Shown: piece by piece, positions 1 to 39,435 of the stretch
Position numbering within the stretch: the first letter of the stretch is position 1
Layout of the letters: each line of letters begins with the position of its first letter
Origin: an uncultured Candidatus Peribacteria bacterium
GTDB lineage: Bacteria; Patescibacteriota; Gracilibacteria; Peribacterales; Peribacteraceae
Length of the DNA: 39,435 nt
Assembly: GCA_964562735.1 (NCBI GenBank)
Contig: CAZLUK010000092.1
Span: 1-39,435 of the forward strand
Reading direction: 5' to 3'
Position numbers and translations under genes: made by a program
The notes under the pieces: generated by a model
The model's database searches: none
Told to the model about the DNA's origin: nothing
What the model saw: the letters and a program-made list of their open reading frames with translations, nothing else

Positions 1-254
1 AGATGGCAGTGATCCGGCATGATGACTAATCCAAGGAGAAAAAAGAATGTAATCCCTGAACTCGATACAGTGTTTCTATTCCTTCCCGGGCACAAGCATG
101 ACCGGCAAATACTTTTCTCCTGTTCGCACAATTCGTCGTAATGAATATGAGAGCCTCATTCTGCTAAAGGATGCCTCTGGAACATGCCGGAATTCTAGCC
201 GACCGCACCCGCGAACGGGATGCTCCTTTGGTGTGGGATATTTTGCAGAGGAAT

Positions 255-632
255 TCAAAAACTTTCTGTGTATTTGTTTATCAGTTCATGACCTTGAGGT
301 TGTACAGTGTCCACAGACGTATCTTGGCGAGAGTTGCTTACGGTAGTCATCCTTTCGGATTCTTCTGGTTGTGCTTGCGACTCAGGAGCTCCTTGTGTTG
401 GCTGAGGTCTTCTATCATCGTCGCAATAGTCTCGTGTTACATAGCCTGCAGCGAATCCCAGTACAAGTCCCATGAACGTGGCTTGGATTTGTTTAGCAAG
501 CACTCGGACCTCATCTAATGCGTGTCGCGATCGCTCCAAATTCAAGGTGAATTCTTCGAGTGTTTGATAACGCATAGCGCCAGAATTGTTTGGGGGCGAA
601 TCTCTCCTTTCCTCGCGGTGGGATAAGCTCAT
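255..632 (-). CDS. hypothetical small protein with one hydrophobic helix (start uncertain: ATG at 632 or 575)
   Basis: Minus-strand ORF 255..872. Its upstream part runs into the nrdR start region, so an internal Met (MSLSHREE.. or MRYQTLEEF..) is more plausible. Hydrophobic stretch ATFMGLVLGFAAGYV. No recognisable family. Confidence 0.3.
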   Translation of the reverse strand: MSLSHREERRDSPPNNSGAMRYQTLEEFTLNLERSRHALDEVRVLAKQIQATFMGLVLGFAAGYVTRDYCDDDRRPQPTQGAPESQAQPEESERMTTVSNSRQDTSVDTVQPQGHELINKYTESF

Positions 633-702
633 GAATCTAATTATAGAAATGAATAGGGTGTCTGTCAAAGAAACTACACACACACTATACTTTCCATGAT
701 TT

Positions 703-1149
703 ATGCGCTGCCCCCGTTGCAAGCACGAAGACACGGCTGTGATCGATTCCCGCCTCACGGAAGATGGACGGGCGATCCGCAGGCGGCGCGAATGTAACAA
801 GTGCGACCACCGCTTCACGACGTTCGAGCGCCAGGAATTGGCTTCTTTCATCGTCATCAAGCGCGATGGCACACGCGAGCCCTATAGCCGCAGTAAGCTG
901 GGACGCGGGATTTGGATCGCGTGCACCAAGCGTCCGGTCACCCAAAAAAATATCGATAAGATGCTTTCGGACTTGGAAGAAAAATGGGGCAAGAACAAAG
1001 AAGAAGTGGAGAGTACCACGATCGGCAAAGATGTCATGCTGGCACTTTCAAAGCTCGATAAAGTCGCCTACATTCGCTTCGCCTCGGTTCACCGCGAATT
1101 CAAGGATGTGGAGGAGTTCAAGCAGGAGCTGGGGAAGCTGTTTAAATAA
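703..1149 (+). CDS. nrdR: transcriptional repressor NrdR
   Basis: 148-aa ORF. N-terminal zinc ribbon MRCPRCKHEDTAVIDSR...CNKCDHRFTTFE followed by an ATP-cone (VIKRDGTREPYSRSKL ... AYIRFASVHREFKD). Typical NrdR length and layout. Confidence 0.95.
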   Translation: MRCPRCKHEDTAVIDSRLTEDGRAIRRRRECNKCDHRFTTFERQELASFIVIKRDGTREPYSRSKLGRGIWIACTKRPVTQKNIDKMLSDLEEKWGKNKEEVESTTIGKDVMLALSKLDKVAYIRFASVHREFKDVEEFKQELGKLFK

Positions 1150-1152
1150 GGG

Positions 1153-1187
1153 CGGGAAGGTGAGGAATGGCAGGAAAGGCAGGAAGG
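1153..1187. repeat. left arm of purine-rich inverted repeat bounding the four-helix-bundle gene
   Basis: GGAAAGGCAGGAAGG (1173..1187) is the exact reverse complement of CCTTCCTGCCTTTCC (1566..1580). Pairing continues outward with mismatches for about 31 nt in total. Built from GGCAGGAAA/GTGAGGAAT-type units. Confidence 0.8.
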
Positions 1188-1202
1188 TTCTAGCATGACC
1201 CC

Positions 1203-1565
1203 ATGCAGAGAAAATACAACCATGGGTTCAGGTCGCTCATTGTTTGGCAAGAGGCTAAAAAACTGGCCAATACAATTTATGATTTAACGAAAACGTTTCC
1301 AAAAGATGAACAGTTCGTTTTAGTATCACAACTCCGTCGAGCAGCTACTTTGGTCATGGCTAATATTGCAGAAGGTTCCTCGATGCCAACCAAAGCGCAT
1401 CGTGATAGCTTTTACTTTCGGGCGCGTGGTTCCGTTGTCGAGGTCGACTGTTTCATTGAGTTTGCTGCCGATCGAAAATATCTGATTGAGTCCAAACAAC
1501 ATGATATACAAGATCATTGTGCTCGACTAACATACCTCCTTACGAAGCTCATTCAATCGAAATAG
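1203..1565 (+). CDS. four-helix bundle protein (23S rRNA intervening-sequence protein family)
   Basis: 120 aa. Family-typical motifs FRSLIVWQEAKKLANTIYDLTKTFPKDEQFVLVSQLRRAATLVMANIAEG and ...ARGSVVEVDCFIEFA. Confidence 0.85.
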   Translation: MQRKYNHGFRSLIVWQEAKKLANTIYDLTKTFPKDEQFVLVSQLRRAATLVMANIAEGSSMPTKAHRDSFYFRARGSVVEVDCFIEFAADRKYLIESKQHDIQDHCARLTYLLTKLIQSK

Positions 1566-1596
1566 CCTTCCTGCCTTTCCTCACTTTCCTGCCCTC
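1566..1596. repeat. right arm of inverted repeat bounding the four-helix-bundle gene
   Basis: Reverse complement of 1153..1187 (15 nt perfect, about 26 of 31 overall). Starts 1 nt after the stop codon of the 1203..1565 gene and ends 1 nt before the aspS ATG at 1597. Confidence 0.8.
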
Positions 1597-3414
1597 ATGT
1601 TACGTTCCCACACCTGCGGCGAGCTCACGGCGAAGCATGAAGGCACAACTGTCACTCTGTGCGGCTGGGTGAATTCTCGCCGGGATCATGGAGGACTGAT
1701 CTTCATCGACTTGCGGGATCGCTACGGCCTGACACAGGTGGTCTTTCACCCTGAGGGAGTGAAGCGACCTGTGGTGAGCCTGGTCGAACCAGTCGAAGGG
1801 CACCCGGAGAGTGATAAGACGCTCTTCAAAGCCGCGGAGGCAGTGCGGCCAGAATGGGTACTGCGCGTTACGGGAAAGGTATCGAAGCGTCTTCCGGGCA
1901 CCGAGAATAAGCAAATGAAAACCGGTGAGATCGAGGTTCCGATAACTGCACTCGAGATTTTGAATAAGGCCAAAACTCCTCCGTTTGAGATCGCTTCAGA
2001 CAAAGACGTTTCAGAAGACCTGCGTCTGGAATATCGCTACCTCGATATGCGGCGGACGAGAATGCGGAAAAACCTGGAACTTCGGTCCAAGATTCTGCAG
2101 ATCATCCGGAAGTATTTCATCGAGCAAGATTGCTTGGAAATCGATACCCCGTGTCTCATCAAAGGCACGCCGGAGGGGGCCAGAGAGTACATCGTCCCTT
2201 CCCGTATGTATCCGGGGAACTTCTTCGTCCTGCCCCAGAGTCCGCAGCAACTGAAGCAGCTCTGCATGGTGGGGGGACTCGACCGCTACTTTCAGATCGC
2301 GCGGTGCTTTCGTGATGAGGACCTCAGAGGCGACCGGCAACCGGAATTTCTCCAGCTTGATTTCGAGATGAGTTTCGGAGAGCAGGAAGATGTGCAGCAG
2401 ATCATCGAGGGATCGATTCTGGAGATCGTGAAGCGGTGCAGTCCAAAGCAATTGAAAGGCGGGAAGATCGAGCGCTACACCTGGCAGCACGTGATGGATA
2501 CCTACGGCTCCGATAAGCCCGATCTCCGGTATGACCTGCCGATTGTCGATGTGTCAGACATAAGCCAAGGCTGTGGATTCAAGGTCTTCGAGGATGCTCT
2601 CACGAAAGAAGGCGTCGTCCGGGCACTCCGCGTTCCAGGCGGTGCAGTCCTTGCGCGCAGCGAGATCGATACGTGGACGGAAATCGCAAAAGAACTGAAA
2701 GCCAAAGGTCTGGCGTACATTCTCATGAAAGAAGATGGTCCGCAGTCTCCTCTCTTGAAGTTCTTCAAGGAAGGTTTCCTGGATCAGCTTGTGAAAGCCA
2801 CGGGGGCAGGAACTGGTGATGCACTCTTCTTTGGTGCGGACAAGTACTTAATCACGTGTGCATCACTTGGACGGATTCGTAGCGAAGCCGCAAAACGATT
2901 CACGCTGATCGATACCTCCATCCACTCCCTCTTCTGGGTCACGAATTTTCCGATGTTCGAGGAAGCGGATGACAGCTCTCTCACCTTCAGCCATCACCCG
3001 TTCACGAGCCCCAACATGTCCGAGTGGCCGAAACGCAAGACCGACCCACTCTCGGTGCACAGTGTCTGCTATGACCTCGTCCTGGACGGATACGAACTCG
3101 GGTCCGGGTCCATCCGTATCCACGATCCCGTTCTCCAGTCCGAAGTATTTGAGATGCTAGGTATTTCGCCGCAAGATCAGGAACAGAGATTCGGGCACAT
3201 GCTCCGCGCATTTGAGTTTGGTGCACCTCCCCACGGAGGCTTTGCCTATGGCATCGATCGAGTCGTGATGATCATGGCCGGAGAACCCAATATCCGCGAA
3301 GTGACCCCGTTTCCGAAAGATCAGAAAGCGAAAGACCTGATGCTTGGGGCGCCAGCGCCGGTGCCGGAAGCACAACTGAAGGAACTGGGGGTCCGTTGTG
3401 AAGAGAGGCTTTAA
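1597..3414 (+). CDS. aspS: aspartate--tRNA ligase
   Basis: 605 aa. OB-fold N-terminus CGWVNSRRDHGGLIFIDLRDRYG. Class II motifs FQIARCFRDEDLRGDRQPEFLQLDFEMSF, GSGSIRIHD and GAPPHGGFAYGIDRVVMIMAG. Confidence 0.95.
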   Translation: MLRSHTCGELTAKHEGTTVTLCGWVNSRRDHGGLIFIDLRDRYGLTQVVFHPEGVKRPVVSLVEPVEGHPESDKTLFKAAEAVRPEWVLRVTGKVSKRLPGTENKQMKTGEIEVPITALEILNKAKTPPFEIASDKDVSEDLRLEYRYLDMRRTRMRKNLELRSKILQIIRKYFIEQDCLEIDTPCLIKGTPEGAREYIVPSRMYPGNFFVLPQSPQQLKQLCMVGGLDRYFQIARCFRDEDLRGDRQPEFLQLDFEMSFGEQEDVQQIIEGSILEIVKRCSPKQLKGGKIERYTWQHVMDTYGSDKPDLRYDLPIVDVSDISQGCGFKVFEDALTKEGVVRALRVPGGAVLARSEIDTWTEIAKELKAKGLAYILMKEDGPQSPLLKFFKEGFLDQLVKATGAGTGDALFFGADKYLITCASLGRIRSEAAKRFTLIDTSIHSLFWVTNFPMFEEADDSSLTFSHHPFTSPNMSEWPKRKTDPLSVHSVCYDLVLDGYELGSGSIRIHDPVLQSEVFEMLGISPQDQEQRFGHMLRAFEFGAPPHGGFAYGIDRVVMIMAGEPNIREVTPFPKDQKAKDLMLGAPAPVPEAQLKELGVRCEERL

Positions 3415-3457
3415 ATGGCTTGGGAAAGGGCTCGATCGAATAGGGCGCACAAACAGT

Positions 3458-3486
3458 TTGACGTGACTGCATCTGTCCAATAAATA
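3458..3486 (+). promoter_or_regulatory. candidate sigma70-type promoter (TTGACG-17-TAAATA) placed 8 nt before the ATG at 3495
   Basis: TTGACG at 3458..3463, 17-nt spacer, TAAATA at 3481..3486. No Shine-Dalgarno sequence between the -10 and the ATG, suggesting a leaderless or near-leaderless mRNA. Confidence 0.35.
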
Positions 3487-3494
3487 GTGATAGC

Positions 3495-4184
3495 ATGGCT
3501 TCACATCTTTCCGTCGGGATGCTGCTCCCTGCGGATATTTCAGCAGTTGTTGCATATCGAGATTCGCTCATCGATAGGGCAGAAAGAGATGAAGACGCCG
3601 AACTTGGGGGAAATTTGCGGGCCGATACGCCAATTCGCTTCAATGGATTGGCCGAGAGGCTCGTCGATGAATTTCGGGAAATGATCATGGAAGTCGCCGG
3701 CAACGTCGGAGTCCGAGTTCATGTCCAAGATTATCAGGTGCATGAGTTGGCCGGCCATTGTGAGATGATGGGCTCGAAGCGTCGGCGCGATTTTCTCAAG
3801 AACGATCTGTTGGCTGCCTTCGATCCGAGCCCGACACAATGCGCCGTGATGATGGAAGGTACGGTACACAATCCGGCACAGAGACTCGCGATAGCCTTTT
3901 CAGATCCTGAAGATTTATATGGAATCGGGCGTTTTCTCACTGCGAAAAAATTGCCCTTGTTCCATATGCCAGAGGGTGAAAAGTATGACGTCATTCAGCG
4001 TGCATTCCCATTACATTTGTCACCGAATGAAGACCAGAGATCGCAAAATTTTCAGCATTCGAAATTCATGGTTGCGAAAGCAGTTTGTTATCCGGCCACC
4101 CCACCACAAACTCATTCAAAACATTCGCAATGTTTTGTTGACCAAGCGCACTTCACCAAGCTCTTTGTTCCGAAAGACGTGTGA
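3495..4184 (+). CDS. hypothetical protein
   Basis: 229-aa ORF in a gap with no competing ORF of similar length. No recognisable motif. Confidence 0.5.
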   Translation: MASHLSVGMLLPADISAVVAYRDSLIDRAERDEDAELGGNLRADTPIRFNGLAERLVDEFREMIMEVAGNVGVRVHVQDYQVHELAGHCEMMGSKRRRDFLKNDLLAAFDPSPTQCAVMMEGTVHNPAQRLAIAFSDPEDLYGIGRFLTAKKLPLFHMPEGEKYDVIQRAFPLHLSPNEDQRSQNFQHSKFMVAKAVCYPATPPQTHSKHSQCFVDQAHFTKLFVPKDV

Positions 4185-4214
4185 TAGAAGCCATTTTCGT
4201 GGTATAATAAGCGG

Positions 4215-5168
4215 ATGGATCCGCAACAGGACGCCAACAAGATCAATCCTTCGGCTCAGCCTCTCCCCTCTCCGCCCGATCTCGGGCGGAGTAAGGAATT
4301 TAAGCGCGTGGCGGCCATGGGTCAGAAGCGGACGGAGAAAGAAAAGGCAATCAAAGACAAAATTCGCGAGGATCGGGAGACGGTGGAAAAGGAGTCACAT
4401 GAATCCTTGGAAAAGAGCATCCATGCGAAAGAGGCGTCGACCGGGAAGAAGAAAGAATATCGGGTCATGATGCAGACGCGCGAACAGGAGTTAGCTGAGG
4501 ATCATCAGCGCCGTGCCAAGCAGGATCAGCTTATTATCAACACTCAGAAAGTACGTGACACTCGCCGCAAGCAGCAGCAGGGGTACATGCAGGAGCTCCA
4601 CGAGACGTCGCTTGTCAAACAGGCCATGGAGAAACGACAGAATCAACTGAAATCTGATAAAGAACGAGAACGAACTAAGGCCGAATACAACCATCGTACG
4701 AAGATGGACGCCGCTACTCATGCCGACACTGCGCGGAAGAAAGCTCTCGAGCACGAAGCAATGTCCCGTAAGGCGCTCATTGATGCCGACATCAAAAATA
4801 GCGAGTACCAGTTGGAGACAGGCAAGCGCAGCCGCCTGGCGCAGGTGGAAAACGAGTCGCTGCGGCAATTTGCGCTCTCGGTATCCGGTCACCTGCCAGC
4901 ACAGGCCGGGCAGCTCCGGGCCGCGGCAGATATGCAGCTGCGCGTGAAGCACAAGCAAGTGGAGCACGAGTGGGCGGAACGCAAAGCCGCCCTAGAACAA
5001 GCTGCGGAGCGTCACAAATCCGAGATCGATAACGACGCCTACGCCCGCAAAGCCCAGTCCGAATCCGAACTGCGTCGCATAACTCATCAGATCGATAACG
5101 AGCGCACTCAGACCCTGGAAGCAATTGAACAGAAATACCGCGAGTTCCTATCCGACAATCGTTCATGA
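4215..5168 (+). CDS. hypothetical K/E/R/Q-rich, probably coiled-coil protein
   Basis: 317-aa ORF with highly charged heptad-like composition throughout. No signal peptide and no recognisable domain. Confidence 0.55.
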   Translation: MDPQQDANKINPSAQPLPSPPDLGRSKEFKRVAAMGQKRTEKEKAIKDKIREDRETVEKESHESLEKSIHAKEASTGKKKEYRVMMQTREQELAEDHQRRAKQDQLIINTQKVRDTRRKQQQGYMQELHETSLVKQAMEKRQNQLKSDKERERTKAEYNHRTKMDAATHADTARKKALEHEAMSRKALIDADIKNSEYQLETGKRSRLAQVENESLRQFALSVSGHLPAQAGQLRAAADMQLRVKHKQVEHEWAERKAALEQAAERHKSEIDNDAYARKAQSESELRRITHQIDNERTQTLEAIEQKYREFLSDNRS

Positions 5169-5204
5169 AAGAAAACCGTGTCGGTTGGGTATACTGACCA
5201 CTGT

Positions 5205-5290
5205 GCCCAGGTGGCGAAATGGCAGACGCGCCAGCCTTAGGAGCTGGTACCCGCAAGGGTATGGAGGTTCAAGTCCTCTCCTGGGCACCA
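5205..5290 (+). tRNA. tRNA-Leu (anticodon TAG), CCA encoded
   Basis: GCCCAGG...CCTGGGC acceptor stem. Anticodon arm CCAGC-CTTAGGA-GCTGG. Long variable arm TACCCGCAAGGGTAT. T-arm GGAGGTTCAAGTCCTCT. Discriminator A plus CCA. Confidence 0.9.
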
Positions 5291-5391
5291 CGTAAAATCG
5301 CTGCGCGATCACGTGGCACCGCCAAAAAGATAGAGGAATCAAAACAGCAGAGGCGATTTTACGTGCCACGTGGCCGCGCAGCGGCTTTACG
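5291..5391. repeat. 29-nt imperfect inverted repeat immediately 3' of tRNA-Leu
   Basis: CGTAAAATCGCTGCGCGATCACGTGGCAC (5291..5319) pairs with GTGCCACGTGGCCGCGCAGCGGCTTTACG (5363..5391), about 25 of 29 complementary. It lies between the tRNA and the toxin-antitoxin islet. Confidence 0.5.
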
Positions 5392-5470
5392 TGGCTTCAG
5401 CAGCATCACGGTACTCACTTCGTCCAACGTAGTGCATCAGATACCAGCACCAGTTCTCATGGCATTTTCC

Positions 5471-5776
5471 TCATTGTTGTGTAGCAATGTTTCTAAGCGC
5501 ATCGTGATCGCAGAGTCGTAGGAGCAGAAGCTCCAGGCGCTGCTCGATGATCTCGTAAACGAGTAGCAGGTCATGATCGATATGACATTCGCGCAGATTC
5601 TTTAAGCGGCCTTTGAGTGCATGGTCACGGAATGTCGTAGGCAATGATTCTTGCTGTTGCAACGTGAGAATCGCTCTCCGAAGCTTCGGTAGCAATTTCG
5701 TGACTTTGCCGCTGTGCAGGAAGCGTCCGAGTTCGCGCTCGTACCTAGGCCGCGTGATGATCGTCAGGAGCTGCAT
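5471..5776 (-). CDS. yafQ: type II toxin, YafQ/RelE-family mRNA interferase
   Basis: FRDHALKGRLKNLRECHIDHDLLLVYEI matches the YafQ core (YKDHPLQGSWKGYRDAHVEPDWILIYK). Paired with an upstream DinJ-like gene. Start taken at the internal Met MQLLTIIT; the ORF extends to 5803. Confidence 0.8.
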   Translation of the reverse strand: MQLLTIITRPRYERELGRFLHSGKVTKLLPKLRRAILTLQQQESLPTTFRDHALKGRLKNLRECHIDHDLLLVYEIIEQRLELLLLRLCDHDALRNIATQQ

Positions 5777-6041
5777 AGGCAGAGCGGAAGAGCGCGTCAA
5801 CATTCTTGTAACGTTTCACAGAAGTGTCCGCACGTGCGGCATGTGCATCCTTCAGAAGAGCTTCCTCCTCCTCAACGCTGAATCCGTTCTCGGTAAGAAT
5901 CTGCAAAGGTACACCATCGGTGATACAAATTTGGTGGATGAATAAGCGTACCACTTGGCTAAGATCAAGCCCCAACTGTGCCAAAATTTTCTGCGCCCGC
6001 TTCTTATGCTTGTCGTCGAGACGAACGTGGAGGGTGGTCAT
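5745..6041 (-). CDS. dinJ: type II antitoxin, RelB/DinJ family
   Basis: 98 aa. MTTLHVRLDDKHKKRAQKILAQLGLDLSQVVRLFIHQI is a ribbon-helix-helix DinJ-type N-terminus. Sits immediately upstream of the YafQ-like toxin. Confidence 0.8.
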   Translation of the reverse strand: MTTLHVRLDDKHKKRAQKILAQLGLDLSQVVRLFIHQICITDGVPLQILTENGFSVEEEEALLKDAHAARADTSVKRYKNVDALFRSAYAAPDDHHAA

Positions 6042-6047
6042 GCAGAC

Positions 6048-6077
6048 ATACTACCGTAGGTGTGTAAACAATGTCAA
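6048..6077 (-). promoter_or_regulatory. candidate promoter TTGACA-18-TAGTAT, with the -10 ending 6 nt before the dinJ ATG
   Basis: On the minus strand: TTGACA (6077..6072), 18-nt spacer, TAGTAT (6053..6048), then 6 nt to the ATG at 6041. No SD. Confidence 0.4.
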
Positions 6078-6121
6078 CACAAGATTCATGGTGGAGCCAA
6101 TGGAACTCGCTCATCCAACTC

Positions 6122-6460
6122 TTACGCAAGTAACAATTCTACTTTCGCGAGAATTGCAGTGACAACAGACGGTGGCACGCGTTCGATGATCAGCGCTCCA
6201 CGTGCTTGCCAGTCGAGGCTCTTCATATGGTCAGCAAGTATCACGCCTTTTGTTTTCATGCCCGCAGGAATGGTCACTTCAAATGGATATCCTTTTGCAT
6301 GGTTTGTGATTGGACAGAAAATCGCCAAGCCGACCTTCTCGTTGTACGAATGAGGCGAAAGCACGAGTGCTGGTCGTCTCCCAGATTGTTCTCTGCCGCG
6401 TTGTGGATCAAAGCTCAGAGAAACAATGTCACCCCGATGTGGTGCGATGGATGTCACCAT
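6122..6460 (-). CDS. mazF: type II toxin MazF/PemK endoribonuclease
   Basis: GDIVSLSFDPQRGREQSGRRPALVLSP...GLAIFCPITNHAKGYPFEV...VILADHMKSLDWQARGA aligns along its length with E. coli MazF. Confidence 0.9.
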   Translation of the reverse strand: MVTSIAPHRGDIVSLSFDPQRGREQSGRRPALVLSPHSYNEKVGLAIFCPITNHAKGYPFEVTIPAGMKTKGVILADHMKSLDWQARGALIIERVPPSVVTAILAKVELLLA

Positions 6461-6687
6461 ACTTCTTTACCAATGACAGAACCTGTTCTCACCTCCCCGT
6501 GCAAATTTTCCGGATTCACCTGTGCTAGGAGGATATCCAAATCCTGCCCGATGGACGCAATGTGCAGACCACTCCGCTCAAGAGAAATCTCTACCTCTTT
6601 GCCGGAATCTATTCCCATATGGACGGCGAATGCTTTGGGGATACGTATCGCCAAACTGTTGCCCCACGTACGGATGACCGCTTTCAT
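6454..6687 (-). CDS. mazE: type II antitoxin MazE (AbrB/SpoVT fold)
   Basis: MKAVIRTWGNSLAIRIPKAF...NPENLHGEV...GKEVW parallels E. coli MazE (VKRWGNSPAVRIP ... TPENLHENIDWG..KDKEVW). Overlaps mazF by 7 nt. Start set at the Met preceding KAVIRTWGNS. Confidence 0.8.
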   Translation of the reverse strand: MKAVIRTWGNSLAIRIPKAFAVHMGIDSGKEVEISLERSGLHIASIGQDLDILLAQVNPENLHGEVRTGSVIGKEVW

Positions 6688-6728
6688 GTCATGAGTATAC
6701 ATTGTATCTACGTGAGACGCAAGCAGAA

Positions 6729-6821
6729 TCAATACACTTCGTCGTGGTTCCCGACCATCAGCAAAAGAACAATCGAGTGTCCACGTTCTTACCTTTCCCC
6801 GAAAAGACTCATTATTCTTGA
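6729..6821 (-). pseudogene. C-terminal remnant of a RelE/StbE-family toxin gene
   Basis: Minus-strand translation ..SRIMSLFGER*ERGHSIVLLLMVGNHDEVY* matches the C-terminus of the intact toxin at 19446..19709 (..RIVYAEERGHAIVLLLMVGNHNKVYG). It has an in-frame stop and no N-terminal part. Confidence 0.5.
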
Positions 6822-6867
6822 TCGGGAGCGGGATTCTTCCCGCGGTCGGCGCGTGGGCTTAGGTGGA

Positions 6868-7161
6868 TTATACCGATCGCTCCCGCTCCTGCAATTTCTT
6901 GTGGCTAACGAGCCAGAGACACGTGATGGTCAAATTCTTGCCATCCTTTTGGTACATCAGGAGCCAATCGGCTTCGACGTGTAATTCCCGATACTGGCGT
7001 AACTTTCCCTGCAGTTGATGATCACGTAACCACGGAGGCAATTCGTGTCCATTTTTGAGTGCATGGAGCGCGGCGCAGAGCAGACGGTCATTTCCTCCAT
7101 GCGCAAGAAACCGACGAACATCACGTTCAAATATCTTGGTGCGGATGAGTGTACATCTCAT
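6868..7161 (-). CDS. yafQ: type II toxin, YafQ/RelE-family mRNA interferase (second copy)
   Basis: LRDHQLQGKLRQYRELHVEADWLLMYQKDG matches the YafQ core. Start overlaps the stop of the upstream DinJ-like gene. Confidence 0.8.
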   Translation of the reverse strand: MRCTLIRTKIFERDVRRFLAHGGNDRLLCAALHALKNGHELPPWLRDHQLQGKLRQYRELHVEADWLLMYQKDGKNLTITCLWLVSHKKLQERERSV

Positions 7162-7424
7162 TATTCCTTACAGGATCGAATGAATGCGTCGATATCATCG
7201 ATGGGTATCATTGGTTCCTTTGAGCGTCGCAGTATTTCCTCTTCTTCCTCTTCGGTAAATCCATTCACCGTGAGCGCAGGCACTGGCAGCGTGCCGCGCA
7301 CATCCATGTGCGTGAGGAACATTCGGATGCATGAGGATAGATCCAGACCATTGGCCTCGGCGACTTTCTGGGCGGATTTTTTCAGCGCATTCGTTACGCG
7401 GATGTGGATGGTGGAAGTTTTCAT
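7161..7424 (-). CDS. dinJ: type II antitoxin, RelB/DinJ family (second copy)
   Basis: MKTSTIHIRVTNALKKSAQKVAEANGLDLSSCIRMFLTHM has the same architecture as 5745..6041, with an acidic EEEEEE linker. Confidence 0.8.
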   Translation of the reverse strand: MKTSTIHIRVTNALKKSAQKVAEANGLDLSSCIRMFLTHMDVRGTLPVPALTVNGFTEEEEEEILRRSKEPMIPIDDIDAFIRSCKE

Positions 7425-7432
7425 ATATACAC

Positions 7433-7461
7433 ATTGTATCGGTTTGTATTACAATGATCAA
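7433..7461 (-). promoter_or_regulatory. candidate promoter TTGATC-17-TACAAT with an overlapping 7-bp inverted repeat (possible DinJ operator)
   Basis: Minus strand: TTGATC (7461..7456), 17 nt, TACAAT (7438..7433), 8 nt, ATG at 7424. CATTGTA/TACAATG inverted repeat at 7432..7438 and 7450..7456. Confidence 0.4.
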
Positions 7462-7517
7462 GAAAAACAATTTGCCCTATGCACCAAATCAGCAGAGTTA
7501 AGTCAATTCGGGGGCGA

Positions 7518-9416
7518 TTAAAGGCACAACCTAATCTCTTCGGCACTCATAAAATCCGTGACGGCTGTTGTTCCATCGGCGGTCAGAAACCGTCCTCTTA
7601 TGCTATTTATTTCTTGCATGATTTTTTTCATATCGATTTCCGTAAATTTGGTATTGCTTTTCATACCGTTGTCAAAAATTCTTGACATAACTTGATCCAT
7701 CTGACTGAAATCGATACGTATCCGGTATTGCTCCGAGCTGTTTTTTTCAAGTGAAGTCTGATCGATCATGGCTTCCATGAACGCAATAAACTTCGGAACC
7801 ATTTCCTCGACAATTTTTTTGAAATCGATCTTGGAAGCATCTAACCCGAGTGCTCTCCCAATCCGTTCTACCCCACGCGCTTGGTCACCGGATTCAAATA
7901 TTTTTTGTAAATCTGCGCGAATCTGCTGCTTCGCCGTAGCCTTAGATTTATCAAATTCTATCAACACCGGATCGTCCTTCAATTCGTCTCCTTTGAGGAT
8001 GCCTTTTTCAGTTGCAATAAACATTCCAGGATTTTCCAAAACCTGATTGCGCTGCTCCAACTTTTTGATCTCCTCCAGGCGCTGCTTCAGCTCTGCTTGT
8101 TTTTGCTTCAGCTGCGTCTCTAGGGTAGTTTTAGCTTCATCTGCTGGGCGTGGTTCCGTATTCAGTTTATCTTTAATCGCTTTAATCTCACCCTCGGTCT
8201 TCACATTGTCATTCTTGAGCGTATTCAGTTTAGTAATGTTCGTCGCCGTTTCTGCCTTGCGCTCGGTTTCAGTTATCTTCGACGGATCTTTTTGGTCGAT
8301 CGGTACGGCTTCAACGGTCGTCTTCTTTTTTCCGAGACGATCGATGAGGGAAACTAAGACTTTGATCAGTCCGATGAAGAATAACATGCCACGCTCTTCT
8401 CGCGGGCACATCGTGACCTGATCTTTTTTGAGGTCACTTCTATCTATGTCGACGCCGTCCATCATTAGGAAGCCTTCCACGGTGTCGCGTTCCTCTTGGG
8501 TGCAGGTCTTCCACCGCTCCGTCAGCCGGTTGATGCGCTCTTGGACTGCGGGGGAATCGATTATTTCTGGGCTACCCGAGCCCTCGATACCTCCCGAAGT
8601 TGGGTGCAGATTGAAACGCGAATCTGGGCTCCCCACTGCGGCGAAACGGGGGTCGTTGATCAGTCCTGGTTCTGGTTTGGGCTGGCCTGCGGTTGGCACC
8701 GGAGCTTTGATGCGGCCGGATTTCACACCCTCAAGTTCCAGTACGAGCTGTGTTTTCATGTTATCTAGTTGTATGAGCCTAGCGTCAACTTCTGGGACTG
8801 AATTTTGCGTCAATCCCATAAACGAGCGAGTAGCCTCTGGAGCTTTGTTCCGTCGATTTGTCGCAGCTTTTTTCAATTGTATATATCGTACTGCATTGAG
8901 CTGCGCACCGTGCATTACTGCTTTTATTTCTCTGTCTATCGCAGCAATCTGCCCCTTCAATTCATCGATACGATTCTTCCGTGCGGTGACCTCGGGCGGA
9001 AACACCGTCGGACTGTACGATTCAATCGTCACTCTTTTCTCATTCCAGTTCCAACGCAGCTGCAGACCCTGCGGATACAGACTTTTGTTGATTTGGCCGA
9101 TGTGATCTGCCACGAACTGGCGGGACGCATTGGGAGTCGCAAGGATGGCATCCAAATCGCGCTGGGCGGTTTCGACGATGCGCCGACGTTGTTGTTCCAC
9201 TGTGTCATTCGTTGCTTGCTTCACTTCGTTCAGGCGCTTGAGCAATGTCTGAAGAATTTTTTCCGGTTTCTGATCAACGCGCAATTCAACGTGCCGTTCG
9301 TCGTCCCTGGGATATTGCGGTGCGGGCATATCGCCTTCCCGTATAACTTGATGATCTGCGAGCAGGCGTGCTTCTCGTAGTGAATAATTACCGTTCTTGT
9401 GTAGGACAGTTTTCAT
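7518..9416 (-). CDS. hypothetical large coiled-coil protein with one central hydrophobic segment
   Basis: 632-aa ORF. Long charged helical stretches and a hydrophobic segment GMLFFIGLIKVLVSLI. No recognisable catalytic motif. Confidence 0.6.
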   Translation of the reverse strand: MKTVLHKNGNYSLREARLLADHQVIREGDMPAPQYPRDDERHVELRVDQKPEKILQTLLKRLNEVKQATNDTVEQQRRRIVETAQRDLDAILATPNASRQFVADHIGQINKSLYPQGLQLRWNWNEKRVTIESYSPTVFPPEVTARKNRIDELKGQIAAIDREIKAVMHGAQLNAVRYIQLKKAATNRRNKAPEATRSFMGLTQNSVPEVDARLIQLDNMKTQLVLELEGVKSGRIKAPVPTAGQPKPEPGLINDPRFAAVGSPDSRFNLHPTSGGIEGSGSPEIIDSPAVQERINRLTERWKTCTQEERDTVEGFLMMDGVDIDRSDLKKDQVTMCPREERGMLFFIGLIKVLVSLIDRLGKKKTTVEAVPIDQKDPSKITETERKAETATNITKLNTLKNDNVKTEGEIKAIKDKLNTEPRPADEAKTTLETQLKQKQAELKQRLEEIKKLEQRNQVLENPGMFIATEKGILKGDELKDDPVLIEFDKSKATAKQQIRADLQKIFESGDQARGVERIGRALGLDASKIDFKKIVEEMVPKFIAFMEAMIDQTSLEKNSSEQYRIRIDFSQMDQVMSRIFDNGMKSNTKFTEIDMKKIMQEINSIRGRFLTADGTTAVTDFMSAEEIRLCL

Positions 9417-9724
9417 GCGCTAGTGGAATTATCGAGCTGATGTTCGATGTCCGTCATGCGGTTCTTATCCGCGGCCTGCAGAAATCCGGTTAGACTTTCC
9501 ATAGAAGCGCGGCGGTAGATGTTGTAAGACTTGTCCCACTCGCGCTTGTGCTCGGCGAGCCGACGGTCGTATTCGGCGAATGCATGGTTATAGCGGGATA
9601 GACGTTCAGTTTTGGCTGCTTGGCTGTCATGTTCCATGTCCATCACCACCTTTGGCATGTTCGTAAGTAGCAGATCAGGTTCGATGGAACCCATGATCAT
9701 CTCATATAGATCGTCTCCGCTCAT
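9413..9724 (-). CDS. hypothetical protein, translationally coupled to the 7518..9416 gene
   Basis: 103-aa ORF whose stop overlaps the downstream start by 4 nt. Confidence 0.5.
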   Translation of the reverse strand: MSGDDLYEMIMGSIEPDLLLTNMPKVVMDMEHDSQAAKTERLSRYNHAFAEYDRRLAEHKREWDKSYNIYRRASMESLTGFLQAADKNRMTDIEHQLDNSTSA

Positions 9725-9835
9725 GAGCGGCGGCGGAGTGGGCAGAGTGCCGAAGGGAGACGCGCTGTCAGCTATAAATGGGTGGAAGTGTGTATTTCTG
9801 TTTATTATACCTTAAAACTCATTTTCCTTCAATCG

Positions 9836-10071
9836 CGATTCACGAAAGTGGGCACTGAGTCTGAACGGGAAGCTACTGTTCATTCCCCGCCTCACCCCCG
9901 ACCCCTCTCCCGCTGCGGCTGGAAGAAGAGGGGAGCTTCGTTTCACTTCGAAAGAACTTAAGTAATGTTTCCTTTCTCCCCCATCGGGAGAGAGATGGCT
10001 CCGCAGAGCCGGAGTGAGGCGGACAGAGCGATTGCTTTTGCAGGGTCAGTGAGCAGTTACCGATTCACGAA
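9836..10071. repeat. about 225-nt intergenic element flanked by 11-nt direct repeats CGATTCACGAA
   Basis: CGATTCACGAA at 9836..9846 and 10061..10071. Inside, CCGCCTCAC (9887..9895) pairs with GTGAGGCGG (10014..10022). There are also local hairpins (CCCCTCT..AGAGGGG). Confidence 0.3.
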
Positions 10072-10119
10072 TGAACAAACCTCTTCTCTAATTTCATCTA
10101 TTTCCTCTAGCATAGGTCC

Positions 10120-11790
10120 ATGCTCAAACGAACCTTGCTCCTAACTGCATTGCTGGTCCCTATGATGGCTCTAGCTCTCGAAATCCAGCCCGCCGATTTC
10201 TACTCCGATGTCCGCGCTGATTCCCGCGAAGCGGCGGGTATCAATCTGCTCACCCGTGAAGCCATTGTGCAGGGCTACGGTGACAGGTATTTTGGTTCTA
10301 CCAGACTGGTAAACCGCGCCGAATTCCTGAAGATTGCCATCCTCGCGAGTCCGGATGGATATCAGCTCGAAACGTCCGGTCAGGGCTGTTTTCCAGATGT
10401 GAACGGGAGTGATTGGTTCGCTCCGTACGTATGTGCGGCCAAGGCTGCCGGCATCGTGAGCGGGAATGCAAACTCAAAAATTTCCCAAGACAAATGGACG
10501 TTCAATCCGGAGACTCCCGTGACGTACGACGCAGCGCTCAAGATGCTCGTGATCCTCTACCGCTACCCAGTTCCCAATGTCGCTGGTATCGATTGGGCCG
10601 AGCCATACTATCAGGCAGCAGTTGCCAAAGGCGTCGATCTTCCGATCAGGATTACCTTAGGTACCCGCCTGACTCGTGGCATGGCCGCACGACTCGCCGG
10701 AGCGTTCTTTGCCGAAAAGTCCGGGAAACTCGGAGAGTACCGTCTTGCGGAGGCTGGACAATATCAGTCTTCGAACTCTACTTCGTCCATTAGCTCATCA
10801 TCGTCTTCGTCCGTGAGTTCGTCGGTTTCATTTTCATCTTCGTCATCGGTTGCATCACTCTTCACGCTGCCGTCGGTGAGTAACTTTCTCGTGGTCGGCA
10901 GCACGACTGATGCCATTGCCGACGGAATGATCCGCAGCACTGGTGAGACTGCCAAAATTGCGCTCGTGCAGGTGAAGCTATTTAACGAAGTTCGTTCGAT
11001 CGATCGTCTTGAGCTCGTAACGTCCAGCGGCCAACTCGTCGCGACCCTCATGCGCCGGATCAACACCGACACTGTCGATTATAAGCAGACATTTGAGGCT
11101 CAAGTTTATCCCGAGCAACAGGTAACGATTCCAAATGATACGGACATCCGGCTAGTGCTGCGAGCAGTCATCCGAACTGCGGATAACGCCGGATTTTCCG
11201 ACGAACTCCTGCATGTCCGAACGTTCTCATTCACAATGCAGGGCGACCGCACAAACCAATCGTTCAATGTGCCGCTGAGCGGCCCATTCAAGAAACATCA
11301 GACTTCCTTCGGCCGCATCACGAGGGTGACTCGTGTATCTCCCATCACAGCATCTCTTGTATCCGGAACCGGCGTGGTTATTGGCAGTTACTCCTTTAGC
11401 GGTTCCGTCATTCCGGGTAAGAATCTGAGGCTCCGCCAACTCGTTTTCTCACTCACAAAGAGCGGTTCAGCGACTGTGAGCGGCTGGATGCTTGTGCACC
11501 GCGTATCCGGAGCAAGCGTTACCTGCACCACCAACGATCAGGCTATGACCATCACATGTTTGGCGCTCGATCAAGCCGTGGGACTGCTTACTCCTGGGGT
11601 ACCGTTGATCCTCGATCTTAAAGCCACGGTGTCGGTGCCCGCTGGCACCCATGATTCGATTCTGGAAACATCACTCAAAGCAGCGGGTTCGCCAGAGTCG
11701 CTTGGCAGTATCGAGTGGACTGACGAATCCGGAATTTTTCGCTGGGTGGAAGGCCGAACTCCCGTCGCGGAAGGCACCCGCCTACAGTAA
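10120..11790 (+). CDS. secreted S-layer-homology (SLH) domain protein
   Basis: Signal peptide MLKRTLLLTALLVPMMALALE. Three SLH-like units (FYSDVRADSREAAGINLL..; FPDVNGSDWFAPYVCAAKAAGIVSG; DWAEPYYQAAVAKGV). A poly-Ser linker, then a beta-rich C-terminal region. Confidence 0.75.
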   Translation: MLKRTLLLTALLVPMMALALEIQPADFYSDVRADSREAAGINLLTREAIVQGYGDRYFGSTRLVNRAEFLKIAILASPDGYQLETSGQGCFPDVNGSDWFAPYVCAAKAAGIVSGNANSKISQDKWTFNPETPVTYDAALKMLVILYRYPVPNVAGIDWAEPYYQAAVAKGVDLPIRITLGTRLTRGMAARLAGAFFAEKSGKLGEYRLAEAGQYQSSNSTSSISSSSSSSVSSSVSFSSSSSVASLFTLPSVSNFLVVGSTTDAIADGMIRSTGETAKIALVQVKLFNEVRSIDRLELVTSSGQLVATLMRRINTDTVDYKQTFEAQVYPEQQVTIPNDTDIRLVLRAVIRTADNAGFSDELLHVRTFSFTMQGDRTNQSFNVPLSGPFKKHQTSFGRITRVTRVSPITASLVSGTGVVIGSYSFSGSVIPGKNLRLRQLVFSLTKSGSATVSGWMLVHRVSGASVTCTTNDQAMTITCLALDQAVGLLTPGVPLILDLKATVSVPAGTHDSILETSLKAAGSPESLGSIEWTDESGIFRWVEGRTPVAEGTRLQ

Positions 11791-11816
11791 TCTTGATTAA
11801 AGACTTGGCGATTGTT

Positions 11817-11942
11817 TAGAGGAACCTCTGAAAATCCCCCTTATTCCGCAGCAGCGGTTCGCAAACCGCTGCTTAGAGGCACCGGAACCACGATTTGCGA
11901 ATCGCGGCTGCGGGTCAAAGGAGTTTTGCAGAGGTTCCTAGA
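11817..11942. mobile_element. MITE-like repeat, family 1 (short copy)
   Basis: Terminal inverted repeats AGGAACCTCTG (11820..11830) and CAGAGGTTCCT (11929..11939). Internal perfect hairpin GCAGCGGTTCGCAAACCGCTGC and a second hairpin CCACGATTTGCGAATCGCGG. A longer inverted copy sits at 26022..26208. Confidence 0.6.
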
Positions 11943-12089
11943 AGTTGTTGACGATCACCAGCAAGAACGCACAGGCAAAGGTGGTCCAGAGAATGGACAG
12001 CACAAGAACTTTTTCACGATGCCGTTTATCAAGCAGTTCAGGACCTATATTTGTATTGAGAATATGACACCATTCTATCATATGACAAC

Positions 12090-12935
12090 TTATTTCGCAA
12101 GTGCCTTCTGAATCTCCCCAACCATAACTGAAGCGGCTTTTGCGGCGGATTCCTTCCAATTCTTGGTGGGCGAGGCGTACAAAATACTCCTGCTGGCATT
12201 CACGATGGCACCAGTGCCATCCGGCAGGAAACCGAGTATGACATCCTCGGCAGTGCCTCCCTGTGCGCCGTAGCCGGGGATCAGAAACGGGATGTGCGGC
12301 ATGAGTGAACGGAGGTACTTCATCTCTTCCGGATACAGAGCACCGACGACCGCGCCGATCGCGGAGAGATTACTCTTTGGGCCAAGCAGCTGCGCTCCCC
12401 AGCTTTCCACGAGTTGTGCCATGTGTTCGTGCACCATTTCATCTCCCACCGGCAGATCCTGCAGATCTCCGGAGCTTTCATTACTCGTCTTCACTAGGAC
12501 ATAGATACCACGGTCGTTTTTTGTACAACGTTCGATGAACGGCGTGATGCCGTCCACGCCCAAGTACGGCGTCACCGTGAGAGCGTCGATCGGACTTAAT
12601 GCCCCCAGATAGGCGTCGGCGTAGGCTTCGCACGTCGAGCCGATATCATTCCGTTTGCCGTCCGCAATGACGATGAGATTTTTCTGCTTGGCATAAGCAC
12701 AGATTTTGAAGAACACTTTCATTCCTTCCCACCCGAGCAGTTCAAAATACGCGAGCTGCGGCTTCACGCAAGCAGCCGTGTCACAAACAGCATCGATAAT
12801 TCCCTTACAAAACTCTTCGACGCCCCCAACGTCTTTCCGGATCCCATCCGGCATTTTAGAAAGCACCGGATCCAATCCTACGCACACGGGCGATGTTTCT
12901 AGAATGCGCTTCTGGAGTCGGTCGGCGTAGTGCAT
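12090..12935 (-). CDS. pyrF: orotidine 5'-phosphate decarboxylase (type 2)
   Basis: 281 aa. SPVCVGLDP, CVKPQLAYFE and VIADGKRNDIGST motifs. Confidence 0.9.
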   Translation of the reverse strand: MHYADRLQKRILETSPVCVGLDPVLSKMPDGIRKDVGGVEEFCKGIIDAVCDTAACVKPQLAYFELLGWEGMKVFFKICAYAKQKNLIVIADGKRNDIGSTCEAYADAYLGALSPIDALTVTPYLGVDGITPFIERCTKNDRGIYVLVKTSNESSGDLQDLPVGDEMVHEHMAQLVESWGAQLLGPKSNLSAIGAVVGALYPEEMKYLRSLMPHIPFLIPGYGAQGGTAEDVILGFLPDGTGAIVNASRSILYASPTKNWKESAAKAASVMVGEIQKALAK

Positions 12936-12955
12936 GGACTGAAGTGTACCACTTC

Positions 12956-14458
12956 TTACACTCCCACTTGCTGTCGATACTGCAGTGCTTCCGCGACGTG
13001 CGTGATGCCGATGTCGTCCGATCCCGCCAAATCTGCAATAGTCCGGGCTACTTTGATGGTGCGGTGATAGGTACGAGCCGAGAACTGTAGCCGCTCGGCG
13101 GCCTGTTTCAGGAGTGCCTGACTTTTCAGGTCGAGCGGACAGAACGTCTCCAGGTCGCGGACGGTCATTTCTTTATTTGTTGAAAATCCGTGCTGCTTAA
13201 ATCGTTTCATCTGACGTTCACGGGCAGCCGTCACGCGTTTGCGGATCGTCTCACTCGTCTCGGCCAACGGATCGTGCTTGCGCTGAAGATCGGCGATCTC
13301 CACCGGTTGTACGTCGATCGTGAGATCGATGCGGTCGAGCAGCGGCGCCGAAATCCGCCGCTTCATCCGCTCCGCCGACGCCGAACTGTACTGCGGTGGG
13401 TTCATGGCACCCACGAGAATAAAGTCTGCTGGGAATGTGACGGTGCCTTGTGCGCGGTTGATCGTGATCTTGCGGTCTTCCATTGGCTGCCTAAGCACTT
13501 CCAGCACCTGCGGCGGAAATTCGGCGAGTTCGTCCAAAAATAAAACACCACGGTGCGCAAGTGAAATTTCGCCCGGCATCGGGTGTTGGCCGCCACCGAC
13601 AATCGCCACCCCGCTAGCGGTGTGGTGCACGGTTCGGATCGGCCTCTCGCTGATGAGCGGCGTCGTTTCCGGCAGGAGATTAGCAACCGAATAGATCCCC
13701 GTAATCTCCAGCGATTCTTCTTGAGTAAGCGGTGGCAGGATACCCCGGAGAGCTCCAGCAAGCAGCGTTTTGCCGGAACCCGGCGCGCCGGAGAGTAAAA
13801 CGTTGTGCCCGCCAGCGGCTGCGATCTCGAGTGCCCGTTTTGCCAGCGCCTGTCCGCGCACGTCGGCGAAATCGATGATGTTGAGGGGCATCGCCGGAGC
13901 ACAGGCCGGCGGCAGAATGACCGGCGGAGTCATCGTTCCGGAGAGGCATGCGACGACATCTTTCAAATAGTCGACTGCGATCACGGTGAGCCCTGCGACC
14001 AGCGCCGCTTCGGGGCCATTGGCTGATGGCACGACGATGGACGTGAGTCCGCGTTTCATGCATTCCAGCGCACATGCGAGCACCCCCGAGACGTGCCGCA
14101 GCTTTCCGTCAAACGCCAGCTCGCCGAGGAACGCAGTCGTGGCGATAGTTTTCTGCGGAATGGCAATGACAGCATTGCTTTGGAGGATACCGAGTGCGAT
14201 CGGCAGATCGAACCTCGAGCCCGCTTTGCGGATGTGCGCTGGAGCCAGGTTGACGTTCGTGATCCGGCCCATCGGGATCCGATATCCGGACGTTTTCATC
14301 GCCATAATGACGCGTTGTTTACTTTCCTGGACGGCCATGTCGCCGAGACCGACGATCAGGAACCTGGGTTCTCCGGCGGTGGGGATGACACCGATTTCAA
14401 CGTCAATCGGGAGCGCGCCGACGCCGATGGTAGTGAAGGAGGTGAGTTGGGTGAGCAT
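12956..14458 (-). CDS. comM: YifB/ComM family Mg-chelatase-like AAA+ ATPase
   Basis: 500 aa. N-terminal Lon-protease-like part, Walker A LLSGAPGSGKTLLAGAL, Walker B GVLFLDELAEF, and a C-terminal ...ARTIADLAGS...ITHVAEALQYR tail typical of the family. Confidence 0.9.
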   Translation of the reverse strand: MLTQLTSFTTIGVGALPIDVEIGVIPTAGEPRFLIVGLGDMAVQESKQRVIMAMKTSGYRIPMGRITNVNLAPAHIRKAGSRFDLPIALGILQSNAVIAIPQKTIATTAFLGELAFDGKLRHVSGVLACALECMKRGLTSIVVPSANGPEAALVAGLTVIAVDYLKDVVACLSGTMTPPVILPPACAPAMPLNIIDFADVRGQALAKRALEIAAAGGHNVLLSGAPGSGKTLLAGALRGILPPLTQEESLEITGIYSVANLLPETTPLISERPIRTVHHTASGVAIVGGGQHPMPGEISLAHRGVLFLDELAEFPPQVLEVLRQPMEDRKITINRAQGTVTFPADFILVGAMNPPQYSSASAERMKRRISAPLLDRIDLTIDVQPVEIADLQRKHDPLAETSETIRKRVTAARERQMKRFKQHGFSTNKEMTVRDLETFCPLDLKSQALLKQAAERLQFSARTYHRTIKVARTIADLAGSDDIGITHVAEALQYRQQVGV

Positions 14459-14556
14459 GAAAGGTGGGAGAAGAAGAGGCTACAGATGCTATGGTGTACT
14501 TTCGTACACCTTTCCGCAAGCCCATTCAGAAGACAGGAGATGCCGACTATGGTGTG

Positions 14557-14931
14557 ATGAGTTGGATGGCAGCGAACACCCAGAACACCGGACGGCTTGG
14601 AGAAGACCTTGCGGCAGCGTATCTGCGTTTACGTAAGTTTCAGATCAGAGAGCGTAATGTTCGCTTCGGCCGGTTTGAAATCGATATTGTGGCCTACGAT
14701 CCAGAGGAAAAAATGATCGTGTTTGTGGAGGTGAAAGCGCGGACCAATCATGACGAAAGATATCCCATTCGCACGGCAGTCGACCACCGCAAACGGCGTG
14801 CTTTGCAGCAAGCAATTTTCCGGTGGGTGAATCATCACCGGTACGAAGGCCCCGCCAGAATCGACGTCGTCTGCATCGCGGAAGGACGGGTAATTGATCA
14901 CGTAGTCAATTTCGGCGCCAATTTTTTCTAA
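14557..14931 (+). CDS. yraN: YraN family (UPF0102) endonuclease-like protein
   Basis: GRLGEDLAAAYLRLRKFQIRERNVRFGRFEIDIVAYDPEEKMIVFVEVKARTN is the YraN signature. The ORF opens at GTG 14464, but the family N-terminus fits the ATG at 14557 or 14566. Confidence 0.8.
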   Translation: MSWMAANTQNTGRLGEDLAAAYLRLRKFQIRERNVRFGRFEIDIVAYDPEEKMIVFVEVKARTNHDERYPIRTAVDHRKRRALQQAIFRWVNHHRYEGPARIDVVCIAEGRVIDHVVNFGANFF

Positions 14932-15086
14932 ATATTATAAGAACACAAATACATATTTCTGTCACATTCAACCCCACGACTAAAAACCAAAATTATGGTA
15001 AAATACAAAGATTTTCACACCCCTTAATTATAGCAATCACCCTCAACAAGAACGGCGCAGCGATTCTCACGGTACTGCTGGCACTG

Positions 15087-16733
15087 GTGATGATCGGAGG
15101 AGCTTTGCAGAGAGCGGTACCGACGCGCGCCGCCGATCTGGTGTGTGGTGATGGCGACAAAGAGGACCCCGAGGAATGTGATGACGGTAACCTTTGGAAC
15201 GGCGACGGCTGTAGTAGCACGTGTTCCATCGAACTCTGTGGTAACCTCTCGATTGATCTGAGTGAGCAATGCGATGACGGTAACCTTTGGAACGGCGACG
15301 GCTGTAACCGCTACTGTCAAATCGAATTCTGCGGTGACCGTGAGATGCAGGAAACTCGCGGCGAGCAGTGTGACGACGGCAATGGCATTTCCGGCGACGG
15401 CTGTAGCGGCAGCTGCAAGCTCGAAGGCGGCAATGGTGCCGCTTCGTCCGATCCTTCTCAAGGTACGGAGTTTCCTCCCCCGCCGCTGCCTGTCATCGTG
15501 ACGCAGGCGCAGTATGTGAGAACGTTCCTCGCAACGGAATCCGGTGAAGATTACAAGAGCTATCTGACCGATGAGCAAACGATTCAGCTGGGGACCATAA
15601 TAAAGAAATTGGCAAACGGCAGGCGCCTGAATACGCAGGAGCGCGAGTGGGCTGCTGCGCTCTCTATCGTGTTTCAGGCAGCCAGGTCCGCCGAACGTAC
15701 GCGTTATACCAATCTTCTGAAGCAGCTCATATCAACACCGATCAGCTTGGAAGTGCTGGCAGAGAAGAACATCAGGCTGTCGCACCTGGTGGACACCGAG
15801 ATTTCGGTCGCCATCGATGAATTGAAACGCACAGTAGCGGTGATCCGCCGCAGCGAACTCAAGAACGCGGTGGCAGTTGAAATTTCACGCCTCGCGGGCC
15901 AGGGGATCGATCTTACGAAAGACGTTCCAGCTGATTTCGAGAGCTACCTCACCCCTGGCAACCCACCGATCTCGGTCTTCACTACCCTAAATATACTGAA
16001 AGCGGCGGCTGAGAAATATGCCACCACCGACCTTCCGGCATCCCTTGAGATCGTCCGTGCCGAGGTGCAGGCTATTCGGCAGGCATTGCCGATTTTCGAA
16101 CAGGAGTACGGACTCAAACCAAGTGAAGCTGAACCGCTACTCACGGATATCGAGAACGTCAGCAAGACAGCCACGAAGCAGGATATTTCACGCGTTGTCA
16201 TTGCCATCAATCGCTTCCTCACATTACTTGAAATCAACAAGATTTTTTCGCAGGCCGATATCGCATCGTTCGGGAACGATCAGACAAATGCTGCGCTGTC
16301 CGCTAAGCGCATCGCGGAGGCCATCGGACTCTCCGATCAGGTTGTATCTGCCGCCGACATCGAGCCGTTCCTCGCGACTCTTTCGGCATCCGCGCCCGCC
16401 GGAGCCAAATACTTTTTTGAGCACGGCAGCAGCATGCAGCAGCGTAATGCCCTTCTGGAATTCCTCACAAATGATGACCGTGTAACGGCACTTCGCGCCA
16501 CTCTCCATCAGGCTGGACGCACGGATTTCGATACTCGCTACGAACAACTTCGCACCGATATTTCCCAAGTCGGAGATATCGGTGACACTATGACGATCTG
16601 TGATGACTCCATCCCTGAAGCGCTCCAATGCGTAAACCAGTACCTCACCGATCTTGAGGCCGCGGTCCGCGGACAGGGTTTCTTCACCCGACTCATCGGA
16701 AATCTTCAGGATTATTTCGGCATCGGTTCATGA
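15087..16733 (+). CDS. secreted or membrane-anchored protein with three Myxococcus-type cysteine-rich repeats plus a long helical C-terminal region
   Basis: Three repeats: CGDGDKEDPEECDDGNLWNGDGCSSTC, CGNLSIDLSEQCDDGNLWNGDGCNRYC and CGDREMQETRGEQCDDGNGISGDGCSGSC. The hydrophobic leader continues in frame upstream of the GTG at 15087 (..NKNGAAILTVLLALVMIGGAL), so the true start may be a non-canonical codon near 15027..15036. Confidence 0.7.
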   Translation: MMIGGALQRAVPTRAADLVCGDGDKEDPEECDDGNLWNGDGCSSTCSIELCGNLSIDLSEQCDDGNLWNGDGCNRYCQIEFCGDREMQETRGEQCDDGNGISGDGCSGSCKLEGGNGAASSDPSQGTEFPPPPLPVIVTQAQYVRTFLATESGEDYKSYLTDEQTIQLGTIIKKLANGRRLNTQEREWAAALSIVFQAARSAERTRYTNLLKQLISTPISLEVLAEKNIRLSHLVDTEISVAIDELKRTVAVIRRSELKNAVAVEISRLAGQGIDLTKDVPADFESYLTPGNPPISVFTTLNILKAAAEKYATTDLPASLEIVRAEVQAIRQALPIFEQEYGLKPSEAEPLLTDIENVSKTATKQDISRVVIAINRFLTLLEINKIFSQADIASFGNDQTNAALSAKRIAEAIGLSDQVVSAADIEPFLATLSASAPAGAKYFFEHGSSMQQRNALLEFLTNDDRVTALRATLHQAGRTDFDTRYEQLRTDISQVGDIGDTMTICDDSIPEALQCVNQYLTDLEAAVRGQGFFTRLIGNLQDYFGIGS

Positions 16734-17857
16734 GCGATAATTTGTCTCCAACCACCGGCTCGGCCACGGTGCTTCCATCGATACCTTCCACCATCGTAAC
16801 CGCTTCCATAGAGGGGCAGCGCAAAGCACTCGATCTTGTGATCTTGAAACGTGGCACCAAGGACTATCTTGATTTTCTCGATACGACAAAAGAGGTGTTC
16901 TATGCCTACCTCTACCACCGCACGGGTTCGGCCGAGCTCGCAAAGACCATCCTCGGCGAGATTTATCTGGATACGCTGGTTCGCGCAATGTCGCTGTGGT
17001 GGTTTGGCACACTGAGCCTGGAATTTCTTCTGGATGCTGCTGATCAGGTACTCAAGGATCGTGATGTTTCGGCCGCCGATCTAGAGACTGTGTATCTGCC
17101 GAGTCTCGTCTGGCTGAGCACTGTCGAGCGCCAGTCTGTGGCCACACTCCACGATTCTCTCTGGTCTCTCCCCAAGCAAGCGCAGCGCCTTCTCATTCTT
17201 TCGATACTTGTGGGGCTTAGCGATTTGCGCATCGCGCAGGTGCTCCGGTTTCCGGCTGACGACATCGCATCCCAAATCACGACTGCCAAGGATTTCCTCC
17301 TCGCTCGTTGGCAGCCGATATCCGACATCGGAGCCAAGTTGCAGTCTCTCGTGTTTGTTCCGGCTCTCGATATTCGCAGTGAAACCGCATTACGTTTCTC
17401 GGTCGTCGAGAAATACAACGCGCTCCGCTTCCGCCGCTACCAGTGGGTGATTCTCGGAGGGCTTTTCGCCGTCATGAGCAACGTCATCGTCGCGTCCGTT
17501 CTCGCATTCGCCGTCATCACCACGCCTCCGTCATCACTTCGTGGCACGCGCACGCAGGTCGCTTCGCTCGATGCAGTGCTCCTAAAACGCCAGATCGCGA
17601 TCTACGAGGCCAAGGGTTCCATCGTCGCATTATCCAGGGAAGCGCAGCGCCTTACCGCATACGATGTCTCGCGTAATTTTACTGTTCTCAGTCTTGAATC
17701 GGCTCTTGAGTTACTTAAGGCCGAGCAGAATCAGGCAGCTGAAGTTGATCGTCTCATCAAGATCATGCAGCGCGCGCAGACTGCCATGGCTACTATCCTG
17801 AGTCCGGTAACGAAGCGCCAGGATCACGATCCAGATGGCGTGACCCGTTCTTCATAG
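16730..17857 (+). CDS. ECF-sigma-like protein fused to a transmembrane segment and C-terminal extension
   Basis: Region-2-like EVFYAYLYHRTGSAELAKTILGEIYLD. Region-4-like LWSLPKQAQRLLILSILVGLSDLRIAQVLRFPADDIASQITTAKDFLL. TM segment YQWVILGGLFAVMSNVIVASVLAFAVI. The ATG overlaps the upstream stop (ATGA). Confidence 0.5.
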   Translation: MSDNLSPTTGSATVLPSIPSTIVTASIEGQRKALDLVILKRGTKDYLDFLDTTKEVFYAYLYHRTGSAELAKTILGEIYLDTLVRAMSLWWFGTLSLEFLLDAADQVLKDRDVSAADLETVYLPSLVWLSTVERQSVATLHDSLWSLPKQAQRLLILSILVGLSDLRIAQVLRFPADDIASQITTAKDFLLARWQPISDIGAKLQSLVFVPALDIRSETALRFSVVEKYNALRFRRYQWVILGGLFAVMSNVIVASVLAFAVITTPPSSLRGTRTQVASLDAVLLKRQIAIYEAKGSIVALSREAQRLTAYDVSRNFTVLSLESALELLKAEQNQAAEVDRLIKIMQRAQTAMATILSPVTKRQDHDPDGVTRSS

Positions 17858-18139
17858 CTCCTGTTGTAAGGATTAGCTTCGATGATGGAAAATTTTCTGG
17901 GCTACTTTCCAGATAAAAGTTCTTGAATCAGTTTTTGCTTTCGATCAATTTTGAGTCCGGGATGGATATGGATTTTATTCTTGATATGTGTTGATGATTG
18001 GGGAAAGATTTTGCCACATCTTCGCTTAAACAAGAGAAAGACACATCAATCCACACCTCGTTCGCTGTGCATCATGTTTGCCCTTGTCTTCCCGCACAAA
18101 GTCGGAGCATGCTTCTCCCCTTTTCATCCCCCTATCTTT

Positions 18140-19057
18140 ATGGATGCCGTTATCTCGGAGAAAAATACCAAGTCACAGATTCTCGCAGCGTATGAGCAAG
18201 CGCTCAGAGCGTTGGAAGCTCGGGACGCACAGCGCAGCGATGTGCGTGACGATCGCCAAAAGGCGGATTTAACCATCAACACTGCGCTCGCGATGGATGC
18301 TCAGGCAATTGCGGCCCATCTTCAGCAACTCAGTGTTCGTCTCCAGACGGAAATCGAAAGCTTTTCGACGGCATTGTCTGAAGAACAGCAGCGTTTTACT
18401 GAGCTAAAAACAGCGACCGATTTACAGCGGGAGAGACTGGAACAGGTGAATGGCATGACCGTCGCCGCACGATCGCTGGAGGCGTTGCAGCTCACCCATG
18501 ACGAGTATAAGGATCAGCTGCAACGCGATCGTCAGCGTCTCGATGCCGAAAGGGCCCGCGAACAAGAGGAGTACAAGTACCGTATCGCTCTGGAACGCAA
18601 ACGCGATGCCGATGTCTACGAAGCCAGGCAATCGGCACTGGAGGAGGATTTGAAACGGCGAAAAGATGAGATCGTCAAACAGGAGACAGATAATGCAGTG
18701 CTACGAAAGCGCGCCGAGAATTTTGATGCCGAGGTGAGTGCGGCTGCAGATAAAGCGAAGACCGAAGCGGAGGAGCGTGTGAGTCGCGAGGAGCGGATTG
18801 CGGCCGATCTCCTTGCCGAGCGCACTCAGAGCGAGCACAAACTTCTGAGTGCCAAGGTTGAAGCACTGGAAATCAAGGTTGTCGAACTCAAAGCCGAGAA
18901 TGCGCAGTGGCGTGATCAGAACGCAATACTCTCGCAGGAATCCAAGGATATTGCTCTGAAGGTGATTGAAGGATCGGCAAACGCGCAAAATATGAAGAGC
19001 ATGCAGAACATAGCCTTAGAACAGGCACGGAGCGGCAGCGGCAGACGGGAAGGGTAG
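18140..19057 (+). CDS. hypothetical coiled-coil protein
   Basis: The ORF opens at TTG 17951, but the first ATG (MDAVISEKNTKSQILAAYEQ..) at 18140 begins the charged helical part. No recognisable domain. Confidence 0.5.
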   Translation: MDAVISEKNTKSQILAAYEQALRALEARDAQRSDVRDDRQKADLTINTALAMDAQAIAAHLQQLSVRLQTEIESFSTALSEEQQRFTELKTATDLQRERLEQVNGMTVAARSLEALQLTHDEYKDQLQRDRQRLDAERAREQEEYKYRIALERKRDADVYEARQSALEEDLKRRKDEIVKQETDNAVLRKRAENFDAEVSAAADKAKTEAEERVSREERIAADLLAERTQSEHKLLSAKVEALEIKVVELKAENAQWRDQNAILSQESKDIALKVIEGSANAQNMKSMQNIALEQARSGSGRREG

Positions 19058-19144
19058 CATATTAGCCTCCCAAATTTTCCCTTAAGCCGAATTTACGCTC
19101 AACTGTGGGCGAGTCAGGTCAGTGGGTTTATTCAGGAGTGATAA

Positions 19145-19329
19145 TGGCGGAGCCAACGGGACTCGAACCCGCGACCCGACTTCGCTCTTCCCACTTTGCC
19201 TGCGGGCTACGTGGGACAAGCCGGAGCTTCGCCGGGCATGCCACCTTCCGTGACCAGCCTTCGCACTCCGGTGCTACGGCTGGCAGGCAGGGAAGCGCTC
19301 TAACCATCAGCCTAGGCTGATACGGCTCC
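19145..19329 (-). pseudogene. tRNA-Asp-like gene (variant D-arm) interrupted by two insertions of 34 and about 69 nt
   Basis: Same 5' part (GGAGCCGTATCAGCCTAGGCTGATGGTTAGAGCGCTTCCCT) and 3' part (GGTCGCGGGTTCGAGTCCCGTTGGCTCCGCCA) as the variants at 20058 and 20278. An extra 34 nt (19255..19288) sits in the anticodon loop and about 69 nt (19177..19245) at the anticodon-stem/variable-loop junction. Confidence 0.55.
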
Positions 19330-19366
19330 ACGAAAAAATCGCAAGTATTTCAATGATGGCGGAGCC

Positions 19367-19378
19367 AATCAGTACTCA
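19367..19378 (-). repeat. solo copy of the tRNA-Asp 3' terminus (TGGCGGAGCCAA on the plus strand)
   Basis: A 12-nt direct repeat of the 3' end of the variant at 20058..20141. Together they bracket the relBE-type cassette. Confidence 0.7.
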
Positions 19379-19445
19379 ATGGATTGCTATCTTTCTGAGT
19401 TCATCATGATTACATAAGCGTAGCAGCAGAAGCTCTAAGCGTTCA

Positions 19446-19709
19446 TCAACCATAGACCTTGTTATGGTTACCGACCATCAACAAGAGAACAATCGCATGT
19501 CCACGTTCTTCGGCATAGACAATGCGTAAATCATAACCTGCCGAGATCGATCGCAGACCTTGCTTGGACCCGAGCAACTTGTGGTTGCGTAACTGAGGAT
19601 GAAAAGGATTATTCGCAAAGAGTCGCAGTGCCAGATCGCTCAACTGCTGCTGCTCGGGTGAGAGCTTGCGATACATTCGTTTGAATGCAGAACTATAACG
19701 GAGTAGCAT
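19446..19709 (-). CDS. relE: type II toxin, RelE/StbE (ParE-superfamily) mRNA interferase
   Basis: 87 aa. ..FHPQLRNHKLLGSKQGLRSISAGYDLRIVYAEERGHAIVLLLMVGNHNKVYG is a typical RelE/StbE C-terminal core. Preceded by a DinJ/RelB-type gene with a 2-nt gap. Confidence 0.8.
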   Translation of the reverse strand: MLLRYSSAFKRMYRKLSPEQQQLSDLALRLFANNPFHPQLRNHKLLGSKQGLRSISAGYDLRIVYAEERGHAIVLLLMVGNHNKVYG

Positions 19710-19711
19710 GG

Positions 19712-20002
19712 CTATTGACGAAGATTGGTCAGGAGTTCGTCAACCGAAGAGAAGGTAGCAGAGACGTTCTTCCCTTTCTTTGCCTGGGCTGCCAACTGGT
19801 CCATTGCGGCGATCTGCTTGGGTGTATACGTATCGTCTTGGCTCTGGAGAAAGAAAGGAATGCCTCCGACATCCGCAACTTTTGTGAAGAAAATACGGAT
19901 CGCTGTGGGGGAATCGATGCCGATTTTACTGAAAATTCCTTCAGCCTTGCGTTTGAGCTTGTCATCGATCCGGATCTGAAGGTTCTTTTTCGCCATATGC
20001 AT
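19712..20002 (-). CDS. type II antitoxin, RelB/DinJ family
   Basis: MAKKNLQIRIDDKLKRKAEGIFSKIGIDSPTAIRIFFTKV is a DinJ-type RHH N-terminus. Start at ATG 20002 or 19996. Confidence 0.75.
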   Translation of the reverse strand: MHMAKKNLQIRIDDKLKRKAEGIFSKIGIDSPTAIRIFFTKVADVGGIPFFLQSQDDTYTPKQIAAMDQLAAQAKKGKNVSATFSSVDELLTNLRQ

Positions 20003-20057
20003 TATGCATGACTATTGTAGTCTTTTTGCATATATAAGGCAAGAGAATTGCGTTGAA

Positions 20058-20141
20058 TGGCGGAGCCAACGGGACTCGAACCCGCGACCTCTTCCGTGAC
20101 AGGGAAGCGCTCTAACCATCAGCCTAGGCTGATACGGCTCC
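20058..20141 (-). tRNA. tRNA-Asp(GTC)-like variant with a 7-nt-longer, palindromic D-arm region (function uncertain)
   Basis: RNA sense: GGAGCCGTA-TCAGCCTAGGCTGA-TGGTTAGAGCGCTTCCCTGTCACGGAAGAGGTCGCGGGTTCGAGTCCCGTTGGCTCCGCCA (84 nt). Identical to the canonical gene except that GCTCAGC of the D-arm is replaced by TCAGCCTAGGCTGA. Confidence 0.5.
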
Positions 20142-20168
20142 ACGAAAAAATCGCAAGTATTTCAATGA

Positions 20169-20181
20169 TGGCGGAGCCAAC
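20169..20181 (-). repeat. solo copy of the tRNA-Asp 3' terminus (TGGCGGAGCCAAC on the plus strand)
   Basis: A 13-nt direct repeat of the 3' end of the variant at 20278..20361. Together they bracket a 96-nt hairpin-rich insert (20182..20277). Confidence 0.7.
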
Positions 20182-20277
20182 CCCTCGACTCCTCCTCGGC
20201 TCGTTACACTCGCTCGGAGTCGCTCGGGGTTTCCGAGGTCGTTTTTGGAATAGGGAAGATTGGTGTTGTTTCAATTG

Positions 20278-20361
20278 TGGCGGAGCCAACGGGATTCGAA
20301 CCCGCGACCTCTTCCGTGACAGGGAAGCGCTCTAACCATCAGCCTAGGCTGATACGGCTCC
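20278..20361 (-). tRNA. tRNA-Asp(GTC)-like variant with palindromic D-arm region (function uncertain)
   Basis: Same 84-nt structure as 20058..20141, with one T-loop difference (TTCGAATCC). Separated from the canonical tRNA-Asp by the conserved 27-nt spacer. Confidence 0.5.
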
Positions 20362-20388
20362 ACGAAAAAATCGCAAGTATTTCAATGA

Positions 20389-20465
20389 TGGCGGAGCCAA
20401 CGGGACTCGAACCCGCGACCTCTTCCGTGACAGGGAAGCGCTCTAACCAGCTGAGCTACGGCTCC
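20389..20465 (-). tRNA. tRNA-Asp (anticodon GTC), CCA encoded
   Basis: GGAGCCGTAGCTCAGCTGGTTAGAGCGCTTCCCTGTCACGGAAGAGGTCGCGGGTTCGAGTCCCGTTGGCTCCGCCA. Canonical cloverleaf, anticodon loop CTGTCAC, discriminator G. Confidence 0.9.
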
Positions 20466-20549
20466 AGATATCTTCATTTTCTACGTGTCACTAAAACGGT
20501 GTCACAAAGGAGCAAATGCGGTAGCGGATTTTAGGCCAGCCCAACAAGT

Positions 20550-22217
20550 CTAGCAAACCTTCCACGCTTTATCCAAATACTCTCCAATACACCGATGGGT
20601 ATTAAAATACCCCGCCAGCCCGATACTGCGCTTCATGCGTCTCGCCCAGCGGACGTGATCGGCGTATTCGTACTCCGGAATCACCTGGTACTGGAGCTCG
20701 GTATAGATGTCCTCGGCGTCTACTGCCCGAGTATCCTCGGCGTCGAGTGCCTGAGAAAACGGCCCGATTCTCCAGCCCGATTCCGGATCCTGGGCGTAAG
20801 CCTCGATCCACCAGCCGTCGAGTGTGGAGAGGTTGATCGTGCCGTTCACCGCAGCCTTCATGCCCGAGGTTCCGGACGCCTCATGCAGGCGGGTCGGCGT
20901 ATTGAGCCAGACGTCGGCGCCCGCCACGAGCAGCTTCGCAAGATCGGGATCGTAGTTTGGCAGGTACACGATTTTGAGCTGGTCTTTGAGCTCTCGGCTG
21001 CGCTGGATCATGCGCTGGATCACCTCCTGTCCGAACGGATCAGCCGGATGCGCGTTGCCGGCGTGGATGATCTGCACTTTGCCGCCGCATGCTTGGGTAA
21101 GGCGTTCTAAATTGGTGTAGAGCAGTTCTGGCCGCTTGTACGCAACGACTCTGCGCGCTCCGGCGATCGTGAGAACATTTGGATCGAATACGACTGGAGA
21201 AAATTTATTGGCATAATCGATCAGACGCTTTTTGGCAGCCTTGTGAGCTTTCAGTAGTTCCGCATCGGGGATTTCGCGGCAGTGCTTCGTCAGTTCTTTA
21301 GGTTTATCACGCCAGCCGGGCGCATACATATCAAAGAGCGCTTGCATTTCTTTCGATGTCCATCGTCCAAGATGCACGCCATTTGTGATGAATCCGATGT
21401 CTTCGCCGGGGAACATGCGATTACTGACGAGTCCGTGCACCTCCGAGACACCGAAACTTTTCTTGGAGAGATGCATCGCAAGGTGCGTCATCGAGAGTCC
21501 GTCCTCACTCGCAAGTTGCTTGATGTGCCACGGCAGATAGTCGCCGATGATCCTCCACGCCAGGTCATAGGCGAAGACGTCATGGCCGGCTTTGATCGGC
21601 GTATGAGTTGTGAATGCGCAGGACGGGCGAACGGCCTCATTCTTAAATCCCCTCTCCCGCAGCAGTTCGAGTGTCAGCAATGCCGCGTGACCTTCGTTCA
21701 TATGATACGTGCCGATATCGTCCGAGCTGTATCCGAGTGACCTAAGCATCCGGATGCCCGCTATACCAAGCACACCTTCTTGCTTCAGGCGCATCGTTCC
21801 GTCGCCGCCGTACAGCTGATTCGTGATCGTACGGTCATCGGGCGTATTTTCAGGAAGATCGGTATCGAGGAAAAAGACCGGTACTTCATGGCCATTGCCC
21901 TTGATCGACAAAGCCCACACGCCTACTTTTACGCTTCTGCCCTCCAGCTCGATTGTCACTTTGTTTGGCAGTAACCGCATGTGTTTCTCGGGCTTCCAAT
22001 TCATTTCCTCGTACGACTGCGAGCCGTCGCTGCGGATCGTTTGGCGCATGTACCCGTGGCGCCACCGCACCGTCATGCACGCGGCCGCCACTCCCATGTC
22101 CGCAGCCGACATCATGAGGTCCGCAGCCAGCATCCCCAGTCCGCCCGCATACGTCGGAATTTCGGCATTGAGGCCGATCTCCATTGTGAAGTATGCGACG
22201 GTGAGGGGTTTGTTCAT
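20550..22217 (-). CDS. glgP: alpha-glucan family phosphorylase (GT35)
   Basis: 555 aa. VAYFTMEIGL..IPTYAGGLGMLAAD N-terminus and the PLP-lysine region EASGTSGMKAAVNGTINLSTLDGWW. Confidence 0.9.
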   Translation of the reverse strand: MNKPLTVAYFTMEIGLNAEIPTYAGGLGMLAADLMMSAADMGVAAACMTVRWRHGYMRQTIRSDGSQSYEEMNWKPEKHMRLLPNKVTIELEGRSVKVGVWALSIKGNGHEVPVFFLDTDLPENTPDDRTITNQLYGGDGTMRLKQEGVLGIAGIRMLRSLGYSSDDIGTYHMNEGHAALLTLELLRERGFKNEAVRPSCAFTTHTPIKAGHDVFAYDLAWRIIGDYLPWHIKQLASEDGLSMTHLAMHLSKKSFGVSEVHGLVSNRMFPGEDIGFITNGVHLGRWTSKEMQALFDMYAPGWRDKPKELTKHCREIPDAELLKAHKAAKKRLIDYANKFSPVVFDPNVLTIAGARRVVAYKRPELLYTNLERLTQACGGKVQIIHAGNAHPADPFGQEVIQRMIQRSRELKDQLKIVYLPNYDPDLAKLLVAGADVWLNTPTRLHEASGTSGMKAAVNGTINLSTLDGWWIEAYAQDPESGWRIGPFSQALDAEDTRAVDAEDIYTELQYQVIPEYEYADHVRWARRMKRSIGLAGYFNTHRCIGEYLDKAWKVC

Positions 22218-22288
22218 TTTAATTATTATATCATAATTATTAATTATTGTAAATTCGGCTCCTGAGTTTCTGCGGGCAGTCTTTAGCT

Positions 22289-23696
22289 ATGATTAAGTCC
22301 ATGATCAACCCCCACATCTTCCGCGCCTACGATATCCGGGGGAAAGCCGGCACCGAGCTTACCGAAGCCGCTTGTTTGCAGATCGGTTTTGCATTCGGGC
22401 AGGTGTTGATTAAGAAGTACGGCAAAGAGCATCCGCATCCGACGGTCGTCGTGGGCCGGGATGCGCGCACGCACAGTCCCGCATTTCAGCAGAAAGTGAT
22501 GGCAGGGCTGATCGCAGCCGGTTGTGAAATATTTGATATCGGTCAGACGCCGAGTCCGGTGAACTACTTCACGATCTGTAATGCCGGACTCGATGCCGGC
22601 GTACAGATAACGGCAAGCCATAATCCGAAAGAGGACAACGGGATTAAATTGCAGATCCGCAACGCAGAAGCCTTCAGCGGTGAATCCTTGCAGCAGCTTC
22701 GAAAATTGATTGAAGTACAGTCCACACCGCTCAAAGCTCAAAGCTCGTTCTTCCGATGCCCTCCCTCCCTACACCCAATTGCTGACAAAAACTTTCAAAG
22801 CTGTCGGGCAAGGAAAGAAAATTGTCGTGGACGGCGGTAACGGTGTCGCAGGACCCGTGTACTGCGATGTACTGCGGAAAGTCGGCTGTGAAGTCATCGA
22901 GCTTTACACGGAACCCGATGGCACGTTTCCGAACCATGCCGCCGATCCGAGCAAGCACGAGACTTTGCGTGAGTTACAGCAGAAAGTTCTTACGGAAAAG
23001 GCCGATATCGGCTTCGCCTTTGACGGCGATGGCGACCGAGTGGGAGTTATCGATGAAAAAGGCGCCATCGTCACGGCCGATCAGACGCTTTTGTTGCTCG
23101 CACAAGATCATCTGATACGGCATAAAGGCGCACCCGTTATTTTCACGGTCAGTAACTCGTCACTTTTGGAAACCGAAGTGAAGAAATGGGGTGGCAGACC
23201 GGTGATGTGCAAAGTCGGGCACTCGTACGTGGAACATGCGATGCGCGATAACTCGGCCTTGCTCGGTGGCGAACAGTCGGGGCATTTCTTTTGCGGCGAA
23301 AATTATTTCGGATTCGATGACGCGCTCGTAGCGGCGCTGCGGGTTCTTGCAATTCTTGCCGGAGCGGCCATTCCCGGCCGCGGTCAAAAGAAGTTATCCG
23401 CTCTCATCGCCGAATTCCCGCAGGTGTACCAAATGCCGGAGCTGCGGCCGTACTGTCCGGATCATCTCAAAGCCGAGATCATCCGCAAAGCTACCGAACA
23501 CTTCCAAAATAAATATCCCGTCATCACGCTCGATGGCGCGCGGATCGACTTTGGTGACGGCGCTTGGGCCGGGATCCGCTTCAGTAACACCAGTCCGTGT
23601 CTCAGTATCTGCATTGAGGCACGCAGTGAAGCTAAGTTGAGCGCAGTCGAAAAAGAGGTTCTGGAGCACATGAGAACGTATGGGGAGGTCGATTAA
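22289..23696 (+). pseudogene. phosphomannomutase/phosphoglucomutase disrupted by a 7-bp tandem duplication (frameshift)
   Basis: The N-terminal part (ORF 22289..22840) carries the active-site ITASHNPKEDNGIKL. The C-terminal part (ORF 22710..23696, different frame) carries AFDGDGDRVGVID and GGEQSGHFF. GCTCAAA is duplicated at 22729..22735 and 22736..22742. Deleting one copy joins the frames as ..STPLKARSSDALPPYTQLL... Confidence 0.85.
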
Positions 23697-23711
23697 CTAA
23701 CCGCTTGCCAC

Positions 23712-25358
23712 TTGCCGCTTCAAAATCTTTCTCTCACCGGCAAACACTGGTTCCTCCGGCGCTCTGGTCTCGCGGGACCCGATATTACCGAGCTTTTGCG
23801 CACCGAACGCGGCATTGCCGATCATCCGGAAGCCAAACTCTCCGATCCGTTTCTGTTTCCGGAAATGCGCACGGCCGTCGATCGGATCCATCGGGCGATT
23901 CAGGCCAAAGAAATCGTCGGCATCTTTGGTGACTACGATGCGGACGGCATCACGGGTACCGTGCAGCTGGTGCGCTTCTTCCGTCGACGTGGTCTTGAGC
24001 CAGTCGTGCATCTGCCGGATCGTGCCAAAGAAGGCTACGGCATGAAGACACGGAGTATCGATGCACTGAAAGCCAAAGGCGTGTCACTCATCATCACCGT
24101 GGACACTGGCATCGCCGCGCACACCGAGATCGCGCACGCCAAAAAACTCGGTATCGATGTCATCGTCACCGATCATCATCGTGTGCAGGGCGGCCGACCG
24201 GATGCGTTTGCGGTTATCCATCCGCAGGTTCCTTCCGCGTTTCCAAATCCCCATCTCTCGGGTTCCGGTGTCGCGTTCATGCTCGTCCGGGCGCTTGAGG
24301 GTCTGAAGCCTTGGGATGGCATCGATCTCGATATCGCATTCGCAGCTCTCGGTACGGTGGGTGACCTGGTTCCGCTCACCGGCGAGAACCGACTGTTGGT
24401 GATTCATGGTCTTAAGTTTCTCGACAAATTACCACCGTCGCCACTAAGAGAATTTGTCGACAGCGTACGTGGGCTGTGCCCTCTGACAGCGTCAGACATT
24501 GCATTTCGGATAGTGCCTCGGATTAACGCCGCCGGACGCATGGCGCACCCTCTCGTGGCTCTGGATGCGCTTCTTTCGGGTGGCGCTTCGCTCGCAGAGT
24601 TGCACCGTCTGAATGGCGACCGCCAGTCGTTCGTCGAAGAGTTGCAAGCAGAAATGATTCCGCAGATTTCGCTCGATGATGCTTTTATCGTCATCGCAAG
24701 TGACCGCATCACTCCCGGTACCGCCGGGCTCGTGGCGGGCAAACTCAGTGATAAATTCGGTCGTCCGAGTTTGGCAGCGGCCGTCATCGGTGATCTTGCG
24801 GTCGCATCGGTTAGAAGTATTCCGACGATCGATCTAATGAATTGCCTGGAACATCCGTCGGTTCGGAAGTTTTTAAAGACCTTCGGCGGCCATGCGCAAG
24901 CCGCAGGCTGCACCTTCACTGTCTCCAATACTGAGCCACTCCGACTCGCGCTGAATGCGTTCCTCGCCGAGCGCGGTATTGTGTCCAAGAGTCTCGGTCC
25001 GATGCTCGAACTCGACGCCGAACTTTGTCACCGGGACGTCACGCTGACACTCGCTCGGTCACTTATTTCGCTGGCACCGTTTGGCTCTGGGAATGCCGAA
25101 CCGATGTTCCTGTTGTCTCAGCAAACACTCACGAACCTACGAACCGTCGGGTCGGAAAATTCGCATCTGCAAGCCAAAGTAAACGGCATGCAGGCCGTAG
25201 GATTTCGTCTCGGAACATTCATCGATCAGCTGAATTCTGGTTTGCCGGTCGATATCGCCTGTCGCATCGGCATCAATAACTGGAATGGGAGGGAGACGGT
25301 GCAGCTGGTGATAGAGGATTTGAGAGCGAGCGGCGAGCGGAAAGCGGAAAGCGGGTAG
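23712..25358 (+). CDS. recJ: single-stranded-DNA-specific exonuclease RecJ
   Basis: 548 aa. DHH motifs IFGDYDADGITGT, ITVDTG and VIVTDHH, plus the DHHA1 region GGHAQAAG. The ORF opens at TTG 23712; the exact start is uncertain. Confidence 0.9.
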   Translation: MPLQNLSLTGKHWFLRRSGLAGPDITELLRTERGIADHPEAKLSDPFLFPEMRTAVDRIHRAIQAKEIVGIFGDYDADGITGTVQLVRFFRRRGLEPVVHLPDRAKEGYGMKTRSIDALKAKGVSLIITVDTGIAAHTEIAHAKKLGIDVIVTDHHRVQGGRPDAFAVIHPQVPSAFPNPHLSGSGVAFMLVRALEGLKPWDGIDLDIAFAALGTVGDLVPLTGENRLLVIHGLKFLDKLPPSPLREFVDSVRGLCPLTASDIAFRIVPRINAAGRMAHPLVALDALLSGGASLAELHRLNGDRQSFVEELQAEMIPQISLDDAFIVIASDRITPGTAGLVAGKLSDKFGRPSLAAAVIGDLAVASVRSIPTIDLMNCLEHPSVRKFLKTFGGHAQAAGCTFTVSNTEPLRLALNAFLAERGIVSKSLGPMLELDAELCHRDVTLTLARSLISLAPFGSGNAEPMFLLSQQTLTNLRTVGSENSHLQAKVNGMQAVGFRLGTFIDQLNSGLPVDIACRIGINNWNGRETVQLVIEDLRASGERKAESG

Positions 25359-25535
25359 AATTTCATACCAAATTGCAATAAAAAGGCTATGAATATCGGC
25401 GAAGCATTTGGCTTGTCTCTGTATAAATTTCGAACAAATCTCATGAAGATTAGTAACGATTCAAATGCGAAGTCGTATCAATAGAACAAAAACCGGCTAC
25501 TTTCTATTCGCTTTCCACTTTCCACTTTCCGCTCG
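25334..25535. repeat. purine-rich inverted repeat pair bracketing the recJ/XRE convergent spacer
   Basis: CGAGCGGAAAGCGGAAAGCGGG (25334..25355, the last codons of recJ) pairs with CGCTTTCCACTTTCCACTTTCCGCTCG (25509..25535, ending 1 nt before the XRE stop). These arms enclose about 150 nt of AT-rich non-coding DNA. Confidence 0.6.
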
Positions 25536-25536
25536 T

Positions 25537-25758
25537 TCAGACCGGCACCAATCCACCTTCCATCTGGAAGACTTCGGTCACCGGGGTTTGGAGAGCCATG
25601 GCGATTTTGTACGCCAGCAGCACCGACGGATTTGTAGCGCCGCGCTCAATCGACATGATCGTTTGCCGGCTTACGCTGACGCGGAGCGCCAGTTCTTCTT
25701 GTGTCATGCCGCGCTCAAAACGGAGGCGACGGATGTTGTTATGAAGAATGGCGGGCAT
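25537..25758 (-). CDS. XRE-family helix-turn-helix transcriptional regulator
   Basis: [56 protein letters not shown] is a classic Cro/C1 HTH. Start set at an internal Met; the ORF runs to 25809. Confidence 0.85.
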
Positions 25759-25860
25759 GGGCGAAGAGTGAGAAAAGAAAGTCACGTACCGATAAATTCT
25801 CGGTAGCAAGTGCGGAGCCGATTGTACCTATCCGTTTGAACCTCGCAAGTCTTCAAGTTT

Positions 25861-25878
25861 TGCCGATTTAAATCGGCA
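25861..25878. promoter_or_regulatory. perfect 18-bp palindrome TGCCGATTTAAATCGGCA upstream of the XRE gene (possible operator)
   Basis: Perfect dyad symmetry, seen directly. Located about 100 nt upstream of the XRE start, in the spacer before the repeat-rich region. Confidence 0.3.
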
Positions 25879-25931
25879 GTTCATGAGACAAGAGCATTAG
25901 TGCGGGATAAAATGAAGACCGTTTTTTCCCC

Positions 25932-26265
25932 GCAGACGGGACGCGGCGTCCCGGGGGATAGGTATAAGTTTCCTCGTTCTCAAATTCATCACTAAAAACA
26001 TGGCACTTTCTCGGTAATTCGATTAGGAACCTCTGCGAAACTCCTTTGACCCGCAGCCGCGATTCCCGCCTTCGCCTCTGGGCTTCGGTAGGCAGGCGCA
26101 AATCGTGGTTCGGAGCCACTGGCCAGCGGTTTGCGAACCGCTGCTGCGAAATGAAGCGGTCTCCGAACCGCTGCTGCGGAATAAGGGGGATTTTTCAGGG
26201 ATTCCATTAGTTTGATTTTTTACAGGAATATCGGTTACTTTTGCGGGACGCGGCGTCCCGTCTGC
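25932..26265. mobile_element. MITE-like repeat, family 2 (copy carrying a nested family-1 element)
   Basis: 22-nt terminal inverted repeats GCAGACGGGACGCGGCGTCCCG (25932..25953) and CGGGACGCGGCGTCCCGTCTGC (26244..26265). The internal sequence is collinear with the copy at 34972..35163, apart from the insertion at 26022..26208. Confidence 0.55.
26022..26208. mobile_element. MITE-like repeat, family 1 (long copy, inverted relative to 11817..11942)
   Basis: The reverse complement of the 11817..11942 element aligns end to end. It carries two extra blocks: a 32-nt insertion (26066..26097) and a duplication of about 30 nt of the GCGGT..ACCGCTGCTGCG hairpin. Confidence 0.6.
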
Positions 26266-26332
26266 AGGAATTATTGAAATTGTGTATCCTCCGCAGTTTT
26301 GCTGTTGATCCCAGTTCATATCATTCAGGTTT

Positions 26333-28573
26333 TCAGAGCAGCGGCTCTTCGAAATTTTCCGCGTCATCAATCTCATCTTTCTCCGGGGGCTTAGATGCCG
26401 CCTCATCCCACAGTTTCAGGAGCGTTTCGACCTCGGATTTCGGGGCGCAGTACTGTGATCTGGACCATTCGATGATCTCCTGCGTATGATCGTCCGTCGA
26501 CTGAGGTGCTTCCAATGTGAAGCCCGAGAAGGCTTCCCGCAGCTGTCCGTTGACTGACATTTTCGTATAAAACTCGCGCACACCTAGATTGATGATGTCG
26601 CGTTCCTTGAAAATGGGACTGTATTCGCCCGCCAGGATGACTGCGTCTTCCGCCCCGACGCGGAAGCTAACCATGGAACCCACGTTGCCAAAGACGGTCT
26701 TGCGGACCGTGTCGCTTAGTTGTCCCATGTACTGATGCGCGATTGTCAGGTTCAGGCGATATTTACGGGCTTCGGACAGGATTTCGGCGAATGTGTCGGT
26801 CGCGAAGTTCTGGAACTCATCGACGTACAGATAGAAGTCCGTGCGCTGGTCCTCCGGAACGTCGGCCCGGCTCATGGCGGCCTGGTATAACTTAGTAATA
26901 AACATTGCGCCGATCAGTGACGAGTTCTCTTCCCCCAGCAGCCCTTTGCTCACTTTCATGAGCAGGATTTTCTTGTTGTCCATGATGTCTCGGATATCAA
27001 ACTTAGTCACCGGCTGACCGACCATGTTGCGGATCATGTTGGTAGCCACAAATTGCCCGACTTTATTGAGCAGCGGCGTGATGGCATCGGCATCGAATTT
27101 TTCGCTCCAGGCGGCAAATTCCGAAACCCAGAAGCTTTTGACAACTGAGTCCTGGATTCGGGAAACAATCTTCTGACGGTAATTTTTGTCTGTCAGCATC
27201 TTAAGGATCGAGAGCACGGTCGTATTCGGACTGTCTAGAAGCGCTAGTACGGTGTACCTAAGCACGTGCTCCAATCGGTCGCTCCAGTTATTTCCGAACA
27301 GCTTCTTAAATATCTGCAGGAAACCGATCGTCACCTGCATCTTCTGGGCCTCATCCACTTTCTCGAGCGGATTGAACGCGATCGGGAAATCAACGTCGCC
27401 TGGATCCAGGAGTACAACGTCTTTGATTCGGTGCACGGGTATATAGCGCATGATGTTATCAATCAGGTCGCCGTGCGGATCAATCACCGCGATGCCTTCG
27501 CCTTTTTGCAAATCTTCGTTGATGAGTAATTCAAGCAGTTTGCTCTTGCCCGATCCGGACTTTCCAACTGTATAGAGGTGGCGCCGCCGGTCCGCACGGA
27601 GGATACCGAACGGGACGAAGTTATTGTGGTAGTTCGTGATGCCGAACGCACTGACGTCTGGTTCACTCTGTTTCGGCAGATCCTGCGGCGGATCAGACTT
27701 GCGGGCCAGCACGTGCACGATGTGCGGCACTTCATCGGCATTGGGCAGATGGTACAGGGTCGCTACTTCCTTGGCGCTCAATATGAATGGTGTCGTGTGC
27801 GTGCGAGCCCGGTATTGATCGACAAATTTCTGCATCGAGCCATGATAAATGTGCGAGTGGAACTCGTTGATATCTTTATCATTAAATTGAGAAAAGCTGC
27901 TCGCGAGTGCGGTCAATTTTCGTTCGGCCGATGCCGGATCAGTGCTGATGTACGCTACTCGGATACTCACCGTGAATGGCTTGATCTCAGCTTTCTCGTG
28001 GGCCAGCTGATGGCGGCGGGGCTGGATACTCTTGCGCCCGCCCGGACGCATGCGGTCGCGGATCGAGAAGAAGTGGATAAAATCGGCGATGTGTATCGCG
28101 ACGCGGCGGCGCAAGTGAAAGAACGCAGTGTCATCCTGCGGCTCGGCGATGATCTGCACCCACGCCTGGTCGCCGGTCGGAATTTTGGAGATCACGGAAA
28201 ACAGCCGTGTGGCACTGTCCTCCTCAAACATGTCGTAGGTTTTGATCGGATAAATATCGGAGTGGTGCAGGCTGATCGTTGCACCCGCGATGTCATCGTG
28301 TTCAGGATCGTAACTGAGTGTGTAGTCCTGAGCCTCTTTGATTTCGGCTTCCGGAAACGTGGCGTAGATCAACCCTTCCACTGTTTCGAGCAGTTGTTCC
28401 TGGACTGCTACAAAGAAGTATGTGTACTGCCCGACCCCATAGAACTCGAGCCCTACCCGCGTGCCCGTGAACGTGTTACGCAAGTTGATCAGCAGTTCAT
28501 GGAACTTGGATTCCGGTTTCTTCTGACCTTCCACGCCCTGCGGAACGATGATGTGGAGATGGCGGAGTTTCAT
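26333..28573 (-). CDS. VirD4/TraG/TraD-like (FtsK-HerA superfamily) P-loop ATPase with a long N-terminal domain of unknown function
   Basis: 746 aa. Walker A TVGKSGSGKSKLLELL, then AVIDPHGDL, and Walker B FYLYVDEFQNFATD, followed by LTIAHQYMGQL. The N-terminal ~300 aa has no recognisable motif. Confidence 0.75.
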   Translation of the reverse strand: MKLRHLHIIVPQGVEGQKKPESKFHELLINLRNTFTGTRVGLEFYGVGQYTYFFVAVQEQLLETVEGLIYATFPEAEIKEAQDYTLSYDPEHDDIAGATISLHHSDIYPIKTYDMFEEDSATRLFSVISKIPTGDQAWVQIIAEPQDDTAFFHLRRRVAIHIADFIHFFSIRDRMRPGGRKSIQPRRHQLAHEKAEIKPFTVSIRVAYISTDPASAERKLTALASSFSQFNDKDINEFHSHIYHGSMQKFVDQYRARTHTTPFILSAKEVATLYHLPNADEVPHIVHVLARKSDPPQDLPKQSEPDVSAFGITNYHNNFVPFGILRADRRRHLYTVGKSGSGKSKLLELLINEDLQKGEGIAVIDPHGDLIDNIMRYIPVHRIKDVVLLDPGDVDFPIAFNPLEKVDEAQKMQVTIGFLQIFKKLFGNNWSDRLEHVLRYTVLALLDSPNTTVLSILKMLTDKNYRQKIVSRIQDSVVKSFWVSEFAAWSEKFDADAITPLLNKVGQFVATNMIRNMVGQPVTKFDIRDIMDNKKILLMKVSKGLLGEENSSLIGAMFITKLYQAAMSRADVPEDQRTDFYLYVDEFQNFATDTFAEILSEARKYRLNLTIAHQYMGQLSDTVRKTVFGNVGSMVSFRVGAEDAVILAGEYSPIFKERDIINLGVREFYTKMSVNGQLREAFSGFTLEAPQSTDDHTQEIIEWSRSQYCAPKSEVETLLKLWDEAASKPPEKDEIDDAENFEEPLL

Positions 28574-28617
28574 TGAGAATATTATATAATATAATCAAAA
28601 AATATCAAATTACTGAT

Positions 28618-28671
28618 AATGCTTTCTAAGACTTTAGAATAGGCTTTTTCGGGAAAAGTGGGTACTGGAAA
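28618..28671. repeat. 54-nt direct repeat, copy 1 (upstream of the ATPase gene)
   Basis: AATGCTTTCTAAGACTTTAGAATAGGCTTTTTCGGGAAAAGTGGGTACTGGAAA. Matches 29703..29756 at about 47 of 54 positions. Confidence 0.75.
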
Positions 28672-28748
28672 TGATTCCTCTGAGGCACTTCGTAGACTGC
28701 CGTATAGTAGGTCTTAGAGTAGATGCGTCACATGTCACACTTGCACAA

Positions 28749-29663
28749 TCAAGACATTTCCTTTTGGTTGAGCAAATAACTTGGGTAGTGCTCAAGAATA
28801 TTTGTAGCACATTGCATATGTGATAAAAATCGATTTGGGTTTCTTTTTTTTCTGAAAAGTCTACTTCGCTCCAGTAAGTCGAATTGGTGGTTCATCAAAC
28901 TTTTAAAACTCGTTTCTACTTCTGCATCACGGACACGTTGTGGCAGCAAATCCAAGCATGTGCTAAGTGCATCATTATACGGACAATATTCTTTGTACCA
29001 TTTCATCCTCTTGCGCTCGTTAAGAGGAGCTTCTCCTTTCTTATCACGTAGAGAACTACGGGCAGTCATTTCAAGACTATTTTCAGTTGCAGGTCGGTTG
29101 TTATCAGCCTCTGCTAGTTTACAACTTTCTTCCAAGGCATTCATTCCATACACAAGTTGAGTGAAACACGATTGCTGTGATCCTACTCGTATGTCCACTG
29201 ATCGTGGTAACTCGGCTGGATACAGGAATCCATCCTTCTGTTGTAGATTTGCAATGGTCTGAAGATACGCTCCGACCTTCTCCACAACGTGAAAATCCAA
29301 ATACGGAAATATAAAAGCCTGGCGCTCTCCTGCTGCGGTCTTGGTAAAATTCGCAAGAGTCGAAGCCTGATCCTTTGTTAGAGGAATGTCTAAACAGTTA
29401 CCCATCTCTTTCTTAAGATCATAGTGGAATTTTTTTACACCATGTTGAATCCTACGGGCAGTTCCATTTTCACCACTCAATATTTGGATTATTTTTCTAA
29501 CGCTGAAAAAACGTATGCCTTCAACATCAAGTTTACAGACATGTTCTACTGCATCCAGTAGATCCTGTACAGTAACGATTCTTTTTGAATGTACCTCTCT
29601 AATACTTTCGCCAGGGATCTGATAAGAGCTCGGAGAGAGACTATAGGGGTTATCTTCATCCAT
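28749..29663 (-). CDS. hypothetical protein encoded on an AT-rich insert
   Basis: 304-aa ORF. Base composition is visibly more AT-rich than the flanking genes. No recognisable domain. Flanked by the 54-nt direct repeats. Confidence 0.6.
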   Translation of the reverse strand: MDEDNPYSLSPSSYQIPGESIREVHSKRIVTVQDLLDAVEHVCKLDVEGIRFFSVRKIIQILSGENGTARRIQHGVKKFHYDLKKEMGNCLDIPLTKDQASTLANFTKTAAGERQAFIFPYLDFHVVEKVGAYLQTIANLQQKDGFLYPAELPRSVDIRVGSQQSCFTQLVYGMNALEESCKLAEADNNRPATENSLEMTARSSLRDKKGEAPLNERKRMKWYKEYCPYNDALSTCLDLLPQRVRDAEVETSFKSLMNHQFDLLERSRLFRKKRNPNRFLSHMQCATNILEHYPSYLLNQKEMS

Positions 29664-29669
29664 ACATTT

Positions 29670-29697
29670 ATTATAATATATGAACAGATTTTGTCAA
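29670..29697 (-). promoter_or_regulatory. near-consensus promoter TTGACA-16-TATAAT, with the -10 ending 6 nt before the ATG at 29663
   Basis: Minus strand: TTGACA (29697..29692), 16-nt spacer, TATAAT (29675..29670), then AAATGT and the ATG. No room for an SD. Confidence 0.45.
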
Positions 29698-29702
29698 TAA
29701 GA

Positions 29703-29756
29703 AATGCTTTCTAGGGCTTCAGGATAGGATTTTTTCGGAAAAGTGGGTACTGGAAA
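29703..29756. repeat. 54-nt direct repeat, copy 2 (upstream of the 304-aa gene)
   Basis: AATGCTTTCTAGGGCTTCAGGATAGGATTTTTTCGGAAAAGTGGGTACTGGAAA. See 28618..28671. Confidence 0.75.
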
Positions 29757-29771
29757 CTAGGCATTGTGGCT

Positions 29772-29870
29772 TCAATACACCGTCTCCAGATAGCACTTCT
29801 CGCCCTTCGATGCGCTGCGCTTACTCAGGGCGAATCGTGCCGACGGAGAAAAAATTGGTGATATAGATGT
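29772..29870 (-). repeat. R3 repeat, copy 1: about 100-nt unit made of a hairpin plus a remnant of a paralog 3' end (..GEKCYLETVY*)
   Basis: Near-identical to 31753..31851 and 35280..35378. The minus strand reads ..GCACGATTCGCCC-22 nt-GGGCGAGAAGTGCTATCTGGAGACGGTGTATTGA. Confidence 0.7.
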
Positions 29871-30056
29871 CTAACAAACAGTCTTCAGATAGCACGATTC
29901 GCCCATCCTTCGCTCCGCTTTTTCTAAACATTGATCCACGGGCGAAGCTTCGGAGGGCTTCGCTTTCGTTGGTGCAGCAGAAATTATCATGACTAGTATA
30001 CAGTTTCAAGATAGCAACGCTCGCAGTATACGATCTCCGGCCGGTCCGGAGCGCTT
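29871..30056 (-). pseudogene. two further orphan 3'-end remnants of the Cys-rich paralog family
   Basis: Minus strand 29903..29871 encodes GESCYLKTVC*. Minus strand 30056..29993 encodes ..ASAPDRPEIVYCERCYLETVY*, directly downstream of the stop of paralog A. No upstream coding body exists for either. Confidence 0.6.
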
Positions 30057-30072
30057 GCCGGCCGTAGCGTCG

Positions 30073-31749
30073 TTAGTAGACAATTGAGAGATAGCATTCT
30101 TCGCAGTACACAATTTCGGGGCGCGAAGGCTGGTACGTCGTTTGGATCGATTTATTGCACTTCAAACATTCTCTCTGCCAGAGCCTGCGCGGATTACGGA
30201 GCATCATCCGTTCTTTCTGCCGGCATTCGGGACAGCATCGAGGAATCGGCAGATGTTGGCGACGATAGAACGAAAGTTCTTGCGGTATGACTCGATAGTT
30301 TTTTCCGCAATTCCTGCATGCCAGCAGCTCTTTTGCAATATCGTCCTTCGTATCGGCGATCCTGTCACTGAGCACGGTTGTCTGTGGTTGATATTCGCGT
30401 ACGTCCTTCTCGCGCCACGTGAATTTTCTCGCTATTGCCTCTTCCCTCCTCAACGGGAAATATTCGGAGGCCAGACTTTCGTTGTACGCAAACGTCGCGA
30501 TTGCGGGAGGGAAAAAGAGCCCCCATTCGCTGGTTTTTTCCATGTGCTTGATGAGCTTGGGCACGAGAGCGTCATACTCTTCTTGCGAGTACTGTTTATT
30601 CAAGATGCAGTGCTTCTTTCGCGTGAGTCCAATACAGCCAAAACAGTCGCTACAGTGATAGCACGTGTCGCAGTACAGCATCCGTTGCGAGTAGAAGATG
30701 TACAGGCAGTACGCAACGTTGTATGCCTCGATGGTCCCGAGTGTGTCGTAACAGAGCTCGGGCTTCAGGTACATATTTGAGCAGTCGTAATTGTCTTTCA
30801 CGTTCACGCCGACCGTAACCCATCGGCAGTCTTGGCTCTCGTTGACGTCGTAACAGTCTAAACAGTTCTGAGAATTTTCGATGTAATCGCCAGTGCAGTT
30901 TTCAGAGTTCACGATGTTTGAGTACTTGTGAAGTTTCTTCAGGTTAAGATCCTTCAGGTGTTTCTTTCCGGCTTCCAGCGCGGCGTGTGACCCAAGAAGT
31001 TCCGTGACGCGCTTCGCATACTCTTCTTTCGTCAGTTGTTCGTTGAAGATGCAGTATTTCTTCCTCGAAAGATTAGTGCAGAGACAGCAGTTGGCGCAGG
31101 ACTGTAAGTTCGACGATAGCAAGCAGTCCTGGCAGTTCTGGCTGAAGGACAGAAACATGCAGTTATAGGAACCGTACACACTGAAGCACTCGTAGCAGAG
31201 CTCCGAGTCGTAGAGATAGCAGCAATCCATGGAATTCTTGCACTTCTGGAAGAGCTTTCCGTAGTAGCAATCTTCGGCGTACTCGGACGAGTTGATGAGG
31301 TAACAGTTTTTGCAGTAGCCGGTGCCGGTCGTGAAGTCCGAATTCTCATTGGCGACCGTGACCATGGCAACTCGCGGCACTTTTTTCTGAAGCATCGCAT
31401 ATTGTTCGAAGAAGCTACGTGCAAAGTCGATGTCCTGTCCGTACTGCAATGGATCGAAGGCATCGCTTCGCCATTCTTCCTGCGAGTATACCGAGTACGG
31501 CTCGCCCCATGGCGCGTCATCGTGATATAGAGCGACGATGTCCTTTCCCGATTTCGTCGATTTCCTGCGGTACATGCATTGTTCGTTGCGGTGGCAGGCG
31601 CGGATTTGCAGGCGGCAGTCCGGACAGTACACCGGACGCGGCGGGTGAAACGTCGCTATGCCGAACGTGAAACCTATTTTTTCAAGAAATGCCTCTTCAT
31701 CCGGATGGATGATGAAACCCTGATTGCAGCGTTTGCAGGAAGACTCCAT
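30073..31749 (-). CDS. cysteine-ladder / zinc-ribbon protein, paralog A
   Basis: 558 aa. N-terminal CKRC..CPDCRLQIR..RNEQCMYRRK. Two Cys-ladder halves, each ending ..KKYCIFNEQLTKEEY or ..KKHCILNKQYSQEEY. C-terminal FYRRQHLPIPRCCPECRQKERMMLRNPRRLWQRECLKC-x17-CEECYLSIVY. Confidence 0.8.
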   Translation of the reverse strand: MESSCKRCNQGFIIHPDEEAFLEKIGFTFGIATFHPPRPVYCPDCRLQIRACHRNEQCMYRRKSTKSGKDIVALYHDDAPWGEPYSVYSQEEWRSDAFDPLQYGQDIDFARSFFEQYAMLQKKVPRVAMVTVANENSDFTTGTGYCKNCYLINSSEYAEDCYYGKLFQKCKNSMDCCYLYDSELCYECFSVYGSYNCMFLSFSQNCQDCLLSSNLQSCANCCLCTNLSRKKYCIFNEQLTKEEYAKRVTELLGSHAALEAGKKHLKDLNLKKLHKYSNIVNSENCTGDYIENSQNCLDCYDVNESQDCRWVTVGVNVKDNYDCSNMYLKPELCYDTLGTIEAYNVAYCLYIFYSQRMLYCDTCYHCSDCFGCIGLTRKKHCILNKQYSQEEYDALVPKLIKHMEKTSEWGLFFPPAIATFAYNESLASEYFPLRREEAIARKFTWREKDVREYQPQTTVLSDRIADTKDDIAKELLACRNCGKNYRVIPQELSFYRRQHLPIPRCCPECRQKERMMLRNPRRLWQRECLKCNKSIQTTYQPSRPEIVYCEECYLSIVY

Positions 31750-31752
31750 AGG

Positions 31753-31851
31753 TTAGTACACTGCCTCCAGATAGCACTTCTCGCCCTTCGATGCGCTGCG
31801 CTTACTCAGGGCGAATCGTGCCGACGGAGAAAAAATTGGTGACATAGATGC
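31753..31851 (-). repeat. R3 repeat, copy 2 (fills the whole spacer between paralogs B and A)
   Basis: Hairpin arms GCACTTCTCGCCC (31774..31786) and GGGCGAATCGTGC (31809..31821) with a 22-nt loop. The remnant ..GEKCYLEAVY* ends 3 nt before the ATG of paralog A. Confidence 0.75.
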
Positions 31852-33564
31852 CTAATATATACTCTTCAGGTAGCACGATTCGCAATACACAATCTCCGGA
31901 CGTTCCGGAGCATAACTCGTTTGGATCTCTCGCTGACAGTTTTGACAAGTGCGTGTCCAGAGTCTGTAGGGAGTCCGCAGAGCCATGCGCCGCCGATGAC
32001 GCTCTTCTGGGTGCAATCGGGGGAGCGCAAGATGTTCGCGGCGATAGAAATCGAGTTCCTGTTTAATGATACGAAATGGCTTACCCGTCACTTCACAGAT
32101 GATCGCATAATCTAGTACGTCATCCTGCACCGCATCGATGATGGCGGGCAGATCGCTGCCCCGGATAGTTTTTGCAACCGTGGGAGGATCACCGGTCGTG
32201 GCTTTCCATTGCCAGCCCTTGGCGAGCACTTCTTCTTTGGTAAGCGGGAAGTGATCCTGAGCGAGCGTTTCGTTGTAGGCGAAAGGACTCATGGATACCG
32301 GAAAGAATTCACCCCACTCCTGCCCCGCGAAGCTGCCGTCAGGCAAGCGAAGTGGGGTCTTCTCCATGTGCTGGATGATCTTCGGCACGAGCTCGTTGTA
32401 TTCCTCCTCCGTGTACTGTTTGTTGAGAATACAATAGTGTTTGCTGGTGAGGCCGATGCACCCGAAACACTGCGTGCAGGAGCGAATGTTTTCACTGTAG
32501 TACACTTGTTCGCAAGTTGATGCGAAACTGTCGAACGCACAGCGTTGCGTAGTGCTGCCTGCTCCATGCATCTCATAGAGGATTTCCGCATTTTTCCCTG
32601 CGGAGCTGCAATCCATCATGTCTTTGCTTTTCCACCCGCACATTTGGCAGTGCCGACAATCTTCCGCGCCAAGTTGCACGAAGTAACAATCGATGCAATT
32701 TCGCGCTTGTTCGATGTAATTCCCCGAACAGTGTTCCGACTGGGTGATGCGTGCGCAGAGCGTGGGGAGTGTCACTTTCCAACGATCAAAAAATATTTTC
32801 TCTGTCGCAAACCTGCCATCAAACAATGCTTGACGCTTTGCTTCGAATTCCTCGCGGGAGACGGGTTTGTTATAGATGTGATATTCCTTCTCGCGTAAAT
32901 TCTTACAGCCGATGCAGTTGTGGCAATTACGACAGTCATCGAGGAGGATCGAATCCTGGCAGTTGCTGCAATCGTGACAGGAGAAACAGTGGTAGCAGTT
33001 GTTGCAGCCGACGCATTCGTACAACAGTTCTCCCTGCACGCAGCAAAGACAATCCATACAATTCTTGCCCATCATCCACGAGCTGTAGTAGACGTCTTGG
33101 CAGAGAAAACACGAGAATGCGAGGTAGCAGTTTTTGTTGTTCATGCCGAACGCGGTATAATCACTGTTTTCAGCGAGTCCATCTTGGTGCATGCCTCTGC
33201 GAGGTACTTTTTGCATCAGCGCTGCAAATTGGTCGAAGAATGTCTTCGTGAAATCCATATCGATCCCGTACTGCATCGGATCCCATGCATCGCTCGCCCA
33301 CGCAGATTCGGAGTAAACTACAAAGGGCTTGTCCTCAGAATATAAAGAGACCATCGGCTTGCCAGTCAGCGCACAGGTACGGCGGTAGAGATTTCGCTCG
33401 TTACGTAGTCCAAACCGTCGCTGGCATCGACAGGACGGACAGTGGGTTGGTGGAGGCAAAGGAAAACTTTTTCCATTGATGACCGGAGCAAGTTTATCCA
33501 ACAATTGGAGATCGTCTTCCATGAGCGTAAAGGCCAAGCTGCAACTAACGCAATGCTTCTGCAT
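31852..33564 (-). CDS. cysteine-ladder / zinc-ribbon protein, paralog B
   Basis: Same architecture as A. Start set at MQKHCVSCS (33564) by analogy with the A, C and D N-termini; the ORF extends to 33621, where it would overlap the divergent MFS gene. The C-terminus is ..LPRLHPEERHRRRMALRTPYRLWTRTCQNC-x17-CESCYLKSIY. Confidence 0.8.
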   Translation of the reverse strand: MQKHCVSCSLAFTLMEDDLQLLDKLAPVINGKSFPLPPPTHCPSCRCQRRFGLRNERNLYRRTCALTGKPMVSLYSEDKPFVVYSESAWASDAWDPMQYGIDMDFTKTFFDQFAALMQKVPRRGMHQDGLAENSDYTAFGMNNKNCYLAFSCFLCQDVYYSSWMMGKNCMDCLCCVQGELLYECVGCNNCYHCFSCHDCSNCQDSILLDDCRNCHNCIGCKNLREKEYHIYNKPVSREEFEAKRQALFDGRFATEKIFFDRWKVTLPTLCARITQSEHCSGNYIEQARNCIDCYFVQLGAEDCRHCQMCGWKSKDMMDCSSAGKNAEILYEMHGAGSTTQRCAFDSFASTCEQVYYSENIRSCTQCFGCIGLTSKHYCILNKQYTEEEYNELVPKIIQHMEKTPLRLPDGSFAGQEWGEFFPVSMSPFAYNETLAQDHFPLTKEEVLAKGWQWKATTGDPPTVAKTIRGSDLPAIIDAVQDDVLDYAIICEVTGKPFRIIKQELDFYRREHLALPRLHPEERHRRRMALRTPYRLWTRTCQNCQREIQTSYAPERPEIVYCESCYLKSIY

Positions 33565-33611
33565 GAGGATATATTCTATCCCCATTTCCGGATCGAAGGT
33601 ACTATTATCGC

Positions 33612-34892
33612 ATGCATTCAAAGCGAAAGGATCTGTGGCTGTGGGCTTCCTATGACTTCGCCAATTCGATCGCGCTCATCAGTCTCTCGTTTTATTTCGG
33701 ACTATGGTTCATTTCAGAGCAGCACGCATCCGATGTCTGGATCAGTACGTCGGTTGCGGTATCGACGGTTGCCATGCTCTTTACGTTGCCGGTCCTTGGT
33801 AAAATGTCCGATCGCGCCGGGAAGCGCATGCCGTTTCTGATCGGGTGCTCGCTCCTCTGCATCGCGTCACTCATCGCACTCGGCCTCTTTACGGGGAGAG
33901 TGGAGCATCTCACGTTTATGTCCACCATGATCATTTTTGTCCTCTATTCCGCATTCAATTTTTTCTACAATTCCTGTTTCGCCTTCTACGATGCGTTTCT
34001 GAAAGAACTAACACAGAATGCACACTCACTCGAACGCACATCGGGGTTCGGCAACGGGATGGGGCAAGTAGGGAATGTTGTAGCGTTGCTCATTGCCATT
34101 CCTCTCGCGCAGGGGAGCATTTCCATTCTCGGTTTCAGCGGGAAGCCGCTGATTTTCATTGTCGCCGGTGTACTGTTTCTCCTCTTCGCGTTGCCGACTT
34201 TTCTTTTTCTAAAAGATAAGCCGCATGCGGCGGAACCGGTAAAATTGGGACGCAGCTTACGTGAAACCCTTCACGATCTGTGGCATATCCGGGAATATCC
34301 GGGGGTGCTGTCGTATCTCATCACGTATTGTCTCTTTGCCGACGCACTCCTCACGCTACAGCTGTTCGCTTCCTCGTATTTGGAGACCGTTGGGCACATG
34401 CCCGATACGCAGAAAAACATCACATTCATGCTTGCGGTTGGTACGGGAATCATCGGATCCTTCACCAGTCCGCTCTTCGTTCGGCTCTTCGGTTCCCGCA
34501 AGCGCGCGATCTCGGCCTTCATCGCGATGTGGACGGTGGTGCTCGCGCTCGTCGCTGTGGCAACTGTACCGTGGCTCTTCATGGTACTGATTATCTTGAA
34601 CGGCTTCGCATTCGGAGCGCTTTTTTCTCTTTCGCGCGCATTCTTTGCCGCTCTCGTCCCCGCAGACAAACAATCAGAGATGTTCGGCATCTATGCGCTC
34701 TTTGGGCGTACCGCATCCGTCTTCGGTCCACTCCTCTGGAGCGCGACAGCGCTCGCCTTCGCATCGTTCGGCGAAGATCGTTACCGGTTTTCCATCGTCG
34801 CGCTGGCAGTCCTCGTTCTTATCAGCTGGTTCACCATGCAACGAGTGAAAGAACCGCTGCATGCCAAGAGCTCTTCATCGTCATTGGTGTGA
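33612..34892 (+). CDS. MFS transporter (UMF1/Atg22-like family)
   Basis: 426 aa with about 12 hydrophobic segments. N-terminal signature WLWASYDFANSIALISLSFYFGLWF. Confidence 0.85.
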   Translation: MHSKRKDLWLWASYDFANSIALISLSFYFGLWFISEQHASDVWISTSVAVSTVAMLFTLPVLGKMSDRAGKRMPFLIGCSLLCIASLIALGLFTGRVEHLTFMSTMIIFVLYSAFNFFYNSCFAFYDAFLKELTQNAHSLERTSGFGNGMGQVGNVVALLIAIPLAQGSISILGFSGKPLIFIVAGVLFLLFALPTFLFLKDKPHAAEPVKLGRSLRETLHDLWHIREYPGVLSYLITYCLFADALLTLQLFASSYLETVGHMPDTQKNITFMLAVGTGIIGSFTSPLFVRLFGSRKRAISAFIAMWTVVLALVAVATVPWLFMVLIILNGFAFGALFSLSRAFFAALVPADKQSEMFGIYALFGRTASVFGPLLWSATALAFASFGEDRYRFSIVALAVLVLISWFTMQRVKEPLHAKSSSSSLV

Positions 34893-34971
34893 AATGGATC
34901 ATACGATTCTTGACTGGAGAAAAGAGCCATCAAGGTTTCCCGCAGCCACGGCGGTCGTGACCGCCCGTGGC

Positions 34972-35163
34972 GCAGACGGGACGCCGCGTCCCGAGGAAGA
35001 AGAATCATACGTTTCTTCGCTCTCACATTTATCACTACAAGCATGGCATTTTCGCTATCAATGTCCTGCTATTTTTGTTCACCAGCCGCTTAAATCGTTG
35101 GTTAACAAACGGCGAATCTTGCGCAGAATTGGTTACTGTTGCGGGACGCGGCGTCCCGTCTGC
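34972..35163. mobile_element. MITE-like repeat, family 2 (copy without nested element)
   Basis: Terminal inverted repeats GCAGACGGGACGCCGCGTCCCG (34972..34993) and CGGGACGCGGCGTCCCGTCTGC (35142..35163). The interior is collinear with 25954..26021 and 26209..26243. Confidence 0.55.
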
Positions 35164-35279
35164 GGGGAGAGAAGAAGAAGCGGGGCATGAAAAATATGAT
35201 GTGCGTTTTCAATCCATCAAAGTTTCTCCAACCAAGAATCGTATGATCCCCTCTTGCCAGCCGAAACGTCTAGGCCGAA

Positions 35280-35378
35280 TTAGTACACTGCCTCCAGATA
35301 GCACTTCTCGCCCTTCGATGCGCTGCGCTTACTCAGGGCGAATCGTGCCGACGGAGAAAAAATTGGTGACATAGATGT
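35280..35378 (-). repeat. R3 repeat, copy 3 (directly downstream of the paralog C remnant)
   Basis: Near-identical to 31753..31851, including the hairpin and the ..GEKCYLEAVY* remnant. Confidence 0.75.
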
Positions 35379-36614
35379 CTAATAGACAGTCTTCAGATAG
35401 CACGATTCGCAGTACACAATCTCTCTTCGAGAGCCTGTCATTCGAGACCCTGAGGGGTCCTCAGACCCTCGAAGGGAGGGCTCCTCAGAGCCTCGAACGG
35501 CAGAACGCTCAGGGCTGTACGTCGTCCGAATCGGTTTGCGGCATTTCCCGCATTCTCGGTCCCAGATTTTTGGAGGATTATGCATGCGGAAACGGTCTCT
35601 ATGCCGTTCGGTTGGATGACTAGATTCTCTTTTGAATCCGGACACCCTAATGAATTTGCTACACTCTTTTAATGAAAAACATCTCACAAGTTCTCACATC
35701 TTTCCAAAAGTGTACGTCATGGCAGCCATTCAGATAGTCGCCGCTGCAATCCTCACAGTTTACTAATTGCATTCCCCGACGGGGTAGACTCGCCATGGCT
35801 GCCCGAAAACGAATTTTCATCTCTTCTATGTAGGCGTAGGATCCAGTATCGAATACTAGCGACGTTTTCGATACTCTTCCTCCGAGAGCCCTTCATTGAA
35901 CCAGTGAAACCGTTTCTGACGCAGGCCATAGCATCCGATGCAATCAGAACAACCCTTAAGATCGTAACCGAAGATGCAATTATTACAGCTTTCAGAGTTC
36001 TGCAAATAGCGGCAATTGTAGAGTCTGCGGGAATCAAGGCATTCATAACAGAGTTCACTATCACCCATAAAATAACAGTCAACCAGGTATTTGCTATGTG
36101 TGCAGGGAGCTGCGCAGTAGTAACAATTCTCGACGAACCATGAGCCGCAGGTCATAAAGCAGTTCTTTCCGAAGGAAAAATCCGTCGTATATTCACAATT
36201 CTCACTATTGACTCCGTTGTCGTTCATCATCGCCAGATGTGGCACACGGTGATTGACCTCAAAAAACTGTTCGAGAAACGGTCGGCTCAGATCCACTGCC
36301 TGTCCATACGCGAATGGATCCCACTCTCCCCACCAACAACTGTGGCAGTACACCGGAAACGGCGCATCTTTGGCGTACAGTGCGATAATTTTCTTATTGC
36401 AACGAGCGCACGAACGCCCATACAAAGATCGTTCGTTGCGCCATGCGCTGCGCCGCTGCATGCGGCACATCGGACAGTGAATGGGCGCAGGAATCAGATA
36501 TTTCTTTCCGCCGAAGACCGGCGAGACTTTATCGTAAAACGTCAGATCGTTGCTCGTGACATCGAAGCTTTGCTTGCACCAGCCGTTTGCGCAGGTTTTC
36601 TGCATGCGCTTCAT
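35379..36614 (-). pseudogene. cysteine-ladder / zinc-ribbon protein, paralog C (decayed)
   Basis: The N-terminal 252 codons are intact (35856..36614) and include a complete CARC-x17-CHSC ribbon. 35688..35858 contains several in-frame stops plus a frameshifted CEDCSGDYLNGCHDV fragment. The C-terminal ~100 codons (35379..35687) are in the original frame. About 200 codons are missing relative to A, B and D. Confidence 0.7.
35424..35501 (-). repeat. 78-nt in-frame quasi-palindromic insertion in the C-terminal zinc ribbon (paralog C copy)
   Basis: Encodes SAVRGSEEPSLRGSEDPSGSRMTGSR between ..PER and REIVYCESC. Nested inverted repeats TTCGAG..CTGAGG..CCTCAG..CTCGAA and a 24-nt tandem repeat. Confidence 0.6.
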
Positions 36615-36615
36615 G

Positions 36616-36927
36616 CTACACCGAAATACCGTGCGCCTTCACCTCCTCGGCAAGTGTGAAATACTTGTTTTTCAGATCTTCTTCATGGAGACAGACCGTT
36701 TCAATCCGTCGGCTCAGCGGACGGCGTAATTTTCGGAGTGTCGTGTTCTCATCATGCACGGAAGGCAGGAAAGGCTTCACGATGACGGCGATATCGATGT
36801 CACTGTCCTCGGTTGAGTTGTCCGCTGCCATGGAGCCGAAGAGACGGACATCAATGACGGGAATGCCCGCTTCTAGGAGGATTTTTTTATAGGCAATGGC
36901 CACTGCGAGAGCTTGAAAGCGATTCAT
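36616..36927 (-). CDS. nucleotidyltransferase-domain protein (MNT-type antitoxin partner of HEPN)
   Basis: LFGSMAADNSTEDSDIDIAVIV is a pol-beta-superfamily NTase motif. The ATG overlaps the HEPN stop (ATGA). The stop lies 1 nt before the ATG of paralog C. Confidence 0.8.
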   Translation of the reverse strand: MNRFQALAVAIAYKKILLEAGIPVIDVRLFGSMAADNSTEDSDIDIAVIVKPFLPSVHDENTTLRKLRRPLSRRIETVCLHEEDLKNKYFTLAEEVKAHGISV

Positions 36928-37313
36928 AGGTGGAGGGCTTGGTCCAGTTTTTTGAAAAGGAGATCGGTATTTTTGAGCCACGCAGCAACATTTTCTTTTG
37001 TCGCCTTTTCTTCATGCCAGCGTTGATCTTCATAGCGAGCTGCTGTGCTGTAGCCGCTCAAGTCATCAAGGAGATCTTCTTCCTGCTCACTCCAATGTGA
37101 CGATAGTTGTTCTGCAAGAGCGGAGAGGTCATGTGTTGGAGGCGGATTTTTGTCTTTTTCAAGGATGAAGACTGCTTTCAGAGCCTTTTCTACCGCAAGG
37201 TGGCAATGGAAAAGTGCGAGTGCGTACTTGCCGTTTTTCGCGAGTAACCTGGCGGCATCGAGTGCATCATGTGCTCCTCTATGCCAGTGCTTGATTATCT
37301 CCGCTTGCAACAT
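36924..37313 (-). CDS. HEPN-domain protein (toxin partner of MNT)
   Basis: 129 aa. ..ALALFHCHLAVEKALKAVFI.. and ..YSTAARYED.. are typical of small HEPN proteins paired with minimal nucleotidyltransferases. Confidence 0.8.
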   Translation of the reverse strand: MLQAEIIKHWHRGAHDALDAARLLAKNGKYALALFHCHLAVEKALKAVFILEKDKNPPPTHDLSALAEQLSSHWSEQEEDLLDDLSGYSTAARYEDQRWHEEKATKENVAAWLKNTDLLFKKLDQALHL

Positions 37314-37318
37314 GACTT

Positions 37319-37345
37319 TTAGTATACCGCAGATAGAGCGAGAAG
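37319..37345 (-). repeat. degenerate paralog 3'-end remnant (R3-like, hairpin arm deleted) 5 nt upstream of the HEPN start
   Basis: The minus strand reads ..GCTCTATCTGCGGTATACTAA, then AAGTC, then ATG. Compare TGCTATCTAGAAACTGTATACTAA at the end of paralog D. Confidence 0.45.
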
Positions 37346-37517
37346 CGGAAATTTTTACGGAGCCTTAGAATCATTCCCCACCTTTTGTACGTGAACTGTT
37401 GGCTCCCTGGAACATGATGAAGCTTGTGTCATGAGACCAATCGACTAAGTAAAATTTTCCGAGGGAGAACGATGATGCGATCAGAGAATCAAATATAGGA
37501 ATGATGGATATGGATAG

Positions 37518-39242
37518 TTAGTATACAGTTTCTAGATAGCACGATTCGCAGTACACGATCTCTCTTCGAGAGCCTGTCATTCGAGACCCTGAGGGGTCCT
37601 CAGACCCTCGAAGGGATGGGTCCTCAGAGCCTCGAACGGCCGGACGGTCCGGAGCATAGGTTGTTTCGATTGCCGTTTCGCACTTCGTGCATGTTCTCGC
37701 ATACAGTTTCAGCGGATTGCGAAGTGCAAGACGCTTCGCATATCGCTGGTCGGGATGGAGGCGGGGTACGGGTAGCCGTAAAGATCGATAAAAATCGAGT
37801 TCCTGTTTAAGAATTTTAAAAGACCGCTTCGTTTCTTCGCATTCGATCGCCCAGTTCACGATGTCGTACGGAATATCGTCGATAGCGTCGGGTAATTGGA
37901 CTGCTAAAATTGTCTTGGTGACTTCCATTGGCGGTTCTGTGTGCTCAAACCATGCGAATCCTTCCGCTGCTGCCTGTTCTTTCGTCAGTGGAAAGTACGA
38001 GAGCGCAGTGCTTTCGTTATACGCGAACGGCGAACACACTTGCGGCAAAAATCTGCCCCATTCCCCCGTCTTTTTCATATGTGTAGCGAGCTGCGATCGC
38101 AGCTTTACGTATTCCTCTTTCTCATATTGCTTATTGAGGATGCAGTACTGCATTTTTTTAGCCCCGACGCAGCCGAATATATTTTTCGAGTGAAACGCCA
38201 TGTCGCAGTACTCAATGTCCGATGAGTCGAAGACGGAACAGGAATGACGGGCGTTGTAGGTACCTACTGCCGACTGCAGGTCATAGCACAGTTCGCCGGT
38301 GATGCACCCGGACAACAGGCTGTCCTTGGCCTGGCTAGCCAGGATCACATCTGACAAATCTTCGCTTTCCCAGGTGTCGAAACAGTTATGACATCCCTTG
38401 GATCCCTGAATGTAATCTCCCGTACAGTCCTCGGAGGAAAGAATATGTGCGAACTTCACGATGCGATGACTGCGGAGTTCAAGAAATTCTTTCCAGTTCT
38501 TTTGCTGCTGATGATAGGAACCGGAGAGCAGTTCTTGCTTCTGTTTCTCATATTCTTCCTTCGTGAGCTGCTTACTGCGAATGCAGTATGATTTTTTCAC
38601 GAGATTCGTACCGAGAATACAGTCACTACAGCCGATACAATCACTGATGAAGGCGCAGCTGCTACAATTCTGCGAATCGAAACCGAATGACGTGTCGTAG
38701 CAGTGATACGAATCTCCCAGAAAGTAGCAGCGTTCGTTGTGATTGCTGGTGTCCGAGTCTGAAATATTCTTGTTGTGCATGCCGAACGTGCCGTACATGC
38801 AGTCTTCATTGAAATCTCCGCCGAAGATCAAATAACAATTCCGGTTTCCCTGCGTCATATTGCAGTAATCCGAGTTTTCGGCCTTGATGTTCGTGAGCGC
38901 GAGCCGCGGAACTTTGAGCTGGAGTTCGCAGAGTTGCTCGAAGAACGGCCGGTTCCAATCGATATCGCGCCCATACGAGAGCGGGTCCCACTTGTCGCTC
39001 CACCAGACATCGGCTTTGTACACGGTGTACGGTTTTTCCGGAGCATAGATGGAAATGATCGGATCGCCCGTGAAATCACACTTCCTGCGATACAAATTTC
39101 GGCCGTTTCGGAAAAGAAGCCGCCGCTTGTGTCCACACGGAACGCAGTATGATGGCTCCGGCTCATCTGGAAATTTTTTCAGCAGTTCTATAGCCTTCGC
39201 GGAGAGCGAAAAGTGTTGATTGCAGGCAGCACAGGTGGACAT
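37518..39242 (-). CDS. cysteine-ladder / zinc-ribbon protein, paralog D (carries the 78-nt in-frame insertion)
   Basis: Same architecture as A and B. Start set at MSTCAACNQHF (39242) by analogy; the ORF opens at TTG 39356. The C-terminus is ..RTCTKC..APDRP[AVRGSEDPSLRGSEDPSGSRMTGSRR]EIVYCESCYLETVY. Confidence 0.8.
   Translation of the reverse strand: MSTCAACNQHFSLSAKAIELLKKFPDEPEPSYCVPCGHKRRLLFRNGRNLYRRKCDFTGDPIISIYAPEKPYTVYKADVWWSDKWDPLSYGRDIDWNRPFFEQLCELQLKVPRLALTNIKAENSDYCNMTQGNRNCYLIFGGDFNEDCMYGTFGMHNKNISDSDTSNHNERCYFLGDSYHCYDTSFGFDSQNCSSCAFISDCIGCSDCILGTNLVKKSYCIRSKQLTKEEYEKQKQELLSGSYHQQQKNWKEFLELRSHRIVKFAHILSSEDCTGDYIQGSKGCHNCFDTWESEDLSDVILASQAKDSLLSGCITGELCYDLQSAVGTYNARHSCSVFDSSDIEYCDMAFHSKNIFGCVGAKKMQYCILNKQYEKEEYVKLRSQLATHMKKTGEWGRFLPQVCSPFAYNESTALSYFPLTKEQAAAEGFAWFEHTEPPMEVTKTILAVQLPDAIDDIPYDIVNWAIECEETKRSFKILKQELDFYRSLRLPVPRLHPDQRYAKRLALRNPLKLYARTCTKCETAIETTYAPDRPAVRGSEDPSLRGSEDPSGSRMTGSRREIVYCESCYLETVY
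37563..37640 (-). repeat. 78-nt in-frame quasi-palindromic insertion in the C-terminal zinc ribbon (paralog D copy)
   Basis: 26 extra codons relative to A and B, at the same position as in paralog C. Hairpin-forming TTCGAG-ggt-CTGAGG-acc-CCTCAG-ggt-CTCGAA. Confidence 0.6.
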
Positions 39243-39404
39243 TGAACTTAGTCTATCATCTCTAAGGTAACAATTTTCACCCGCCCCTCCATCGTCAATT
39301 GCGTGAAATACAGGATCACATGATTCCTTGGTGGATAAAGTTTTTCCAATACACAATCAGATGACCTACATTGCTGCGTATTGGAACGCTCTCCCCCAGC
39401 CCGC

Positions 39405-39425
39405 AGCAGGGACGTCGCGTCCCTG
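39405..39425. repeat. variant of the family-2 palindrome (CAGGGACGTCGCGTCCCTG) at the window edge
   Basis: Near-perfect palindrome resembling the GGGACGCGGCGTCCC core of the family-2 terminal repeats. Truncated by the window end. Confidence 0.35.
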
Positions 39426-39435
39426 TTTCCGTCAC

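Follow-up and report, generated by a model that had tools for sequence, protein, structure and literature searches.

In a 39,435-nt stretch of DNA from an uncultured Candidatus Peribacteria (CPR) bacterium (GCA_964562735.1, contig CAZLUK010000092.1; hereafter the window), a presumably functional tRNA-Asp(GTC) gene is followed by three disabled copies of itself, each marked by the palindrome TCAGCCTAGGCTGA. In related bacteria the same palindrome, at the same tRNA position, accompanies a tiny GIY-YIG nuclease gene nested between duplicated tRNA genes, pointing to an apparently undescribed kind of selfish DNA element that targets tRNA genes. We consider the locus an accretion zone left at the tRNA-Asp gene by a family of such elements, with a rough probability of 60%.

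The array reads along the minus strand, and its features are collected in Table 1. ARAGORN calls only the canonical gene as a tRNA. Variants B and C equal the canonical gene except that GCTCAGC in the 5′ half of the D-arm is replaced by TCAGCCTAGGCTGA, plus one G>A change in the T-loop of C. With the Rfam tRNA model, B and C were recovered only on a shifted local alignment with four non-standard pairs, and variant A was not found. The D-stem is lost, and the variants lack the cloverleaf with a D-stem, recognised by tRNA finders, that is expected of a functional bacterial tRNA. Variant A additionally carries two inserts, both built of an outer stem, then GTAGC, an inner hairpin, RAA and the outer stem again. 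The three 27-nt spacers, TCATTGAAATACTTGCGATTTTTTCGT, are identical, and no promoter-like site was found in the spacer. The palindrome occurs three times in the window against 0 expected, and the tRNA 3′-end sequence TTGGCTCCGCCA occurs six times exactly against 0.34 expected at one mismatch or fewer.

Table 1. Features of the tRNA-Asp array and of the second cassette island (positions in the window)
Feature	Position	Strand	Details
Promoter-like site	20476..20505	-	GTGACA-18-GAAAAT, upstream of the canonical tRNA-Asp; upstream region conserved in syntenic species (L003, L004, L023)
Canonical tRNA-Asp(GTC)	20389..20465	-	Presumably functional; Rfam 68.7 bits
Spacer, copy 1	20362..20388	-	27 nt
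Variant C	20278..20361	-	84 nt; palindrome at 20339-20352; Rfam 39.4 bits
96-nt insert	20182..20277	-	Non-coding, rich in hairpins; probably the remnant of a cassette
Solo tRNA-Asp 3′ end	20169..20181	-	13 nt, GTTGGCTCCGCCA
Spacer, copy 2	20142-20168	-	27 nt
Variant B	20058..20141	-	84 nt; palindrome at 20119-20132; Rfam 38.1 bits
Toxin-antitoxin cassette	19376..20042	-	Comprises the four features below
Promoter-like site of cassette	20042..20014	-	TTGCCT-17-TACAAT
relB	20002..19712	-	PF04221
yafQ/relE	19709..19446	-	PF15738
Gene remnant	19444..19376	-	Out-of-frame 3′ end of a second yafQ-type gene
Solo tRNA-Asp 3′ end	19357..19368	-	12 nt, TTGGCTCCGCCA
Spacer, copy 3	19330-19356	-	27 nt
Variant A	19145..19329	-	185 nt; palindrome at 19307-19320
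Variant A, first insert	19254-19287	-	34-nt hairpin insert inside the anticodon
Variant A, second insert	19176-19244	-	69 nt, in the variable region, replacing AG
Second cassette island	5471..7424	-	In order: RelB/YafQ, remnant of the array toxin's 3′ end (~6790..6732), MazE/MazF, degenerate solo tRNA-Asp 3′ end (6109..6089), RelB/YafQ

The preliminary description of this locus had reported a tandem array of one canonical and three aberrant tRNA-Asp genes with identical spacers and two inserts bounded by repeats of the tRNA 3′ end, and this observation is confirmed. The only error found was the position of the second solo 3′ end, given as 19378..19367, which is off by 10 nt. Its interpretation is partly supported. 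The structural reading, in which removal of the inserts restores four tandem genes, holds, and the solo 13-mer GTTGGCTCCGCCA also bounds a cassette at the tRNA-Asp of another Peribacteria genome (L120). The inference of integrase-type integration at an att core is not supported. Of the options it had left open (functional odd tRNAs, decoys or attachment sites, pseudogenes), ‘pseudogenes’ is closest, but they are pseudogenes of a specific kind, as the palindrome is the shared tag of a nuclease-associated element family that also hits tRNA-Val and tRNA-Ile.

In comparisons with other genomes, the identical palindrome was found at the identical position in variant tRNA-Val genes of two other species, and in both a GIY-YIG ORF ends at the central TAG of the palindrome. 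A census with the pattern TATCNGCCNAGGCNGATGGTTAG matched 33 sites on 28 contigs, almost all in Peribacteria or Peregrinibacteria, where the tagged copies derive from Val-CAC, Val-GAC, Val-TAC, Ile-GAT and Asp-GTC. About 15 of these sites are within 500 nt of a GIY-YIG ORF of ~80 aa of the Slx1/UPF0213 type, sandwiched between an intact and a tagged copy of one tRNA. The tRNA-Asp cases (L120 and two further loci, L127 and L140) carry exactly TCAGCCTAGGCTGA. L120 reads, in order, a stub with the same palindrome, tRNA-Asp, three solo TGGCTCCGCCA, a GIY-YIG gene (PF01541, E = 2.9e-12) and then solo GTTGGCTCCGCCA, identical to the solo end in the window. Other phyla show the same layout with other GC-rich hairpins (YCCGCC-N2-3-GGCGGR). 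Of 36 GIY-YIG loci from several phyla, 16 have a same-strand tRNA within about 200 nt, and of 18 nuclease-plus-tRNA loci, 16 carry colinear partial copies of that tRNA around the ORF, with hairpins in place of arms. Culturable carriers include Flavobacterium psychrophilum and Chitinophaga (loci L102 and L131). The hairpin stems differ by changes on both sides (CCCGCC/GGCGGG, CCCGAC/GTCGGG, CCCGTC/GACGGG, TCAGCC/GGCTGA and TCGGCC/GGCCGA). As a MAFFT alignment did not place the gaps in the hairpin loops, these compensatory changes were read directly from the sequences, and our hairpin search required perfect stems, which biases the set toward pairing.

Presence and absence of additions vary at the same locus in related genomes, as expected of a homing-endonuclease element. 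L003 and L006 have a bare tRNA-Asp downstream of the same phosphorylase gene, whereas L004, L005, L007, L023 and the window have additions, the first four representing other decay states, and partial tRNA-Asp copies in related species have quite different breakpoints. At a tRNA-Val locus, L085, the acceptor stem of the tagged copy differs from the resident tRNA-Val but matches that of locus L084, so the ORF and the tagged copy moved together. Tandem amplification is seen in three further loci (L093, L083 and L088). A metagenome scan for the palindrome gave a single locus, L083, and a viral scan gave none. The nuclease had no hit in 50,697 phage records or in PADLOC, and only weak PHROG matches. 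Exact look-ups of three window proteins found nothing, and hence no strain variants of this array for comparison.

From these comparisons, several parts of our reading are shown by the sequences themselves. Complete elements in other Peribacteria carry the minimal GIY-YIG gene between an intact and a disabled copy of one tRNA, with GCTCAGC of the D-arm in the disabled copy replaced by a 14-nt palindrome, TC(A/G/C)GCC-NA-GGC(T/C/G)GA, and the last codons of the nuclease gene, often including its stop codon, are supplied by tRNA nt 1-9 plus the left arm of the palindrome. The targeted tRNAs (Val, Ile, Asp) share the D-arm TAGCTCAGCTGGTTAGAGC. The window holds only nuclease-less derivatives, namely three tagged pseudogenes, one of them invaded by further hairpin inserts, while its two inserts bounded by solo 3′ ends match a second insertion mode seen in L120, where the cargo is a GIY-YIG gene rather than a RelB/YafQ addiction cassette or a 96-nt remnant. 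What we infer is the homing-type mechanism, including nuclease activity and cutting. In this view the nuclease would break a tRNA gene, and repair would copy the element from a carrier allele using tRNA sequence as homology arms, thereby duplicating the tRNA. Selection would keep one copy intact, while the other carries the hairpin, which would remove the target, limit deleting recombination or serve as the nuclease's own cis site. Repeated break and repair would amplify units in tandem and trap other cassettes.

Several findings weigh against this reading. There is no GIY-YIG gene or remnant in the window, so the link rests on comparison with other genomes, and the window copies are non-autonomous at best. 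No tRNA-Asp locus was found with a nuclease fused to a D-arm-tagged copy, and at Asp only the stub form and the L120 form were seen. A homing model does not explain how the intact tRNA copy next to the nuclease escapes cutting, nor why a conserved hairpin, rather than any change, replaces the arm. The two self-consistent but different tRNA-Val copies of L085 do not fit simple gap repair, and the predicted nuclease has no DNA-binding domain. The 96-nt insert could not be tied significantly to any nuclease element: its similarity to the region upstream of the nuclease at locus L106 was only marginal (5 of 300 shuffles did as well), and its similarity to L120 was not significant. We also rejected the possibility that it is a decayed tRNA-Asp copy, since 87 of 500 shuffles did as well in a local alignment to spacer plus tRNA.

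Among alternative explanations, site-specific integration, as proposed in the preliminary description, with the tRNA-Asp 3′ end TTGGCTCCGCCA as the core site of an integrase-type recombinase and the variants as attachment sites or by-products, is possible but unlikely. Integration into tRNA 3′ ends is common, both inserts are bounded by 12-13-nt direct repeats, a toxin-antitoxin island 14 kb away also holds a degenerate tRNA-Asp 3′ end, and the tandem solo ends of L120 are as repeated integration and excision would leave. However, no tyrosine or serine recombinase domain was found among the window ORFs scanned, which did not include every small ORF and leave the rest of the genome unseen, the cassettes are tiny, and the L120 cargo is a nuclease gene. 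This model also does not explain full-length and 5′ tRNA duplications, the D-arm palindrome shared with Val and Ile copies, or the variable breakpoints in relatives. It is similarly unlikely that the variants are functional RNAs, such as tRNA-like molecules with a hairpin in place of the D-arm that act as decoys for tRNA-cleaving toxins, cis elements that stabilise or process co-transcribed RNA, or partners of the nuclease. Variants B and C fold into a cloverleaf-like shape with intact acceptor, anticodon and T arms (z = -2.6), the inserts of variant A extend arms rather than break them (z = -3.3), and, apart from the T-loop change in C and the inserts of A, the sequence outside the D-arm is identical to the canonical gene. 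Hairpin stems keep pairing through double changes, some with G-T pairs, the variants have no promoter of their own but lie 27 nt behind a transcribed tRNA, and prokaryotic Slx1-like nucleases are found fused to tRNA methyltransferases (PMC1564403). Yet in relatives the tagged copies decay freely, some to 30-nt stubs, some with the anticodon loop replaced or interrupted and some truncated, Rfam scores drop by 30 bits, and perfect palindromes with no loop fit DNA-level events better than RNA hairpins.

Ordinary tandem duplication followed by random decay is very unlikely. Although tandem tRNA duplications are common and the spacers are identical, this reading is contradicted by the same 14-nt palindrome replacing the same 7 nt in different tRNAs and in about 20 species, linked to a nuclease gene far more often than chance allows. 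An assembly artefact is less likely still: the repeated units are 99-100% identical and about 124 nt long, and the window comes from an uncultured organism, but each unit has unique flanks, and independent assemblies from other studies show the same architecture. We also considered restriction-site explanations (CCTAGG, CCGCGG). CCTAGG is rare in the window, with four sites of which three are in the variants, but nothing links the palindromes to a restriction system.

Literature searches, in an incomplete library, found no description of tRNA-linked minimal GIY-YIG genes or of palindrome-tagged tRNA copies. The phage GIY-YIG endonuclease SegB (T4/T6) offers a precedent, as this free-standing homing endonuclease gene lies beside tRNA genes, and SegB cuts inside tRNA genes at a T-loop motif and drives tandem amplification of the tRNA-plus-nuclease segment by recombination (PMC13096335). 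SegB is a two-domain protein encoded by a phage, whereas the nucleases here are chromosomal and consist of a catalytic domain only; hairpin-substituted tRNA copies did not come up in the SegB sections consulted. The nearest solved relatives of the nuclease are UPF0213 proteins and the structure-specific nuclease SLX1. By sequence, the nucleases of the complete elements belong to the prokaryotic Slx1-like/UPF0213 (COG2827) proteins, which a 2006 survey regards as vertically inherited repair proteins (PMC1564403), while here many members behave as mobile genes linked to tRNA genes. Integrase-mediated islands (phage, ICE or CIME) share direct repeats of the tRNA 3′ end at both borders, a variable downstream region and addiction cassettes, but here the repeats are only 12-13 nt, the tRNA is duplicated in full or at its 5′ end, and the D-arm holds a palindrome. 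REP/BIME elements with RAYT and IS200/IS605 likewise combine short GC-rich hairpins around a small nuclease gene with many orphan hairpin copies, though that nuclease is HUH rather than GIY-YIG, the hairpins here replace arms of duplicated tRNA genes, and no transposition chemistry is known for the elements described here. Integrons are also arrays of small cassettes separated by structured sites, with toxin-antitoxin cassettes as typical cargo, but no IntI, attI or attC was found and the separators here are tRNA-derived. GIY-YIG ORFs inserted without intron structure in stable-RNA genes are found in CPR rRNA genes (PMC11270868), a paper that does not mention tRNA genes.

More tentatively, and judged slightly less likely than not, minimal Slx1/UPF0213-type nucleases together with a signature GC-rich hairpin (YCCGCC-N2-3-GGCGGR) may form a widespread, undescribed class of selfish elements in CPR, Bacteroidota, Calditrichota, Verrucomicrobiota and other phyla, which would colonise tRNA genes by duplicating them and disabling the extra copy through swapping an arm for the hairpin. 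Arrays such as this one would be their fossil record and would act as landing pads for other cassettes. If true, this would give a biological role and a genomic signature to a very common ‘function unknown’ nuclease family (UPF0213/COG2827), and would explain the pseudo-tRNA arrays and tRNA fragments that clutter genomes of uncultured bacteria. As Rfam scores two of the copies in the window above its threshold, such copies can inflate tRNA counts. It would also add a way in which essential RNA genes are colonised without being lost, by duplication and disabling of one copy, and would point to 80-residue nucleases that may recognise DNA structure plus sequence.

Toxin-antitoxin cassettes also accumulate at these sites. 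In the array, a RelB antitoxin gene lies directly upstream of a RelE/YafQ toxin gene with its own promoter-like site, both confirmed by Pfam and NCBIfam (TIGR02384 and TIGR02385). The tail of this cassette showed no significant similarity to a decayed tRNA and is instead a remnant of a second yafQ-type gene. The second island in the window has exchanged cassette parts with the array.

The window derives from a Candidatus Peribacteria (Peregrinibacteria, CPR) genome, and its flanking phosphorylase-like gene has its best matches, at 85% identity, in Peribacterales assemblies. On the minus strand, ARAGORN finds one tRNA-Asp(GTC), which Rfam scores at 68.7 bits, and this gene is followed by three further copies (variants C, B and A), each preceded by an identical 27-nt spacer. 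Variants B and C equal the canonical gene, except that GCTCAGC is replaced by the perfect palindrome TCAGCCTAGGCTGA and that C also has one G>A change in the T-loop, whereas A additionally has a 34-nt insert inside the anticodon and a 69-nt insert in the variable region. The palindrome occurs three times where none is expected, and TTGGCTCCGCCA occurs six times. The 96-nt insert and the RelB/YafQ cassette are each followed by a solo tRNA 3′ end. The array given in the preliminary description was confirmed, with the correction that the second solo end lies 10 nt away from the position first assigned to it (19378..19367). All three variants were rejected by ARAGORN, while Rfam gave B and C 38-39 bits on a shifted local alignment with non-standard pairs and missed A. 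Coordinates of the window features are collected in the table.

Coordinates of features in the window
Feature	Coordinates	Strand	Remarks
Canonical tRNA-Asp(GTC)	20465..20389	-	
27-nt spacer	20362-20388	-	first of three identical copies
Variant C	20361..20278	-	
96-nt insert	20277..20182	-	
Variant B	20141..20058	-	
Second solo tRNA-Asp 3′ end	19368..19357	-	
Variant A	19329..19145	-	
Structured inserts in variant A	19176-19287		span holding both inserts
Second toxin-antitoxin island	7424..5471	-	next to tRNA-Leu
Remnant of the array toxin's 3′ end	~6790..6732		in the second island
Degenerate solo tRNA-Asp 3′ end	6109..6089		in the second island
Second YafQ-type toxin	5803..5471		in the second island
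Inverted repeat and ACGTGGC repeats	5291-5366		directly after tRNA-Leu(TAG)
Aspartyl-tRNA synthetase gene	1597-3414	+	17 kb from the tRNA-Asp array
TraG/VirD4-like coupling protein gene	26333-28573	-	
Two adjacent paralogous ORFs	30073-33621	-	~570 aa each
HEPN-domain gene	36924-37313	-	
612-aa ORF	37518-39356	-	no Pfam match
Four perfect palindromes	38089-38343		12-16 nt each, inside the 612-aa ORF

The palindrome is private neither to this locus nor to tRNA-Asp. An exact search found the palindrome plus the D-loop in two other Peribacteria species, where it sits in copies of tRNA-Val(CAC). In both species, a small ORF lies between the intact tRNA-Val and the tagged copy, and this ORF is a GIY-YIG catalytic domain (PF01541, E = 1e-13 to 1e-16). 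Its last codons are tRNA nt 1-9 plus the left palindrome arm, and its stop codon is the TAG at the centre of the palindrome. In locus L002, the tagged copy has all three loops replaced by related palindromes (TCAGCCTAGGCTGA, TCCACCTAGGCGGA and TCGGCCTAGGCCGA). A census with the pattern TATCNGCCNAGGCNGATGGTTAG found 28 stretches of DNA (33 sites), nearly all in Peribacteria or Peregrinibacteria, with tagged copies derived from Val-CAC, Val-GAC, Val-TAC, Ile-GAT and Asp-GTC, all of which share the D-arm TAGCTCAGCTGGTTAGAGC. Two forms recur: a stub form, in which tRNA nt 1-9, the palindrome, TGGTTAG(A) and a short leader are placed in front of the intact tRNA, and a nuclease form, in which the nuclease ORF is fused to a full-length tagged copy behind the intact tRNA. 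L002 and two further loci, L126 and L139, have both forms around one intact tRNA. In all, about 15 of the 33 sites lie within 500 nt of a GIY-YIG ORF. In stub-containing loci, the motif ATCATTCACAT precedes tRNA 5′ ends whatever the tRNA identity (seen in the leaders of L002, L083, L088, L121, L122 and L132), and the 27-nt spacer of the window begins with the similar TCATTGAAAT; it is possible that this motif is part of the element, or that it is a decayed tRNA 3′ end.

The same layout exists in other phyla, with other hairpins. A search with the nuclease alignment gave 36 loci, of which 16 have a same-strand tRNA within about 200 nt. In 16 of 18 nuclease-plus-tRNA loci, colinear partial copies of that tRNA surround the ORF, with arms replaced by a GC-rich hairpin. 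Examples are TCCGCCGCGGCGGA in a Chitinophagaceae tRNA-Phe copy and in Flavobacterium tRNA-Met copies, CCCGCC-NNN-GGCGGG in tRNA-Cys copies (Calditrichia, plus loci labelled Bacteroidetes and Ignavibacteriaceae) and in a Peregrinibacteria tRNA-Trp copy, and CCCGAC-AGR-GTCGGG in Opitutaceae tRNA-Asn copies. The stems differ by changes on both sides, so that pairing is what is kept, though our hairpin search required perfect stems. Tandem amplification is seen in three loci (L093, L083 and L088). In the tRNA-Val locus L085, the tagged copy has an acceptor stem unlike that of the resident tRNA-Val but like that of locus L084, and the ORF and the tagged copy therefore moved together.

Further structured sequences were observed at these sites. 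A second small insert type consists of a 6-bp outer stem, (G)TAGC, a short inner hairpin, RAA and then the outer stem again, resembling a tRNA acceptor stem plus D-arm with the rest deleted. Two copies sit inside variant A, and similar ones occur in other Peribacteria tagged copies (downstream of the tagged tRNA-Val in loci L086 and L087, and in the variable region of locus L135). The same 20-nt perfect palindrome, CCTGCCTGCCGGCAGGCAGG, occurs in the anticodon loop of a Peregrinibacteria tagged tRNA-Ile (L124) and upstream of a Saccharibacteria GIY-YIG gene (L103), and the 34-nt insert of variant A starts with CCTGCC at the equivalent anticodon position. A Peribacterales GIY-YIG gene (locus L106, the same as L008; positions 1409-1829) is flanked by inverted repeats (ACTTTTCTCGAGCGA / TCGCTCGAGAAAAGT and AGTCGAGAGAC / GTCTCTCGACT), with a TCCGCCTTTGGCGGA hairpin and no intact tRNA nearby.

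Seven related loci (L003-L007, L023 and the window) have tRNA-Asp on the same side of the same phosphorylase gene, directly behind it in some and about 1 kb away in others, but they differ in what surrounds it. L003 and L006 have a bare tRNA-Asp, whereas L004, L005 and L007 have partial or degenerate copies with hairpin inserts, and L023 has a copy whose D-arm is replaced at the same borders by a different palindrome, TCCCGCGGCCGCGGGA. At tRNA-Asp genes found in the census, L120, L127 and L140 carry stubs with exactly the palindrome of the window. L120 is the closest parallel to the cassettes of the window: the tRNA-Asp is followed by an 18-nt palindrome, three solo TGGCTCCGCCA, a GIY-YIG ORF (PF01541, E = 2.9e-12, and 40-45% identical to nucleases of other loci) and then the solo GTTGGCTCCGCCA, the last of which is the same 13-mer as in the window.

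In the window itself, there is no GIY-YIG gene or remnant in the 39 kb, and no integrase domain was found in the ORFs scanned. The toxin-antitoxin cassette has its own promoter-like site, while the 27-nt spacers have none. Behind its toxin gene lies an out-of-frame remnant, ERLELLLLRLCNHDELRKIAIH, ending at a stop codon, which matches the C-terminus of a second YafQ-type toxin. That second toxin belongs to a second island, which holds RelB/YafQ, MazE/MazF and another RelB/YafQ, and which also contains a remnant of the array toxin's 3′ end (53 of 66 nt identical) and a degenerate solo tRNA-Asp 3′ end (3 mismatches in 21 nt, none expected by chance). The two loci have therefore exchanged cassette parts.

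What the comparisons establish is the association of the tag, the duplicated tRNA and the nuclease gene, together with the presence/absence polymorphism, the tandem amplification and the progressive decay of tagged copies. The mechanism, including any cutting by the nuclease, is inferred. In this model, the nuclease breaks a tRNA gene, and repair from a carrier allele copies the element, with tRNA sequence serving as homology arms, which would yield exactly the order of stub, intact tRNA, nuclease and tagged copy. Recombination between the intact and tagged copies would delete the ORF, leaving stub-only or ORF-less forms like those in the window, and repeated breaks would amplify the units, although the scheme does not by itself account for how the intact copy would escape cutting or for why the hairpin sequence is conserved. 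Phage SegB is a precedent for both tRNA-gene cutting and amplification (PMC13096335). The nearest solved relatives of the nuclease are UPF0213 proteins and the structure-specific nuclease SLX1. The nuclease has no DNA-binding domain, so recognition of a DNA hairpin or cruciform is a plausible source of specificity, which would make the hairpin a cis site rather than a mere scar.

There are other possible explanations for the array. Integrase-type integration at the tRNA 3′ end, suggested in the preliminary description, whose structural reading of the array holds but whose inference of integration at an att core is not supported here, explains the 12-13-nt repeats, but it does not explain the 5′ and full-length duplications, the tag shared with Val and Ile copies, or the nuclease cargo in L120. 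The variants fold well, and it therefore cannot be excluded that they are functional tRNA-like RNAs; however, tagged copies decay freely in relatives. Plain duplication followed by decay is contradicted by the census, and an assembly artefact is contradicted by independent assemblies showing the same architecture.

Full-text literature searches found no account of minimal GIY-YIG genes linked to tRNA genes, or of palindrome-tagged tRNA copies. A 2006 survey of the superfamily treats prokaryotic Slx1-like proteins as vertically inherited repair enzymes, though it does note fusions to a TrmH-type tRNA methyltransferase and to COG4123 (PMC1564403). COG4123 is now regarded as a tRNA methyltransferase family. 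A 2024 study reports GIY-YIG ORFs in CPR rRNA genes but does not mention tRNA genes (PMC11270868). We place the finding among nuclease-driven selfish elements at tRNA genes, a kind already known, with the tRNA-linked minimal GIY-YIG genes and the palindrome-tagged tRNA copies as the features for which we found no earlier account, and we regard the window as holding non-autonomous remains of such an element.

Elsewhere in the window, palindromes of 14 nt or longer are more numerous than its size predicts, and four perfect palindromes lie within a 260-nt stretch inside the 612-aa ORF. The inverted repeat directly after tRNA-Leu(TAG) reads ACGTAAAATCGC / GCGATTTTACGT. The aspartyl-tRNA synthetase gene has tRNA-synt_2, GAD and anticodon-binding domains, and the two adjacent paralogous ORFs each have a weak C-terminal treble-clef zinc-finger match.

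Follow-up and report, generated by a model that had tools for sequence, protein, structure and literature searches.

Why the 3' ends of a gene family should recur in the spacers between its members is the question raised by the 39,435-nt stretch of Peribacteria DNA analysed here (the window). An earlier note had described a ~100-nt unit, R3, occurring three times beside paralogs of one family. It took the unit either for the trace of repeated recombination within the conserved 3' end, or for a shared RNA processing or terminator element built from coding sequence. R3 is a generic palindromic hairpin joined to a displaced copy of the paralogs' last 11 codons, and it is best read as the form, recently homogenised within this genome, of a composite element that occupies gene junctions widely in Peribacteria.

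Anatomy of the locus

All three R3 copies lie on the minus strand at the positions first reported, each 3' of a paralog end or tail (Table 1). The unit contains the antisense copy GCACGATTCGCCC, a 22-nt loop and the sense copy GGGCGAGAAGTGCTATCTGGAGGCAGTGTACTAA, reading GEKCYLEAVY*. Their 42-nt core is identical in 3/3 copies (chance expectation, 0 matches in 100 shuffles), and over 99 nt they agree at 98 (b/c), 93 (a/b) and 94 (a/c) positions. The 50 nt flanking them on either side are identical at 6-14/50, the random level, so that the copies are not an assembly duplicate. The ~100-nt unit is thus present, but the true repeat measures 144 nt, since it begins within the upstream tail and covers its final ~45 nt. 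The arm begins 30 nt past the upstream gene's stop.

Table 1. Paralog tails, displaced remnants and parts of the R3 units in the window.
Feature	Position	Strand	Remarks
R3a	29772..29870	-	93-94/99 identical to R3b/R3c; preceded by an orphan tail, not a gene
R3a arm	29840-29830	-	
R3a core	29830-29803	-	
R3a orphan tail	29804-29772	-	GEKCYLETVY*
Remnant 1, orphan tail	29871..29903	-	MGESCYLKTVC*; joined at GG/GCGA to its own hairpin; upstream partner of R3a arm
Second, different palindromic hairpin	29904..29963	-	GCGAAGCCCTCCGAAGCTTCGCCC ... GAGCGAAGGATG; precedes remnant 1
Remnant 2, longer displaced 3' end	29993..30056	-	..APDRPEIVYCERCYLETVY*; terminates in GTATACTAG; ATG 4 nt on
Junction motif	30051..30068	-	GCTACGGCCGGCAAGCGC; 4 nt past paralog A stop
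Paralog A functional tail	30073..30105	-	CEECYLSIVY*; most upstream of the stacked tails
R3b	31753..31851	-	Entire intergenic space from paralog B (stop 31852-31854) to paralog A (ATG 31749)
R3b spacer	31851-31822	-	T6 run inside
R3b antisense arm	31821-31811	-	GCACGATTCGC
R3b hairpin core	31811-31784	-	CCCTGAG..CGAAGGG
R3b orphan tail	31785-31753	-	GEKCYLEAVY*
Paralog B functional tail	31852..31884	-	CESCYLKSIY*; within 144-nt repeat; GCGAATCGTGC pairs perfectly with R3b arm (P1)
R3c	35280..35378	-	3' of broken paralog C; no gene follows
R3c arm	35348-35338	-	
R3c core	35338-35311	-	
R3c orphan tail	35312-35280	-	
Broken paralog C tail	35379..35411	-	CESCYLKTVY*; upstream partner of R3c arm; within 144-nt unit
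Degenerate orphan tail	37319..37345	-	TATACT kept (37326-37321), then 7 nt, HEPN ATG at 37313
Paralog D tail	37518..37550	-	CESCYLETVY*; S-type; no arm, hairpin or orphan downstream

The three further remnants that had been announced were also recovered, the one before the HEPN gene being degenerate, with a few middle bases missing; the junctions TAA-CCT-ATG (paralog A) and TAA-AAGTC-ATG (HEPN) had been read correctly. The second hairpin type, preceding remnant 1, is also found 3' of CERC-type tails in the loci L027, L006 and L008. The junction motif past paralog A likewise follows gene ends of the '..QPSRPEI..' type in L002, L043 and L064/L084, and every time it lies ahead of a displaced older tail. 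The bare tail of paralog D can be used as an 'empty' comparison site.

In paralogs C and D, a palindromic insertion of 78 nt that keeps the frame is related to the hairpin core. It recalls the Rickettsia palindromic elements, palindromic DNA being tolerated in both cases at or in ORFs, but R3 lies past the stop codon and its coding-like part duplicates the host gene's own end.

A composite element across Peribacteria

Among the 78 Peribacteria loci used for comparison, 25 further composites have the build of R3: upstream gene tail, spacer, antisense arm, hairpin and orphan tail G-E-[EK]-C-Y-L-x-x-V-Y-stop. Orphan tails number 28 in 21 loci (20 others and the window), and the order of parts is the same throughout. 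The hairpin is joined to the tail at a constant base (GG/GCGA), the orientation of the orphan tail is constant and the duplication amounts to 33 nt. Such a hairpin is present at ~12% of paralog junctions and absent from ~88%.

The hairpin is more than reused coding sequence. Its core is a generic palindrome, found free of tails in Peribacteria and in many phyla: GTCACCCTGAGC..TCGAAGGGCGAC occurs at least 120 times, in Eremiobacterota, Bacteroidota, Alphaproteobacteria, Chloroflexi and Peregrinibacteria, and about a dozen tail-less copies are scattered on both strands of Peribacteria loci. The alternative that R3 is a generic REP-like element therefore applies to the core only and leaves the composite unaffected.

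The orphan codons could themselves be translated, either by TAG readthrough, giving a 33-residue C-terminal extension ending in CYLxxVY, or from a small ORF of their own, which reads MSPIFSPSARFALSKRSASKGEKCYLEAVY in the window and MGEECYLKEVY in other genomes. R3 in the window is indeed exactly 33 codons long, open and in frame with the upstream TAG, with an ATG 6 nt past the stop; an ATG immediately precedes GGC in 11/27 orphans, and variation between genomes falls mainly at third codon positions. This codon-like variation, however, stems from real tails, with which the orphans undergo concerted evolution, as the unusual QTVH shared by genes and orphans of L054 illustrates. Only 7/25 units are in frame, below the chance value of 1/3, and only 5 are open. 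Upstream stops are TAA, TAG and TGA alike, the open frame 5' of the orphan varies between 12 and 73 codons in length and its start is not conserved, and the window encodes no suppressor tRNA. Neither readthrough nor a small ORF is supported by these counts, and translation of the orphans is hardly credible.

Pairing between the arm and the tails

As the earlier note had stated, GCGAATCGTGC within the gene itself complements the arm perfectly over 11 nt. The hairpin between the two copies does exist, but RNAfold gives 8+5 bp and not 6+4. In general, the arm repeats the CExC codons of the upstream gene in reverse complement and covaries with them. This pairing, P1, spans 8-13 nt and is perfect or near-perfect in 18 composites, with synonymous and codon-3 covariation (TCC/GGA, TCG/CGA, TCT/AGA, AAT/ATT, ACG/CGT, TGT/ACA). 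In total 92% of P1 cells are paired, a value somewhat inflated by the choice of the arm register as the best 11-mer match, and both sides have changed in 5/11 pairs; 0/500 shuffles reach these values, and slid registers are 23-45% paired. A selected RNA or DNA structure and a hairpin-templated 'correction' of quasi-palindromes fit this covariation equally well.

The arm can also pair with the start of the orphan tail (P2), and as P1 and P2 use one common strand they are mutually exclusive. R3 could thus act as an RNA switch or terminator partly made of coding sequence, the arm alternating between P1, which encloses the last 7 codons and the stop, and P2. A ribosome ending the upstream gene would melt P1 and let P2 form, coupling translation to termination, stability or expression of the next paralog. 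The extent and covariation of P1 and the presence, in 11/27 orphans, of an ATG where the 3' arm of P2 has its base speak for such a switch. We nevertheless regard it as unlikely, since several observations argue against it. P2 reaches only about 6-8 bp, so that the -10 box and the next start codon remain outside it, and the fold energy of R3 as RNA is unremarkable (z = -0.8 versus shuffled sequences). The hairpin lacks a U-run, terminator prediction calls no canonical stem with U-run at R3, and the unit matches no Rfam family. Many copies have an A.C mismatch in the stem on the sense strand, where the opposite strand has a G.T wobble, which does not favour a sense-RNA terminator. Finally, CERC-type tails have the hairpin and the orphan without the arm, many units have no downstream gene, and hairpin-templated mutation can yield covariation without selection.

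Evidence for replacement of paralog 3' ends

That paralogs recombine or exchange their ends at one set position within the conserved 3' end, as had been proposed, is supported by three observations: the mosaic end of paralog C, a replacement seen between sibling genomes and an asymmetry of tail types. Paralog C has the in-frame insertion in common with D (88% over 146 nt) and R3 in common with B (98/99); the insertion is missing from B, and R3 from D. In the sibling genomes L054 and L064, where the neighbours are orthologous, the orthologs g2/h2 are 90% and g3/h3 88% identical; h2 has received a new tail and ~95 nt upstream of its old tail, which is left as a remnant. This single directly seen case is of the longer QPSRPE type, not of the hairpin-plus-G-orphan type. 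The QPSRPE-type gene end with its GCTACGGCCGGCAAGCGC junction is found in four lineages. No sibling of the window itself was found in the collections searched.

As for the asymmetry, an orphan follows 0/113 real tails of the E/K type versus 22/49 of the S/N/R/T types (Fisher p = 6e-14). Tails upstream of orphans are thus of the minority S/N/R/T types, and 25/28 orphans are of the majority E/K type. Orthologs of paralog B (66-79% identity) have E, S or R tails and mostly lack the hairpin. The two units of L054 are near-identical from the arm on and differ in their spacers; together with the 98/99 identity of R3b and R3c within unrelated flanks, this sequence evidence points to recent copying within genomes. 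Although the paralogous proteins are otherwise about 40-45% identical, the last ~33 nt of their genes form the sole stretch with conspicuous conservation of the DNA sequence, and would thus supply the homology where paralog ends recombine.

A generic selfish palindrome of the REP or MITE kind, with no special link to the family, could alternatively have produced the tail copies as incidental target duplications. REP-type elements are often proposed as mRNA 3' stabilisers or terminators. Like R3, REP/BIME palindromes are short, GC-rich and imperfect, lie just past stop codons and reach many copies per genome, and both the wide occurrence of the core and its tail-less copies would suit this explanation. 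Other genome-specific palindromes also sit at paralog junctions, one of them, in L027, between 11-nt direct repeats (GGTATACTGAT) resembling a target-site duplication. This selfish-element explanation is however rather improbable, as the fixed start base and orientation of the 33-nt duplication, the inverted copy of upstream codons in the 5' flank and the systematic difference in tail type between the two sides are unlike a transposase-made target duplication. In R3 the palindrome is fused 3' to a coding-tail copy, no RAYT-type transposase is seen among the larger window ORFs scanned, and every core copy in the window lies in or next to the paralogs (three in R3, two in the C/D insertion).

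Site-specific cassettes as in integrons, with the hairpin as a folded recombination site and a recombinase encoded elsewhere moving paralogs or their ends, would account for hairpins that close the units of a tandem array on their 3' side, for a next ORF only a few nucleotides on and for the constant junction base; a single-stranded DNA substrate would agree with the G.T wobble on one strand. On direct reading, however, attC core sites (RYYYAAC / GTTRRRY) are absent from the unit, and the repeated piece is coding. No recombinase, integrase (IntI included) or transposase was detected among the 20 larger window ORFs scanned against Pfam, and most paralog junctions have no hairpin at all. As the exchanged pieces share at least 33 nt of homology, ordinary recombination is enough. 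The integron-like reading is not supported, and we hold it to be very unlikely.

Apparent dual use of the tail codons

The earlier note had drawn attention to genes starting 3-5 nt past a remnant stop. The spacing is right but not special, being the normal tandem junction of the family, in which the last codons hold a predicted -10 box for the gene that follows, apparently a leaderless one. At tight tandem junctions, V-Y-stop is spelled GTATACTRR, which places this box 6-8 nt before an ATG devoid of a Shine-Dalgarno sequence. Actinobacteria and Deinococcus commonly contain leaderless genes whose -10 box lies about 7 nt before the start codon. Here, unlike there, the TANNNT hexamer lies within the last two codons and stop of the preceding paralog, with a codon bias to match: it occurs in 17/19 real tails when the next ATG is 3-9 nt away versus 38/151 other tails (p = 7e-8), and in orphans in 6/7 versus 1/18 (p = 3e-4).

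All promoter and leaderless assignments are read from sequence. Of the paralog upstream regions that are not tails, 80/120 have a TANNNT whose first base falls at -16..-11 relative to the ATG, with a peak at -14..-12, and G is depleted at the expected Shine-Dalgarno position. The window also holds TTGACA-16-TATAAT 6 nt ahead of the ATG at 29663, and the remnant before the HEPN gene keeps the promoter-to-start spacing typical of its genome. The 'SD-scarce' organisms listed in PMC10783764 include Ca. Peribacter riflensis. The tail would thus apparently serve twice: it encodes the final CxxC of a zinc ribbon at the C-terminus, and in tandem arrays it would provide the -10 box (GTATACT) and the spacing for the next paralog. 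The R3b orphan offers only a poor -10 (GTGTACTAA, 3 nt, ATG), and no gene follows R3a or R3c, so that the orphan copies of the window look like passengers rather than promoters.

Proposed mechanism

In the account that we consider moderately probable, recombination within the conserved tail copies modules of hairpin and replacement tail into the 3' ends of paralogs, and displaced tails stack downstream. Such a module would comprise the replacement tail with its stop codon, followed by a spacer and the hairpin, and would enter by gene conversion or recombination, with the left crossover in the 3' coding region and the right one in the tail. The recipient's own tail, usually of the majority E/K type, would be displaced downstream as an orphan, and further rounds would yield an orphan stack, as 3' of paralog A. 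Gene conversion is the copying mechanism we infer. The first fusion of hairpin and tail and the constant GG/GCGA junction fall outside this account.

Elements integrating at 3' ends, classically of tRNA/tmRNA genes, likewise bring an intact end and leave the original one as a downstream remnant that can stack; here, however, the payload is only about 65-95 nt (stop, spacer, hairpin), no integrase is seen among the window ORFs scanned, and the homology is the protein-coding tail of a paralog family. Orphan C-terminal modules of rhs/cdiA also form series of displaced 3' fragments past a full gene, a short homology block permitting end swaps; in the present case only the conserved last 11-23 codons are involved, with no variable domain, no immunity gene and nothing functional diversified.

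For the hairpin, a role as a transcript-end or insulator structure between the upstream ORF and the promoter that follows seems most likely, although the missing U-run, the unremarkable fold energy and the sense-strand mismatches speak against it; the alternative is a selfish passenger. Given the dual use of the tail, an insertion between tandem genes would be tolerated only when a copy of the tail is kept on both sides. The composite probably recurs in Peribacteria because the tail codons are at once the promoter of the next gene and the homology for end swapping.

The paralog family and the repeat units of the window

The four paralogs A to D belong to a Cys-rich family of about 560 residues, and all of them end in a C-terminal zinc ribbon, ..RPEIVYCExCYLxxVY-stop. 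The best protein matches for the window all come from Peribacteria/Peregrinibacteria (CPR), and the family, which counts more than 4,900 members, every one annotated as a hypothetical protein, is confined to Peregrinibacteria and relatives, where it forms tandem arrays. A Cys-rich gene cluster is mentioned for Ca. Peribacter riflensis (PMC4736985). Apart from a weak treble-clef zinc finger, no Pfam/NCBIfam family matches the paralogs. PDB gives no match either, by sequence or by the fold of a confident AlphaFold model of a paralog (pLDDT 82, pTM 0.85). The family may be that of the Cys-rich cluster of Ca. Peribacter riflensis. The remainder of the window has ordinary housekeeping content, and no recombinase or transposase domain is found among the 20 window ORFs scanned.

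Positions of the paralogs, repeat units and neighbouring features in the window
Feature	Position	Strand
Paralog A	30073-31749	minus
Paralog B	31852-33621	minus
Paralog C (broken), N-terminal 252 codons	35856-36614	minus
Paralog C (broken), C-terminal 102 codons	35379-35687	minus
Paralog D	37518-39356	minus
78-nt insertion in C	~35422-35499	minus
78-nt insertion in D	~37561-37638	minus
R3a	29772-29870	minus
R3b	31753-31851	minus
R3c	35280-35378	minus
HEPN/nucleotidyltransferase (MNT) pair	36616-37345	
Degenerate orphan tail before HEPN	37319-37345	
Unannotated gene	28749-29663	
54-nt direct repeat, two copies	28618-28671 / 29703-29756	
Foldback element	34896-35249	
Foldback inverted repeat, 27 nt	34896-34922 / 35223-35249	
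Foldback inverted repeat, 23 nt	34971-34993 / 35142-35164	
tRNA-model matches	20064-20130 and 20284-20350	minus

The presence of three R3 copies is confirmed, and chance does not account for them: a 42-nt core is identical in 3/3, with 0 matches expected by chance. Over 99 nt, identity is 98 for b/c, 93 for a/b and 94 for a/c, and the 50-nt flanks on each side are at random level; the true repeat, 144 nt long, also covers ~45 nt at the end of the upstream tail. The parts described in the earlier note (antisense block, 22-nt loop, sense copy GEKCYLEAVY-stop and 11-nt complement within the gene) are all present, as are, read from the sequence, three further tail remnants and two short stop-to-ATG distances. 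The exact 42-nt core gives 0 matches in a genome contig search, and a gapped R3 pattern returns from metagenome contigs only units of the type found in L054 and L064, two sibling arrays.

R3 amounts to exactly 33 codons, open and in frame with the upstream TAG. Translation of the orphan tail, the displaced copy of the last 11 codons which closes each unit, was rejected, be it by readthrough or as a small ORF: 7/25 units are in frame (chance 1/3) and 5 have an open frame, each of the three stop codons occurs upstream, and no start is conserved.

Other features of this region were also observed. Paralog C is a pseudogene whose two parts lie in separate frames and which lacks ~450 nt of its middle, yet carries a near-perfect R3 at its 3' end. 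The HEPN/MNT pair exactly occupies a paralog junction, the MNT stop and the paralog C ATG being 1 nt apart. The unannotated gene is flanked by a 54-nt direct repeat (87% identical), the upstream copy of which lies between R3a and the perfect TTGACA-16-TATAAT promoter of this gene. The ~355-nt foldback element, with nested inverted repeats of 27 nt (93%) and 23 nt (perfect), lies between an MFS transporter stop and R3c. Next to tRNA-Asp, the tRNA model gives two additional matches (38-39 bits) that receive no ARAGORN call and may be degenerate or unusual tRNAs.

A composite element recurring across Peribacteria

The comparison set consists of 78 fetched loci encoding relatives of paralog B, from Peribacteria, Peregrinibacteria or Gracilibacteria assemblies only, most of which hold tandem arrays. 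With the window included, the set comprises 189 full-length tails, and 21 loci have orphan tails, 28 in all, with the pattern G-E-[EK]-C-Y-L-x-x-V-Y-stop. All orphans start at the same base, where they are fused to the 3' arm of the hairpin (GG/GCGA, the slash marking the fusion). A complete tail, belonging to a gene or to an older remnant, is almost always found upstream of the hairpin, and the ATG of the next paralog lies within 0-9 nt of about half of the orphans. As the same order of parts recurs across loci, the succession of gene tail, spacer, arm, hairpin, orphan and next gene is a conserved architecture, and R3 is the local form of a widespread composite.

At ~1440-1540 in L005, the start of a paralog (promoter, ATG and ~9 codons, MQHTCRNPC) runs straight into a hairpin core and an orphan tail; the whole gene body is lost here, and start, hairpin and tail remain. 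Some genomes each have their own palindromic MITE-like element between tandem paralogs (L003, L005, L006, L010, L011, L021, L027, L035, L061 and L066). These elements regenerate the -10 hexamer 6-8 nt before the next ATG, and that of L027 is flanked by an 11-nt direct repeat, GGTATACTGAT, duplicating the overlapping stop and -10.

The hairpin core is far more widespread than the composite

The core of the hairpin, CCCTGAG..CGAAGGG, occurs in 5 copies in the window (0.01 expected), all of them in or beside paralogs (3 in R3, 2 in the in-frame insertion of C and D), and is present in 21/84 loci, on both strands. About 12 copies, again on both strands, stand in Peribacteria loci without any tail, and a fuller core, GTCACCCTGAGC..TCGAAGGGCGAC, has at least 120 exact matches in Eremiobacterota, Bacteroidota, Alphaproteobacteria, Chloroflexi and others. 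In this the core agrees with REP-like elements, which are short imperfect palindromes in many, mostly intergenic, copies. The earlier note had opposed a generic REP-like element to its own reading; such an element does describe the core, given its multi-phylum and tail-less copies, but not the composite. No RAYT (TnpA-REP) transposase is found among the 20 ORFs scanned in the 39-kb contig.

Many phyla that are not related to one another share the 27-nt palindrome GTCACCCTGAGC..TCGAAGGGCGAC (loci L090-L169; e.g., L115, 3532-3885, and L103, 4433-4594). Some genomes have it in regular arrays, as in a Mucilaginibacter assembly where four copies follow each other with a 109-nt period. No Rfam family covers it, and searching the literature by sequence gave nothing relevant; we flag this cosmopolitan palindrome, which seems to be undescribed in Rfam and the searchable literature. 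Paralogs C and D, and neither A nor B, contain a 78-nt in-frame palindromic insertion, AVRGSE[DE]PSLRGSEDPSGSRMTGSRR, located within the naturally palindromic APERPE codons. It holds CCCTGAGG..CTCGAAGGG on the plus strand, which is related to the R3 hairpin core, and it is similar to the palindromic elements that Rickettsia ORFs contain.

The arm covaries with the upstream tail

The arm, that is the 8-13 nt directly 5' of the core, is the reverse complement of the CExC codons in the adjoining upstream tail. Tail codons TCC, TCG, TCT, AAT and ACG face arms GGA, CGA, AGA, ATT and CGT, respectively, and TGT faces ACA or CAC. For this pairing, called P1, 92% of the cells are paired among 17 distinct tail/arm pairs, with changes on both sides in 5/11 pairs, the arm register being by choice the best 11-mer match, which always abuts the core. 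The observed values are reached by 0/500 shuffles, and slid registers are 23-45% paired. Since the pairing of the arm with the start of the orphan tail (P2) uses the same strand, P1 and P2 are mutually alternative, which bears out the suspicion of alternative pairings raised from the sequence at the outset. CERC-type tails have a different hairpin and no arm, and a second arm-tail pairing sought at another junction, QPSRPE/GCTACGGCCGGCAAGCGC, forms no consistent structure in four loci.

An RNA switch between P1 and P2 is compatible with the covariation of arm and tail. It is less easily reconciled with the lack of a U-run and of exceptional stability, with the A.C mismatches of the sense strand in many stems, and with a -10 and a start codon that are left uncovered. 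R3 folds no better than shuffled sequence on either strand (as RNA, z = -0.8), no intrinsic terminator (GC-rich stem-loop with U-run) is called at any R3 copy, and the sole T6 run in R3 is upstream of the arm, inside the P1 loop. Rfam covariance models give no match in 29600-37700, even at E <= 1; the matches that reach gathering score are all tRNAs outside this region of the window.

The gene tail carries a predicted promoter of the next gene

Upstream of the paralog ATGs, a TANNNT hexamer (mostly TATACT), whose start peaks at -14..-12 and which ends 6-8 nt before the ATG, is found in 80/120 upstream regions other than tails. No purine-rich block is found upstream of paralog starts, with 7-15% G at the Shine-Dalgarno position. 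Such a layout, in which the -10 hexamer stands close to the ATG at a constant spacing and a Shine-Dalgarno is lacking, is typical of leaderless genes. A list of 'SD-scarce' organisms includes Ca. Peribacter riflensis (PMC10783764).

At tight tandem junctions, the hexamer lies inside the last codons of the previous gene, V-Y-stop being encoded by GTA TAC TRR. Real tails, i.e., functional gene ends, contain the hexamer in 17/19 cases when they are 3-9 nt from the next ATG, versus 38/151 for the others (p = 7e-8), and the same holds for orphans (6/7 versus 1/18, p = 3e-4). The orphan of R3b, GTGTACTAA-CCT-ATG, with a poor -10, is the sole exception among tight orphans; R3a and R3c have no gene downstream. 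Elsewhere in the window, TTGACA-16-TATAAT is followed after 6 nt by the ATG at 29663, the HEPN ATG (37313) is preceded by TATACT (37326-37321) and 7 nt, with the hexamer inside the degenerate orphan, and TAGAAT before B and TAGACT before D have the same spacing to the ATG. Given the hexamer spacing in the tail codons, a stop-to-ATG distance of 3-5 nt is the normal tandem junction of the family: the distances that the earlier note gave for genes starting just after a remnant stop are correct, but they are not peculiar to remnants. A Shine-Dalgarno in the tail (AAGGAGGT, from K-E-V) was also considered and dropped: it is ~14 nt from the ATG, and non-tail upstream regions have no purine-rich block, while TATACT is fixed at -13. 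The 33-nt tail appears to have a triple use, as protein C-terminus, as promoter and spacing signal of the next leaderless gene, and as recombination handle.

Probable replacement of paralog 3' ends

C and D have in common the 78-nt in-frame insertion (88% over 146 nt), which B lacks; C and B have in common R3 (98/99), which D lacks; and the tail is the only segment common to B, C and D. Judged by its sequence, the 3' end of paralog C is a mosaic with crossovers in the tail. A replacement is also seen in the sibling arrays L054 and L064, where genes g2/h2 (90% identical) and g3/h3 (88% identical) are adjacent in both. Gene g2 of L054 ends with an S-type tail (tails being typed by residue x in CExC) preceding the hairpin. 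In its L064 counterpart h2, a new tail (..QPSRPEIVYCEQCYLSSVY-stop) and ~95 nt are inserted upstream of the old S-type tail, which persists as a remnant. After window paralog A, and in L002, L043 and L064, a 'QPSRPE' gene end is likewise followed by GCTACGGCCGGCAAGCGC and then by a displaced older tail.

Tail types are asymmetrically distributed. An orphan is found downstream of 0/113 real tails of E/K type versus 22/49 of S/N/R/T type (p = 6e-14), and the orphans themselves are E/K in 25/28 cases; displacement of the resident tail by an incoming, tail-bearing module would leave such a pattern. Orthologs of B at 66-79% identity have E, S or R tails, mostly without hairpin, so turnover is fast. 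Units are homogenised within a genome, as for the window R3 copies, two L054 units from the arm onward and a pair in L061. The stack downstream of A begins with an E-type tail and its junction motif; a CERC remnant comes next, then a second hairpin followed by a GESC orphan, and finally the R3 hairpin followed by a GEKC orphan. It can be read as a record of three successive replacements, the oldest last. The mosaic end of C, the L054/L064 replacement and the tail asymmetry all support the initial idea of repeated recombination inside the conserved 3' end, in a modified form.

A generic MITE with target duplication does not fit these units: the direct repeat is 33 nt long and imperfect, against 2-12 bp for target-site duplications, the two tail copies differ systematically in type, and GG/GCGA is the junction in every unit. 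An integron-like cassette system fails as well, as the RYYYAAC/GTTRRRY attC core sites are absent at the foot of the R3 stem, whose feet are ..GATTCGCCC and GGGCGAGAAG.., and no IntI, integrase or recombinase domain is found in the scanned window ORFs. Two further candidates were rejected. For a diversity-generating retroelement, the tail-orphan differences are not adenine-specific (e.g., T>G, TCG>AAG) and no reverse transcriptase is found among the scanned window ORFs. A switch by inversion between GCGAATCGTGC of the gene and the arm would give ..CESCRRRKNW-stop in the window, but such alternative ends show no conservation at other loci, and no invertase is seen.

Proposed mechanism and significance

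We infer that copying most likely proceeds by gene conversion. The conserved tail would provide the homology for copying into any paralog end a module made of a replacement tail, stop, spacer, arm and hairpin, with tail sequence flanking both sides, and the resident tail would be pushed downstream on its arrival. As the tail would carry the -10 and spacing of the next gene, only insertions leaving a tail copy on each side would be harmless, which could explain why the duplication is retained beside downstream genes. A plausible reason for the constant GG/GCGA junction is the microhomology that TGCGA in the tail shares with GGGCGA in the generic 3' arm. Our preferred guess for the hairpin is a role as transcript end or as insulator between the upstream ORF and the next promoter; alternatively, it could be a purely selfish palindrome. 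The composite combines known kinds of elements, a REP-like palindrome and a 3'-end replacement leaving displaced remnants, but the variant itself is new, and it is notable for a coding tail that apparently doubles as promoter and recombination handle.

A bolder reading, which we consider unlikely, is that the composite is an enzyme-free 'homing' module: (i) a hairpin with its own replacement gene end would spread through the paralog family, using the promoter-bearing last codons as homology arms, and (ii) the arm, tracking the upstream codons, would form a translation-sensitive P1-versus-P2 structure insulating the paralog from the next leaderless promoter. If true, selfish or regulatory DNA would have a new means of persisting at the ends of genes in streamlined CPR genomes, and C-terminal codons, promoter and recombination site would be one and the same 33 nt.

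For annotators, orphan tails and hairpins are a source of false small ORFs, and gene ends in metagenome-assembled genomes can be miscalled because of them. To our knowledge, almost nothing is known about gene expression signals in Peribacteria, and our results lead to concrete, testable predictions for their transcript starts and ends. They explain an odd pile of 'extra' gene ends without a new enzyme system, and they reveal how a very large, uncharacterised and CPR-specific gene family is organised and reshuffled.

Follow-up and report, generated by a model that had tools for sequence, protein, structure and literature searches.

In Bartonella, a type IV coupling protein gene, virD4, stands beside bepA-G, an array of genes for paralogous substrates, and in the HerA-NurA, SIR2-HerA and DUF4297-HerA systems the gene for a soluble P-loop ATPase of hexameric type adjoins that of a non-ATPase partner, a nuclease or NADase present as one gene per system. 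The insect antifreeze protein TmAFP is a cysteine-rich beta-helix of 12 residues per turn. The CxxC-x17-CxxC finger (TIGR04272, PF23477 zf_Tbcl_2 and PF13451 zf_Tbcl; 'probable treble clef') is described in the literature from small (<70 aa), stand-alone members, and zinc binding by this domain was found by ICP-MS in small proteins of M. mazei (PMC12704099).

Here, we analysed a window of 39,435 nt from an uncultured Candidatus Peribacteria bacterium, where four minus-strand genes, A, B, C and D, belong to a very large, unnamed family of tiny symbiotic CPR bacteria. The family comprises at least 2,471 clusters at 50% identity (E<=1e-30), almost all from Peregrinibacteria, Peribacteria and Gracilibacteria; a singleton copy, with no ATPase nearby, occurs in a 3.26-Mb Bdellovibrionota contig. 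A (30073..31749, 558 aa) and B (31852..33564, 570 aa, counted from the ATG in line with the family N-terminus) are canonical and intact. D (37518..39242, 574 aa) keeps an intact ORF of divergent sequence, with 5.6% Cys and departures at three columns conserved at >=94% (R46G, N233S and D319L). C, a pseudogene, has lost an internal stretch: its split ORF retains an N-terminal fragment (35856..36614, family HMM positions 1-244) and a C-terminal one (35379..35687, positions 493-559), the ~250 residues of ladder 2 and core in between having been deleted. The preliminary description had recognised these ORFs at the same coordinates, as paralogs of five-motif modular architecture with C decayed, and the alignment recovers all five motifs. 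A, B and D share 37-42% pairwise identity, Cys content reaches 5.6-7.9% in the window proteins, and neither a signal peptide nor a TM segment was found (Kyte-Doolittle 19-mer maxima of 0.85-1.25), again as described. The best ortholog of A (62% identity, L060) is likewise the last gene ahead of the ATPase, and those of B (79% and 69%) each have a divergently oriented MFS gene beside them; in the window this conserved partner of B is an ATG22-like MFS transporter (33612..34892, plus strand), and in L001 the MFS gene overlaps the first family gene. In Pfam, NCBIfam and the PDB no curated family or solved fold covers these proteins, save a sub-threshold C-terminal zinc finger, which bears out the earlier statement that no characterised family spans the whole protein.

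Each protein carries two homologous end modules (N- vs C-module, hhalign probability 99.7%, E 1.6e-26), each of which we propose to consist of a zinc ribbon, an arginine-rich helix and a second zinc ribbon. The sites C5/C8/C42/C45 and C529/C532/C550/C553 are conserved at 91-100%, and the optional sites appear and vanish as wholes (466 sequences; phi 0.95-1.0 for columns 67/85/88 and for 482/510); the terminal Cys4 sites thus behave like all-or-none metal sites. Zinc is the probable metal. In A and B, the final ~35 residues show precisely the CxxC-x17-CxxC spacing, and the C-terminus matches PF23477 and TIGR04272, below curated cut-offs in the window copies; PF23477 matches 37/50 relatives (best E 2.2e-8). 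The terminal modules are therefore of zinc-ribbon/treble-clef type, in support of the zinc-ribbon assignment of the preliminary description. Unlike in the known members, the finger is here half of a duplicated ~90-aa module in a 560-aa protein, about 6% of which the three models cover. The ligand losses listed earlier were also correct: only C, in its N-terminal fragment, keeps the second CxxC-x17-CxxC of the N-module complete (CARC-x17-CHSC), and A alone has all four Cys at the first of the two sites in its C-terminal module (CRNC...CCPEC), its CCPECR reading HP(E/T/D)(E/Q)R(H/Y) in B, C and D. In C and D only, the C-terminal zinc finger is split. D carries a 26-aa insert there, encoded by a 78-nt in-frame palindrome (AVRGSEDPSLRGSEDPSGSRMTGSRR; 37563..37640, minus strand) between both CxxC pairs, and the same insert lies in C (35424..35501, minus strand); the two have an identical 34-nt core, the D insert folds as an RNA hairpin (-39.4 kcal/mol, z -2.5), and no such insert was found in 93 other loci. 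Repeat invasion, as previously suggested, is thereby confirmed.

Between the end modules lie two homologous cysteine ladders (hhalign probability 99.85%, E 1.1e-30), so that both internal duplications noted before are statistically solid. Ladder Cys occupy a lattice of period 3 (autocorrelation 0.71 and 0.62 at lags of 3 and 12; permutation p<=1e-4), all 11 Cys of ladder 1 in D falling in one phase, and are replaced chiefly by Ser. The 12-residue rung reads [C/S]xN[C/S](E/K)(N/D)C(Y/F)x[C/S]x(D/N), with E-K-E-K-E alternating across successive rungs of both ladders. We infer two 12-residue solenoids of about nine rungs each, whose inward lattice positions would be Cys or Ser. A confident AlphaFold model made from B (pLDDT 84.8, pTM 0.85; ladder part only ~70) places single beta-bridges every ~12 residues, and a Foldseek search with it returned no match among PDB structures. 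As in TmAFP, a 12-residue repeat would line a very narrow core with Cys on a fixed lattice; yet homology to TmAFP is not detectable (hhalign probability 4.5%; no Foldseek match), each rung has four lattice positions (i, i+3, i+6, i+9), often Ser, and the protein is cytoplasmic and zinc-finger-capped, and therefore disulfides are not expected. Binding of metals or clusters is an alternative for the ladder Cys.

Taken further, this alternative would make the family stand-alone metalloproteins, whose CxxCxxCxxC runs would bind several metal ions or Fe-S clusters in a row and serve electron transfer or the storage of metal or sulfur, with no functional relation to the ATPase neighbourhood. CxxCxxC spacing does resemble cluster-binding motifs, Cys are abundant, the final rungs of ladder 1 carry Cys at each of the four lattice positions (212/215/218/221 at 82-94%; 65-79% at columns 200/203), and these organisms live by anaerobic fermentation, with ferredoxin and PFOR genes close by in relatives. 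However, most ladder Cys are only 10-70% conserved, giving way mainly to Ser, Leu and Val, and come and go almost independently (phi <=0.36, against ~1 at the terminal sites); a CxxCxxCxxxCP motif and a Fer4 Pfam hit are absent, and ladder surfaces that are paralog-specific yet conserved between orthologs are unexpected for a storage protein. We regard this reading as distinctly unlikely.

Behind the solenoids lies a strongly conserved aromatic core, CILNKQY…WGEFFP…(SP)FAYNET, where paralogs share 60% identity (CILNKQY plus helix) and 42% (WGEFFP-FAYNET). Zinc-ribbon modules rich in Arg are a typical feature of enzymes that bind nucleic acids. With the core and invariant polar residues including N381, N420, E492, R511, D172 and Q112, the likeness of the end modules to such enzymes might suggest catalysis, for instance modification of related macromolecular substrates, one paralog per substrate. 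This is quite improbable: no similarity to a catalytic domain was found in Pfam, NCBIfam or the PDB, the conserved columns hold no invariant His/Ser/Lys set suggestive of catalysis, and the invariant residues are for the most part structural ones: Pro, Gly, aromatics, Asn and Cys.

The paralogs within arrays are ancient, with a median best within-locus identity of 43% and a closer relative in another locus for 92% of genes. The family is under purifying selection, given pN 0.12 against a saturated pS of 0.73 between B and its 79% ortholog, and therefore dN/dS well below 1. Between orthologs no region is more constrained than the ladders (pN 0.05 and 0.09 vs 0.12-0.20 elsewhere), and between paralogs none is more diverged: ladder identity is 37% and 27% among paralogs vs 70% and 61% among orthologs, ratios of 0.53 and 0.44, against 0.73-0.93 elsewhere, except 0.55 in the inter-ladder helix (C-terminal module left out). 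This pattern would fit a recognition role of the ladders. With old paralogs and purifying selection, the earlier characterisation as fast-evolving and possibly conflict-related is not supported; the ATPase next door keeps 68-92% identity across the clade, and the family was not found in GenBank phages or PLSDB plasmids and matches no PADLOC defence model. A host-interaction role is possible.

The ATPase gene (26333..28573, minus strand) encodes a soluble, 746-aa P-loop protein of VirB4/VirD4 type, without membrane anchor, that combines an N-terminal ~320-aa domain (DUF8128 in relatives) with Walker A GKSGSGKS and Walker B DEFQNF. It passes the Pfam cut-offs for T4SS-DNA_transf and TrwB_AAD_bind, and its structure model matches TrwK/VirB4, TrwB, HerA (E 3e-8 to 1e-3), DotL and Cag-beta. 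A VirD4-like ATPase and a HEPN/MNT toxin-antitoxin pair (36616..37313, minus strand; HEPN 36924..37313, MNT nucleotidyltransferase 36616..36981) had been reported as an accessory-gene neighbourhood; both are present, the latter nested in the array, but the ATPase is no mere accessory: it recurs as a partner at the downstream end of arrays and often directly adjoins them. In these genomes, the family forms tandem arrays of at least 5-11 copies with interspersed TrmB regulators; the ATPase-linked layout runs from a divergent TrmB gene through n family genes to the ATPase. A family gene ends <1.2 kb upstream in 20/26 ATPase genes with visible upstream DNA, mostly at 4-116 nt (12 nt in L093 by called genes); L093 and the window, where a further ORF intervenes, are two additional ATPase-linked cases, and ATPase-first sampling placed an array directly upstream in 5/6 loci. 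In L001 each gene of the array shares 1 nt with the next, which supports co-transcription within arrays. A large CPR family that usually stands in long tandem arrays beside a secretion-type motor ATPase is thus a good lead into unexplored CPR biology.

We tentatively favour, short of an even chance, a model in which A, B and D, like C before its decay, are zinc-stabilised cytoplasmic recognition proteins that serve the adjacent ATPase as clients or adaptors. Conserved end modules and core would form a common scaffold and docking part of these metal-stabilised, CPR-specific binding proteins, the solenoid surfaces a paralog-specific recognition part, and the paralogs a panel for the soluble hexameric ATPase, with TrmB-type regulators switching subsets of them. 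Physical coupling to the ATPase is suggested by gene order. Against an ATPase-client role count the inconstant adjacency (absent in L089; L034, L045 and L048 are otherwise arranged), the near-consensus promoter of the window ATPase and the inserted gene separating it from A, the ATPase-proximal paralogs, which form no orthologous group of their own (median identity 39%, the same as background), the several arrays per genome of which only one adjoins an ATPase, and the ATPase-free Bdellovibrionota singleton.

The same adjacency could instead mark effectors or adhesins, recruited by a coupling-protein-like ATPase through the arginine-rich C-terminal module, exported unfolded by a patescibacterial type IV secretion system and locked by metal or disulfides outside the cell or in a host. 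As in virD4-bepA-G, tandem paralogs with a conserved, positively charged C-terminal part (here the last ~60 residues, Arg/Lys-rich and ending …CYLxxVY in all copies) abut a VirD4-family ATPase; a Sec signal is absent and the clade is thought host-dependent. Patescibacterial systems lack relaxases, have no known substrates and mostly encode VirD4 apart from virB4 (PMC12102498). Yet a t4cp homologue was dispensable for epibiotic growth in the one patescibacterium tested (PMC12102498). Unlike in Bartonella, the ATPase is soluble, has the ~320-aa N-terminal domain and is as VirB4-like as TrwB-like; VirB4 or channel genes were not recognised among annotated neighbours of the arrays examined, and a BID-type domain is absent. 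Conservation spans the entire length of the paralogs, and orthologs change slowly, at roughly the pace of the ATPase (79% vs 83%, same genome pair), with low dN/dS and putatively surface-exposed ladders most constrained, unlike typical effectors; the four Cys4 sites, counted as strictly conserved, imply cytoplasmic folding. Export is thus rather unlikely.

The conflict role suggested earlier would make family members effectors or sensors in a defence or conflict system based on a HerA/VirD4-like ATPase. Toxin-antitoxin modules are nested in arrays (HEPN/MNT in the window, an insertion of the same kind in L039; PIN, NYN and HicAB elsewhere), the ATPase weakly matches PADLOC mad8 and HerA models and structurally resembles the HerA of the SIR2 and DUF4297 complexes, and pseudogenes and relics indicate turnover. 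We consider this role very unlikely, since the family is chromosomal, apparently vertically inherited within one class and without PADLOC match, the ATPase is well conserved, purifying selection is strong, and no nuclease, NADase or other effector domain was found. In contrast to the HerA systems, the partner is a non-catalytic-looking, Cys-rich predicted solenoid in 1-10 tandem paralogs, and sequence models assign the ATPase to the VirD4/TraD group.

Between ATPase and A lies a 304-aa ORF of unassigned function (p304; 28749..29663, minus strand), with no counterpart in any other locus; the 54 nt upstream of it duplicate the ATPase upstream region. Downstream of A, at least three 3' ends of family genes persist as relics (29772..30037, minus strand: …EIVYCERCYLETVY*, …ESCYLKTVC* and …EKCYLETVY*). 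The B-A spacer of about 100 nt (31753..31851, minus strand) likewise holds a relic gene end, GEKCYLE(A/T)VY*, and is 96-100% identical to 35280..35378 and 86% to 29772..29871.

In this analysis, we examined the cysteine-rich proteins encoded by four co-oriented minus-strand paralogs of the window (A to D) and found them to belong to a large family, restricted to CPR bacteria, with a defined modular architecture. Our preferred reading, a tentative one, is that the family constitutes a paralog panel of zinc-stabilised recognition proteins, the members of which would be clients or adaptors of a VirB4/VirD4-type ATPase encoded nearby. The four-gene cluster made out in the preliminary description is real: its ORFs lie at 30073..31749 (A, 558 aa), 31852..33621 (B), 37518..39356 (D) and, in two pieces, 35856..36614 and 35379..35687 (C), the copies share 37-42% pairwise identity, and all five motif blocks then listed are visible in the alignment. 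In B and D the family-type start is an internal ATG (33564 and 39242, respectively), from which the N-terminus fits the family consensus MxKxCxxC. The decay of C was also read correctly. It is a pseudogene with a large internal deletion, since only family HMM positions 1-244 and 493-559 remain, separated by ~170 nt in which the beginning of ladder 2, the second of two internal Cys/Ser repeats, is still recognisable out of frame (EDCSGDY). Cysteine makes up 5.6-7.9% of the family proteins of the window, which lack any hydrophobic stretch (maximum 19-residue hydropathy 0.85-1.25), in agreement with the absence of transmembrane segments reported before. D looks to be under relaxed constraint, given its fewer Cys, three departures from columns conserved at >=94% and a 26-aa insert. 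On the minus strand the order is D, HEPN/MNT, C, (MFS, plus strand), B, A, p304 (a 304-aa ORF) and the ATPase gene; the remainder of the window is ordinary chromosome, with AspRS, ComM-like, PyrF, RecJ, PGM and glycogen phosphorylase genes.

When A, B, C and D were compared with Pfam, NCBIfam, PADLOC and PHROGs, the sole results were a terminal zinc finger scoring below threshold and a weak match of the ladders to phrog_15341, of unknown function, the same region of which is matched by the ladders of both A and B (E 1e-3 and 6.5e-6). A and B score 19.3 and 19.4 bits with PF23477 (curated cut-off 27) and A scores 14.7 with TIGR04272 (cut-off 36), D matching neither model, and 37 of 50 relatives match PF23477 at E<=0.01 (best E 2.2e-8). 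Both models describe two CxxC pairs 17 residues apart, an arrangement found at the C-terminus of A (CLKC-x17-CEEC) and B (CQNC-x17-CESC); the 26-aa insert widens it to x43 in C and D, and this 78-nt insertion was found in none of the other loci. A PDB sequence-profile search returned LIM-like fingers only (E 0.006, C-terminal finger). Thousands of sequence clusters exist for a family that, beyond its terminal finger, is covered by no curated model, named protein, solved fold or paper in the literature searched, which included work on the protein families of CPR bacteria, on the T4SS of Patescibacteria and on the metaproteomics of Gracilibacteria. As previously stated, no characterised family matches at full length in Pfam, NCBIfam, PADLOC or PDB searches; nor are the genes relics in all relatives. 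We rate the family as categorically new, both as protein family and as fold, and its function as putative.

A word-indexed search yielded at least 4,928 family proteins among 8,000 candidates scored, all unnamed or 'hypothetical', and when 1.84 billion cluster representatives were searched exhaustively with a profile, 5,997 matched at E<=1e-3, with 2,471 reaching E<=1e-30; among the 150 matches listed, full length is 530-600 aa save for a few truncated entries. Species-representative genomes contain at least 587 copies, nearly all in MAGs labelled Peregrinibacteria, Peribacteria, Gracilibacteria or Abawacabacteria, and the nearest relatives of B come from Peribacteria-labelled assemblies. The exceptions are a handful of odd labels, together with a singleton on a 3.26-Mb Bdellovibrionota contig. 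This single full-length member (L083, 10001-11644; 39% identity), from a MAG of a non-CPR predatory lineage, sits in a patch of ~52% GC between flanks of ~58% GC, with no informative neighbours and neither the ATPase nor a TrmB gene nearby, and probably represents a horizontal transfer. A mobile-element or phage origin of the family was rejected: tblastn against GenBank phages and PLSDB plasmids gave no matches, and IMG/VR held one family fragment, at a contig end. The 'cysteine-rich proteins' of the Peribacter genome paper are also distinct, being large, secreted and, in several cases, pappalysin-like or like Myxococcus cysteine-rich repeat proteins. Two products of that extracellular Cys-rich/envelope kind, unrelated to A-D, are encoded in the window on the plus strand: a DUF4215 (Myxococcus cysteine-rich repeat) protein whose gene contains a tandem duplication of 76 nt (15087-16733) and an SLH-domain protein (10120-11790).

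At the level of sequence, profile-profile comparison proves two internal duplications, one relating the N-terminal to the C-terminal module (probability 99.7%, E 1.6e-26; unrelated control pair 1%) and the other relating ladder 1 to ladder 2 (probability 99.85%, E 1.1e-30). Of the four Cys4 sites in the end modules, two are strictly conserved and two are optional. Across 466 near-full-length non-redundant members aligned to the family HMM, C5, C8, C42 and C45 are conserved at 91-98% and C529, C532, C550 and C553 at 97-100%; the optional sites are complete in ~21% and ~25% of members and are gained or lost as whole units (phi 0.95-1.0). The end-module Cys4 sites behave as true metal sites would, and the metal is presumably zinc; zinc binding has been measured in M. 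mazei small proteins for the CxxC-x17-CxxC domain type (PMC12704099). The differing ligand losses noticed earlier among the window copies are explained by the all-or-none optional sites, C keeping the N-terminal and A the C-terminal one.

Cysteines of the ladders follow a strict period-3 lattice. In ladder 1, occupancy autocorrelation is 0.71, 0.53, 0.58 and 0.62 at lags 3, 6, 9 and 12, a single lattice phase holds 11 of 11 Cys in D and 14 of 18 in B, and permutation gives p<=1e-4 for A, B and D. Both ladders are written in 12-residue rows with the rung [C/S]-x-N-[C/S]-(E/K)-(N/D)-C-(Y/F)-x-[C/S]-x-(D/N), position 5 alternating E, K, E, K, E on successive rungs. Since such stacking of equivalent positions with alternating charge is a solenoid signature, we infer that each ladder forms a coil of ~9 rungs and 12 residues per turn, with four inward positions per turn occupied by Cys/Ser, capped by the invariant N…(K)xYCIxN motif. 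In the AlphaFold2 model of B, built from a 50-sequence alignment (pLDDT 84.8, pTM 0.85), the ladders have pLDDT ~70 and show isolated beta-bridges every ~12 residues; Foldseek of this model against the PDB found nothing significant (best E 2.6). To our knowledge, the sole known 12-residue Cys-lined helix is that of the insect antifreeze protein TmAFP, homology to which was rejected (hhalign probability 4.5%, and no PDB Foldseek or HMM match). As a solenoid design, a period-3 Cys/Ser lattice in a 12-residue coil would be new and, whatever the proteins do, of interest to structural biologists and protein designers.

So many cysteines could also signal a metalloprotein. Conservation of the ladder Cys ranges from 10 to 94%; Ser is their chief replacement, Leu or Val another, and covariation among them is weak (phi<=0.36) and falls mostly on spacings of 3, 9, 12 and 24. 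These weak correlations led us to reject discrete metal sites deduced from Cys co-occurrence. The ladder runs read CxxCxxCxxC without Pro, as against CxxCxxCxxxCP in 4Fe-4S ferredoxins, and none of 50 members matches the Fer4 HMM. At the end of ladder 1, columns 212/215/218/221 are 82-94% Cys, and only the last one or two rungs of that ladder look like candidate extra metal sites. We consider the metalloprotein reading improbable and place it below those that invoke the ATPase, whether as client, adaptor or cargo.

The evolutionary regime separates the ladders from the remainder of the protein. Best within-array identity between paralogs has a median of 43% (maximum 57%), and 92% of 211 genes have their nearest relative outside their own locus (median identity 58%); judged by these identities, the paralogs are ancient and their coding regions are not in concerted evolution, and a recent lineage-specific expansion is likewise rejected. 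Purifying selection is evident, B and its 79% identical ortholog giving pN 0.12 and pS 0.73 (saturated). Between these two orthologs the ladders are the most constrained part (pN 0.05 and 0.09). Between paralogs they are the most diverged: their identity is 37% and 27% there, as against 70% and 61% when ortholog-like pairs are compared, and the CILNKQY core is equally conserved in both comparisons (60% versus 65%). This is the pattern expected if the ladders carried a paralog-specific function, which may be recognition, on a common scaffold. Among the invariant positions, Pro, Gly, aromatic residues, Asn and Cys predominate, with no obvious catalytic set, and that the family are enzymes seems to us very improbable, again below the client/adaptor and cargo readings. 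The suggestion of a fast-evolving conflict family is not supported, given ancient paralogs, purifying selection and no PADLOC model match. A defence role, ranked below the same readings, is just as hard to credit: in PADLOC-DB, A, B and D match no defence model, the ATPase gives weak mad8 and HerA matches only, and MNT matches PDC-S09.

Mapping the family HMM onto loci fetched from relatives' genomes revealed tandem arrays whose copy number runs from 1 to 10 or more (at least 10 in 21.7 kb in L004, at least 7 in L001), in which neighbouring family genes often overlap by one base; summing loci of the same assembly gives lower bounds of 5-11 copies per genome. In seven loci (L033, L047, L059, L062, L070, L071 and L077) family genes are split into many short ORFs under translation table 11, consistent with UGA as a sense codon (code 25) in Gracilibacteria-type genomes, and table-11 copy counts are invalid there. 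CPR/Patescibacteria account for a large share of bacterial diversity and have genomes of ~1 Mb, yet members of this class devote at least 1-1.5% of the genome to these arrays. A first recurrent neighbour is a TrmB-family regulator of ~260 aa, usually divergent and ahead of the array or of sub-arrays; five such genes are interspersed within the single array of L017. Orthologs of B, like B itself, have an MFS gene as divergent partner, and the MFS gene of L001 overlaps the family gene that comes first. Toxin-antitoxin genes are repeatedly nested in the arrays, namely HEPN-MNT (window 36616-37313), PIN, NYN and HicAB (L001, L039 and L085 among the loci), and the arrays appear to be permissive landing sites for such pairs. 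Arrays undergo birth-and-death, as seen from pseudogene C, the relic 3' ends downstream of A, internally deleted copies resembling C in L015 and L027, and strain differences between the arrays of L085 and L086.

The second recurrent neighbour is an ATPase of ~746 aa (26333..28573, minus strand, in the window), directly after the last family gene. A co-oriented family gene ends <1.2 kb upstream in 20 of the 26 ATPase genes with visible upstream DNA, mostly with gaps of 4-116 nt, and two further cases are L093 (12-nt gap by called genes) and the window itself. As those 26 loci had been fetched via the family, a separate sample was drawn starting from the ATPase, and five of six homologues (70-78% identical to the window ATPase) display the same layout. 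The ATPase exceeds the Pfam gathering scores of T4SS-DNA_transf (34.3 bits versus 20.1) and TrwB_AAD_bind (24.2 versus 20.5), has Walker A GKSGSGKS and Walker B DEFQNF motifs, and is only distantly related to the curated TraD, VirD4 and CedD models; phrog_5156, of unknown function, is matched at E 3e-67. Its AlphaFold model (pLDDT 75.6) best matches TrwK/VirB4 at full length (E 8e-12, low TM-score), and also TrwB (Foldseek E 4e-9), HerA, DotL and Cag-beta. Identity across the clade is 68-92%, far above that among family paralogs. A paralog dedicated to the ATPase-proximal position was rejected, identity there being at background, and in Bacillus phage G the homologue of the ATPase, gp156, follows the VirB4-like gp155 and not a family member. 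In L045 (Gracilibacteria; 3968-6469, minus, and 11654-13909, plus) a second, longer T4CP-like ATPase paralog (833 aa) lies a few kb from the array-linked one.

Family genes often stand next to a coupling-protein gene, as the T4SS substrates of Bep-like effector arrays do, and a more specific version of our reading would make them exported T4SS cargo. This is attractive by analogy with virD4-bep arrays; yet the family evolves slowly, the ATPase is soluble, without the membrane anchor of VirD4/TrwB (its maximum 19-residue hydropathy is 1.26, and its first 320 aa take the form of a soluble alpha/beta domain in the model), and no T4SS channel genes (VirB4, VirB6, VirB8 etc.) were recognised among annotated neighbours in the window and the loci scanned. 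We regard export as unlikely, second to the client/adaptor reading. The recurrent pairing with the ATPase bears on an open question of the patescibacterial T4SS, namely the substrates of thousands of 'orphan' coupling-protein homologues far from virB4, and were the link functional, the family would supply concrete candidates. A 2025 survey counted 5,713 VirD4 homologues in Patescibacteria, 148 of them near virB4, and its authors considered that they were possibly exapted for other functions (PMC12102498); an association with a Cys-rich family is described neither there nor in the other literature searched. At its broadest, a doubtful but appreciable proposal, the new fold class (a zinc-finger-capped double solenoid with a 12-residue coil lined by Cys/Ser), the orphan soluble ATPase and the local TrmB regulators would constitute a new machine common to the whole Gracilibacteria/Peregrinibacteria class. 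The paralogs, differentially expressed and each with a conserved target of its own, would be handled by the ATPase, either for export as the long-sought patescibacterial T4SS substrates or as adaptors, and their acidic square solenoids might mimic nucleic acid for a motor of DNA-translocase type.

Several repeats mark the window locally. A 144-nt unit occurs three times (29772-29915, 31753-31896 and 35280-35423) at 86-100% DNA identity, versus ~40% for the coding paralogs, and consists of the last 15 codons of a family gene and a ~100-nt spacer, which follows both B and C and is also present in the relic downstream of A. The mutual identity of the spacers (86-100% at the DNA level) and the older relic gene end inside them, GEKCYLE(A/T)VY*, point to recombination at the highly conserved 3' terminus of family genes, and the unit may be either a recombination hotspot or a conserved RNA/DNA element. 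At the junction of A and the ATPase gene, p304 was found in the window genome only, among the loci compared. The ATPase gene and p304 share a duplicated upstream segment of 54 nt (minus strand; 28581-28671 and 29670-29756), each copy beside a near-perfect sigma-70-type promoter-like site, TTGA(C/T)A-16-TATAAT, which suggests that p304 is a recent insertion and that the ATPase can probably be transcribed on its own here. The -10 box ends 6-7 nt before the ATG, and leaderless transcripts are suggested for both genes. Elsewhere, a 124-nt direct repeat is present in four copies (19246-20512; 62-99% identity), apparently non-coding, upstream of the glycogen phosphorylase gene. Three overlapping inverted-repeat pairs (11831-11940 versus 26024-26194), 14 kb apart and with arms of 40-49 nt that are 82-98% complementary, flank the segment from ~11.9 to 26.0 kb; they may represent MITE-like copies or else mark the ends of an invertible or mobile segment.
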